This document shows positions 1-64,000 of a stretch of DNA of 64,000 nucleotides, piece after piece (the stretch's first letter is position 1; each line of letters starts with the position of its first letter). The notes beneath the pieces are model-generated. The model made no database searches. It was not told the origin of the DNA and saw only the letters and a list, made by a program, of their open reading frames with translations. The translations under genes and the position numbers were made by a program. The DNA lies in contig CM126212.1 in assembly GCA_052327205.1 (NCBI GenBank), positions 142,910,001-142,974,000 of the forward strand, in the 5' to 3' direction. Source of the stretch: Somniosus microcephalus. Taxonomy: Eukaryota.

Positions 1-331
1 CAGTTCGACCAAGTATTCTGCGTTGCTTTCGTCTTTCCTTTGCGTTCTCGCATAGAATTTGAATCGTTCCGCCGAACATCAACGGTGTGGGGTTCAAGTG
101 ATCCTTCAGAACAGTCACAGTATCATCGAAAGTCTGATCCGCCGGTTTAGCTGGTGCTAGTAGATGCTTCAAGAGCCCGTATGTCTTCGCGCCCATCGAG
201 TTTAGCAAGGTTATAGCTTTGTCATCTTCTTCTATTTTATTGGCCTCACAATAGATCTCAATGCGTTCCACATACGTGGCCCAGTCTTCTACCTCGGAAT
301 TAAAATCGTTGATGTTACCATGCTTAGGCAT
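1..331 (-). pseudogene. Gypsy gag N-terminus, frameshifted near position 75
   Basis: Manual translation MPKHGNINDFNSEVEDWATYVERIEIYCEANKI...TLLNSMGAKTYGLLKHLLAPAKP...LKDHLNP, then in another frame AERFKFYARTQRKDES. Confidence 0.8.
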
Positions 332-1534
332 CTTCCTCTCTTCCTGATAACACCACGAATTATTTCTTTAAATTTTCTTTTATTTTTTTTTTCCAAGATG
401 GCGGTTCCCGCGAAAATGGCGGTTTCCCGCGCTTATCTTCTCTCCCCGCCCACTTCAATGGCGGTTTCCCGCTTCTGTCTTCTTCCCCGCCTAATGGCGG
501 CTTCCCACGTTTCTTCCCTAGCGGGAGGGGTACACTTTCCCCACGGGCGACGGCCGCTGGCTTTCAGGTTCACAGCCTGCGCGTCGGCTTCAGTGCTTTC
601 CCTTTTCTCGGCAGGGCAACCGGCGCTGGGTACACCCCGTTGACGGCGAACAGTTTCAGCCACTGGGCTGGCTCTCGCTCAGTCTCCCTTGGTCGGCTCT
701 GCCTCTCCCGCTCGCTCGGCTCCCAATCGCGCCTCCCAGCCCTCTCGCAGTCCGGAGCTTCCCTCCCCGGCTGCGGCTGAGTTTTTATATCTTCCCGCGC
801 CTACGCTCCCGGTCGCAGCTCTTCGTGGCTTCGGTCGCTGCCCGGCCTTTTTCGCCGGTCGCGGTCTAGCTGTCTCACGACGCCGTTGCGTCCCCAGCCT
901 GTCTGTACCGCGGCTTCCTTGCTCCACGCTGCCCCAGTCTCAGCGCCTCTGGGCCCGACTTCTGTCCGGCTCCTTTCCCCCTCGACCGTGGTCGAGTGCA
1001 CCGCCCTTATCCTCCGGTTATTCTTTTTACTTTCCCCTTACTCACAGTCACCGTGGCCGGCTTGCTTCTCGTGCTGATCGGCTCACTCCTCACCATGGCA
1101 GAAGGGACAGTCAGTGCCTGTTGCTGATGGAAGTCTTTGTCTCTGAATTCTTCCTCCTTTCCAGCTCTGCAGACTTGAGTTTTCTCCCAGCAGAATGACG
1201 AGGGCGGTTGCCTCTTCTCGACGCTCGTTAACTGCTTCGGAAGTATTGTTGCCGCAGGGTACGATCGGACTCGTCGCCACTGTAAAGTCTGTGGGTTGTT
1301 TAGTTAATTAATACACAGACTACCAGAGTAACTTAAAACAGGACTTTACTATTCGAAGGTCAGGGCGAATCTGCCAAATAAATCCTGACACAGCACTTAT
1401 ATACCGGTGTGGTCACCGTCGGTATTACAGTATACAGAAGCCAACAAAGTAGTGCCACACCTAAAATAGTTCTCTTAAAGGTGAACGGTTACATACAATG
1501 GTTTTCTTAAAGGTAGACGGATACATACACTACA
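1..1534 (-). mobile_element. Gypsy (Ty3/Mag-like) LTR retrotransposon, 5' part: LTR 1281-1534, PBS 1270-1279, ~940-bp leader, start of gag; continues beyond window start
   Basis: Minus-strand TGTAGTG...TTTACA LTR followed by TGGCGACGAG (complementary to tRNA-Ser(GCU) 3' end) and a gag N-terminus similar to that of the element at 10690. Confidence 0.85.
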
Positions 1535-1539
1535 CACAC

Positions 1540-1750
1540 CATCCAGACTTGTACATATATCGGCCGTTCCTTCATCGTCGCTGGGTCAAAATCCTGGAAC
1601 TCCCTCCCTAACAGCACTGTGGGAGTACCCTCACCACACTGACTGCAGCGGTTCAAGGAGGCAGCTCACCACTAGCTTCTGAAGGGCAACTAGGGATGGG
1701 CAATGAATGCCGGCCATGCCAGCGACACCCACATTCCGAGAATGATCTTC
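1540..1750 (+). repeat. 3' end fragment of a CR1/L2-group LINE (family also at 17325 and 34635)
   Basis: Encodes SWNSLPNSTVG...LQRFKEAAHH; near-identical reverse-complement copies elsewhere in the window. Confidence 0.7.
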
Positions 1751-3023
1751 GTTTTAAAAAGTCAGTGCCATCTCAACCACCCAAAAGACTTGACTGCATG
1801 TGGCCAATAGTCATAGACCTCACAGATGAGTGGATGTAAGAGTGCCCACCATCACCCTGTACTAAACAGCTGAGCAAAGTTTCCATGCCACAAGTGGCCT
1901 TTCTCTCACACTACCTTACAGTCCATCAGAAGCTCACCATGCATGTCCATTCTGTAGCACACTTTGCAGGGACAACTTGTGCCTGTAACTCTTCCCGCAT
2001 TCACATCCTTTAAAAAGGGTTTCAGCCCAACAACCCTTTCAAGTGCAATCTTGTTGCATGATGCATGTACATGCAATCACACCCACAACTGGACTACAGG
2101 GTAGCTTTTTAGATCTCATTATATGGCTCTTCACATTTCCAACATGTCAACTCTGTTTCTCGCTTGCAGGCTAAGGCATCCCAACAGTAGACAGCAAACA
2201 CAGACTGGAGGAAGTCAACCAATCCTCAAGCCTTTTAGTGCATTTGAAGATCCCACCTTGCTCATCATTGGGCCAAACAGCATAGGAGAGGGAAAAGATG
2301 AAATTTGAATGTAATTTAGAGACGTCCTGATGATTTGTCAGTTAACACAAATTAATTTGATTTAAACTGGCTCGGCCCATGAACTGAAGATGGAATAACA
2401 ACCGAAAATGTTGGAAAAACTCAGCAGGCCAGGCAACATCCGTGGAGAGAGAACTGTAGAAGGGTTTCGACCCGAAACGTTGATTCCATGGGGTCAATTT
2501 TAACTGAGCCGTGAGGCGGGCTTTGAGGCGTGCAGGGGGTTAAAATTGCTAAAACTGGCTGGCGGGCGGGGCCCCCCCCGGCCTGGTTCCCGACACCGAG
2601 CCATTTTAACCCAGGCGTGTCTGATGGTCCCGAATCAGTCCCGCCTCCAACAGGCGGGACTGGACTTTAAGGCCCTTAATCAGCAATAATTGGCATTTAT
2701 AATGCCATTTTAACAGACCCTTGCATTTTTAACCCTATTCCCACATAAAACACGCCTGGTGGGGATCACGCCTGTGAAACCTGGCGTGAGCACTATTGGC
2801 TTGCTGACTATCAGCTGCAGATCAACCATTAAAGAGGACATTTGATCAGTCATCATTTGCAGGTGGCAGGACTTTGTTGTTTCAGGCCTCGGGCAACTTT
2901 TACCAGGCTTAACCACACCTGTGGAAGGTTGGAGCCTCACACACATCTCCAGTGTGAACTCCTGGGAAACCCCTCTTGCAACCCTCACTCAGCGCTTCCT
3001 CAGCGGAGGCATATGCCAGAAGC

Positions 3024-4292
3024 ATGGGAGCCATTTTTCTCCTTCCCTTCTTGGCATTAGAGGAGCTCGAGCACCAGGCGCGGCAGCAGCAGAAACAGGA
3101 ACAACAGCAGCACCAGCAACAGCAGCAGCAGCAGCAGGAGCGACAGGCTGATGCTCACCCACCTGAGGCAGCACAGGCCAGAAGGGGCCAGCGCATGGAA
3201 GTCCGTCGGTGCAGGAGATACCCCCCAAACAGGGTCTACAGACACAGGGTCAGCTACCTCAACATGACTGAGCAGCAGTGCCAAAGGGGGCTCCGACTTT
3301 CGCGACAAGTAGTGACTGACATCTGCGCAATGCTACAGCAAGACCTGCTGCCTAGGGGACCAGGTGGACACTCCTTACCAGTGGCCGTCAAACTCACCAC
3401 CGCACTCAACTTTTTTGCCTCAGGCTCATTCCAGGGATCATCAGCAGACATCAGCGGCATCTCCCAGTCGGCCGCACACACTTGCATCACGCAGGTAACC
3501 GATGCCCTCTTTGCCCTCGCGCACAATCACATCCATTTCACCAGGGATCGCGCAAGTGTGATGGCACGAGCGGTTGGATTAGCTCATCTGGCAGACTTTC
3601 CAAGGGTGCAGGGCGTCATTGACTGCACACATGTGGCCCTTAGGGCACCCCATTGCAATCCAGGTATTTTTGTCAACCGCAAGGGCTTCCACTCCCTTAA
3701 CGTTCAGCTGGTGTGTGATCACAAGAAGGAGATTTTGCATGTTTGTGCCAAGTACCCTGGCAGTTGCCATGATTCCTTCATACTGCGCCAGTCTAGTGTG
3801 CCTCCGCTATTCATGCTGCCAGACCAACTTCATGGATGGCTACTTGGAGACAAGGGCTGTCCCATGAGAACTTGGCTAATGACGCCGTTGAAGAGGCCAG
3901 CCAACGAAGTTGAGGAGCGCTACAACTCCAGCCACATTTCCACCAGATCCATAATCGAGCAAACCATCGGCTTGCTGAAGATGCGCTTCAGATGCCTGGA
4001 TAGATCAGGTGGAGCCCTACAGTACTCAGCAGCCAGGGTCTCCAGAATCGTCGTGGTTTGCTGTGTACTTCACAACATTGCACAGCGTCGTGGCTTGCAG
4101 ATTCCTGAGGACCAAGTGGCTCCTCACATACCCTCCTCAGATAATGATGATGATGATGATGAGGAGGAGGAGGAGGAGGAGGAGGACGAAAATGAGCATC
4201 CTGCAGAGGCCCATCAACCAGCGGCAGCATTACGTGAGAACATTGCTGCCCAGGATGCAAGGAATGCACTCATCCTGGCCAGATTTGCTTAG
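3024..4292 (+). CDS. Harbinger DDE transposase (HARBI1-like), uninterrupted ORF with N-terminal polyQ and C-terminal D/E tract
   Basis: Motifs [58 protein letters not shown]; first ATG at 3024 (ORF track starts at TTG 2976). Confidence 0.92.
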
Positions 4293-4502
4293 CCTAGTAA
4301 ATCAAACTCTTTTGCCTCGCAGCTTCTTACCCGAGCATCGACAATGGCCAAACCCTGTGGATTCCTAGCTATTTGACCAGCATCCTGACAACTGCAAGTA
4401 ATCCTAAGCCCTCAACAGTTGCCATCAGAACTTTTATGCACAAGAACCAACTGATGGCATTTTTACAATATACACATTCCACCCAAGTGACTACCCTTGT
4501 GA

Positions 4503-6516
4503 CTACTTGTGCTTTATTTTCCTCTTACGCCTGCTCCTACGTAGTGGTTCCCCTGTGGCTTCAGCAGGTGTGGAGGCCCCTTGCTCACTTTCCTGCTGCT
4601 CCTGTCTCGACACCTTTGGTGGGCGTCCTCTGGGGTGGCGAGCCTGTGAGGGCTCATCAGCAGTCTGCTGCTCCTGCGGCTGTGCAGGGGTTGAGACGTC
4701 TATCTCACTTGGGTGTGGACTCCGGCAGGGCTCTGACCGAGGGCTCTGCAGTGGCATGGAAGTGTGAGCGCTTGGAGAGGAGCCCCCACTTCCTTGAGGC
4801 CTGCCACCAACCTCCCTCTCTTGGGTCAGCTCCCCCTCCGCGCCTGCAAGTGGCTTGAGAGCACCTTGCTGCACATCAGGGGGGCCATGGGGACCCGTAT
4901 CTGCAATGGCAGTCCTACTCAGAAGGACTTCCATGAAGGTCTGATTTCTCTGTTCAATAGATGCCCATCGCTCCTCAAGAGATGTCATTCTATTCTGAAC
5001 ACTCACCATGTTTTCCATACCCTGGCGACTAACCTCCTCCATGGCCGTAGCCCTCCTCTCCTCTACCGTAGCCAGCCTTACCACGGAGGCAGCAATCATT
5101 TCCACGTAGGTAGCCATCCTTTCCGTGTTGATGCGTTCATACGCCACTGACTCCACAAAGGCTCTGCTCATGTTCGCTATGGACTCCTCCATTCGCTCCA
5201 TACTCGCAGCGACCCTGGAGACAAAACCTGCCAGAGACTCCTGCAGCTGTGCATGGAGTTCCATCACCTCTGATCTTATGGATGGACCCAGAGGCAGAGG
5301 GTCGACATGCAGCTGAGATGAGCTGGCAGAGTCCTACGCCCTCCGACTAGGACTCTCCACTGCTGTCCCTGTCTCCACAATCTGCTGATGCTCACTTGTG
5401 AGCTGTGATACACCAGGTGACAACACTACTCTATCTCACGATGGTCCCCCTGAGGTGTGAGTGTCTGCGCTGGTGCTGGGTGCGCTTATTTCTGCTGACG
5501 CTGCGCCCTCAGAGGTTGCAGAGCCCTCTGAGGAGTCTGGAATCTCAGGCTCTTCCTCTTGTACAGTGGGGATGGGGGCTCTCGATGGTCCTGTGGGGGA
5601 GTCAAGGAAAAAGTTAGAGATGTGATGCCAAGGTTACATGCACATTGCATTTTGCAGATGATCATAAGTCCATATGAGGTAGCTTCAGAATCATTATCAA
5701 CAACTCATGCAATGTCAGTGAGAGAGATGGAAAACTATTCTGTCACCAGCTTGCGGGGATGTACCTGTCTGTCCTTCCCCAACTTCCGCATCTGTATTAG
5801 CCCCGGCCATCTCCAGGACGGCTTCCTCCCAGGGGGTGAGCTGGGCTAATGAGGATGGCCCTCCTCCTGTCCTGGCTCGCTCTCTCCTGTTGTGAGCTCT
5901 CTTCTCCTGCAATGAGGGAGACAAGTGGAGGTTGAGTGAGAATGAAGGAGTGAGTGTAGAGATTGCATAGCATAGATACTTAGAAGGAGACAAAGATGGA
6001 GTGTGGTTGCAAGACCAAGGGCATTCCCTGTGTGTTGTCAGTTGTGTTCAAAGCATCAGAGTGAGAGGGAGTGTGAGGGCTGCATGGTCGAATAGTTAGG
6101 TGAATGTGAGCATAGACAGAGAGGGAATGGCTAAGGGTGCATGGATGTGAGTGTCAAGTGGGATGTGGCGGAAGAGATTGCTAAAGCTGAGTGCTGGTGA
6201 GGAAAGGCAATGGGGATCAAATTGAGGGTGATGGAAACTTCATACTTACTTTTCCAGTGCGATGAAGGTCATGGAATCCTTTCCTGCAGTGCATCCAGGT
6301 GCGCCATGTGAGCCCCAAGGAGTTGATTTCCCCAGCCACCTGTAGCCACACAGCCTTGGTCTGACTGGGAGGCCTCTTCCTCCCTGAAGAAGGGAACAGG
6401 ACCTCCCTGTGGGCCCTAGCCCCATCCAACAATGCCTGCAGTGATGCCTCATCAAATTTAGGCGCAGCTCCTGCCCTCCCACTGGCCATTGTTCCTGCAG
6501 GCTCCTGTGCCATCAT
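4503..6516 (-). pseudogene. Harbinger Myb/SANT-like (trihelix) DNA-binding partner gene, 3 exons (6516-6250, 5906-5747, 5590-4503), two premature stops in exon 3
   Basis: Exon 1 APKFDEASLQALLD...W..VAGEIN...RTWMHCRKGFHDL; exon 2 EKRAHNRRERARTGGG; GT-AG introns with compatible phases (0, 1); exon 3 in frame with ORF 4503-5267, with TGA at 5436-5438 and TAG at 5334-5336. Confidence 0.85.
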
Positions 6517-7307
6517 AAGGGGAAAGCTTGGAAGCCTGCAGAGGAAGCAAGGTTTGCTGTGGACCTTAAATGTAGCAGCAATGATGACGTCATCCGTGGG
6601 GACTTGCAGTCATGAAAAACCCATTTGCAAAGGCTTCCCACATGTTGGAAATCAATTGGCCAATTGAGATAAAATTGCATCAATCTCACACATCCATTTA
6701 GATTCGTGTGGGAATCACGAAATTCGGGGAACCCGACAATTGCCCGCACCCGAGTTAAAATTGACCCCTATTTCTCTCTCCACGGATGTTGCCTGGCCTG
6801 CTGAGTTTTTCCAACATTTTCTGTTGTTATTTTGGATTTCCAGCATCCGCAGTATTTTGCTATCGTTACTGAAGATGGAGTTTTGTTAGCAGAGGCAGGA
6901 CTACTGCTGTGCATGTTTGAAACCTTATTAAACTTGTTCCGTTTTGTTCAGTCCTGGATTAGAGAAGCCTGAAAAAAAGTTCAAAATCATAAGTTTATTT
7001 CGAACATTGGCACTGCTGAGATAAGCTAAATCAGGACAGAACATAAACCAAGCCAAGGAACAAACCTGGAACCTGCCCTGTGGCCTCAGCTGCTCACTGC
7101 TTTAGCCAGGTGTGCCTCGGGCAGCCTAGTGCTGCTCAGCCAGAAAGTGACCCTGTTTCAGGAAAGCAAATCAAATCACTGAGAAAGAACACCTCAGTAC
7201 CTTAACTGCCTAGTACAGAACCAACAATACACATCCAAAAGCAATCATATGCCTCAAACTTGAAAGTCCAGCACTCAGCAGTTTAAGCTGTAGGCTGGTA
7301 GGCTCTC

Positions 7308-7801
7308 ATAAGAAATAAGAAATAAGAGCAGGAGTAGGCCATATGGCCCCTCGAGCCTGCTCCACCATTCAATAAGATCATGGCTGATCATCGACCTCAA
7401 CTCCACTTTCCCGCCCGATCTCCATATCCCTTGATTCCCCGAGAGTCCAAAAATCTATCTACCTCAGCCTTGAATATACTCAAAGACTCAGCATTCACAG
7501 CCCTCTGGGGCAGAGAATTCCAAAGATTCACAACCCTCTGAGTGAAGAAATTCCTCCTCATCTCAGTCTTAAATGGCCCACCCCTTATCTTGAGACTATG
7601 CCCCCTAGTTCTAGACACTCCAGCCAGGGGAAAAAACCTCTCAGCATCTACCCTGTCAATCCCCTTCAGAATCTTCTATGTTTCAATGAGATCACCTCTC
7701 ATTCTTCTAAACTCCAGAGAGTAAGGCCCATTCTACACAATCTCTCATCATAGGACAGCCCTTTCATCCCAGGAATCAATCTAGTGAACCTTCGTTGCAC
7801 C
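7308..7801 (-). mobile_element. 5'-truncated CR1 LINE 3' fragment
   Basis: [12 protein letters not shown]...RRNFFTQRVVNLWNSLP peptide and TTCTTAT-type tail. Confidence 0.9.
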
Positions 7802-9316
7802 GCTGTGCTGTCTTAGGACATGTGGGTTGCCTCTTCCAATCCAGAACCTTGTACCACGTTTGAAGCTACTGAAGTTTTTTTTTTAATTGAACCTCCGACA
7901 TGCTACTGTAGTGACACCTAGTGAGAAGAAAGTGTTCACACAAAGCAGCTTTCTGGGCACTGTGTTACAGAGAAGGTTGTCTACTACCCAAATATGCACA
8001 TTAGCCACCCAACATTTATAACACCAACAACTTTGATCAATGACACATGAAGACATGGGCTGTATTATCTATCCCTCCATCCATTTCCCCAATAAATATT
8101 GGCCTCAATAATCCTGGGCTTCTATCAATGTGACTTTATACCCAGCCACTAAAGGAGACCCAAGAACATCCTGGGTTGTCTCCGACTGCTTTGTGGGCCC
8201 ACAGGAGCCAACATATTGGCTCAACTTGGTAGGTCCCAATCCCTGCTTGGTCAAGTTCATAATTTAGGCACATTAAGAACCATGGGCATGAAATGACATT
8301 TCATTTTCCATTGCATCAACACCAGAACCCATCAATGAACAAATAGTGTACTCCCATACCACAGTGGGTGAGTTTTAATAAACAAGGTGCTGGAGAAAGA
8401 AGGCATCAGACAACTAGGGACAGAGCAACCCAGAATGGTTGAATTTGAATTTGATTTGTTTGTGGAATGTGAGTTTGCCCTCTTTGGACAGATGATGATT
8501 CAAATGACACTGTGACCAGCTTGGACAGGGACAACTTCAGGGTTCAAATAATCACAGATGAAGCACTAGAGGTTGCTAGAAGGTAGCTCAGGGACTTAGT
8601 GCATCACTGTGTTAACATGATGCATGGAATGGCAAAATCTTTAGATTCCCACCTCTGATTCCCCATATGACTGGTCTATTTGGGAAGACTAAGAGAGACA
8701 AATTACTTCCCTTCAGGAAGAGGAGGATAAAAATCTTGGTGAGTCAATGGATCCCTAGAAGTGAGTCCCACAGTTGAATCTAATTGAGGGGTTTAAATAT
8801 GTGTACATCTATATATATAAAAGAGCTCTTCTGTCTGTCTGTCCCGATGTCTGTCCCGGTGTCTGTCTGTCTGTCCGTCCGTTCTCTATACGTTTGAAAG
8901 TTACAGAGCGTACCGACGCGCGCGTCGCCTCAAAAGAAAGCTTGCGATTCCGGACCGGTCATAGGCGTATTTACGTTTCGGCCGGACAAAAATCCCGCCC
9001 ACAGTATCCCAAAAACGTTCAGCGTTCCGCTCATTAGCATCTCATTAGCGACCGTGTGACGTCGAGGTCCACCAATCGGACGGCGGGTTCCTTCCTACAG
9101 TTGAGTGTCGAGTGACTCGACGATTGACCAATCCTACGTTTCGGTGACCTGACCGGTCGACCAATCGGTGCGTGTGTGGGCGGGCCTTATCCTTCTGAAC
9201 CGAGGTGAGTGGCCGCCATCTTGATTTTTCACAATTTTTTCCCCCACACTTTCTGTGTGTTAGGGAACTAAGGTAAATATTTTAATGATGTGTTAGAGAA
9301 TTAAATAACAATTTAA

Positions 9317-9570
9317 TGGGGGGGGGGAGAGCCTCGGGAAATCGCGGGGGGGGGAGAGCCTCGGGAAATCGCGGGGGGGGGAAGAGCCTCGGGAAATCGC
9401 GGGGGGGGAGAGCCTCGGGAAATCGCGGGGGGGGGGAGAGAGCCTCGGGAAATCGCGGGGGGGGCGAGCCTCGGGAAATCGCGGGGCGCTCGCGCCGCCC
9501 GCACTGACCGCGCATGCGCCGCCCGCACTGACTGCGCATGCGCCGCCCACACTGACCGCGCATGCGCCGC
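9317..9570 (+). repeat. Two tandem arrays inside the Helitron: Gn-AGAGCCTCGGGAAATCGC x6 and 24-bp GCCGCCCGCACTGACCGCGCATGC x3
   Basis: Directly visible. Confidence 0.9.
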
Positions 9571-9684
9571 CCGCCCGCCCACAGCGGCCGTCCATCAGCC
9601 GCGCGATACGCGGGGGACCTCAGCTCCGGACCTCAGGCGCTAGGCAGGGGGAGGGGCCGGAGAGAGGGACAGAGGGGAGTGGGG

Positions 9685-9837
9685 NNNNNNNNNNNNNNNN
9701 NNNNNNNNNNNNNNNNNNNNNNNNNNNNNNNNNNNNNNNNNNNNNNNNNNNNNNNNNNNNNNNNNNNNNNNNNNNNNNNNNNNNNNNNNNNNNNNNNNNN
9801 NNNNNNNNNNNNNNNNNNNNNNNNNNNNNNNNNNNNN
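9685..9837. other. Assembly gap (153 N)
   Basis: Run of N. Confidence 1.
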
Positions 9838-10313
9838 AGGGAGAGGACATGACAGGGAGAGGGGGGACACACAGGGGCAGGGAGACCAAGCGCCCCAAAA
9901 TTGCCCTCGCGCCCCAAAATTGCCCTCGCAACGCGGGGCTCCCCAGCTAGTATAGAATAAAGGATACCATGAATGAGTTACAGAGTGGAATGTAAAAATT
10001 GAGGGGTTCAGCTGATTTAAAGCAATGGAAATTCAGGGTAAAGTTTAGGAATGGATACAAAACGTATTAAACATTAGGGAGGAACTAGTGGGTACATGTT
10101 GGGGCAGTTAGGCTAGGGTGGGCACACAGTCTCAGGGATTGGTGTTGGCACCTCTTATTAATTTACATTAATGACCGAGAGGTCACCTCATAGATGTATA
10201 CACAACAATAAACACTATACAAAAAGGAGCACATTTCTAAACTGAAATGTGACACCAAGACAAGTGGGCATAGTTTCAAACTTTTAAAAGGGAAATGATG
10301 TCCAAAAAGTTAT

Positions 10314-13300
10314 TGTAGTAACCTGGGAGGTTATGAGTAACCTGATCCACCAGGTGGTGCTGTGGCAATTGCTCTCCTGAGTTAAGTCTGGTCTGTACTG
10401 GTTGTACTCTTTGTTTTTGCTGCCTCATGGCAGAAGCTTTTATGTGCAAGTGTTGATTAAACCATGTTACGGAGTTAACCTGTGTCTGTCTCGATCTATG
10501 GCCACCTCAAGATACCACATATGGCGACGAGAATAAAGGACGGAAAAGTTTTGGTGGATCAGTCATAGTTAGGGAGTATTCGGAAGAGGTGCTCGGGTTG
10601 GTTAGCAAACTAGTCGGAAAAGCACGAGGCTAGGCCGCGGGAGTCAAAACGGAGTTTGATTTTTTGGCTGAAGTGACCGGACTCCAAGGATGGCAGGAAC
10701 GGTAGGCTCCATGGCACCTTTTGACAGCAAGTCGCAGTCTTGGGAGGAGTGTTGTGAAATACTGAGCCATTTCTTTATGGCAAACGAGGTGGACAGTGCT
10801 GAAAAGAAAAGGGCCATTTTACTGAGTTGTGTGGGAGCGCAAACCTATACACGGATGAGGAATCTGCTGAACCCGGAGCAGCCAGGAGAAAAATCTTTTG
10901 ACGAGTTGGTGAGTCTACTAAAGAATGATTTCAATCCGAAACCTCGTGAAATAGTACAGAGATGAAAATTCAATTCAAGGATTAGGAGGCCGGAAGAAAG
11001 CGTTACTGAGTATGTGGAGGAGCTTCGGAAGCTCGCACAGGACTGTAATTTTGGAAATACGCTCACAGTCATGTTAAGGGACAGACTAGTATGCGGAGTT
11101 AATGACGACAGTATACAGCAAAGGTTGCTGTCAGAAGAAGGATTAACGTTTGAGACGGCACTTAAAAAAGCACAAGCCATGGAGACGGCTAACAAGGACA
11201 TTAAGGACTTAAACAGTATGAGCAAGGAGAAATGGAGTAAACCAGTGGGAGGGGCTGTTTTCAAGATGGAAGCTGGCGCAAAAAGTCCACCAGTCGGGGT
11301 TGGGGATTGCTACCGATGTGGCGGGACGAGCCATTATGCAAAGGACTGCAGGTTTGCAAAGGCAAAGTGCCACAATTGTGGAAAAATAGGGCACTTAAAG
11401 AAAGTCTGTAAAAGGGCAGTGAGTGAGAGAAGCAGTGCTAAAGGGGCAAAGCATGCTAAAGGGGGGAGGGAGAAGTACACAAAGCGGGCAAATTACATAC
11501 AAGAGGAAGAGCCTAGTGAGTCTAGTGAGGAGGTTTTCACTATATACAGTATAGACACTTCAAGGCCCAACGTACCCCCTCTCACTCAGTATTTGATAGT
11601 GAACGGAGGTCAAGTAAAGTTTGAGATTGACACCGGATGTAGTGTAACCATAATGTCGCAGACTGAGTGCGCCAAGCTATGGGGGGAAGCAAAAGTACCA
11701 GAGCTAGGTACATGCCCCATTAGTCTCAAAACCTACACAGGACAGAAGGTGGACATTTTGGGGGCGGCCAAAGTACAAGTGGAACACAAAGGAGTCACCA
11801 AAGAGCTTACGGTGGTAGTGGTAGCAGGGTCAGGGCCAAACCTGTTAGGGCGAGGGTGGATCAGTGAGTTGAGTGTGTACTGGCAGGCAATGAATAAAAT
11901 GGGGGACAGTACAGAGGCACTGCAAGAAGTGCTGATGAAGCATGAGTTAGTGTTCAAGGACGCACTGGGCACCTTAAGGGGAGCCACAGCCAAGATTCAT
12001 GTAGCCAGTGATGCCACGCCTCGTTTCTTTAAACCAAGGTCGGTACCTTTTGCAATGAAAACCAAGGTTGAGGCGGAACTAGATCGCCTGCTAAAGGACA
12101 AAGTAATAGAACCAGTGAAATTTTCAGACTGGGCGGCACCAATAGTCCCGGTATTGAAGCCCGACGGTAACGTAAGGGTGTGTGGTGACTATAAGTTAAC
12201 AGTGAACAGAGTATCATCACTGGAACAGTACCCCATTCCGAGAATGGAGGACATGTTAACATCGCTCGCTGGGGGAGAAAGATTCAGCAAACTGGACATG
12301 AGTCATGTGTATCAGCAGATATTGCTAGATGAAGAATCAAAAAAGTTTGTCACGGTGAACACGCACAAGGGGCTGTTCACGTATGCCAGGTTACCATTTG
12401 GTGTCAGTTCTAGCCCAGCAATATTCCAACGGACTATGGAGGGCATTCTGCAGGGCATTCCAAAGGTGGCCGTGTACTTAGATGATATTCTGCTAACAGG
12501 AAGTGACGATCAGGATCACGTAAAAACACTGGACAAAGTGCTACAGCGGCTGGAAGAGGCGGGGCTACGCCTGAAACGGAGTAAGTGTAGTTTCATGGAG
12601 AAGGAAGTTACATTCCTGGGACATCGGGTGGATGCCACAGGCCTCCATCCATTACCAGGGAAAGTGCGGGCAGTGCAGGATGCACCTGCACCCACCTCAG
12701 TGACTGATCTGAAAGCCTATCTAGGGCTCCTGAATTATTATAACCGGTTTCTTTCAAACTTATCAATGCTGCTGGCACCCCTGCACAAACTGCTGAGAAA
12801 GGAGGAGCCATGGCGTTGGGGGCCAGAGCAAGCGAAAGCGTTTCAGCAGTCAAAGGAGCTACTTCAGTCCAGCAGGGTGTTAGTGCATTACGACGAGAAG
12901 AAGGAGCTGATAATGTCTTGCGACGCATCACCCTATGGAGTGGGGGCAGTGTTGGCCCACCGCATGCCAGATGGAGCGGAAAGGCCCATCGGGTTTGTTT
13001 CACGCACGCTCACAGCTGCGGAAAAGAACTATTCACAGCTTGATAAAGAGGGGTTAGCCATTATATTTGGAGTAAAGAAATTCCATAAGTACATATATGG
13101 GAGGAAGTTTGTAATCAGTACTGACCACAAGCCTCTTATTAGCTTACTGAATGAGATGAAAGCGGTGCCTCAAATGGCATCACAGAGAATAATGAGATGG
13201 GCAGTAATACTAAGAGCCTATGAATATGTGATCACGTACAGAGCCGGCAAGGAAAACGGGAACGCTGATGCTCTCAGCCGCCTGCCCCTCTCAAAATCTC

Positions 13301-14992
13301 CCCGCAGTACTTCCCCTGAGGAGCACGTCCTGATGCTGGATCAGGAGATCAGTCCCCTGATGACTTCAGCGCAAATCCAGGGCTGGACAGCCAAGGACCC
13401 CATTCTGTCAAGGGTCCGTGAGTATGTGTTGAAAGGCTAGCCAGATCACCGTGAGGGACCGGAGTTCGCGCCGTACAGACAGAGACAGCACGAGCTCAGT
13501 GTCCAAGATGGATGTGTGCTATGGGGAGCACGCATCATAGTCCCAAAGCGGGGACGCTCTACTTTGATGGAACAGTTGCATCAATCGCACCCAGGAATGA
13601 CTAGAAAGGACTGGCTAGGAGCTACCTGTGGTGGCCTAACTTGGATGCTGAAATTGAGTCAAAGGTAAAGTCATGCACTATATGTGAGGAACAGAGGAAA
13701 GCACCTGCCGGGGCACCACTCCATCCCTGGGAGTGGCCCAGCAAACCCTGGAGGAGAATTCACATAGACTATGCGGGACCTTTTATGTGCAAAATGTTTT
13801 TGGTGCTGGTAGACGCTCACTCAAAGTGAATCGACGTTTATCCAGTGAGCTCTGCAACGACTGATGCCACACTGGATTGTCTCAGAACAGCTTCAGCATG
13901 CATGGTATTCCAGAAATGATTGTATCCGACAATGCACAGTGTTTTGTTAGTGAAGGGAGCAAAGAATTCATGGTAAGGAATGGAATCACACATGTCACCT
14001 CGGCTGCATATCACCCAGCCTCAAATGGGTTAGCCGAGCGAGCCGTGCAGACTTTTAAGGAGCTCATGTGGAAGAGCTCAGGCGACACCCTGGAGACCAA
14101 GCTCAATAGAGCCTTGTTTAGTTATCGTATAACACCCCAAGCTACCACGGGGCTTTCTCCGGCTGAGTTGATGATGGGGAGAAAGTTGCGGTGCACGTTA
14201 GACCTGATACACCCAGATCTCAAAAGCAAGGTTGAGACAAAACAAACAAACCAAAAAGCGTACCATGACAAACATACTAAAGCTCACCATTTCGCCATAG
14301 GGGACTCTGTGTACACCCGGAACTTCGGCTATGGACCTAAATGGATACCAGGACATTACAGGATCTGTGTCGTACTCCGTGTTACTAGGGGATGGTTGAG
14401 GGGTTTGTCGGCATGTGGATCAGCTTTTCAGCCAGCAGCAGGGGGAACTGCCTCAGATGGAACAAAGGGCAGTAGAGGAGGCTGTTCCAGGACCCAGCAT
14501 GGCTTATAAGGTGCCAGTGGACACTGGTACTGCCAGGCCACAGTGGGACAGAGTAAAACCAACATCAGAGACTACTCCAATCTCAAGTGCGAATGAATCT
14601 GAGAATCCACCACAAGTGGAATTAAGACATTCACAAAGGATTCGCAAGCAACCAGAAAGACTTATACAAACCTATTAAATTAGTCAGGGGTTAACCATGG
14701 TTAGAGCATACTGGTTAATTAAAACGTAGTACCTAGTAAGGGTTATTGTTTAAGAATTGCATACGGCAATCTTAAGGGGGGAGGAGTGTAGTAACCTGGG
14801 AGGTTATGAGTAACCTGATCCACCAGGTGGTGCTGTGGCAATTGGTCTCCTGAGTTAAGTCTGGTCTGTACTGGTTGTACTCTTTGTTTTTGCTGCCTCA
14901 TGGCAGAAGCTTTTATGTGCAAGTGTTGATTAAACCATGTTACGGAGTTAACCTGTGTCTGTCTCCATCTATGGCCACCTTAAGATACCACA
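10314..14992 (+). mobile_element. Full-length Gypsy (Mag-like) LTR retrotransposon inserted in a decayed CR1 3' fragment
   Basis: 206-bp LTRs 10314-10519 and 14787-14992 (3 differences seen), TG...CA ends, 5-bp TSD GTTAT, PBS TGGCGACGAG 10522-10531, PPT 14774-14786. Confidence 0.97.
10690..14678 (+). pseudogene. gag-pol polyprotein (two CCHC knuckles, protease, RT, RNase H, integrase), disrupted
   Basis: CYRCGGTSHYAKDC, CHNCGKIGHLKKVC, FEIDTGCS, YLDD, CDAS, HIDYAGP, VSDN, NGLAERAVQ; stops at 10963, 13438, 13827 and frameshifts in the integrase. Confidence 0.95.
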
Positions 14993-15391
14993 GTTATTCT
15001 TCAGACAACGAGTGATCAACGCAAGGAATGAAGTTCTGTGAAGGGTAGTAATGGTGAAAACCCTGGACTGGAGTCATTTAAGGAATTGGAAGACATGTGG
15101 CGGGGGGGTGAAGGGAGGAGGGATTGTGGGCTCTTTCTGGATAAATGAGAAAGGATGGGTCCAACAGTCTTCCTCATCTATACATATCTTCTGATCTGCC
15201 GATGATATTGTAAACCAGAAGTGCCCCATGTTCTCGGAGATGTGATCAAAATGTGCTTTCGACTCTTCCTGTCGTCACAATTTTTGGTCACACTTTGTCA
15301 ATATTTACCATGGGAACTATCTATGTAAATAATTAGATTGGAAATCCTTTATGTAAACAGTTGCCTGTAATGATGTAGTTGCAGGCTTTGG

Positions 15392-15470
15392 CCAGTAGAT
15401 GGTGCTGAAGTCTTTCTCCAGTGGATGGTGCTGAAGTCTTTCTCCAGTGGATGGTGCTGAAGTCTTTCTC
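15392..15470 (+). repeat. 26-bp tandem repeat x3
   Basis: CCAGTGGATGGTGCTGAAGTCTTTCT repeated. Confidence 0.9.
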
Positions 15471-16325
15471 CCAACTCCGTTGCCAATTTGCATATAAAAG
15501 ACCCACCAAAAAACAAACGTATTCATTATCTGACAAGATTACAAGCAATTTATTATTATATATTTATATGGTCTTCACACAAATTCCTAATTTACACCTC
15601 CAATGGCTAGGCTTCACACCGGCAGCAGGGACTCATAAAATTAACCCTTTAATGTACAGTTCACACTTCAGTGACAGCCCACAGCTCAGTAACCTTCCTA
15701 TACAACATTAGTACAACACTACAGATGAATTACCTTTTTGCTGTGAGAAAAGCTTCCTGTTTTCTTTCTTTCTGGCCCTCATTTGAGTCTCCCTCCACCC
15801 TGCGCTATCCCCTGTTCGGAGGGCAGGCAGGTGACCTCCTCTTTGACTGTCACTGAGGCTAAAGAAAGGTGTGCATTTATAAAGCGCCTCATCACATCTC
15901 TCAGAAGAACGCTGCATACAATGAATTACTTTGAAGTTCGGTCATTGTTATGAAGCCAAATATGGCAGCCAATTCCCACAACTGTCCCCTTTAAATAATT
16001 AAACAAGTATACAATGGAATTAAAGCTCGGAGATTCTGATGGCCCTCTACAAGCAGCATCTACTGTTTAACATTTTTATGAACTTTATTGATTATCAAGA
16101 GACTTTCCTTCTAGTGCAACATGAAGGATTACAACACATTGCGCCATGGAGGAGTTACATAGAATCTACAACACAGAAACAGGACATTCAGCCCAACTGG
16201 TCTATGCCAGCACTTATACACTCGCTCTAAGTACCACTTCCCACCCTGCCCCCATTTCCCTCTATTAATTTCTCCATGATGTAAGCATCAAGCCTCCCCT
16301 TACACGGGACAATGCTTTGCTTCAA

Positions 16326-17160
16326 GTGGGGTACAGTATGAAGGATTGCCAATACACTGCACCATGGAGGGTGGGTACAGTATGAAGGATTGCCAATACA
16401 CTGCACCATGGAGGGTGGGTACAGTATGAAGGATTGCCAATACACTGCACCATGGAGGGTGGGTACAGTATGAAGGATTGCCAATACACTGCACCATGGA
16501 GGGTGGGTACAGTATGAAGGATTGCCAATACACTGCACCATGGAGGGTGGGTACAGTATGAAGGATTGCCAATACACTGCACCATGGAGGGTGGGTAGAG
16601 TATGAAGGATTGCCAATACACTGCACCATGGAGGGTGGGTACAGTATGAAGGATTGCCAATACACTGCACCATGGCGGGTGGGTACAGTATGAAGGATTG
16701 CCGATACTGTACCCACCCTCCATGGTGCAGTGTATCGGCAATCCTTCATACTGTACCCACCCGCCATGGTGCAGTGTATTGGCAATCCTTCATACTGTAC
16801 CCACCCTCCATGGTGCAGTGTATTGGCAATCCTTCATACTCTACCCACCCTCCATGGTGCAGTGTATTGGCAATCCTTCATACTGTACCCACCCTCCATG
16901 GTGCAGTGTATGAAGGATTGCCAGTACACTGCACCATGGCGGGTGGGTACAGTATGAAGGATTGCCAATACACTGCACCATGGAGGGTGGGTACAGTATG
17001 AAGGATTGCCAATACACTGCACCATGGAGGGTGGGTACAGTATGAAGGATTGCCAATACACTGCACCATGGCGGGTGGGTAGAGTATGAAGGATTGCCAA
17101 TACACTGCACCATGGCGGGTGGGTAGAGTATGAAGGATTGCCAATACACTGCACCATGGA
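16326..17160. repeat. 44-bp minisatellite with an internal inverted block (~16704-16911)
   Basis: Unit GGGTGGGTACAGTATGAAGGATTGCCAATACACTGCACCATGGA; orientation forward-reverse-forward. Confidence 0.97.
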
Positions 17161-17324
17161 GAGCGGGAACAGATTTACAACCACAATCCACCCACATACC
17201 GAATTTCTCAGTGGCGTTATCATGGGAATGTCAAATGGAGACCAGATTCTTCTCCACTGGGAGGCAGCTTAACCCCGGGGTTGCTCTTCCACACAGCCTA
17301 GTGGCTACTTCCAGCTTTTTTTAA

Positions 17325-17632
17325 ATTTGCTCATCGGATGTGGGCGTCGCTGACAAGGCCAGCATTTATTGCCCATCCCTAATTGCCCTTGAGAAGGTGG
17401 TGGTGAGCTGCCTTCTTGAACCGCTGCAGTCCGTGAGGTGAAGGTGCTCCCACAGTGCTGTTAGGGAGGGAGTTCCAGGATTTTGATCCAGCGACGATGA
17501 AGGAACAGCGATATATTTCCAAGTCAGTATGGTGTGAGACTTGGAGGGGAACTTGGAGGTGGTGGTGTTCCCATGCGCCTGCTGAACTTGTCCTTCTAGT
17601 TGGTAGAGGTCACGGGTTTGGGAGGTGCTGCT
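17325..17632 (-). repeat. CR1/L2-group LINE 3' fragment
   Basis: Reverse complement of the family at 1540-1750. Confidence 0.75.
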
Positions 17633-18654
17633 GAAAAACATGTACATAGCTTGCTGCTGTCTCACCCAGGTAAAAACTAATGTAACAGATTATTTTCATC
17701 CAAACATAATTTTACCATTCTAAATTATATATTCATATGTTGTTCCAAAGACCATCTGTTCAATAAAACCCTTGGCTGTTACTTCTGCTTCAGAATATTC
17801 ATAAGGACAAGCAGAGTGTACATGTATGCAACTAATGTGTGATGCAAATCATTTTGTCAGGTAGCTTTGTAAACAGCACGATCTCTGGTTCATGCAGTAC
17901 TCTGGTTCATGTTGATTTTCGATGCCATCTATCCAGAACATCAACACCCCCCCAATTTTCTCCCCTCTCTATTTACCGCCACTGAATCGTGCTGGGTACG
18001 GTCCCATGGGTGTGGATAGGTCTCCAGTTGGCCAACCAACTGGAGGCCGCTCTTCACGCGAGTGCTGTAACGCTGTTTTACCCTCCGAGGACCTGGCAGC
18101 CCAGCCCAATCTGGTTCTCCTCTGATGCTCACGTGCACACACTTTCAATGGGTAGCAATCGGGAGTGGAAACCCAGGCTCGTTTTTTCTTCCACAGCCCA
18201 AAGGTGTTCAGGTCAATAAGGTGTTCAGTGCCAAGTGCAGTGAGATCGGCAAACTCAGCACAGACCTCTGATCCAACCTATGGTTTGTATTGCTGGCTTC
18301 TGCCCACAAACCAAGCCTCCTGTGAACTGAAATGTCATGTTTATTCTCTGTTCTGTTTGAACTAACATAGCCCAGGCCTAACAACTAACTCTGGATGGTG
18401 TTAAAATGCTCACTGCAGAATACATAGGACGCTCACCATGCTCTCCCATCACTTCAGACAGAGAAAAATACTACACTGATCGACCTTAGGCTAAATCTGC
18501 TGTCCAGATTTATTTACAGACACAATAACAGGAAGCGGAAACATAGGCAAGAGTCTACAGTCTACTCCTTTAAATTTGAGGTTGTTTAATTCAAATTATA
18601 TATTAATTCCAACTTTTCTCAGCAAAAAAAACTGATTTATTTAAATTCTTTTGA

Positions 18655-19104
18655 AAAGACTTACATTTATATAGCACTTTTCACGACCTCAGCGTGTCCC
18701 AAAGCGCTTTACAGCCAATTAAGTACTTTTGAAGCATAGACACTGTTGCAAAGTAGGAAACACGGCAGCCAATTTGTGCACAGCAAGCTCCCACAAAAAG
18801 CAATTAAATAAATGATCAGATGATCTGTTTTAGTGATGTTGATTGAGGGATAACTGTTGGCCAGGACAGCAGGGAGAACTCCCCTGCTCTTCTTCGAAAA
18901 ATGCCATGGGATCTTTGACGTCCACCTGAGAGGGCAGACGGGGCCTTGGCTGAATGACACATCTGAGAGATGGTACTTCTGACCTCAACACTTCATCACT
19001 GGAGCGTCAGCCTAGATTTTATGCTTAAGACTCTGGAGTGGGGCATGAACCCACAACCTTATGACTCGGAGGCGAGAGTGCCACAACTGAGCCACGGCTG
19101 ACAC
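18655..19104 (-). mobile_element. Uninterrupted tRNA-headed SINE (Deu-domain, SacSINE1-like); empty-site reference for the Tx1 target
   Basis: Head GTCAGCCGTGGCTCAGTTGTGGCACTCTCGCCTCCGAGTC..., B-box-like GGTTCATGCCC, conserved body and GCTATATAAATG tail; family name from recall. Confidence 0.8.
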
Positions 19105-19809
19105 CCCCTAGTTTGAACAAATCGATAATTTGAATTTTTTTCTGAGCAAAAAACTACAGTACATTGAATTAACAGGAGCAGACTGTATATAGGGTTAAAA
19201 TGAACTCTCTGTTGCAAAATGTGGTTCTTACAGCTTCCCTTGCCAAACTCTTAGAAAGACAGGAGTCTCTGGCAGTACTTACTAAAGCTTATTGAAGGAT
19301 TCCATGTGCCCCATCCTACGCAGTGTTGCTGAAGAATGGCTACAAGACCTGACATTCATACATGGTTTCTTTGATGTAGAAACAAACAGTCTCTTCAAAG
19401 ATTGTCTATAACTAACAAAATGAGCAGACTAACAGAACAGCAAACAATGGGCTGCTCTTTTAGCTGTTTACACCTTTTCACCTAGACAGGTTTCAACATC
19501 TGATGCTTGTTCAAAATTACATTTTCAGACGGCTATAACCAAGATGAATTGACCTAAAATAGGCTCTTGGGGCACCCTCTTCTACATATTCTGGTCAAGC
19601 CGCTCTATCTAGATAGTCGTCCAGGAGACCACTTGGAACATCACCAGCTTAGTGCTTGCTGGGCTTGCCCATTGAAGAGGGGCCACCTTTCCTGCAGTGA
19701 TTACACTTCAAAAGCACTTCATTGGCTGTAAGGCACTTTGGGATGTCCTGAGGTTGTGAAAGGTGCTATATAAATGCAAGTCTTTCTTTTCTTTATAACT
19801 CTCATTACT

Positions 19810-22800
19810 TGCTGCAAGAAGGTGCATCTGCAGCGTCAGCAGCGGACCTGCGAGGGAGCAGCGGCTGTGGGTGAAAATAAAGGTCGGTGATTTTCAGGCC
19901 CAGTCGAGCAGCGGCAGCAGCGGGAGTGGCGGACCTGCGAGGGAGCAGCGGCTGTGGGTGAAAATAAAGGTCGGTGACTTTAAGGCCCAGTCGAGCAGCG
20001 GCAGCAGCGGGAGCGGAGGCAGAATTCGAGAGTGACGTCACAGTACAGAAAGTGACGCTGACGCAGGGGAAGCAGCTGATTGGGTGAGTACGGCCAGGTG
20101 AGTATTTATAATACTCGATAGTTTGACAGTTAAGGTTAATAGTTTATAAAGTTTAAAAGGTCTTAATTTTGTGGTTTATAGTTGCTACGGTCTCTGTTGT
20201 GTAGCGGGGAGTGCTAGGAAACAAGGGCCCTTGAGTATATCATATAATTGTTGTGTAATTAGTGGTATTGATTTGATTTAATTTAATTTGAATTAATTAA
20301 AGGGTAATTCATGGCAGGACAGCTCGGCCCCGTGGCATGCTCCTCCTGCGCTATGTGGGAAATCAGGGACAGTTCCTACGTCCCTGACGACCATGTGTGT
20401 GGAAAGTGTGTCCAGCTGCAGCTACTGACAGACCACATTGTGGCGCTGGAGCTGCGAATAGATACATACTGGAGCATTCGCGATGCTGAGGACGTCGTGG
20501 ATCTCACGTTTAATCAGTTGGTCACACCGCAGGTAAAGGCTGCACAGGCAGGAAGGGAATGGCTGACCACCAGGCAGAGTAGTAGGCACAGGCAGGTAGT
20601 GCAGGGTCCCCTGTGGCCATCCCCCTCTCAAACAGATATACCACTTTGGATATTGTTGAGGGAGATAGCTTATCGGGGGAAGGCAGCAGCAGCCAACTTC
20701 CTGGCACCGTGGGTGGTTCTGCTGCACAGGACGGGAGGAAAAAGAGTGGGAGAGCTATACTAATAGGGGATTCTACTGTAAGGGGAATAGATAGGAATTG
20801 CTGCAGCCACAAACGAGACTCCAGGATGGTATGTTGCCTCCCTGGTGCAAGTGTCAAGGATGTCTCGGAGCGGCTGCAGGGCATTCTGGAGGGGGAGGTT
20901 GAACAGCTAGTTGTGGTGGTGCACATAGGTACCAACGATATAGGTAAAAACCGGGATGAGGTCCTAAAAGCTGAATATAGGGAGTTAGGAGGTAAATTAA
21001 AAAATAGGACCTCAAAGGTAGTAATCTCAGGATTGCTACCAGTGCCACGTGCTAGTCAGAGTAGAAATAGAAGGATAGTTCAGATGAATACGTGACTAGA
21101 GGAATGGTGCAAGTGGGAGGGATTCAAATTCCTGGGACATTGGAACCGGTTCTGGGGGAGGTGGGACCAGTACAAACTGCACGGTTTGCACCTGGGCAGG
21201 ACTGGGAACAATATCCTTGAGGAGTGTTTGCTAGTGCTGTTGGGGAGGGTTTAAACTAAAATGGCAGGGGGTTGGGAACCTGTGCAGGGAGACAGAGGAA
21301 AAGGAAACAAGGTTAGATGCAAAAGACAGGAAGGAGAAAAGCAAAAGTGGCAGTCAGAGAAATCAAGGGTTTAAATCAAACATGGCCACAGTAAATAATA
21401 ATTCTAAAAGGTATAAGAGTGTTAAAAAAACAAGACTGAAGGCTTTGAGTCTTAATGGGAGAAGCATTCGTAATAAGGTGGATGAATTAGCTGCGCAGAT
21501 AGATGTAAACGGATATATAATGATTGGGATTACGGAAACATGGCTCCAGGGTGACCAAGGCTGGGAACTCAACATCCAGGGGTATTCAATATTCAGGAAA
21601 GACAGGCAAAAGCGAAAAGGAGGTGAGGTAGCATTGCTGGTTAGAGGGGATTAACACAATAGTAAGGAAGGATATTAGCTCTGATGATGTGGAATCTGTA
21701 TGGGTAGAGCTGAGAAATACCAAGGGGCAGAAAACGATAGTGGGAGTTGTATACAGACCCCCAAACAGTAATGCGGAGGTTGGGGATGGCATTAAATGGG
21801 AAATTAGAGACACGTGCAATAAGGGCACAGCAGTTATCATGGGTGACTTTAATCTAAACATAGATTGGGCTAACCAAATTAGTAACAACACTGTGGAGGA
21901 GGAATTCCTGGAGTGTATACGGGATGGTTTTCTGGACCAATATGTTGAGGAACCAACTAGAGATCAGGCCATCTTAGACTGGGTATTATGTAATGAGAAA
22001 GGATCAGAATCAGGGGAATTTATAATGGGGAACAAAGAAATTGCAGACCAATTAAATACATATTTTGGTTCTGTCTTCACAAAGGAGGACACAAATAACC
22101 TCCCAGAGATGTCGGGGAACATAGGGTCTGATGAAAGGGAGGAACTGAAAGAAATCAGTATTTGTAGGGAAATGGTGTTAGGGAAATTGACGGCATTGAA
22201 GGCTGATAAATCCCCAGGGCCTGATAATCTACATCCTAGGGTACTTAAGGAAGTGGCCCTAGAAATAGTAGACGCATTGCTGATCATCTTCCAACATTCG
22301 ATGGAATCTGGAACAGTACCCATGGATTGGAGGGTAGCTAATGTTACCCCACTATTCAAAAAAGGTGGTAGAGAGAAAACGGGGAATTACAGACTGGTAA
22401 ACCTGACATCGGTAGTGGGGAAAATGCTAGAGTCCATTATAAAAGATGTAATAGCAGAGCACTTGGAAAACAGTGACAGGATCGGACAAAGTCAACATGG
22501 ATTTACAAAAGGTAAATCGTGCTTGACTAATCTACTGGAATTTTTTGAGGATGTAACTGGTAAAATAGATAAGGGAGAACCAGTGGATGTGGTGTATTTG
22601 GACTTTCAGAAGGCTTTCGATAAGGTCCCGCATAAGAGATTAGCGTGTAAAGTTAAGGCACATGGGATTGGGGGCAAGGTATTGACTTGGATAGAGAACT
22701 GGTTGGCAGACAGAAAGCAAAGAGTTGGAATAAACGGTCTTTTTCCGAGTGGCAGGCAGTGACTAGTGGGGTACCGCAGGGATCGGTCCTTGGACCCCAG

Positions 22801-23790
22801 CTATTCACAATATATATTAATGATCTAGACAAGGGAACTAAATGTAATATCTCCAAGTTTGCAGACGACACAAAGCTGGGTGGGCGTGTGTGCTGTGAGG
22901 AGGATGCCGAGAAACTTCAGTATGATTTGGACAGGTTGGGTGATTGGGCAGATGCATGGCAGATGCAGTATAATGTGGATAAATGCAAGGTTATCCACTT
23001 GGGTGGCAAAAACAGGAAGGCAGATTATTATCTGAATGGCAATAGATTGGGAGAAGGGGAAGTGCAATGAGACCTGGGTGTCCTTGTGCACCAGTCACTG
23101 AAGGTAAGCATGCAGGTGCAGCAGGCAGTTAAGAAGGCAAATGGTATGTTGGCCTTCGTAGCGAGAGGATTCGAGTACAGGAACAAGGATGTCTTGCTGC
23201 AGTTGGAAAGGGCCTTGGTGAGACCACACCTTGAGTATTGTGTGCAGTTTTGGTCGCCTTATCTGAGGAAGGATGTTCTTGCCGTGGAGGGAGCGCAGCA
23301 AAGATTCACCAGACTGATACCTGGGATGGCAGGAATGACGTATGAGGAGAGATTGCGTCGATTGGGCTTATATTCGCTGGAGTTTAGAAGAATGAGAGGG
23401 GTTTCTCATTGAAACTTATAAAATTCTAACAGGCCTGGACAGACTAGATGCAGGAAGGATGTTCCCGACGGCGGGGGAGCCCAGAACCAGAGGCCACAGT
23501 CTAAAGATAAGGGGTAAGCCATTTAGGACAGAGATGAGGAGGAATTTCTTCACCCAGAGAGTGGTGAACCTGTGGAATTCTCTACCACAGAAGACAATTG
23601 AAGCCAATTCATTAAAAATATTCAAGAAGGAGTTAGATATATTTCTTAAGGCTAAAGGGATCAAGGGATATGGGGAGAAGGCAGGGACAGGGTACAGAGT
23701 TTGGATGATCAGCCATGATCTCATTGAATGGCGGAGTAGGCTCGAGGGGCCGAATGGCCTACTCCTGCTCCTATCTTCTATGTTTCTATG
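19810..23790 (+). mobile_element. Near full-length CR1 LINE (subfamily A): 5' UTR, ORF1, internally deleted ORF2, TTCTATG tail
   Basis: ORF1 CSSC...CGKC finger, zipper and SGNH-like GDS/HIGTND; ORF2 endonuclease (ITETW, GDFN) and RT ([14 protein letters not shown]); linker missing between NEKG and SESGEF relative to the copies at 45065 and 58321. Confidence 0.93.
20311..21259 (+). pseudogene. CR1 ORF1 (zinc finger, coiled coil, esterase), frameshifted
   Basis: ORFs 20311-20763 and 20613-21095. Confidence 0.85.
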
Positions 23791-24689
23791 CCCTCTGTGG
23801 GCCCCACCCAACAACAACAACAACAACAATAAGCATATGGCTAAAACATATGGGATATTTTCCAATCAGAATCAGTGATACTTCGCCTCTGTCTTGAACT
23901 GGGCGTATACCAAGCAATCAGGCACTCTTTCTTGGGATGGTCAGAGCACAAAGTGCCCAACCCAAGCTGCACAGTATCCCAGCCACGAGGGACATCAATC
24001 CCAGCCACTTGACCACCAGAATGCAGATCCCAGTCTCCTTGTCCCCAGATCTAACCAACACCCCGAGCTCAAGACCAAACAAACTGCCTCAACCCCTTCA
24101 ATCTGCATTGTTTCCAATGCCAGCATAGTAAAGCCAAACAACTTGATTGTACAATGCATATGAAAGGAATGCATTGGTGCAATCAACATGTGCAATAACT
24201 GCATAAAATAAATATATTGCAACACAATAACATTTTTAAATAGCCAAAGGATCCCAATGGAAAAAAACGGTGGGCTGTATTTAAGTGTCAGCTTAAGGTA
24301 TCATTCTCACTTCTGAGTCAGATAGTCATCAGTTCAAGCCCCACTCTAGAGATTTGAGCACATACTGAGGGAGTGCTGCAGTGTCTTATGGATGAGACAA
24401 TAAACCGAGGCCCGTCTGCCCCCTCAGGTGGACGTAAAATTTACACATTCTTAAAACTTCCAAAATCCAAGACAAGACAAAAGGGTTAAGCGGCTTTTAA
24501 CAGAGAAGTGGGTGGAGCTAAAACACACATAACAGACACTTTTTGTTTTAAAGACAGACTTTCACAGAAAAGGAATACTGTAACTTCTTAAACATTCATA
24601 GTCAGGAAAACTTTCACACTTTAACACACACTTTCACACAAACTGATATTCCAGCATTTTTTTAAGGTTCCTTTTACTCAGCAAATCTT

Positions 24690-27353
24690 GTGTATCTGAA
24701 TGCATTTGTAATAAGGTAGACGAATTAACAGCGCAAATAGATGTAAACAGATACGATATAATTGCGATTACGGAGACATGGCTGCAGGGTGACCAAGGCT
24801 GGGAGCTGAATATCCAAGGGTATTCGATATTTAGGAAGGACAGGCAAAAAGGAAAAGGAGGTGGGGTGGCGTTGATAGTAAAGGATGAAATCAGAGCAAT
24901 AGTGAGAAAGGATATTGGCTCAGAAAATCAAGATGTAGAATCAGTCTGGGTGGAGCTAAGAAGCACCAAGGGGCAGAAAACATTGGTGGGAGTTGTCTAT
25001 AGGCCTCCAAACAGTAGTGGTAATGTAGGGGATGGCATCAAACAGGAAATTAGAGATGCATGTAACAAGGGTACTACAGTAATCATGGGTGACTTTAATC
25101 TACATATAGACTGGCCAAACCAAATTAGCAATAATACTGTGAAGGATGAATTCCTAGAGTGTGTACAAGATTTTTTTTTAGACCAGTACGTTGAGGAGCC
25201 AACTAGGGAACAGGCTATCCTAGATTGAGTATTGTGCAATGAAAAGGGGTTAATTAATAATCTTCTTGTGCGGGGTCCTTTAGGGAAGAGTGACCATAAC
25301 ATGATAGAAATCTTCATTTAGATGGAAAGTGAAGTAGTCCAATCTGAAACTAGGGTCCTAAATCTAAACAAAGGAAACTATAAAAATGAGGAGTGAGTTG
25401 CCAGAAAAAGTAGCAAGCCCGAGGATTGCGAGCAGTTTAGAATTCAGCAAAAAAGGACCAAGAGATTGATTAAGAGGGGAAAAATAGAGTATGAGAGTAA
25501 ACTTGCAAGGAACATAAAAGCAGACTGTAAAAGCTTCTACAAGTATGTAAAAAGAAAAAGATTAGTGAAGACAAATGTAGGCCCCTTACAGTCAGAAGGG
25601 AGAATTTACAATGGGGAACAAGGAAATGGCAGAGCAATTAAACAAATACTTTAGTTCTGTCTTCACGGAAGAGGACACAAATAACTTCCCAGAAATGCTA
25701 GGGAACCAAGGATCTAGTGAGAAGGAGGAATTAAAGGAAATTAGTATTAGTAAAAAAATAGTGCTGGAGAAATTAATGGGACTGAAAGCCGGTAAATCCC
25801 CAGGGCCTGATGATCTGCATCCCAGAGTACTAAAAGAGGTAGCCATGGAAATAGTGGATGCATTGGTTGTCATCTTCCAAAATTCTGTAGATTATGGAAC
25901 AGTTCCTGCAGATTGGAGGGTGGCAAATGTAACCCCACTATTTAAAAAAGGAGGGAGAGAGAAAACAGGGAACTACAGACCGGTTAGCCTAACATCAGTA
26001 GTAGGGAAAATGCTAGAGTCTATTATAATGGATGTAATATCAGAACACTTAGACAATATCCACGGGATTAGACAAAGTCAACATGGATTTATGAAAGGGA
26101 AATCGTGTTTGACAAACCTACTGGAGTTTTTTGAGGATGTAACTGGTAGAATAGTTAAGGGAGAACCAGTGGATGTGGTGTATTTGGATTTTCAGAAGGC
26201 CCTTGATAAAGTCCCACATAAGAGGTTAGTGTGCAAAATTAAAGCACATGGGATTGGGGGTAATATACTGGCATGGATTGAAAATTGGTTAACAGACAGG
26301 AAACAGAGGTCTTTTTCGGGGTGGCAGGCGGTGACTAGTGGGGTACCGCAGGGATCAGTGCTTGGGCCCCAGCTATTCACAATATATATCAATGATTTGG
26401 ATGAGGGAACCAAATGTAATATTTCCAAGTTTGCTGACGACACGAAACTAGGTGGGATTGTGAGTTGTGAGGAGGATGCAAAGAGGCTTCAAGGCGATTT
26501 AGACAAGTTGAGTGAGTGGGCAATACATGGCAGATGCAGTATAACGTGGATAAATGTGAAGTTATCCACTTCGGTAGGAAAAACAGAAAGGCAGAGTATT
26601 ATTTAAATGGTGATAGATTGGGAAATGTTGATGTACAAAGGGACCTGGGTGTCCTTGTACACCAGTCACTGAATGCAAACATGCAGGTGCAGCAAGCAGC
26701 TAGGAAGGCACATGGTTTGTTGGCCTTCATTGCAAGAGGATTTGAGTACAGGAGCAAGGATGTCTTACTACAGTTATACAGGGCCTTTTGTGAGACCACA
26801 CCTGGAGTACTGTGTGCAGTTTTGGTCTCCTTACCTAAGAAAGGATATACTTGCCATAGAGGGAGTGCAGCAAAGGTTCACCAGACTGATTCCTGGGATG
26901 GCAGGACTGTCATATGAGGAGAGATTGGGTCGACTAGGCCTGTATTCACAAGAGTTTAGAAGAATGAGAGGGGACCTCATTGAAACGTATAAAATTCTGA
27001 CAGGGCTAGACAGACTGGATGCAGGGAGGATGTTTCCCCTGGCTGGGGGGTCTAGGATGAGGGGTCACAGTCTCAGGATAAGGGGTAGGGCATTTAGGAC
27101 TGAGATGACGAGAAATTTCTTCACTCAGAGGGTGGTGAACCTGTGGAATTCTCTACCACAGAAGGCTGTGGAGGCCAAGTCACTGAATATATTTAAGAAG
27201 GAGATAGATAGATTTCTAGACACAAAAGGCATCAAGGGGTATGGGGAGAGAGCGGGAATATGGTATTGAGTTAGAGGATTAGCCATGATCATATTGAATG
27301 GCGGAGCAGGCTCGAAGGGCCCATTCTTGCTCCTATTTGTCTATGTTTCTATG
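24690..27353 (+). mobile_element. 5'-truncated CR1 LINE (subfamily B), ORF2 disrupted
   Basis: Endonuclease and RT ORFs 24866, 25611, 26516, 26673; CTATGTTTCTATG tail. Confidence 0.93.
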
Positions 27354-27354
27354 T

Positions 27355-28419
27355 CTCACCACAGACATTAATAACTTCCATGTCGGTAAAACTTGAAGTT
27401 TCTCTTTTTTTTTAAATCGGCATCTCAGCAGCTTTTCCTGGTTTTCCAAATCCCTGTTTTTCCCTTTTTTGCCGAGTATTCAGATTGGTTAGCTTGCAAA
27501 TTAGTTTTTTTTCCTTCTCTATCTCCCCCCTCTCTCCTGCACTTTATGCTTCACCTCCTTCAGGCTATCTATCAACTGTTCCCCGTGATATGCCAGCGCC
27601 ATTGTATTTCTGGTTTTACTTTTTAACATGCTCTTTCCCGCTCCCTTCTTTCAGAGAGAAAAATACTTAGTCTAAGCAACGATCACGTGCGTTTGACCAA
27701 GTCCCCGCGGTCCCCCCAGCCAGAACCTTACAACTCCCAACTCTGTGATCCCACTTCTGACTAAGATTTGGATCACAGGTCACACACAGATTATCCAAAG
27801 GGTCTTAGGAGTTGTAAGGCTTTTTATTAAAGAGCTACAGTTTAAAGCATAATCAGATATTACTGCATGCGATTGAAATAAATACAGTAGACACAGAACC
27901 CATGACAGATGAGGGCGATCTACGGCCCTGGAACGGAACGAAACAACCGGATGGACGGTTGTTGGAGGTGTTAGACCATCAGCCACCTCGGGGAAGCTTT
28001 CGCCCCTAACTGCCTGATTTCCTCTCTCAGTCGTCTATATTTATAGTTATTTCGGTGGGCTGGTGATTACCTGGTGTCAATCATTTGTTCCCCATCCTAT
28101 TGTCCAATTACAAGGGAGAGGTTACCTATGAAAGCCCCCTCCCAGCCTCATGAGGTCATTTTCCTCCTTACCTCTCTTCTAAAGGTCTTGTTGCCCTCTC
28201 AGACAGCTTGTTTATCCTACAGCTCCTTCCTGCAACCCTTATCAGCCCTAGTTATGCCCACTCGAAGGCCTGTTTTTTGTTCTGACCTCGTAATTCAGCT
28301 CGCTGTACAGCTATTTTCTGACATGACTGGAATCTTTCTGTGTCATCAACTTAAGGCAGACTGCTGATCCAGGGAACCCGTAACAGACCATTATTTCTTT
28401 CAATCCACGATTTCTTACA
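27355..28419 (-). mobile_element. Truncated LTR retroelement: LTR (28419 to ~27765), partial tRNA-Leu PBS, possible gag start
   Basis: TGTAAGA start, TATAAAT and AATAAA on minus strand, GTCAGAAGTGGGATC at 27747-27761 matches the tRNA-Leu(CAA) 3' end, ATG at ~27603 (MALAYHGEQLIDSLKEVK). Confidence 0.55.
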
Positions 28420-29094
28420 TGGCACTATTCGAAGACGACCGGGGCGTTCTCCAATATATATCCCTCAATTAAAAGGGACGCTGGAGGCAACCATCAAAAA
28501 CGTATGGTTAGCTTACCAGAATGTGGAGGCGAGAGGAGCAGGAGTGCTCCTTCTGGCTCCACAGCAGTCCCAAACTCCATTGCCGGCCCACTCCCGATCA
28601 CCTCCCTGCCACCTGAGGGCTGCTGCCAGGGGGAATGCTGGCCCAACTCTGTCCTTATGGAGCCGTTGAACTGTCTCTGGACGCCCAATTGGCCTCCGCA
28701 GCTCGCCGCCAATAGGTTGATGAGGCAGAATTTTGGGTAAGCCTCAGGCATCTGGTGTACGCCGGTGAATTCAGGCCCGAAAACGGGTTGCAACAAATTT
28801 CTACCCCACAGCCTCCAATGCCATTTTTAAGTACAGGTTTTCCCTATTTAAAACTGGACAAAAACTAAAATCCCTATTTTCGTCATGGCTCTCTTACGAA
28901 CTGAAACCCACGTCTTTGTTCTCTACCACATTGGTGTTGGCTAATGCCCAGGTCTAACAATTTTCCCCAACTGTGGTAAACTGCTCAATGGCTAGATGAC
29001 TATTAGGAGCAGAAAGACCCAAACAACGTAGTGAAACAGTACAATTTGAGATACCTACTGTAATCCACTCTCCTTGTCCACTCTCCCAAACCCT

Positions 29095-29615
29095 GTAATA
29101 TGCTAGTTTTTCATGGAACTACCTAATTCCCTCTTATACGAATTTGCAGACTCTGCTTCAACAGGGCTTTGTGGCAGGAATTCCACCATCTTACTGCATA
29201 GAATCATACTGCACAGAAGGAGGCCATTTGGCCCATCATGCCTGTGCCGGCTCTTTGAAAGAGCTATCCAATTAGTCCCACTCCTCTGCTCAATCCCCTT
29301 AACCGTGCACATTTTTCCTTTTCAAGTATGTATCCAATTCCCTTTTGAAAGTTACTATTGAATCTGCTTCCGCCACCCTTTCAGGCAGTGCATTCCAGAT
29401 CGTCACAACCCGCTGCATCAAAAAATCTCCCCCCTGGTTCTTTTGCCAATTATCTTAAATCTGTGTCCTCTGGTTATCGACCCTCCTGCCAGTGGAAACA
29501 ATTTCTCCCCATCTACTTTATCAAAATCTTTCATAATTTTGAACACCTCTATTAAATCTCCCCTTAACTTTCTCTGCTCTTAAGGATAACAATCCTGGCT
29601 GCTCTAGTCTCCCCA
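29095..29615 (-). repeat. Decayed CR1-type LINE 3' fragments
   Basis: WNSLP/WNALP-type 3' region and GGCCCATCATGCCTGTGCC 3' UTR motif. Confidence 0.65.
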
Positions 29616-30419
29616 TAGAACATGCAAGTCACACACGTTCATGCAATACCTTCACCAGAGCCAAAAAGCTCGCAGCTAGACTTGGGACTCCTGTATGCTC
29701 CTGATCTGTTTTGATGTAAAGCAATTTCTGTTAAGAAGTCAAGCATACAAAATGTTGACAGTCTTTAGCAAACAATGGGGAAATAGCTTGTATTTCCTCT
29801 CCTTTCAACCAGACTGCATTTACACTGGGCCACAAGAGATATTTCATCTCCGTTTGTCAAATTGGATACATTAACACTGTACACGCGCTGACCCAGCCAT
29901 CAAGCGGAATCCTTTTACCCAGAGAGTCTGTGTCTTCCATTTTGCATCGAGCAAAGAGCAGCTTCCATTTTAGACGGTAACTATTTTAAATCTAAACAAG
30001 AATCAAAGACATTACTCCACCGCCGCCCCCCCCCCACCTCAGCAGAGACTTCTCATGAGGGGCCACTAACTCATCACTCACGAGAACCAAGACCACGTTC
30101 TACTCTTGATGGAACGGCTGGCCAATGATACACCTCAATAATTTTAGTCAGCATGCAAAGTTTAACCAAATTAAGGGATTGTGGTCAAGGTGGTAAACCA
30201 GGTGCCATTTAAGTATGGGTACAAACCCTGTAACACCCAAACCACACTGGCACACTCCCTGTGACTGCTGATTTTCTAACATCACAGCTCACTAATCCAA
30301 CCAGGTGTCCCTACCCTAGGTCATTCAACTGACTCAACAGTTGCAATACTGTAAATGGCCGCAGGCTTGGGCCACATGGACAATATCTCAATCCCGCGTA
30401 CACTAGTAGGCAGCCTTTT

Positions 30420-31030
30420 CAACAACAACTTTATTTATATAGCGCCTTTAACATAGTAAAAAGGCCCAAAGTGCTTTCACAAGAGCGTTATCAGACAAAA
30501 TTTGACATTAAGCCACATAAGGAGATATTAGGACAGATTTTTTATTTATACATACATATATAGATATAGATAAATGGATGTAGATACATCTGAACCTTCA
30601 GTGATATATGTTTCTATATGTATATCTGCATCTCTGTTTATATAAAAGCTGTACTTGTACAACTGCCTGTAGTGTTCACTATGGTTGTACTGCTCAAAGT
30701 TCACTTTTGTTCACCATTTTGCATCTCTTATGCTTCTTTGCAGCAGGAGCTTTCTTCGACAGGCTAACAGTTGCCATGGAGCTGGGGCGAGGCAAGAAAT
30801 CAGGGATGCATAAGAGGCCAAAATTGGAGGAGCGCAGAGATCTTGGTGGGTTGTTGAGCTGGAGCAGGTTACAAAGATAGGGAGGGGCGAGGTCATGATG
30901 GGATTTGAAAACAAGGATGAGAATTTTAAATTTGAGGTGTTGCCGGACCAGGAGCCCATGTACGTCAGTGAGCACAGGGGTGATGGGCGAACGGGACTTG
31001 GTGCGCGTTATGATACGAGCAGCAGAGTTT
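30420..31030 (-). repeat. L2 LINE 3' fragment, interrupted
   Basis: HGLLVRQHLKFKILILVFKSHHDLAPPYLCNLLQ...PPRSLRSS and GCGCTATATAAATAAAGTTGTTGTT tail. Confidence 0.8.
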
Positions 31031-31616
31031 CAGCTCCAAGCTGAGGTTTCTGACTCTGGACACGAAGTACTTTGAAGCATTAACCGCACTACATTCTCAG
31101 AGATAAGAGAACATGTCACCCATGTCACATTCAATGACTGAGCACCGGAACTGTGCTCTGACATTCCCTTTGCTGGAGAAGATTAAGAACTGCCTTTCAG
31201 TGCAGGATGTTTATCAGTATGACAGGCTGTAGCAAGGCTTTGGTGAGCTGCCATTTTCAATAAATCTTCAGATTGTGTTTTCATTTCACTGTCAGTGCAT
31301 TGCTGATGTGCTTTAAGCCATCGCGTTATGCCGTCAATTTATAAAACAGACACTCAATGTAGAAAAACAAAGATTTCCATTTGATTTTGGGTAGCAATTA
31401 TGCATAGTAATCAGGGCTGTCGCCATTCGACAAATCCTAGATGTGAGCCCTCTGCCTGAGATGCTGCCTCACAGCATTAATATAACCATGGCTAAAAGCA
31501 ACAAGCTGTGCCAGTCACATGGGCTGCAGGGTTCAGAATACATTCTTCTCCCTTTTCCCTACCTTTTCTCCCTTCAGATCCATTGCTGGCTTTGGGAGTT
31601 GTGAGTGTTTACTCTT

Positions 31617-31930
31617 GCCAGCTTGGCTCAGTTGATAGCGCTCTTAAGTCAAAAGGGGGTGAGTCCAAGCCCCACTCCAGGACGTGACAGCTTCATCTAG
31701 GCTGACACTTGGGTGCAGTACTGAGGGAGTGCTGCACTGCTGGAGGTCCTGTTCTTCTGATGAAGTATTAAACTGAGGCCTCGTCTACCTGTCCAGGTGG
31801 ACGCAAGAGATCCCAAAGCACTCTTTGAAGAGGAGCAGAGCGTCCTCCCAGTGCCCTGGCCAACATTCCTCCTTCAACCAACACCACCAAAACCGATCAA
31901 TGATAATTCATCTCATTGCTGTTTGTGGGA
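31617..31930 (+). mobile_element. tRNA-headed SINE, 5' two-thirds
   Basis: Same head and body as 18655-19104. Confidence 0.8.
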
Positions 31931-33090
31931 CAAGCTGCACCGCACCACCGCATACCATCCGCAAGCGAATGGCCTGTGCGAGCGGTTCCATCGGTCGCTC
32001 AAGGCGTCACTCCGGGCCAGCTTGCATGGTTCCAACTGGGTGGACAGACTCCCCTGGGTGTTACTAGGCCTTCGAACAGCCCCCAAGGATGATCTCCAGT
32101 CTTCATCGGCCGAGTTAGTCTACGGCCAGCCGCTTCGAGTACCAGGTGACTTTATCCCTTCACACACGGAATCGTGGTCTGCGGCTCAGCAGCTCCTCCA
32201 GCATCAGGAGGTGGCCAAGAATTTCCTGCCTATTCCAACCTTGAATCACAACCTACAGAGGCCTCATGTCTCGGCAGAGCCAATGAGCTCTGAGTATGTT
32301 TTTATTCGGCAGGACGCTCACAGAGGCCTGTTAAAACCACCTTATGCTGGACCGTTTCGTGTCATCTCATCGGGTGAAACTTTTTTCACGGTGGACGTCG
32401 GTGGCAAACCAGATACCATCTCTATCAACCGACTTAAACCGGCCCATCTCGATCGGAGTGAACCAGTCGTTGCTGCTCAACTGCCTCGCCGTGGTCGACC
32501 TCCGTTGACCGCCAGACCAGCTCGGCATCAGCCCGCCAGTGAACCGCCTGCATCGGTTTCCACGTCGCCTACACTAGCACCTCATTTCCTCCACGCCTGT
32601 CGTGCCGCTCCAGACGCAGCCAAGAACCGACTCGTCCTTCAACGCTCCATTCCCGCTGCCTGAGTTTCGCCGTCGCTCGACCAGGCTTATCAAGCCTCCT
32701 GTTCATTTGTCACTGTCTGTTAAAGAGCATTCTGGGGGGGCGCCTGTGGCGGAGCCACTAAGAGACTCAGAACATTTGAGAATAATCTCTTTAACTGCAT
32801 TGTAGTGCAGCCACGTACTGCACCTTTAAACTGTTTGTTAACTATACTGTATGTACCTTCCTATACCCTGCGTGATGACATCATGACGCCGATCACGTGA
32901 CCGCCAGTGGCGCGAAGAACACGATGACGTCATGACGTCGGTTTCCAGAACCTTCCAGCAGTCTTCAAGTGCCTCGCAGCCTGAACAGACCTGTATACAT
33001 CTTCTCCTGCAGTTTACTAGTTAACTTCGTTATTAAACTTTGTTGTTTTGATTTACTGAGTCGAACTGCAATTATTCTGATAGGAACTAC
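31930..33090 (+). mobile_element. Gypsy 3' remnant: integrase C-terminus, PPT and 3' LTR (32745 to ~33090)
   Basis: TTAYHPQANGLCERFHRSLK, LPWVLLGLRT, LKPPYAGPFRV (GPY/F-type), INRLKPAH; G-run before TGTGGCGG. Confidence 0.85.
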
Positions 33091-33479
33091 CGTTCCTACA
33101 CTATCTTATATTTATGGCCCCGAGTGGGGAGTTCAAAATAAGTGGAAACATCTTCTTTATGTCAGCCCTAGAGAAGCGGTTTCCACGTGTGGGGTAGTCC
33201 CACTGACATGTTCTGTAACAGCTGCACTGTGGGATTGTACGTGTTTGCATGAACACATTCAGGCACGTGTTTGAAGGGCCCCGCCGGTGCTCCGATCACG
33301 TGCCGGGAGGATGGCACAGGGTCGCAGCATCAGGGAAAGGAAATCGGCTGAACCAGCAGGGGAGCGCTCCTTGCACAGTGAGTGAGAGCTGTGGGCCTCT
33401 GTGAGGAGGTGGGCCCAGCCTTTGAGAATAATTCGCAAGAACTGAATCAGTGTCGGTTTTATAAAGAGGGGCAGGCTTG

Positions 33480-33561
33480 AAATTACCTCCGGCCGCGGAC
33501 CCCCTGGAAAGCCACTACAGATCCCCCCAGGGGTCCACGGACCCCAGTTTGAGAACGACTG
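33480..33561. mobile_element. Probable hAT/Charlie-type MITE terminus
   Basis: GGGTCCACGGACCCCAGTTTGAGAACGACTG resembles CAGTGGTTCTCAAAC-type TIRs; partner end not found. Confidence 0.4.
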
Positions 33562-33935
33562 ATGTCGTTGACCGCGTCAGAGGCTGCAGAGAGCTCAAGG
33601 AGGGACAATGCACTATAACTACAGTCCCAGAGAAAGTCTTTTTTCATCTTGCCCAGGGCCGTTTTCGCGTTGTGGGAGGGGGCGGAGAGATTCCAGCAGG
33701 GAGTTGTGGGTGAAGTGGGCACGGATCTGGCAGGTAACATGTTCAAGGGCCTTGGAGAGGAAAGGGAAGTTGGAGAAGAGGAGGTAGTTACCGAGAACAG
33801 ACGGGTTGAGGGGGGTGTTTTTTTTGGGAGGAGGTGAGAACAGTGGTTTTGAAAGGGAATGGGTGGGGGTCAGTGTCGGCGGAAAGGGAATAATTTACCA
33901 TGTCAGCTAACATGAGGGTCAGGAAGGGAAAGTGA
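33562..33935 (-). repeat. Decayed L2 RT fragment
   Basis: NYLLFSNFPFLSKALEHV...PSHNAKTALGKM. Confidence 0.7.
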
Positions 33936-34634
33936 AGAAGGAACATTGAAAACATGAATGATTCCTGCTCCCAGCAATGGAATTTTTGATCAGCAGCAGA
34001 TTGCAGAACTTAATTTTGCTTTCGTTTTCCAGAGGCCCTCCCTGAAGGAGGAAGCCCAGAGAGAGAAAAGAGAGAGAGAGCGAGAGAGAAACTTCTCCAA
34101 CCAGAAAGAAAGAAATAATTCTTTAGGTTGCGTCTGGCCTCTGACTGAAACCACGAACTGGGAAAAGCAGTTAAACACCTATCAAGAAGACAGGTAATTA
34201 GCTGTGCTTAAGGACATGCAGCGGATGTTCTGCTCGTATGCCCAAGAGTGTTAATGTCTCCTGTTGAGAATCTCACTCCAGTAACTGAATCGTAATCTAT
34301 TTGGATGTATCACAAAAAAGCCCTGCTTAAGTGCAGTCTGCATAAGATTTGTTTCCTTCCATTGTACAGCTGTCGGTATTCTTATTTAGTGGAGGCGAGA
34401 GAGAGAGAGAGAGAGACATAAAAGAAAAAGAGAACAAGAGGAACAGTGAAAGGGAACAGGGAGAAAAAGAGAGAACAAGAGACAGAGTGAGGGCAGAAAG
34501 AGAAATAACAGTCAGCGAGGGAAGAGAGGATGACACAGTGACAAAGAAAATTTTACAGTGGGTCTCACTCAAAATCCCAAAATGTTACATGTATAATTAA
34601 TTATTTTTTTGAAGTACAGTCTGTATTTTTTTTT

Positions 34635-34885
34635 ATTCATTCATGGGATCTGGGCATCGCTGGCAAGGCCAGCATTTATTGCCCATCCCTAGTTGCCCTT
34701 GAGAAGGTGGTGGTGAGCCGCCTTCTTGATCCACTGCAGTCGGTGTGGTGAAGGTACTCCCACAGTGCTGTTAGGGAGGGAGTTCCAGGATATTGACCCG
34801 GCGACGAGGGAATGGCGATATACTTTGAAGTCAGGATGGAGTGTAACTTGGAAGGGGTGGTGGTCCCAGAGGTATGAGTTGCCAC
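34635..34885 (-). repeat. CR1/L2-group LINE 3' fragment
   Basis: Same family as 1540 and 17325. Confidence 0.75.
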
Positions 34886-34969
34886 CTGTACTCTTCGGAG
34901 TTGGCCTGCTCGCGGGCTCTCTGATATTAGTGGGAGTTACAACCGGTCAGTAAAAGTCTGATGTTCAAT

Positions 34970-35190
34970 TGCTGGCCAATATTTATCTCTCAACCAACAT
35001 AACAAAAAACCAGATTATCTGGTCATTAGCACATTGCTGTTTGTGGGAGCTTGCTGTGTGCAAAGTGACTGCCGCTTTTCCCACATTACAACAGTGACTA
35101 CACATCAAAAAGTACTTCATTGGCTTTAAAGTGCTTTGAGACGTCCAGTGGTCGTGAAAGGCGCTATATAAATGCAAGTCTTTTTTTTTC
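34970..35190 (+). mobile_element. SINE 3' half
   Basis: Body and GCGCTATATAAATGCAAGTC tail match the other SINE copies. Confidence 0.8.
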
Positions 35191-36247
35191 TTTTTGCTCT
35201 TAGAATTGGCACCTCCTCAATTCGGATTTCAGGACGCCAGTGGCCTTGAACAGCTCCCAGTGTTTTGGTGGCTGCCTGCCTTAGCGGACCTAACGAGCAT
35301 ACTCTGGTGATGCCACCGGCTACACAGGACTGCACGTCAGAAGTCAGTGGCAATGCGACAGCCGCTGTAAGCACCATCGACGCTGCAGTTGAGCAGGCCC
35401 CCCTTGGTACTGTGCAGGTAGCTCCTGGTAGATCTGATGGCCCCTGGATGCTAACAGCACCTTTTATACTGGAAGTGGTTCCGTAATTCCGTCAACTTCG
35501 CTTGGAGGCAAATTCGCTCCCTGCATGGAGTGCGGAGTGGCTTCAGCCACAGTGGGACAACTGCACTCGTGCCTGCGTGTATGCTAGTGACAATCTGGCC
35601 GCAAACTTCACACCCCACCCCGTCCCGATACCAGAATGAGAAGCAGGAGGCCAGCAAAGGAGAAGTTGAAGCAAAAGAAAGAAATTGCATTTATATAGCG
35701 CCTTTTTCCACCTCAGGATGTCCCAAAGCGCTTTACAGCCAATGAAGTAGTTCTGAAGTGTAGCCACTGCTGTAATGTAGGAAATGCGGCAGCCTATTTC
35801 TGCATAGCAAGATCCCACAAACAGCAATGTGATAATGACCAGATAATCTAATTTTTTTTGTGATGTTTGTTGAGGGATAAATATTGACCAGGACACCGGG
35901 AAGAACTCCTCTGCTCTTCTTCGAAATAGTGCCGTGGGATCTTCTACGTCCACCTGAGAGAGCAGACAGGGCCTCGGTTTAACGTCTCATCCGAAAGACG
36001 GCACCTCCAACAGTCCAGCACTCCCTCAGTACTGCACTGAAGTATCGGTCTGGATTTTGTGCTCAAGTCTCTGGAGTGTGACTTGAACCCACAACCTTCT
36101 GACTCAGAAGCGAGGGTGCTGCCCACTTTTTTTTAATTTTTTTAAATTATACTTTATTGAACATTAAGAACATTTACAACATCGTGATCATTACATTGTA
36201 TGATACAAATCAATTCCACACAGCCATTCCGCCACCACATTTTAACA

Positions 36248-39200
36248 TCAAAACCTGAAGTTTAATTTGTCACCTGTAACATATATTAATCGATTGTACT
36301 TTAAAAATTGGTTGTAAAATACTGTCCTTAAATTCCTTTCTGAATAAAACATCCACAGAGCCTTATAATGGTCTTTTAGCTTATATTTAAAATACTCTTT
36401 TAGATTGATTCTCCTCCCCTTAAAAAACAGAGCATTCCTTCTTTGCACAATCACGAATCTAGCCAAACTGAATATTAAATTAATTGCTGCTCCGCGAGAC
36501 TCTGGCAGACTCTCCTGCAATCCCCATCTCAAAATTGAGTCCCACGGGATTCCCATTCTCGCTGTTCGGTCCCCACCCAGCAAAAAAGCTTCACACAACT
36601 GTCGAACATAGTACTTAAAGTAATTTAACTGCGGACATAACACCAGTAAATGGGACAGGGTCTCATCCTGTGTCCCACACATTGGGCAAGTTGCCGCCTC
36701 CACTCGTCCAATCTTGCACAAGACCGTCATTGTAAAAGTCCGGTTATGAGCCAATTTGAAATCCAGTTCAATCCATTCTGGGCATTTAAAATTCGCCCAC
36801 ACTCCCTTCCAAATCCTGTTGAAGTCCAGCTGTGGGTATATACTCTGCCAAAACTCCTGACCAGCAGGTGTCTTGAATCTCCATTCTCTGAATACCTCAT
36901 AGAAATCTCGAGTGTTACAGTTGTCAAATTGGACTAACTCTCCCCCTTTCTCCAGTACAAAGCTTGGAAAAGCGGGACGCATTTTACTTCCTTTGGAGAT
37001 TTCCGCATTTATTTCTTCCATCCAATCCTGTGGCATTGCCCTCACAATCTTCTCATACATGCTTCCTATTGCTTTTCCTTCTACCTCCTGATCCTCCTCC
37101 CACACCATGTCCCTCATTATCGCTTCTGGCAACCAACCTGGAATCACCTCGTATAATACATCTTTCACCGATATAATCCCAGCTTTTATAAAAGCTTGAT
37201 TAAATAAAACCTCTCCTTCGATGTTGACCCACCTGTTCAAAAATAAGGGCTGTTCTAAAAATTCCTCAGCCCCCTTGGGCATAAACTGCACACTTTTTAA
37301 AAATTGAGCCCAAGTCTCTACAACCCCCTTATAAAACCTAGGGAGAAACTTAATCGATTTCAAAAACATATTGGCCTAGAAATTGAGTGGGCTTTGCGCC
37401 CATTTTGCGGCGCTAGAGGTCATTGCGCTGGACTTACAGCCGGTTCAGAAATTCCCTGGGGCCCTACCATCGGCGGTAGACCAGATGCGCTGCGCCGGCA
37501 CCGATGACGTCATCGGTGTGCGCAGCGTCCCGGTTGCCGTGGTGACGGGCCCCAGCGCCGAAATTGAGTTGCGGCCGCCTCGCCCATGGCAGCCGCAACT
37601 AAGACTCTGGCAACCGAGTCTTACAGGAGTTTGCGCCGGCGCATTAAGGTCGCGCGGCGGCCGGCCGCTTTCCCGCCGGCCGCCTGCCCGCACCTCCCTC
37701 CCCGGACTCCTCCACCCGCCCCCCGGTGGAACAGATGCTTCTGGGCTGCGAGCCCGGCACTTCCCCGAGGTGCCGGGCTCATTTTTGTGAAGATTTTACC
37801 GGCCAGCGGGCGGGTGCAGGCAGCTCCTCCTTAACTGAAGGAGGAGGCCTGCACTTCCCGAGCCTGCCGCACCGCATCGGGTGCCGCAGCGCTGGAATAG
37901 CGCCGCAATGCAGCAGGTAGCGCCCATTTTCAGGCGCAAACACCCTTCAGTAGCGCCGGCAGCCGTTTGGGCATGGCGCTACTGAATTTTTGGCGCGCGC
38001 AGGGGGACTTAGCGCCAGCGCTAACTTTCCGGCGCTAAAGCCCTGGCGCGGCGCCAACTGAATTTCTAGGCCATTATTCTATTCCATATACAATATCCCC
38101 TGCCCTCCTATCCCACTTCGTTTAAAAAAATGCTCAAAACAACTCTTCCAAAAACTTGAATTTGACTTCTCAAGAAATCTCTTCACCCATTTGATTCTAA
38201 AGGATTTTTTCTTCAAATCAATATCTGGGAAGTTGAGTCCTTCCTGATTTCTCCGTCTAATGATGGTATTGTAAGCCACCAAGGCTGGTTTCCCTTCCCA
38301 TAAAAACCTCACACAAGCCTCTCGGATGGACTTTTCTGCCCACTCAGGAATATCCTCCACCGTCAATAAGTACCATAGCTTAGATAGCAGGAGAGCAGAC
38401 ACCACTGTCGTTCTTCCTTGCACTTTCAACCACCTTCTTTCCCATCTTCCCAAAATCTTTTTAATTTTCATAACCTTCGGTTCCCAATTTAATTGATCCA
38501 CTTCTTCCCTGTCTTTCTTGCACCCCATGTGCACCCCCAGAACTTCCAAAACCTCCACCACCTTAAAGGGACATTCCCCCAACCATTCCCCCCTACCCCT
38601 CCCTGCAACCAGGCATTGGGACTTACTATAATTCACTCTGGCACCTGAAGCTCTACAATATTCCTCCACTACCTCCATAGCTTTCCTCACTGACTCCCCA
38701 TTTCTCAATGTTAAGGTTGTGTCATCTGCATATTGGTGTATCACCGACACCAGCCCGGAACTGGGTAACACAATCTCAACTACACCTTGTTTCTTTCGCA
38801 TCATGTAACCTAATGGTTCTGCTACCAATGTGTACAGCAGTGGGGACAGGGGACAACCCTGTCTCACTGATCTCTGTATCGGAAAACACTTAGATAAAAA
38901 ACCATTACATTTAACACAGCTAAATATGTTTGAATAAAAAATCCTTATCCACTGAATGAAATTTTCCTTGAAACCAAATGCTTCCAAAACCTTCAATAAA
39001 AACTCATGAGAGACCCAATCAAAGGCTTTCTCTTGATCTATCTTTAATACATAAGCCTCCCTCCCATTCTCTTCCATGAGTTCTATCGCATCTCGGATTG
39101 AGACCACAGAGTCTGCGATGTCCCGGCCTATGACTCCATAGGACTGAGAGGGCTAAACTATCTCCGGTAACACCTCCTTCAAACGATTTGCCATAACCCT

Positions 39201-40806
39201 CGCCAAGATCTTATAATCCACATTTAATAGTGTGATGGGCCTCCAATTCTTCAGATCCCGTCTATCCCCTTTATTTTTATATAAGCTAAGCTTATGAAAG
39301 CTCTCCTCATAGATGGGGCCAGGTTTCCCTCAATTTTAATTTCCTTAAAAACTTCTAAGAGCAATGGATGTAAAATCTCAAAAAATTCCTCATAAAATTC
39401 TGCACTTAGTCCATCGGACCCTGGGCTTTTTCCCCCCTTCATTCCACTTATTGCTATTTTTATTTCCGCTAATCCTACTTCTTTATCACGCATGCTTCTC
39501 TCATCCTCCTTTAAACCCTTTTCAATAAAAGCAGTAACCTTCTCCGTCTCCAAATTGGAAGTGTCTTCTTTTGTATATAGCTCTTGATAAAAGCTGCTAG
39601 CTGCCTCCAAAATCTCCTCACTTTCATGAATGATCTTCTCCCCAACCTTCAACTCCTCAATTAACGATAATCTCTGTCGCAGCTTCTCTTGCTCTAGAAA
39701 ATATCTAGTGCATCTTTCGCCCTCCAATGCATCTCTAGCCTTTGCACGGAGAATGGCCCCCTTGCATTTTTCAGCTTGCAATAATTCCCACTCTTCCTTT
39801 CGCACCCGGAACTTAGTCTCAGCTCCCTTATCCCCTCCGCCAACTGCTTTACAGACATCCGTAAACCTTTTGTTTATATTCTCTTCTCGATGCCGGTTAG
39901 CTGCCGCCCTCTTTTGCCCATAACGTACCGAAAAAACTTTTACCTCATATTTGAAATTGTCCCACCAAACTCTTCTTTCTTTCAAGAACAAAAGTTCCTT
40001 CCGAGCATTCTTTATTATATTTATAATCCCTTCTTTATAAGCACTTTCCTTCAGGTATTGATTGTTTAAAATCCACACCCCTGAACCGATCTTAACTCTG
40101 CTGTTCCTAATTCTAAGAACCAAAGCCGAGTGATCACTAAAAAATACTTTTTTATAATAAATCTCCATCACCTCCGAACTTAACCCTTCCCGCATTAACA
40201 CAAAATCTATTCGGCTCTGTTTTAAACATCACCCACCCAACCTGCTCTGGAGAACTCCCTTTTTATGGGGTTCCGGTCCCTCCATAAGTCTCTCAAATTT
40301 AAATTTGCCGTCATTTTTATTATCATCCCTCTGGAGTTATCCTCTTTAAAGGTCATCTGGGCTGAAATGTCCATCCAAGATAAAAATACATTAAAGTCCC
40401 CCACTATACAAGGATTTTCCACCTCTGCCACTTCAGTGAATAACCCCCGAAAAAACTCGCGACGCTTGCAATGGTCGTTCGGTGCATAGATATTAAAAAG
40501 ATCACAATTAAATCCCTCCAATTTTACCCTTAGCCGTAAAAATCTCCCTTCAGTTTCCTTGTCCACCAAGGCAACATTCTCTTCTATGGACGGACTCACC
40601 AAAACAGCCACCCCTCTACGGTTATTGTTTGCACAACTTGCAAACACCTCTCCCTTCCAAACCTTCTGAACTCTTTCTAGAATATCCTCATCCCAAAAGG
40701 TTTCTTGCAGACACAAGAAGTCCGTGCCTTTAAAACCCTGCAACAACTGCTGCAATTTCTTCTCACCTCTCAGTCCGTTCACATTGATCGAGACCAATGT
40801 AATCAT
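36248..40806 (-). pseudogene. Tx1 ORF2 (APE endonuclease, RT, C-terminal zinc knuckle), disrupted by frameshifts, stops and a MITE
   Basis: SINVNG, LQET, GDFN, SDH, KSPGSDG, QGCPLSP, YADD, CPMCGTQDETLSHLLVLC. Confidence 0.92.
37373..38072. mobile_element. 700-bp GC/CpG-rich Harbinger-type MITE inserted in Tx1 ORF2
   Basis: TIR GGCCTAGAAATT / AATTTCTAGGCC, 3-bp TSD ATT; empty site visible in Tx1 copy 2 at ~55020. Confidence 0.92.
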
Positions 40807-42479
40807 GGAATCTCTGGCTCTTCCCTCCTCTCCTGCTCCTTCTCAACTTTTCGGGCAGCTGTTGCTTTTTCCTGCAGCCTCCAGCACTTTTTCCCCTCCT
40901 GTTTGACCCCTCCCTGCTGTTTCAGCCTCTTCCTTGCCTTACGTTTGGACCCAGGAGCTGCCCTTTCTCCCTCCTTCTGCCCCTCACGAACCTTTCCCTT
41001 TCCACATGATGCCACCCCATCCCCGACTTCCATGTCTCTGTCCCCCTCTAATACCTCACACTCAAGCTCTTCTGCAACCCCCTGTGCCTGCTCCCCGTCA
41101 GATACATAATCCTGCTCCCCGTCAGATACTTCCTCTCCCTTAGAGAGTCTTCCTGCTATTGCAGTTTCTCCCACTGTGCCGCCCCCTTCGACCACATCTC
41201 CACCTCTGACCCTTGCACCTTGTTCCCTCACTCCATGGGACAATGGCGCACATAAATTGTTCCCTTCCGATGTCTCTATCGCGCCGATCCCATTCTGCTG
41301 TCCCTTTAAGACTCCTGCCTCTTGCACCTTCTCCCCGCCCTGCCCCCTCACCAAAATATCCAACTCCCCGCCTCTCCCCGGACCACTCACTTCCACCACA
41401 CACCCCGCTCCTGCCTCCTCTCCCCCTGCAGACACCAGACTCCCCAGGGGGAGCCGAACTGCACTAAGGCTCGAGTCTGCACTCGATCCTCGCTGCCCGC
41501 AGCTGTCTTTGTTCCCCTCCATAGCACTTGCCGTGTTTTCCACCATCTCCCTCTCGATCTCCGCTCCGACATCCTCTGCCTCTTCCTGTGCTCCTTTTTC
41601 CTTCATTTTACTGGCTGTGTCCTCCGACTGCACCGCACCTCCGGCCTTTCCACACTCCTCTCCTGCTCCTCCTCCCATCTCCTCATCACTCATTTCGCTC
41701 CCTTCTGCCACACACTCACAGCAGGTGGGGCCTTTACGACACACCCCACAGCTCTCCGCCTTGCAGCTCCGCGCGATATGTCCCGACTCACCGCAATTGT
41801 AACAATACAAATCAGGACAATTTCTTACGAGATGGTCATGTCCCAGACAATAGTAACACACCTTTACTTGGTTATCGTGCAGCACACGAAAGTACTGTAC
41901 TCCTTCCAGTGTCTCGAACTTCATACTGTACAGCAAAGACCTCACCCCCTCTGGGAACCGCACCTTTACATACCGGGTTCCGTCTGCTACCCGTGTTCCC
42001 GGATAGTACCTCCTCTTTATTTCGGAACAGATTTTAATGTCCCACGACTCCAACTTTTTGCTCAGCACTTCGTCCTCGATGTACACAGGCAAGTTCAAAA
42101 ATGAAACCACCACCTCCTCTGAATATAGCAGAGTCACCTCCAAGAATTTCTCATCAACTTTCAGACTGAGCAGCAGTTTTTCCACCTCCTCACGGCCACT
42201 GACCGTCACCTCAAATCCCACATTTGGTTTTGGTCGGCAGGCAAAATAGCTTCCCTCGCCACAGTCCTCATGCACCGCCTGGATTATATCCCAGGCTTGA
42301 ATCTTCTTATCTTCACATTGCACCACCACCGTATTTTCTTTACCAAACCTCCTGAGGTCCCGGCCCAAATCTTTGGGCCTTTTTTTTCCCCTTTCCACCA
42401 CAGTTTCTTCCCTAATAAAATTCCTCTCGGGAATATTGTCCTCTGAGGGGCCCGGCACTCCGGACCCCTCAGCAGCCAT
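40803..42479 (-). CDS. Tx1 ORF1, gag-like protein (ZCCHC3-like, zinc knuckles), open in this copy
   Basis: VADGTRYVKVRFP, CYYCLGHDHLVRNC, CYNCGESGHIARSC; first ATG at 42479. Confidence 0.85.
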   Translation of the reverse strand: MAAEGSGVPGPSEDNIPERNFIREETVVERGKKRPKDLGRDLRRFGKENTVVVQCEDKKIQAWDIIQAVHEDCGEGSYFACRPKPNVGFEVTVSGREEVEKLLLSLKVDEKFLEVTLLYSEEVVVSFLNLPVYIEDEVLSKKLESWDIKICSEIKRRYYPGTRVADGTRYVKVRFPEGVRSLLYSMKFETLEGVQYFRVLHDNQVKVCYYCLGHDHLVRNCPDLYCYNCGESGHIARSCKAESCGVCRKGPTCCECVAEGSEMSDEEMGGGAGEECGKAGGAVQSEDTASKMKEKGAQEEAEDVGAEIEREMVENTASAMEGNKDSCGQRGSSADSSLSAVRLPLGSLVSAGGEEAGAGCVVEVSGPGRGGELDILVRGQGGEKVQEAGVLKGQQNGIGAIETSEGNNLCAPLSHGVREQGARVRGGDVVEGGGTVGETAIAGRLSKGEEVSDGEQDYVSDGEQAQGVAEELECEVLEGDRDMEVGDGVASCGKGKVREGQKEGERAAPGSKRKARKRLKQQGGVKQEGKKCWRLQEKATAARKVEKEQERREEPEIP

Positions 42480-43780
42480 CTGGCTGTTTTTTGTGGGGCA
42501 AAAAGGCCCTAAAACCTGAAAACAACACCCCAAAATCCTCCACCAACTTTTTACAAAACTTCCTCCAACACCCAGCTGCAATTAGGCAACCAGTCACACC
42601 TGGCTCACTCCTAGCCCCTCCCACCTAGAGAGTGCTACCCACTGAGCCACAGTTAATAATTGGAGGGCTGACATGTCTGCAGGACTCCAAGGTACAGAAC
42701 CCAACAGCAAGTGCTACCAGTTTGGCGGGGGGGGCACTATTAAACTTTTCTGTCAGCGGTACTGTTCATCAGAGGTGCCTAGCGAATACCCACCCCCCGC
42801 CCAACTTGAGGAATGTTTCACTGCCTGCAACCACAGCTGGTTCAGCTCCTCCACATTACAGGACTCCCCCCCACCCCCCGTGATGCTCTTGGCGTCAGAA
42901 GCATTCCTGTCGTATAAAAGGGCCCATTGGCTTTTACTCTCGTCAGGTGTGATATACCATTATAGGGAGGAGGATTTTCCTCTTCAGTTGTGAGAGTTTG
43001 ACCCAGGTGGGGTGGCATGGGAAGGGAGCCATTTTGCAGGCCAGTGGGCAAGTGCAGGCATTCCCACGATCTTCTGCCACGAGACCTTGAATGTCCCTGA
43101 CTTCAACGTCATAGTGACACTAAACACAAGTAATGTCGTCCGGCTCCTAGTGTGCATTGTTGCTCAGGGCCGGCAGAAGCCCCTCCCAAAGTTTACATCA
43201 GTTAGTTCACTCCTTCCCCCATGGATGTTTTAAACACTGCCCACAGAAACGGAGGCTGCCTTCGCCTCTCCGCAGGCCTCAGGTTCCGCTTTGCTGGTAC
43301 AGGTGCACAAGGCCTACAGCGGCCATTTCCCCTTCCTCTCCACCTCCCCATCCAAAGGTGGGCCCCCCTGGCACAGCTGGGAATCCAGAGGGAAATATTT
43401 CAATGAAGCGAGATTCACTGGGGTCAGTGGCATGTTCTTTGTCCATATACCTCAGTCAATTGGAAGTTTCCTTATTCTTATATATGTTGATATTTTATGG
43501 TCTTGTGTATAAAAAGATTAGGCCCATCCCCATCTACAGAGCCCTGTCCTGCCACTTTGATTTTGGATTTGGCAAAAGTTGCCAAGCTTAGCGGGAGCGG
43601 AGGAGAGAGAGAGAGGGGGGACCACGCCTGTCCCATGTGTATTAAATAGCAATGAGGTGGCCTACACGGGTCAGAGAAAAGGGGGGCAAAATTATGTTCA
43701 GTTCCAAGATGGTGGCTCTGACAAAGGGAGAGCAGCATTCCTCCTTTATTCACGAGTGCTCCCCCCCATCATCAGGGATT

Positions 43781-46700
43781 AAACATAGAAGATAGGAGCA
43801 GGAGTAGGCCATTCGGCCCTTCAAGCCTGCTCCGCCATTCAATGTGATCATGGCTGATCATCCAAATTCAGTACCCTGTCCCTGCCTTTTCCCCATATCC
43901 CGTGATCCCTTTAGCCTCAAGAAATATATCCAACTCTTTCTTGAATATATTTAATGAACTAGCCTCCACCGCCCTCTGTGGCAGAGAATTCCACAGGTTC
44001 ACCACTCTCTGGGTGAAGAAATTCCTCCTAATTTCAGTCCTAAATGGCTTACCCCTTATCCTTAGACTATGACCCCTGGTTCTGGACGCCCCGGCCATCA
44101 GAAACATCCTTCCTGCATCTAGTCTGTCCAGACCTGACAGAATTTTATAGGTTTCGATGAGATCCCCTCTCAATCTTCTAAACTCCAGTGAGTATAAGCC
44201 CAATCGACACAATCTCTCCTCATACGTCATTCCTGCCATCCCAGGTATCAGCCTGGTGAATCTTCGCTGCACTCCCTCCATGGCAAGAACGTCCTTCCTC
44301 AGGTAAGGTGACCAAAACTGCACACAATACTCAAGGTGCGGTCTCACCAAGGCCCTGTACAACTGTAGCAAGACATCCTTGTTCCTGTACTCGAACCCTC
44401 TTGCTACGAAGGCCAACATACCATTTGCCTTCTTAACCACCTGCTGCACCTGCATGCTTACCTTCAGCGACTGGTGCACAAGGACACCCAGGTCTCTTTG
44501 CACTTCCCCTTCTCCCAATCTATTGCCATTCAAATAATAATCTGCCTTCCTGTTTTTGCCACCAAAGTGGATAACCTCACATTTATCCACATTATAGTGC
44601 ATTTGCCATGTTTCTGCCCAATCACCCAACCTGTCCAAATCGTACTGGAGTTTCCCGACATCCTCCTCGCAGATTACCCTCCCGCCCAGCTTTGTGTTGT
44701 CTGCAAATTTGGAGATATTACATCAAATTCCCTCGTCCAGATCATTAATATATATTGTGAACAGCTGGGGTCCTAGGACCGATCCTTGCGGTACCCCACT
44801 AGTCACTGCCTGCCACTCGGAAAACGACTCGTTTATTCCAACTCTTTGCCTTCTGTCCGCCAACCAGTTCTCTATCCAAGTCAATACCTTGCCCCCAATC
44901 CCATGTGCCTTAATTTTGCACGCTAATCTCTTGTGTGGGACCTTATCGAAAGCCTTCTGAAAGTCCAAATACACCACATCCACTGGTTTTCCCCTATCTA
45001 TTTTACCAGTTACATCCTCAAAAAATTCCAGTAGATTAGTCAAGCATGATTTACCTTTTGTAAATCAATGTTGACTTTGTCCGATCCTGTCACTGCTTTC
45101 CAAGTGCTCTGCTATTACATCTTTTATAATAGACTCTAGCATTTTCCCCACTACCGATGTCAGGCTTACCGGTCTATAATTCCCCGCTTTTTCTCTACCA
45201 CCTTTTTTGAATAGTGGGGTAACATTAGCTACCCTCCAATCCATGGGTACCGTTCCAGAGTCTATCGAGTTCAGGAAGATGACCAGTAATGCATCTACTA
45301 TCTCCAGGGCCACTTCCTTAAGTACCCTGGGATGTAGACCATCAGGCCCTGGGGATTTATCGGCCTTCAGTCCCATCAATTTTCCTAACACCATTTTCCT
45401 ACAAATACTGATTTCTTTCAGTTCCTCTCTTTCATCAGACCCTATGTTCCCCGGCATCTCTGGGAGGTTATTTGTGTCCTCCTTTGTGAAGACAGAACCA
45501 AAGTATGTATTTAGTTGGTCTGCCATTTCCTTGTTTCCCATTATAAATTCCCCTGATTCTGACTGTAAGGGACCTACGCTTGACTTCACTAATCTTTTTC
45601 TCTTCACATATCTATAAAAGCTTTTACAGTCAGTTTTTATGTTCCTTGTTAGCTTACTCTCATATTCTATTTTCCCTTTCTTAATTAATCCCTTTGTCCT
45701 CCTTTGTTGACTCCTAAACTGCTCCCAATCCTCAGGATTATTGCTTTTTCTAGCCAATTTATATGTCCTCTCCTTGGATCTTATGCTATCCCTAATTTCC
45801 CTTGTTAGCCACGGTTGAGTCACCTTTTTTGTTTTATTTTTATGCCAAACTGGGATGAACAAATTCTGTAGCTCATCCATTCGGTCTTTGAATGTTTGCC
45901 ATTGCCTATCCACCATCAACCCTTTGAGCGCCATTCCCCACTCAATCCTACCCAACTCGCTCCTCAGACCATCGTAGTTTCCTTTATTTAAATTGAGGAC
46001 CCTTGTCTCTGAGTCAACTACTTCATTCTCCATCTTAATGAAGAATTCGATCATATTATGATCGCTCCGACCCAAGGGGCCTCGTACAACAAGATTGCTA
46101 ATTAATCCTTTCTCGTTACATAATACCCAGTCTAAGATGGCCTGATCTCTGGTTGGTTCCTCGACATATTGGTCCAGGAAACCATCCCGTAAACACTCCA
46201 GAAATTCCTCCTCCACAGTATTGTTACTAATTTGGTTGGCCCAATCTATATGTAGATTAAAGTCACCCATGATGACTGCTGTGCCCTTATTGCACGCTTC
46301 TTTAATTTCCCTTTTAATGCCATCCCCAACCTCCACCTTACTGTTTGGAGGTCTATATACCACTCCCACTAATGTTTTTTTCCCCTTAGTATTTCTCAAT
46401 TCTACCCATACAGATTCCACATCATCAGAGCTAATATCCTTTATTACAATTGTATTAATCCCTTCTTTAACCAGTAATGCTACCCCACCTCCCTTTCCTT
46501 TTTGCCTATCTTTCCTGAATATCGAATACCCCTGGATGTTGAGTTCCCAGTCTTGGCCATCCTTGAGCCACGTTTCTGTAATCCCAACCAAATCGTATTC
46601 GTTTACCTCTATTTGCGCAGCCAATTCATCCATCTTATTACAAATGCTCCTCGCATTAAGACACAAAGCCTTCAGGCTTGTTTTTTTAATGCTCTTAGGC

Positions 46701-47565
46701 CTATTAGAATTATTATTTACTGTGGCCACGTTTGATTTAAACCGTTGATTTCTCTGACTGCCACTTTTGTTTTTCTCCTTCCTATCTTTTGCTTTTATCC
46801 CTGTTTTCCTTTCCTCTGTCTCCCTGCTCAGGTTCCCAACCCCCTGCCATTTTAGTTTAAACCCCCCCGAACAGTGCTAGCAAACCTCCCCGCAAGGATA
46901 TTTGTCCCGCTCTGGTTCAGGTGCAACCCGTCTGACTTGTACAAGTCCCACCTTTCCCAGAAGCAGGCCCAGTGATCCAGGAAACTAAAGCCCTCCCTCC
47001 TGCACCAACTCTTTAGCCACGCATTCATCTGCTCTATCCTCCTATTCCTATACTCACTAGCACGTGGCACCGGGAGTAATCCAGAGATCACAACCTTTGA
47101 GGTCCTGCTCTTTAATCTGCTACCTAGCTCCCTAAATTCTTGTTGCAGGACCTCATCCCTCTTCCTACCTATGTCATTGGTCCCAATGTGAACCACGACC
47201 TCTGCCTGTTCACCCTCCCCCTTCAGAATGCCCTGCAGCCGTTCAGTGACATCCTTGACCCTGGCACCAGGGAGGCAACAAACCATCCTGGAGTCACGTC
47301 TACGGCCACAGAACCGTCTATCTGTTCCCCTTACGATAGAATCCCCTACCACTATTGCTCTCCCACTCTTTTTCCTCCCTTCCTGAGCAGCAGCAACACC
47401 CCCGGTGCCAGGAAGTTGGCTGCTGCTGCCTTCCTCTGGTGACTCATCCCCCTCAACAGTATCCAAATTGGTATACCTGTTTGAAAGGGGGATGGCCACA
47501 GGGGTCTCCTGCACTACCTGCCTGCTTCTACTGCTCCACCTGGTGGTCACCCATTTCCCTTCTGG
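43781..47565 (-). mobile_element. CR1 LINE (subfamily A), 5'-truncated in ORF1, ORF2 nearly intact
   Basis: ORFs 46852-47589 (esterase), 45065-46729 (endonuclease plus RT start), 44723-45043, 43868-44638. Confidence 0.95.
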
Positions 47566-47970
47566 GATTGTGAGGCTGCTGCAGAACATTCATGCTTTGC
47601 CCCTGCTGCAAGCTCCAAATTTTGTGCACCATAAATTTCAATAGTTTTACAAGCCCCGTTTGACGGACCCGTTACTCCGTTCTGCTCCTGCTATCCCAAA
47701 CACGCCATTACGATACACGCTAAACGTGCCTTTGCCCAGCAACGTGAGCTGCAGTCAAGGTCAGCCTGTATTTGAAAAATATCAGTATCTCGCCCTCCAA
47801 GTAAATCATGCTCACTACATCCTTTCATTTTGAGAGTTTAGTAATGCACAGTAAATTAAATTGCAATGCTTTGTCGTATTTTAAGAAACATTAAATAATT
47901 AATATTAAATTTTTGACGTGCTCATGTCAGGATATTACAGTTTAGATATGGTGTAAAATTTTATTTACAT

Positions 47971-48084
47971 TGCATCTAATCCATACTTTACCTGACCTGA
48001 GAGTGCTTGATAGGGCAGAGTAAAAATCCCTCTACACTGCCCTGTCAAGCACTCCAAGGTCAGGTACAGTGCAGGTTAGATGCA
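47971..48084. repeat. Imperfect ~114-bp palindrome (head-to-head repeat units)
   Basis: TGCATCTAATCC...GGGCAGAGTA / TACACTGCCC...GGTTAGATGCA. Confidence 0.75.
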
Positions 48085-48489
48085 AAATAAAACTCCCTTA
48101 TGCTCTGTCTAATATACTCCGGCCTATGCATTACCCTGTGTAATATAATAATCTTGCCTTTGTTATCCAGCAGGACGACAGACTTTAGCCTGCTCATTAT
48201 CTTGCATGGTGAGAAGGTGGATCGGTGGAACTCATCGATCGAAACACATCAATTACAAAATGAGATATAGAAGCATACCCTAAAAATGGGTTGATTGTGC
48301 AGTGTTACTGACTACCTCTCTCCTAGTGAGATAAGCACTTTCTGAGCAGTTGCAGTTTGTTTGTGAGATGTGATGGTTTTGGTGCAAGGCGCCTTTGGTG
48401 TGCAAATGAGCCGTAACTGGAAATCTGACACCGAGAGTTTGCCTTAAATTGGCAATTCTAAGTACCTGGGAGTAATGTGCTGCTAAAAA

Positions 48490-48830
48490 AATAAACCAGA
48501 AAATGCTGGAAATACTCAGCAGGTCAGGCAATATCTGTGGAGAGAGAAACAGAGTTAATGTTTCAGGTCGATGACCCTTTGTCAGAACTGGAAAAAGCTG
48601 GAGATCGAACAGGTTTTTAAGCAAGGGCAGGGAAAGGGTGGAGGAGAGGACTTCATCTAGAGCCATCTTTTGTTTCTTAACTTGTCGCATTACCATCTCC
48701 TTTTGCCTTGCACCATCTCTTAATGTCTCTTAATCTCTCCTGCCTTCCATCCTATCACAGACCTTCCCTTTTGTTTTTTACTCCCCTCCCCCCTTTCTCT
48801 GCCCTTGCTTAAAAACCTGTTCGATCTTTA
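48490..48830 (-). mobile_element. Penelope-derived fragment with hammerhead-like motif (~48554-48585)
   Basis: Same arm sequence as 2396-2453; minus strand CTGACAA-AGGGTC-ATC-GACCT-GAAAC. Confidence 0.65.
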
Positions 48831-49458
48831 CTTTACAAGTACTTAATTAGCTGTAAAGCACTTTGGGACATCCTGAGGTCATGAAAGGCGCTATATGAAT
48901 GTAAGTCTTTCTTTTCTTTTAAATAAAGTATGTGTACAGTGATTTTCAGGCTGCATATTTTATCTCAAACTTTAGCAAATTATTCTCTTTAGTCAGAATC
49001 AGCAATTGGCCCATTTTCCCCCTAGAAATTCACTCAGTTTTCTTCTCTGTAACATGGCTAGTCTGTCACCTTGGCAATGATGTATCAAAACAGGCACTAC
49101 GCAGCAGTCCCATCGGACCCTTGGAGAATCTTCCCTTCCAAATGACAACCAGACACCCTTTTGTTGAGGACTACATGCCGAGGTGGGCTGTGCCAACCTT
49201 GAAGGACTGTATGCCAACCCAAGCCAAAGATAAGCTCCTCCCCCCACTGTCCTGCCCCCCTGCTCCCCTCCCCCCCATCAAATGAGTGGCCCACAAGGTT
49301 CTGCCCATTTGATTTCATCCTTCCAAAGTACCAACCCCCCCCCTACCCCCCGCCCAACATTCCAACACAGCATAGTTATCCTGGCCTCAGCCATCCCAGC
49401 TACTGGTCATCCTCTGTGTAATTAAATACTTCATGACGTCTGTCCTTGCCTTACAATG

Positions 49459-49722
49459 TAGGGTTGTCAGTTCTGGTTGGAGGTATTCCTGGGGGTTTCA
49501 TCACATGACCTCCTGCCTCCAATTGCCCTCCTCAATCAAACAGCCCTTTTCCCCCATCCCCAATATTTTTACAACAAATAGACAAAAATGTTCAAAGAAA
49601 ATGGGGAATTTTTTTTTTTACTGCCCCTATGATTTTTCTCCCAGGTTGCTCGCAGCAGTGTCCAGGAAAATAAGTTTAATTCTTGGAGACTCCAGGACAA
49701 CCCTGAACAGTTGGCAACCCGA
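49459..49722. mobile_element. Probable MITE with TAGGGTTGCCA-type termini
   Basis: TAGGGTTGTCAG ... GTTGGCAACCCGA imperfect TIRs; TSD not clear. Confidence 0.45.
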
Positions 49723-50582
49723 GTAGGTTTAGGGACTCGCCCAATTCCAGCACTAAATTGGCAACCTCACACGTGAGAAAGCACACACGGCTGGCAGAGG
49801 TGCATTGCCGGAGCGGGGCAGAGGGCGCTTTGCTCTGCGTCCAACTGTGCTACACCTGGCCTGGGAGTAACTGGTGCTTGAAATGGAAAATATTCCGTTC
49901 CCCAGCACCGACAAACTTTAACGAATGAGCACAAAATTCATAGCAACAAAAAAAAAGTGAAAAAGAAATACATCTGGATTGATGGGCCCTCACACTGGTT
50001 CGATTAAAGCCAAGAGTTAGGGCTGCTCTCAGGATCAATCTGCTGCATCACACAGCCTTTGTCCTCAATTAAACCTTCCCTGGGCTCGAGTAATAAAAGA
50101 TCCTAGCAGTTCGGCATAAATGTCACCCTCTGACCTAGAAAATATCGCAGTGACCTGCAGTTTAAACCCACTCATCTCATGGATCCGACAAACACATATC
50201 ACAATCATTAAGCACCACGGACACAAGACAACAAATCATTTTCTTTTTCAAGGTTATATTCTCCCCTATTTTCTGCCGGACGGCAACATCGTGTTTCTCC
50301 CTCAGTTCCTCCTAGGCCCTCACCGAACTCATCTCCACTTTCAGGCCCACTCCCTGTGCCCTCAATCCCCTCCCAACTCATCATCACATAACTACCCCAT
50401 CAGTGTCAGCTGTGGCTCAGTGGGTAGCACTCTCTAGGTGGGAGGGACTAGGAGTGAGCCAGGTGTGACTGGTTGCCTAATTGCAGCTGGGTGTTGGAGG
50501 GAATTTTGTAAAAAGTTGGTGGAGGGTTTTGGGGTGTTGTTTTCAGGTTTTAGGGCCTTTTTGGCCCACAAAAAACAGCCAG

Positions 50583-52265
50583 ATGGCTGCTGAGGGGTCC
50601 GGAGTGCCGGGCCCCTCAGAGGACAATATTCCCGAGAGGAATTTTATTAGGGAAGAAACTGTGGTGGGAAGGGGGAAAAAAAGGCCCAAAGATTTGGGCC
50701 GGGACCTCAGGAGGTTTGGTAAAGAAAATACGGTGGTGGTGCAATGTGAAGATAAGAAGATTCGAGCCTGGGATATAATCCAGGCGGTGCATGAGGACTG
50801 TGGCGAGGGAAGCTATTTTGCCTGCCGACCAAAACCAAATGTGGGATTTGAGGTGACGGTCAGTGGCCGTGAGGAGGTGGAAAAACTGCTGCTCAGTCTG
50901 AAAGTTGATGAGAAATTCTTGGAGGTGACTCTGCTATATTCAGAGGAGGTGGTGGTTTCATTTTTGAACTTGCCTGTGTACATCGAGGACGAAGTGCTGA
51001 GCAAAAAGTTGGAGTCGTGGGACATTAAAATCTGTTCCGAAATAAAGAGGAGGTACTATCCGGGAACACGGGTAGCAGACGGAACCCGGTATGTAAAGGT
51101 GCGGTTCCCAGAGGGGGTGAGGTCTTTGCTGTACAGTATGAAGTTCGAGACACTGGAAGGAGTACAGTACTTTCGTGTGCTGCACGATAACCAAGTAAAG
51201 GTGTGTTACTATTGTCTGGGACATGACCATCTCGTAAGAAATTGTCCTGATTTGTATGGTTACAATTGCGGTGAGTCGGGACATATCGCGCGGAGCTGCA
51301 AGGCGGAGAGCTGTGGGGTGTGTCGTAAAGGCCCCACCCGCTGTGAGTGTGTGGCAGAAGGGAGCGAAATGAGTGATGAGGAGATGGGAGAAGGAGCAGG
51401 AGAGGAGTGTGGAACGGCCGGAGGTGCGGTGCAGTCGGAGGACACAGCCGGTAAAATGAAGGAAAAAGGAGCACAGGAAGAGGCAGAGGATCTCGGAGCG
51501 GAGATCAAGATGGAGATGGCGGAAAACACGGCGAGTGCTATGGAGGGGAACAAAGACAGCTGCGGGTAGCGAGGGTCGAGTGCAGACTCGAGCCTTAGTG
51601 CAGTTCGGCTTCCCCTGGGGAGTCTGGTGTCTGCGGGGGGAGAGGAGGCAGGAGCAGGGTGTGTGGTGGAAGTGAGTGGTCCGGGGAGAGGCGGGGAGTC
51701 GGATATTTTGGTGAGCGGGAGGGGGCAGGGCGGGGAGAGGGTGCAAGAGGCAGGAGCCTTAAAGGGACAGCAGAATGGGATCGGCGAGATAGAGACGTCG
51801 GAAGGGAACAATTTAGGTGCGCCATTGTCCTATGGAGTGAGGGAACAAGGTGCAAGGGTCAGAGGTGGAGATGTGGTCGAAGGGGGCGGCACAATGGGAG
51901 AAACTGCAATAGCAGGAAGACTCTCTAAGGGAGATGAAGTATCTGACGGGGAGCAGGATTATGTATCTGACGGGGAGCAGGCACAGGGGGTTGCAGAAGA
52001 GCTTGAGTGTGAGGAATTAGAGGGGGACAAAGACATGGAAGTCGGGGATGGGGTGGCATCATGTGGAAAGGGAAAGGTTCGTGAGGGGCAGAAGGAGGGA
52101 GAAAGGGCAGCTCCTGGGTCCAAACGTAAGGCAAGGAAGAGGCTGAAACAGCAGGGAGGGGTCAAACAGGAGGGGAAAAAGTGCTGGAGGCTGCAGGAAA
52201 AAGCAACAGCTGCCCGAAAAGTTGAGAAGGAGCATGAGAGGAGGGAAGAGCCAGAGATTAAATGA
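50583..52265 (+). pseudogene. Tx1 ORF1 with premature TAG at 51567-51569
   Basis: Colinear with the open ORF1 of copy 1 (CAG there). Confidence 0.88.
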
Positions 52266-55200
52266 TGGGGAGATTATTGGGCATACTTCCCTTCTTTGGA
52301 GCCATGATTATATTGGTCTCGATCAATGTGAATGGACTGAGGGGTGAGAAGAAATTGCAGCAGTTGTTGCAGGGTTTTAAAGGCACGGACTTGTTGTGTC
52401 TGCAAGAAACCTTTTGGGATGAGGATATTCTAGAAAGAGTTCAGAAGGTTTGGAAGGGAGAGGTGTTTGCAAGTTGTGCAAACAATAACCGTAGAGGGGT
52501 GGCTGTTTTGGTGAGTCCGTCCATAGAAGAGAATGTTGCCTTGGTGGACAAGGAAACTGAAGGGAGATTTTTACGGCTAAGGGTAAAATTGGAGGGATTT
52601 AATTGTGATCTTTTTAATATCTATGCACCGAACGACCATTGCAAGCGTCGCGAGTTTTTTCGGGGGTTATTCACTGAAGTGGCAGAGGTGGAAAATCCTT
52701 GTATAGTGGGGGATTTTAATGTATTTTTATCTTGGATGGACATTTCAGCCCAGATGACCTTTAAAGAGGATAACTCCAGAGGGATGATTATAAAAATGAC
52801 GGCAAATTTAAATTTGAGAGACTTATGGAGGGACCGGAACCCCATAAAAAGGGAGTTCTCCAGAGCAGGTTGGGTGGGTGATGTTTTAAAACAGAGCCGA
52901 ATAGATTTTGTGTTAATGCGGGAAGGGTTAAGTTCGGAGGTGATGGAGATTTATTATAAAAAAGTATTTTTTAGTGATCACTCGGCTTTGGTTCTTAGAA
53001 TTAGGAACAGCAGAGTTAAGATCGGTTCAGGGGTGTGGATTTTAAACAATCAATACCTGAAGGAAAGTGCTTATAAAGAAGGGATTATAAATATAATAAA
53101 GAATGCTCGGAAGGAACTTTTGTTCTTGAAAGAAAGAAGAGTTTGGTGGGACAATTTCAAATATGAGGTAAAAGTTTTTTCGGTACGTTATGGGCAAAAG
53201 AGGGCGGCAGCTAACCGGCACCGAGAAGAGAATAAAACAAAAGGTTTACGGATGTCTGTAAAGCAGGTTGGCGGAGGGGATAAGGGAGCTGAGACTAAGT
53301 TCCGGGTGCGAAAGGAAGAGTGGGAATTATTGCAAGCTGAAAAATGCAAGGGGGCCATTCTCCGTGCAAAGGCTAGAGATGCATTGGAGGGCAAAAGATG
53401 CACTAGATATTTTCTAGAGCAAGAGAAGCTGCGACAGAGATTATCGTTAATTGAGGAGTTGAAGGTTGGGGAGAAGATCATTCATGAAAGTGAGGAGATT
53501 TTGGAGGCGGCTAGCAGCTTTTATCAAGAGCTATATACAAAAGAAGACACTTCCAATTTGGAGATGGAGAAGGTTACTGCTTTTATTGAAAAGGGTTTAA
53601 AGGAGGATGAGAGAAGCATGTGTGATAAAGAAGTAGGATTAGCGGAAATAAAAATAGCAATAAGTGGAATGAAGTGGGGGAAAAGCCCAGGGTCCGATGG
53701 ACTAAGTGCAGAATTTTATGAGGAATTTTTTGAGATTTTACATCCATTGCTCTTAGAAGTTTTTAAGGAAATTAAAATTGAGGGAAGCCTGGCCCCATCT
53801 ATGAGGAGAGGTATCATAAGCTTAGCTTATAAAAATAAAGGGGATAGACGGGATCTGAAGAATTGGAGGCCCATCACACTATTAAATGTGGATTATAAGA
53901 TCTTGGCGAGGGTTATGACAAATCGTTTGAAGGAGGTGTTACCGGAGATAGTTTAGCCCTCTCAGTCCCGTGGAGTCATAGGCCGGGACATCGCAGACTC
54001 TGTGGTCTCAATCCGAGATGCGATAGAGCTCATGGAAGAGAGTGGGAGGGAGGCTTATGTATTAAAGATAGATCAAGAGAAAGCCTTTGATAGGGTCTCT
54101 CATGAGTTTTTATTGAAGGTTTTGGAAGCATTTGGTTTCAAGGAAAATTTCATTCAGTGGATAAGGATTTTTTATTCAAACATATTTAGCTGTGTTAAAT
54201 GTAATGGTTTTTTATCTAAGTATTTTCCGATACAGAGATCAGTGAGACAGGGTTGTCCCCTGTCCCCATTGCTGCACACATTGGTAGCAGAACCATTAGG
54301 TTACATGATGCGAAAGAAACAAGGTGTAATTGAGATTGTGTTACCCATTTCCGGGCTGGTGTCGGTGATACACCAATATGCAGATGACACAACCTTAACA
54401 TTGAGAAATGGGGAGTCAGTGAGGAAAGCTATGGAGGTAGTGGAGGAATATTGTAGAGCTTCAGGTGCCAGAGTGAATTATAGTAAGTCCCAATGCCTGG
54501 TTGCAGGGAGGGGTAGGGGGGAATGGTTGGGGGAATGTCCCTTTAAGGTGGTGGAGGTTTTGGAAGTTCTGGGGGTGCATATGGGGTGCAAGAAAGACAG
54601 GGAAGAAGTGGATCAATTAAATTGGGAACCAAAGGTTATGAAAATTAAAAAGATTTTGGGAAGATGGGAAAGAAGGTGGTTGAAAGTGCAAGGAAGAACG
54701 ACAGTGGTGTCTGCTCTCCTGCTGTCTAAGCTATGGTACTTATTGACGGTGGAGGATATTCCTGAGTGGGCAGAAAAGTCCATCCGAGAGGCTTGTGTGA
54801 GGTTTTTATGGGAAGGGAAACCAGCCTTGGTGGCTTACAATACCATCATTAGACGGAGAAATCAGGAAGGACTCAACTTCCCAGATATTGATTTGAAGAA
54901 AAAATCCTTTAGAATCAAATGGGTGAAGAGATTTCTTCAGAAGTCAAATTCAAGTTTTTGGAGCATTTTTTTAAACGAAGTGGGATAGGAGGGCAGGGGA
55001 TATTGTGTATGGAATAGAATAATATGTTTTTGAAATCGATTAAGCTTCTCCCTAGGTTTTATAAGGGGGTTGTAGAGACTTGGGCTCAATTTTTAAAAAG
55101 TGTGCAGTTTATGCCCAAGGGGGCTGAGGAATTTTTAGAACAGCCCTTATTTTTGAACAGGTGGGTCAACATCGAAGGAGAGGTTTTATTTAATCAAGCT

Positions 55201-56145
55201 TTTATAAAAGCTGGGATTATATCGGTGAAAGATGTATTATACGAGGTGATTCCAGGTTGGTTGCCGGAAGCGATAGTGAGGGACATGGTGTGGGAGGAGG
55301 ATCAGGAGGTAGAAGGAAAAGCAATAGGAATCATGTATGAGAAGATTGTGAGGGCAATGCCACAGGATTGGATGGAAGAAATAAATGTGGAAATCTCCAA
55401 AGGAAGTAAAATGCGTCCCGCTTTTCCAAGCTTTGTACTGGAGAAAGGGGGAGAGTTAGTCCAATTTGACAACTGTAACACTCGAGATTTCTATGAGGTA
55501 TTCAGAGAATGGAGGTTCAAGACACATGCTGGTCAGGAGTTTTGGCAGAGTATATACCCACAGCTGGACTTCAACAGGATTTGGAAGGGAGTGTGGGTGA
55601 ATTTTAAATGCCCAGAATGGATTGAACTGGATTTCAAATTGGCTCATAACCGGATTTTTACCATGACGGTCTTGTGCAAGATTGGACGAGTGGAGGCGGC
55701 AACTTGCCCAATGTGTGGGACACAGGATGAGACCCTGTCCCATTTACTGGTGTTATGTCTGCAGTTAAATGACTTTAAGTACTATGTTCGACAGTTGTGT
55801 GAAGCTTTTTTGCTGGGTGGGGACTGAACAGCGAGAATGGGAATCCCGTGGGACTCAATTTTGAGATGGGGATTGCAGGAGAGTCTGCCAGAGTCTAGCG
55901 GAGCAGCAATTCATTTAATGTTCAGTTTGGCTAGATTCGTGATTGTGCAAAGAAGGAATGCTCTGTTTTTTAAGGGGAGGAGATTCAATCTAAAAGAGTA
56001 TTTTAAATATAAGCTAAAAGGCCATTATAAGGCTCTGTGGATGTTTTATTCAGAAAGGAATTTAAGGACAGTATTTTACAACCAATTTTTAAAGTACAAT
56101 CAATTAATATATGTTACAGGTGACAAATTAAACTTCAGGTTTTGA
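52262..56145 (+). pseudogene. Tx1 ORF2 (APE-RT-zinc knuckle) with stops at 53954, 55015, 55825 and a small deletion near 54960
   Basis: ORFs 52262, 54002, 55024, 55837; motifs as in copy 1. Confidence 0.92.
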
Positions 56146-56759
56146 TGTTAAAATGTGGTGGCGGAATGGCTGTGTGGAATTGATTTGTATCATACAATGT
56201 AATGATCACGATGTTGTAAATGTTCTTAATGTTCAATAAAGTATAATTTTAAAAAAAAAGTGGTTAGCACCCTCGCTTCTGAGTCAGAAGGTTGTGGGTT
56301 CAAGTCCCACTCCAGGGACTTGAGCACAAAAATCTAGGCTGACGCTCCAGTGCAGTGCTGGAGGTGCCATCTTTTGGATGAGACGTTAAACCGAGGCCCC
56401 GTCTGCGCTCTCAGGTGAACTTAAAAGATCCCGTGGCACTATTTCGAAGAAGAGCAGGGGAGTTATCCCCGGTATCCTATAGTCAATATCCCGGTAGTCA
56501 ATATTTAGCCCTCAGTCAACATAACAACAAAACAGATTATCTGGTCATTATCACATTGCTGTTTGTGGGAGCTTGCCGAGTGCAAATTAGCTGCCGTGTT
56601 TCCCACATTACAACAGTGACTACACTCCAAAAGTACTTCATTAACTGTAAAGCGCTTTGAGATGTCCGCTGGTCTTGAAAGGCGCTACAGTATATAGATG
56701 CAAGTCTTTTTTTCTTTCATTGTGGCCCAACTTGCCAATAGCTCCTTCTCTTCAGACTC

Positions 56760-57290
56760 TGTCCTACCTTTCAAGGCAGCTTAAAAAAACTTCCCTTAAT
56801 CCCTCTATCTTCTTCTACTTCCGCTATCTCCAATCTCCTTTTCCTCACTCAAATCCTTGTTTTGTTGTCACTCAGTTGGTTCCCAACTCTCGCATCACTA
56901 AGTCCCTTCAATCTGGTCTCCAACCCACAGCACGAAAACTGCACTTGTCAAAGTCACCACTGATATCCGTTCTGATGGGGATTGTGGTGCGTCACTCCCT
57001 CTCATCCTCTTTTACCTCTGTGGTGTTTGACACAGTCAACCACTCCACCATCTCTTTTTTGTGGTCTACTTCTGTGGCACTCTCCTAGCATGGTCCCACT
57101 ACCTGTCCAAATGCAGCCAGCACATCTCCTCCACAGGTTTTCATGCAATTTGATAACATCTATAGCTCCTTTTCCTGGTCTACATGCTGCCCCTTGACAT
57201 TGTCATTCATAAGCATAGGGTAAGCTTTCACATGTATTCTGACAACACCCAACTTTACTTCTCCGTCACCACTCTGGACTCCTCAACTCC
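56760..57290 (+). repeat. Decayed L2 RT fragment
   Basis: LQSG, VFDTVNH and SFHMYSDNTQLYFS (degenerate YADDTQLY). Confidence 0.65.
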
Positions 57291-57494
57291 CACTTTGTTT
57301 GATTAGTTAACTGACATGAAGTCCTAGATGGGCAACAGTCAAGAGGGGTGAAGTATCGGAGGACTGGCAATGTCCATGGAACCATGCCCCAGCAATATTC
57401 AGGAGGGGTGAACTTTGGAAAAACAAAAAGGAAGAACTTAAGAATTACACTTGCGTATAACAAAAATGTCACTAGCTTTTTCAACCTTATAAAG

Positions 57495-60400
57495 TCAAGA
57501 TTGAGTGAGTAGGCAAATACATGGCAGATGCAGTATAACGTGGATAAGTGTGAAGTTATCCACTTCAGTAGGAAAAACAGAAAGGCAGAGTATTATATAA
57601 ATGGTGATAGATTGGGAAGTGTTGATGTACAGAGGGACCTGGGTGTCCTTGTACACCAGTCACTGAATGCAAACATGGGACCAATGACATAGGTAGGAAG
57701 AGGGATGAGGTCCTGCAGCAAGAATTTAGGGAGCTAGGTAGCAGATTAAAGAGTAGGACCTCAAAGGTTGTAATCTCTGGATTACTCCCGGTGCCACGTG
57801 CTAGTGAGTATATAGGAATAGGAGGATAGAGCAGATGAATGCGTGGCTAAAGAGTTGGTGCAGGAGGGAGGGCTTTAGTTTCCTGCAGCACAGGGCCTGC
57901 TTCTGGGGAAGGTGGGACTTGTACAAGTCGGACGGGTTGGAGGTTGGGAACCTGAGCAAGGAGACAGAGGAAAGGAAAACAGGGATAAAAGCACAAGATA
58001 GGAAGCAGAAAAACAAAAGTGGCAGTCAGAGAAATCAACGGTTTAAATCAAACGTGGCCACAGTAAATAATAATTCTAATAGGTCTGAGAGCATTAAAAA
58101 AACAAGCCTGAAGGCTTTGTGTCTTAATGCGAGGAGCATTTGTAATAAGGTGGACGAATTGGCTGCGCAAATAGAGGTAAATGAATATGATTTGGTTGGG
58201 ATTACAGAAACGTGGCTCAAGGATGGCCAAGACTGGGAGCTCAACATCCAGGGGTATTCGATATTCAGGAAAGATAGGCAAAAAGGAAAGGGAGGTGGGG
58301 TAGCATTACTGGTTAAATAAGTGATTAATACAATTGTAATGAAGGATATTAGCTCTGATGATGTGGAATCTGTATGGGTAGAATTGAGAAATACTAAGGG
58401 GAAAAAAACATTAGTGGGAGTGGTATATAGACCTCCCAACAGTAAGGCGGAGGTTGGGGACAGCATTAAAAGGGAAATTAAAGAAGCGTGCAATAAGGGC
58501 ACAGCAGTCATCATGGGTGACTTTAATCTACATATAGATTGGGCCAACCAAATTAGTAACAATACTGTGGAGGAGGAATTCCTGGAGTGTTTACGGGATG
58601 GTTTCCTGGACCAATATGTCGAGGAACCAACCAGAGATCAGGCCATCTTAGACTGGGTATTATGTAACGAGAAAGGATTAATTAGCAATCTTGTTGTACG
58701 AGGCCCCTTGGGTCGGAGCGATCATAATATGATCGAATTCTTCATTAAGATGGAGAATGAAGTAGTTGACTCAGAGACAAGGGTCCTCAATTTAAATAAA
58801 GGAAACTACGATGGTCTGAGGAGCGAGTTGGGTAGGATTGATTGGGGAATGGCACTCAAAGGGTTGACGGTGGATAGGCAATGGCAAACATTCAAAGACC
58901 GAATGGATGAGCTACAGAATTTGTTCATCCCAGTTTGGCATAAAAATAAAACAAAAAAGGCGACTCAACCGTGGCTAACAAGGGAAATCAGGGATAGCAT
59001 AAGATCCAAGGAGAGGACATATAAATCGGCTAGTAAAAGCAATAATCCTGAGGATTGGGAGCAGTTTAGGAGTCAACAAAGGAGGACAAAGGGATTAATT
59101 AAGAAAGGGAAAATAGAATATGAGAGTAAGCTAACAGGGAACATAAAAACTGACTGTAAAAGCTTTTATAGATGTGTGAAGAGAAAAAGATTGGCGAAGT
59201 CAAGCGTAGGTCCCTCACAGTCAGAATCAGGGGAATTTATAATGGGAAACAAGGAAATGGCAGACCAACTAAATACATACTTTGGTTCTGTCTTCACAAA
59301 GGAGGACACAAATAACCTCCCAGAGATGCCTGGGAACATCGGGTCTGATGAAAGGGAGGAACTGAAAGAAATCAGTATTTGTAGGGAAATGGTGTTAGGA
59401 AAATTGATGGGACTGAAGGCCGATAAATCCCCAGGGCCTGATGGTCTACATCCCAGGGTACTTAAGGAAGTGGCCCTAGAGATAGTAGATGCATTGCTGG
59501 TCATCTTCCAGAACTCGATAGACTCTGGAATGGTACCCATGGATTGGAGGGTAGCTAATGTTACCACACTATTCAAAAAAGGTGGTAGAGAAAAAGCGGG
59601 GAATTATAGATCGGTAAGCCTGACATCGGTAGTGGGGAAAATGCTAGAGTCTATTATAAAAGATGTAATAGCAGAGCACTTGGAAAGCAGTGACAGGATC
59701 GGACAAAGTCAACATGGATTTACAAAAGGTAAATCATCATGCTTGACTAATCTACTGGAATTTTTTGAGGATGTAACTGGTAAAATAGATAAGGGAGAAC
59801 CAGTGGATGTGGTGTATTTGGACTTCCAGAAGGCTTTCGATAAGGTCCCACATAAGAGATTAACGTGCAAAATTAAGGCACATGGGATTGGGGGCAAGGT
59901 ATTGACTTGGATAGAGAACTGGTTGGCGGACAGAAAGCAAAGAGTTTGAATAAATGGGTCGTTTTCCGAGTGGCAGGCAGTGACTAGTGGGGTACCGCAA
60001 GGATCGGTCCTAGGACCCCAGCTGTTCACAATATACATTAATGATCTGGACGAGGGAATTGGATGTAATATCTCCAAATTTGCAGACGACACAAAGCTGG
60101 GTGGGAGGGTAAGCTGTGAGGAGGATGTCGTGAAACTCCAGTACGATTTGGACAGGTTGGGTGATTGGGCAGAAACATGGCAAATGCACTATAACGTGGA
60201 AAAATGTGAGGTTATCCACTTTGGTGGCAAAAACAGGAAGGCAGATTATTATTTGAATGGCAATAGATTGAGAGAAGGGGAAGTGCAAAGAGACCTGGGT
60301 GTTATTGTGCACCAGTCGCTGAAGGTAAGCATGCAGATGCAGCAGGCGGTTAAGAAGGCAAATGGTATGTTGGCCTTCGTAGCAAGAGGGTTCGAGTACA

Positions 60401-61704
60401 GGAACAAGGATGTCTTGCTACAGTTGTACAGGGCCTTGGTGAGACCGCACCTTGAGTATTGTGTGCAGTTTTGGTCGCCTTACCTGAGGAAGGACGTTCT
60501 TGCCATGGAGGGAGTGCAGCGAAGATTCACCAGGCTGATACCTGGGATGGCAGGAATGACGTATGAGGAGAGATTGTGTCGATTGGGCTTATACTCACTG
60601 GAGTTTAGAAGATTGAGAGGGGATCTCATCGAAACCTATAAAATTCTGTCAGGTCTGGACAGACTAGATGCAGGAAGGATGTTTCTGATGGCCGGGGAGT
60701 CATGAATCAGGGATCATAGTCTAAGGATAAGGGGTAAGCCATTTAGGACTGAAATGAGGAGGAATTTCTTCACCCAGAGAGTGGTGAACCTGTGGAATTC
60801 TCTGCCACAGAGGGCAGTGGAGGCCAGTTCATTAAATATATTCAAGAAAGAGTTGGATATATTTCTTGAGGCTAAAGGGATCAAGGGATATCGGGAGAAG
60901 GCAGGGACAGGGTACTGAAATTGGATGATCAGCCATGATCTCATTGAATGGCGGAGCAGGCTCGAAGGGCCGAATGGCCTACTCCTGCTCCTATCTTCTA
61001 TGTTTCTATGTCTATGTTTCTATGCAGGTGCAGCAAGCAGTTAGGAAGGCACATGGTTTGTTGGCCTTCATTGCAAGTGGATTTGAGTACAGGAGCAAGG
61101 ATGTCTTACTACAGCTATACAGGGCCTTTTGTGAGACCACACCTGGAGTACTGTGTGCAGTTTTGGTCTCCTTACCTAAGAAAGGATATACTTGCCATAG
61201 AGGGAGTGCAGCGAAGGTTCACCAGACTGATTCCTGGAATGGCAGGACTGTCATATGAGGAGAGATTGGGTCAACTTGGCCTGTATTCACTAGAGTTTAG
61301 AAGAATGAGAGGGGATCTCATTGAAACGTATAAAATTCTGACAGGGCTAGACAGACTGGATGCAGGGAGGATGTTTCCCCTGGCTGGGGGTGTCTAGAAC
61401 GAGGGGTCACAGTCTCAGGATACAGGGTAGGACATTTAGGACTGAGATGAGGAGAAATTTCTTCACTCAGAGGGTGGTGAACCTGTGGAATTCTCTACCA
61501 CAGAAGGCTGTGGAAGCCAAGTTACTGAATATATTTAAGAAGGTGATAGATAGATTTCTGGACACAAAAGGCATCAAGGGGTATGGGGAGAGAGCGGGAA
61601 TATGGTATTGAGATAGAGGATAAGCCATGATCATATTGAATGGCGGCGCAGGCTCAAGGGGCCGAATGGCCTACTACTGCTCCTATTTTTCTATGTTTCT
61701 ATGA
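57495..61704 (+). mobile_element. CR1 subfamily B 3' fragment, split into 57495-57677 and 61022-61704 by a CR1-A insertion
   Basis: ...GAATGCAAACATG | ATGCAGGTGCAGCAAGCAG is contiguous in the copy at ~26680. Confidence 0.88.
57678..61021 (+). mobile_element. CR1 LINE (subfamily A), 5'-truncated, nested in CR1-B
   Basis: ORFs 57835, 58321, 59980; TTCTATG tail; very similar to 43781-47565. Confidence 0.93.
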
Positions 61705-62127
61705 TGGAGAAAATATATAGAATGAATATCTGGAAGTGAATTGCGGGCTGGAATCTAATCATGAGGTTCCCAAGATATTTATTACTTTGTACAGTATATG
61801 ACAGCAGAACACGAGTCTCAGCCACAAGAAGGAGCAGACAACCTTATTGCAGGACAGGTCAGATCTCACTTAACTAAGGCTCCTGAAACTTTCCCTCATT
61901 ATATGGCACAACCATGAGATTATATGTGGCTTGGGAAAGAGAATTTCCAGTGTTTCACCTCATGTACAAACATATAAATGTTATACATGATAAGATAAGG
62001 GCTTCTTAAAAATAAACAGTTGCACTCAGGAAACCCTTCAAGAACCCCAGAATTCTTTATTTGGACTTTTAGGAACTCAGTGATGTAACTGGGCAGAGTC
62101 CTTTTCTTTGCCATTATCAAAAAACCG

Positions 62128-62555
62128 ATGGTAGCCCTCTCGCCTCAGCGTCAGAAGGTTGTGGGTTCAAGACCCACTCCAGAGACTTGAGCACAAAAAT
62201 CCAGGCCGACACTTCAGTGCAGTGCTGAGGGAGTGCTGCACTGTCGGAGGTGCCGTCTTTCAGATGAGATGTTAAACCGAGGCCCCTTCTGCTCTATCAG
62301 ATGGATGTAAAAGATCAAATGGCACTATTTCGAAGAAGAGCAGGGGAGTCCTGGCCAATATTTATCCCACAATCAATATCACAAAAAACAGATTATCTGG
62401 TCATTATCACATTGCTTGCTGTGCCCAAATTTGGCTGCCACGTTTCCTACATTACAACAGTGACTACACTACCAAAGTAGTTCATTGACTGTAAAGCGCT
62501 TTGGAACATCTCGAGATCATGAAAGGTGCTATAGCAATGCAAGGCTTTCTTTTTA
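62128..62555 (+). mobile_element. tRNA-headed SINE lacking the extreme 5' end
   Basis: GGTAGCCCTCTCGCCTCAGCGTCAGAAGG..., B box GGTTCAAGACC, body and tail. Confidence 0.85.
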
Positions 62556-63174
62556 TCAAAGGTACCCAGGTAAATCCTCTCCTAAGGAGTGTTATGATGG
62601 CTCCAAGACTGCTAGAAATGAGTCCTTTACACTGTGGGACTGTCGACACCTGCACACTTATCAGAGGCATCTTGTAAAAAGAGAACTGGACCACGAAACA
62701 GTCAATCAACTCCCTGAAAGAAATTGGGAATTCCTGCATTCAAGTGTAAACTTATCACAGGTTCAAAGCTGATCAGAGACAGTTTAGAAAGCTGACAAAG
62801 GTGGAGGGACCAGAACCAGGGCTGCAATAAAAAATAATCAATGATGTTCCCATTAAAATAAAAAATGGGTTTCCTATTATAAGGACACTTAGCTGCAAGG
62901 TCAGGCTGTGATTCTGGCAGGGGTCCACTGCAGGAATGCTGATCACTGTTGACTGCAGATCTGACAGCTAATGACAATACCAGGGTCATTAGAGTTCAGT
63001 CCTCAACAGATCCCAGCCCTTCAAATTAACCACTTCAAAGCAGCACTGCAACTTTTTGTTAAATCAACTGCCCACAAATTGGTATTTAGCAGCCCCCCTC
63101 CTTACCCCCATTTTGGAGAATTTTGTGTTCATCAAGAGGAGGGATGTCAGTGTCGGAGCCATTTCAGACACCCA

Positions 63175-64000
63175 GGGCTGGATTTTACTCACTGAGACGC
63201 GTTAGGGGCAGGACTGCTGCCTTCCGGGTTCGAGTCTCACCCCCAGATACTTCCGATGCACAGATGCTATTTTCCCAATTGGTCTTGTTAAGCCCGCCCT
63301 GCGGGCTTGCTGACCAATTAAGGGAAAGCTGGTGTCAGATGACGTCAGTTGATGACGCTTCATCTGCCGGTTTTCTTAAATGCATATGAACCATAACTTT
63401 TTGACAGATGATTTGAGTGTGTTTGACAGCATTGAGGTGCTGTCAAACACTGACAATCACTGTACACAGGTGAGCCCTTGTACCCAGGCTCTCCAATGAC
63501 TCTCTCCTTAGGATGAAACACATGGCAGCTGCAGGTGAGGGTACAGAAGCGATCTGTCACTTCTCCCATTGAGGTGAAGCCACACAAACACTTCAAAGCT
63601 TGTCACCTACAGAAAAATCTAAACACATTAAAAATAACTTTCCCAACATTTCCTTACCACTGATACTCACCAGTGCCCCATTGCATCCTTCACACCACTT
63701 CTGCAGCTGTCATCTATACACAAACATAACAACAGACCCACAGCACACCTCACTTACCTGGCGGGGTTCCCCAACATCAGGAAGCCCGCAGCAGAAGTCT
63801 AAAAATGGGAAAAAGCCTCTTAACTGCCTGTTAACTACCTGTTAAGTGGCTATAATCCTCTTCCCGCCGCTCGGAGTCGGGTCCCTGTGCAAATCGGGGT
63901 CCCGACTCCCGGGAAGATTGGTTGGAGGCTGGTTGGGGACCCACTCCCATTCTTTTTGACTTTACCAGCAGTTCCGCCTCCAAACCCGCCTCATCAGGGC
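63175..64000. mobile_element. Possible Harbinger-derived non-autonomous element, left end only
   Basis: GGGCTGGATTTT terminus and GC-rich interior resembling the subterminal regions of the element at 2490; no right TIR in the window. Confidence 0.35.

What the first reader, a model, noticed from the sequence alone, without database searches (positions are those of the whole stretch)
50419..56300. Asymmetric target duplications: flanks travel with the element, suggesting homology-assisted integration or homing
Seen: a true TSD should match within a locus. Here the 5' copies match between loci (AGTGGGTAGCACTCTC at both), and each differs from its own 3' copy at 2 positions. Both 3' flanks read CACCCTCGCTTCTGAG, whereas the free SINEs at 19080 and 62135 read CTCTCGCCTC. 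Similarity between the two host SINEs is high only over roughly the first 40-60 bp next to the LINE and then drops. Inference: short stretches of SINE head were carried over from the donor. This could be read-through RNA that anneals to and overwrites the target (as known for R2/R1 flanking rRNA sequence), or DNA-level gene conversion between SINE copies. Preference for one SINE subfamily is the alternative explanation.
Basis: partly seen in the sequence, partly recalled or inferred. Interest (0 to 1): 0.75.

Follow-up and report, generated by a model that had tools for sequence, protein, structure and literature searches.

The report
Retrotransposon tip mirrors its SINE target
Two young copies of a retrotransposon sit at the same spot inside an old short repeat, their first 27 letters are nearly complementary to that landing site, and the mismatched duplications around them likely arise because the element's RNA brings along a short piece of landing site from its donor copy.

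Summary
The asymmetry is real. Two Tx1-like LINE copies (1.5% apart, neutral decay) sit at the same base of a tRNA-like SINE head. Each 16-bp duplication has two mismatches, one shared between loci; decay alone gives about 0.001 or less. The shared 3' alleles (C13, T19) appear to be minority alleles among free heads, and the two hosts share no subfamily signature. The claimed 40-60 bp carried tract is not real: beyond +20 the hosts match a free SINE equally well. Which flank travels is not settled. An orthologous contig shows B's 5' flank is native up to position 7 and stops before position 13. I favour a 5' copy brought by the RNA, as in R2 (0.42), over an overwritten 3' flank (0.25). New here: the LINE's first 27 nt are the best complement of an intact SINE head in the whole element (0 of 4498 and 0 of 5759 other windows as strong), and this block is what related families in three other organisms keep. 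Nearest relatives with a visible target insert into 5S and tRNA genes. New variant of a known kind, with a testable RNA-guide possibility.

The parts
50403..50434 (+). SINE head upstream of LINE copy B, ending in the 5' copy of the duplication (50419-50434)
   Evidence: loose ends of free heads begin at 50400-50403 in all four runs; identical to the ortholog over 50378-50425 (X7 record 17)
50435..50461 (+). 27-nt block at the LINE's 5' tip, imperfectly complementary to the SINE head from -6 to +20
   Evidence: conserved in related families
50435..56259 (+). LINE copy B, full length, broken: ORF1 (stop at 51569), ORF2 in three pieces (endonuclease, RT, zinc domain), AATAAA, 9 A
56259..56274 (+). 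3' copy of the duplication at B (T6, C13)
56275..56717 (+). rest of host SINE B (T19 at 56277)
42628..42652 (-). SINE head upstream of LINE copy A (first ~9 nt of the head missing or diverged), with the 5' copy at 42643-42628
42601..42627 (-). antisense block of copy A (carries the G that all laid reads and 99% or more of contig depth show at B 50447)
36128..42627 (-). LINE copy A, full length, ORF1 open (592 aa, zinc knuckle), ORF2 broken, interrupted by a 700-bp element
37373..38072 (.). later insertion in copy A with terminal inverted repeats and a 3-bp duplication
36112..36127 (-). 3' copy of the duplication at A (C7, C13)
35674..36111 (-). rest of host SINE A (T19)
18654..19102 (-). uninserted SINE with intact head, used as the intact-target control

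Best explanation
[quoted passage not shown] Steps: (1) shown: fixed site, 16-bp duplication geometry, 27-nt tip complementary to the head. (2) Inferred: transcription starts in the SINE head upstream of the LINE, and the carried piece would fold back on the tip (predicted hairpin with its loop at the junction). (3) Inferred: the endonuclease nicks at site 1/2, reverse transcription runs to the RNA's 5' end, the cDNA copy of the carried piece anneals to the upstream arm of the target, and mismatches near the junction take the donor allele (T13). The carried piece may be as short as sites 12-16. (4) Unexplained by this model: both targets had C13 and T19; this needs a target preference or a coincidence.
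For: Decay cannot explain the mismatches. The 5' flanks are identical over 25 bp although the hosts are 83% alike beyond +60, while each 3' copy has a private change. The tip pairs with the 5' flank across the junction: z = -3.0 for copy A (1 of 200 shuffles), weaker for B (z = -1.35); 10 of 4498 other windows of A as strong. The tip is the part that related families keep: depth at 50447 against 50464 is 36922 against 63 (X7), 20611 against 8 (X11), 2815 against 374 (X4), 75 against 37 RNA reads. In organism C the one contig covering 50464-50471 (depth 374) has T13. One 931-bp contig without an aligned SINE head still aligns from site 12 (X7 record 23; weak, letters not shown). Precedent: R2 RNAs that keep 9-36 nt of upstream rRNA give uniform 5' junctions, element-encoded P1' pairs with target-derived P1, and earwig R2 carries a fixed 22-bp duplication of downstream target with three substitutions (PMC3774820, passages); a SINEU-2B 5' extension resembles its Mariner target, in the opposite direction (PMC4494074). 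A 15-16 bp stagger is normal in this group (SINEU-3; perfect duplication at L005), so no unusual nick is needed.
Against: Nothing in the 5' flank requires a donor: B's flank equals its ortholog over 50378-50425, and T13 is the commonest free allele. The ortholog has G6, so B's private T6 is recent, not an old host variant. The shared C13 and T19 stay unexplained: both appear to be minority alleles and the hosts show no common subfamily (2 of 18 informative columns near the junction against 4 of 369 beyond, p = 0.03, post hoc). The tip pairs better with an intact head (-36.5 kcal/mol) than with the 5' flank alone (-23.5), so the flank may not be its partner. No transcript start was seen in the RNA run. 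Some LINE-linked 5' junctions of related families carry A13, so the 5' copy is not invariant across families.
Confidence: 0.42

Rival explanations
1. The 3' flank travels: read-through RNA carries about 19-20 nt of the donor's SINE, priming starts at or beyond +19 (a downstream nick or a trimmed primer), and the donor's C13 and T19 replace the target's alleles; the 5' copy is the true target.
For: Explains both shared alleles and the asymmetry in one step; site 13 is polymorphic among free heads (A in 23-32% of depth), so a donor with C13 is standing variation; ortholog shows the 5' flank is native to site 7 and that T6 is recent; hosts share no subfamily. Annealing of read-through RNA to the target is reported for R2Ol, SART1 and R1Bm (PMC6795142, PMC7265360, passages).
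Against: Needs two private changes in 38 carried sites (p = 0.035); site 19 lies outside the duplication, so both strands must be rewritten; the A-tails differ; the passages read describe annealing, not replacement of target bases; A's 5' flank must match B's over 25 bp without transfer (0.07-0.28 at 90-95% head identity).
Confidence: 0.25
2. Ordinary 16-bp (or 12-bp) duplications; the pattern comes from decay plus a preference of the endonuclease for one head haplotype, or from coincidence in a large scan.
For: Duplication length is normal for the group; with a 12-bp duplication only one private mismatch per locus remains (p = 0.028 for both); T6 is recent; only two loci were seen.
Against: A true 16-bp duplication cannot differ the same way at two loci (about 1e-3); the 12-bp version already concedes that sites 13-16 belong to the element.
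Confidence: 0.2
3. Both flanks travelled, by DNA-level copying (break repair or gene conversion) between the two inverted copies 7.8 kb apart, or by an RNA with target sequence at both ends.
For: Two full-length copies lie close together in inverted orientation; differences along the LINE are overdispersed (p = 3e-4); shared sequence ends within about 25 bp (5') and 20 bp (3') of the junctions.
Against: The asymmetry still needs its own origin; A-tails and sites 6 and 7 differ right at the junction; identity next to the 3' end (147 bp without a difference) is not beyond chance at 1.5%; a second inverted pair of another LINE type nearby (97.3%) shows the region collects young copies.
Confidence: 0.13

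Closest known systems
Tx1-clade target-specific LINEs: Mutsu (5S rRNA genes), Dewa (tRNA-Leu spacer), Keno (U2), Tx1L (Tx1D), Tx1-Mar (Mariner-N4)
   Same: Endonuclease of AP type plus RT, fixed insertion site in a multicopy small-RNA-like or transposon sequence, duplication of about 16 bp; the RT groups (100/97) with elements found in 5S and tRNA genes.
   Different: Target is the head of a tRNA-like SINE; the 5' tip is antisense to the target; the duplication is asymmetric.
R2 elements with upstream 28S sequence on the RNA (earwig, sow bug, silkmoth; PMC3774820)
   Same: Works like it in the favoured model: target-derived 5' piece pairs with an element-encoded strand, anneals to the target as cDNA, and propagates a mismatched duplication.
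   Different: R2 has a restriction-like endonuclease, one ORF, an HDV-like ribozyme and a co-transcribed rRNA target; none is present here. The complementarity here runs across the insertion point.
SINEU-2B 5' extension (PMC4494074)
   Same: A 5' piece resembling the element's own target in the opposite direction; a precedent for how the antisense tip could have been captured.
   Different: There it marks one subfamily of a non-autonomous element; here it is the conserved tip of several related families.
SacSINE1 (shark Deu-SINE; PMC5499810)
   Same: About 460 bp, tRNA-like head; resemblance of body and tail is recalled.

Membership tests
Tx1 clade LINE | ORF2 with AP-type endonuclease, RT and C-terminal zinc domain | tested here: met
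   Pfam Exo_endo_phos, RVT_1, zf-RVT; match to human L1 ORF2
Tx1 clade LINE | ORF1 with CCHC knuckle, not the vertebrate L1 ORF1 domain (diagnostic value recalled) | tested here: met
   zf-CCHC is the only Pfam hit of the 592-aa ORF1
Tx1 clade LINE | RT groups with named Tx1 reference elements | tested here: inconclusive
   No named reference was in hand; tree of 39 rows places it in a 16-row clade (100/97) with two 5S-inserted and one tRNA-inserted element
Tx1 clade LINE | Target preference (over 20% of flanks of one type, PMC4494074) | tested here: met
   2 of 2 window copies; 6 of 7 listed long 5'-junction contigs of related families start in the SINE head (24 pieces listed, 21397 not shown)
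R2-type upstream co-transcription | Restriction-like endonuclease | tested here: not met
   AP-type endonuclease
R2-type upstream co-transcription | HDV-like ribozyme at the 5' end | tested here: not met
   No ribozyme family among 5 weak Rfam matches up to E 10; by eye no P3/L3 before the 7-bp stem (fold; topology as described)
R2-type upstream co-transcription | RNA 5' end lies in target sequence | tested here: inconclusive
   One RNA run, 511 reads laid, no start site reported
R2-type upstream co-transcription | Uniform 5' junctions | tested here: inconclusive
   Identical in 2 of 2 window copies and in the dominant contig of organism C; rare variants are dropped from contigs
Homing by gene conversion | Co-conversion tracts of tens of bases or more on both flanks | tested here: not met
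   Host-specific similarity ends by +20; 5' flank native to site 7
SacSINE1 | Sequence match to the SacSINE1 consensus (tRNA head, Deu domain, L2 tail) | not testable with these tools
   Supplement not readable; ARAGORN finds no tRNA in the window

The most novel reading that the evidence does not exclude
The LINE uses the first 27 nt of its own RNA as an antisense guide: the tip base-pairs with the top strand of the intact SINE head across the insertion point, freeing the bottom strand for priming and holding the upstream arm for the 5' join. This would be RNA-guided target recognition in an AP-endonuclease LINE, retargetable by changing 27 nt, with flank alleles exchanged during the reaction.
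Probability: 0.12. Interest if true: 0.9.

Novelty: new variant of a known kind. Interest (0 to 1): 0.55.

Why it matters
How LINEs join their 5' end to the target is an open question, studied mostly in R2 (PMC6895275, Discussion). Here the target is a polymorphic, high-copy SINE, so every insertion records which allele came from donor and which from host; one genome assembly can answer what rDNA targets cannot. The conserved antisense tip suggests that RNA pairing, not protein alone, takes part in targeting or 5' joining in an AP-endonuclease element; if it guides, it is a candidate for programmable insertion.

Tried and rejected
No genome is held for the window, so no family-wide tally of flanks. 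SINE motif scans found nothing in viral, metagenome and genome contigs. No RNA holder was listed; the single lay went to the 5' junction, so 3' flanks of other copies were not sampled. Earlier findings: nothing returned. Rejected: 40-60 bp carried tract; segmental duplication (sequence beyond the SINEs is unrelated); whole-SINE 3' transduction (hosts 83% alike); shared host subfamily (no support, four copies only); known ribozyme or RNA family at the junction; selection of C13/T19 targets by the antisense tip (sites 9-21 pair at -14.5 against -16.8 and -21.3 kcal/mol for two free heads; only for sites 7-16 does C13 pair better, -13.6 against -10.6); antisense tip as a general Tx1 trait (absent in the one distant full-length relative tested, L005: 2794 of 5938 windows as strong; the closest relatives L081, L082, L085, L007, L099 lack their 5' ends). 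I considered that depth beyond 50434 came from free-SINE contigs laid with mismatched tails; this can reach about 50442 at 80% likeness but not 50447, and raw reads show the same drop. Supplements of PMC5499810 and PMC4494074 could not be read; they may hold SINE consensus and Tx1 junction sequences that bear on membership and novelty.

Full report
Anatomy. The window holds two full-length copies of one LINE in inverted orientation: B at 50435-56259(+) and A at 42627-36128(-). ORF1 has a zinc knuckle; ORF2 has an AP-type endonuclease, RT and a zinc domain, broken in both copies. Both sit at the same base of a ~460-bp SINE with a tRNA-like head. A shark origin is my inference from the SINE's resemblance to SacSINE1 (length from PMC5499810, part 2 of 6; the likeness of body and tail is recalled). 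The copies differ at 88 of 5774 columns, with a neutral share of synonymous changes (17 of 54), so each has decayed about 0.76% since insertion. The host SINEs are old: 306 of 369 sites alike beyond +60.

The observation. I number the 16-bp duplication 1-16. The 5' copies are identical and the identity runs 25 bp. Each 3' copy differs at site 13 (shared) and at site 6 or 7 (private), and both 3' flanks have T at +19. Decay gives 6e-4 for two mismatches at both loci and about 1e-3 for the shared change.

Population evidence (50050-50590 laid on contigs of organisms C, D, E and on RNA reads of organism A). (a) Free heads that match the flank continue most often with C19 in all four runs (loose ends behind 50434). 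At site 13 an A is listed at 23-32% of depth; a C is not among the 40 listed rows, all of which reach about 20% in some run, so C13 is probably under 20% (inferred; 32 rows hidden, ranking rule not stated). (b) An orthologous contig in organism D covers 50050-50425 with 12 differences, all at or before 50377. B's 5' flank is therefore native up to site 7, including G6, and the T6 in B's 3' copy is recent. The contig ends before site 13. The site is probably empty in D: its flank is 3.2% diverged, and the six contigs that make up all of D's depth at 50464 carry 12-28 differences each. (c) Of 7 listed long contigs that join the LINE tip to divergent 5' UTRs in D and E, 6 start in the SINE head; one aligns only from site 12. 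Target specificity is thus family-wide. (d) No transcript start was reported. Within the window, informative sites beyond +20 do not group the two hosts (4 for, 6 and 2 against).

The antisense tip. Folding the junction gives a hairpin between the SINE head and the LINE's first 27 nt, with its loop at the junction (A: z = -3.0; B, which has a private change in the stem: z = -1.35). Against the intact free head at 19080 the tip pairs from -6 to +20, with nine continuous pairs across the insertion point, at -36.5 kcal/mol. No other 27-nt window of either copy pairs as well (0 of 4498, 0 of 5759). In a scan of 42527 windows of both strands three unrelated C-rich sites scored better, so energy alone is not unique; these are RNA-RNA energies. 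The same block is what related families keep: depth falls from 36922 at 50447 to 63 at 50464 in D and from 20611 to 8 in E, and three of four joints leave the reference at 50458-50459. The distant U1-targeting relative L005 has a perfect duplication and no such block.

Relatives. Close proteins are 34-41% identical and unnamed as to family. In a tree of 39 RT segments (28 of the 144 loci were not all used: 27 chosen loci, 11 proteins and the window copy) the element lies in a 16-row clade (100/97) with L081 and L082, whose tails run into 5S genes, and L099, which sits inside a tRNA-Asp gene of a tandem array. This fits Mutsu and Dewa, named as 5S- and tRNA-spacer-specific in PMC3706591 (passage), but no named reference was in the tree.

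Mechanism. One half of each duplication most likely came from another SINE copy. I favour the 5' half (0.42): it needs no unusual nick, it fits a tip that pairs with the flank, and R2 gives a close precedent, including a fixed mismatched duplication in earwig (PMC3774820, passages). It leaves the shared C13 and T19 unexplained. An overwritten 3' flank (0.25) explains these but needs two fresh changes in 38 bases and rewriting beyond the duplication; the passages read report annealing of read-through RNA, not replacement (PMC6795142, PMC7265360). Ordinary duplication with preference or coincidence gets 0.20 and transfer of both flanks 0.13. These weights are my estimates from two loci. The tip may be a captured antisense piece of target, as suggested for SINEU-2B (PMC4494074, parts 3 and 4 of 5), later kept as promoter or pairing element; that it pairs best with the intact target leaves open a guide role (0.12).

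Papers seen: PMC4494074 (passages, parts 3-4), PMC5499810 (part 2), PMC6895275 (abstract, Discussion), and passages of PMC4640811, PMC7265360, PMC6795142, PMC3774820, PMC13580325, PMC3706591. Ten searches listed no paper on a SINE-head-specific Tx1 family or an antisense 5' tip; the library lacks most subscription papers and Repbase.

Verdict. The asymmetry is real and probably records flank transfer of at most 20-25 bp; the direction is open and one orthologous read would settle it. The conserved antisense tip is the more surprising feature. New variant of a known kind; interest 0.55.

Noticed in passing
window 37373-38072: About 700-bp GC-rich element with 33-nt terminal inverted repeats and a 3-bp duplication inserted in LINE copy A; looks like a non-autonomous Harbinger-type element (type recalled).
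   Followed up: partly
window 2490-6768: DNA transposon with perfect 16-nt terminal inverted repeats, a DDE_Tnp_4 transposase (2976-4292) and a second ORF on the other strand (4503-5267); a further 60-nt inverted pair flanks it (2394-2453, 6772-6831).
   Followed up: partly
window 10314-14992: LTR retrotransposon: 206-bp direct repeats 98.5% alike, ORFs with knuckle, protease, RT, RNase H and integrase; an N gap lies just upstream (9685-9837).
   Followed up: partly
window 43781-47562(-) and 57676-61005(+): A second inverted pair of young LINEs (97.3% over 3067 bp) with a GDSL-esterase ORF1, beside the Tx1-like pair but not mirrored with it; older copies at 20552-23790 and 24702-27356.
   Followed up: no
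window 62120-62135: The 'free' SINE at 62135 lacks its head upstream of about site 3 and follows a six-A run, close to where the LINE's tail would join; may be a remnant junction.
   Followed up: partly
window 50435-55935: Differences between the LINE copies are overdispersed (19 in one 500-bp bin, 2 and 2 in two others; p = 3e-4); CpG content or conversion, not resolved.
   Followed up: no
window 50525-50581: A second conserved block in the 5' UTR, kept by related families that replace the linker between it and the tip.
   Followed up: no
L099:3860-8052: 5'-truncated relative inside a tRNA-Asp gene of a 498-bp tandem array, with about 10 bp of target lost; the record is labelled as a bacterial MAG and is likely animal DNA.
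   Followed up: partly
L081:4440-4534, L082:2750-2844: Two relatives whose tails join 5S rRNA genes at two different positions, also in records labelled as bacterial MAGs.
   Followed up: partly
L090-L092, L097, L101: LINEs embedded in repeats that carry U1, U2 and 5S genes, the LINE 3' end running straight into U1.
   Followed up: no
window 16329-17172: Tandem array of a 44-bp unit with an internal inversion.
   Followed up: no
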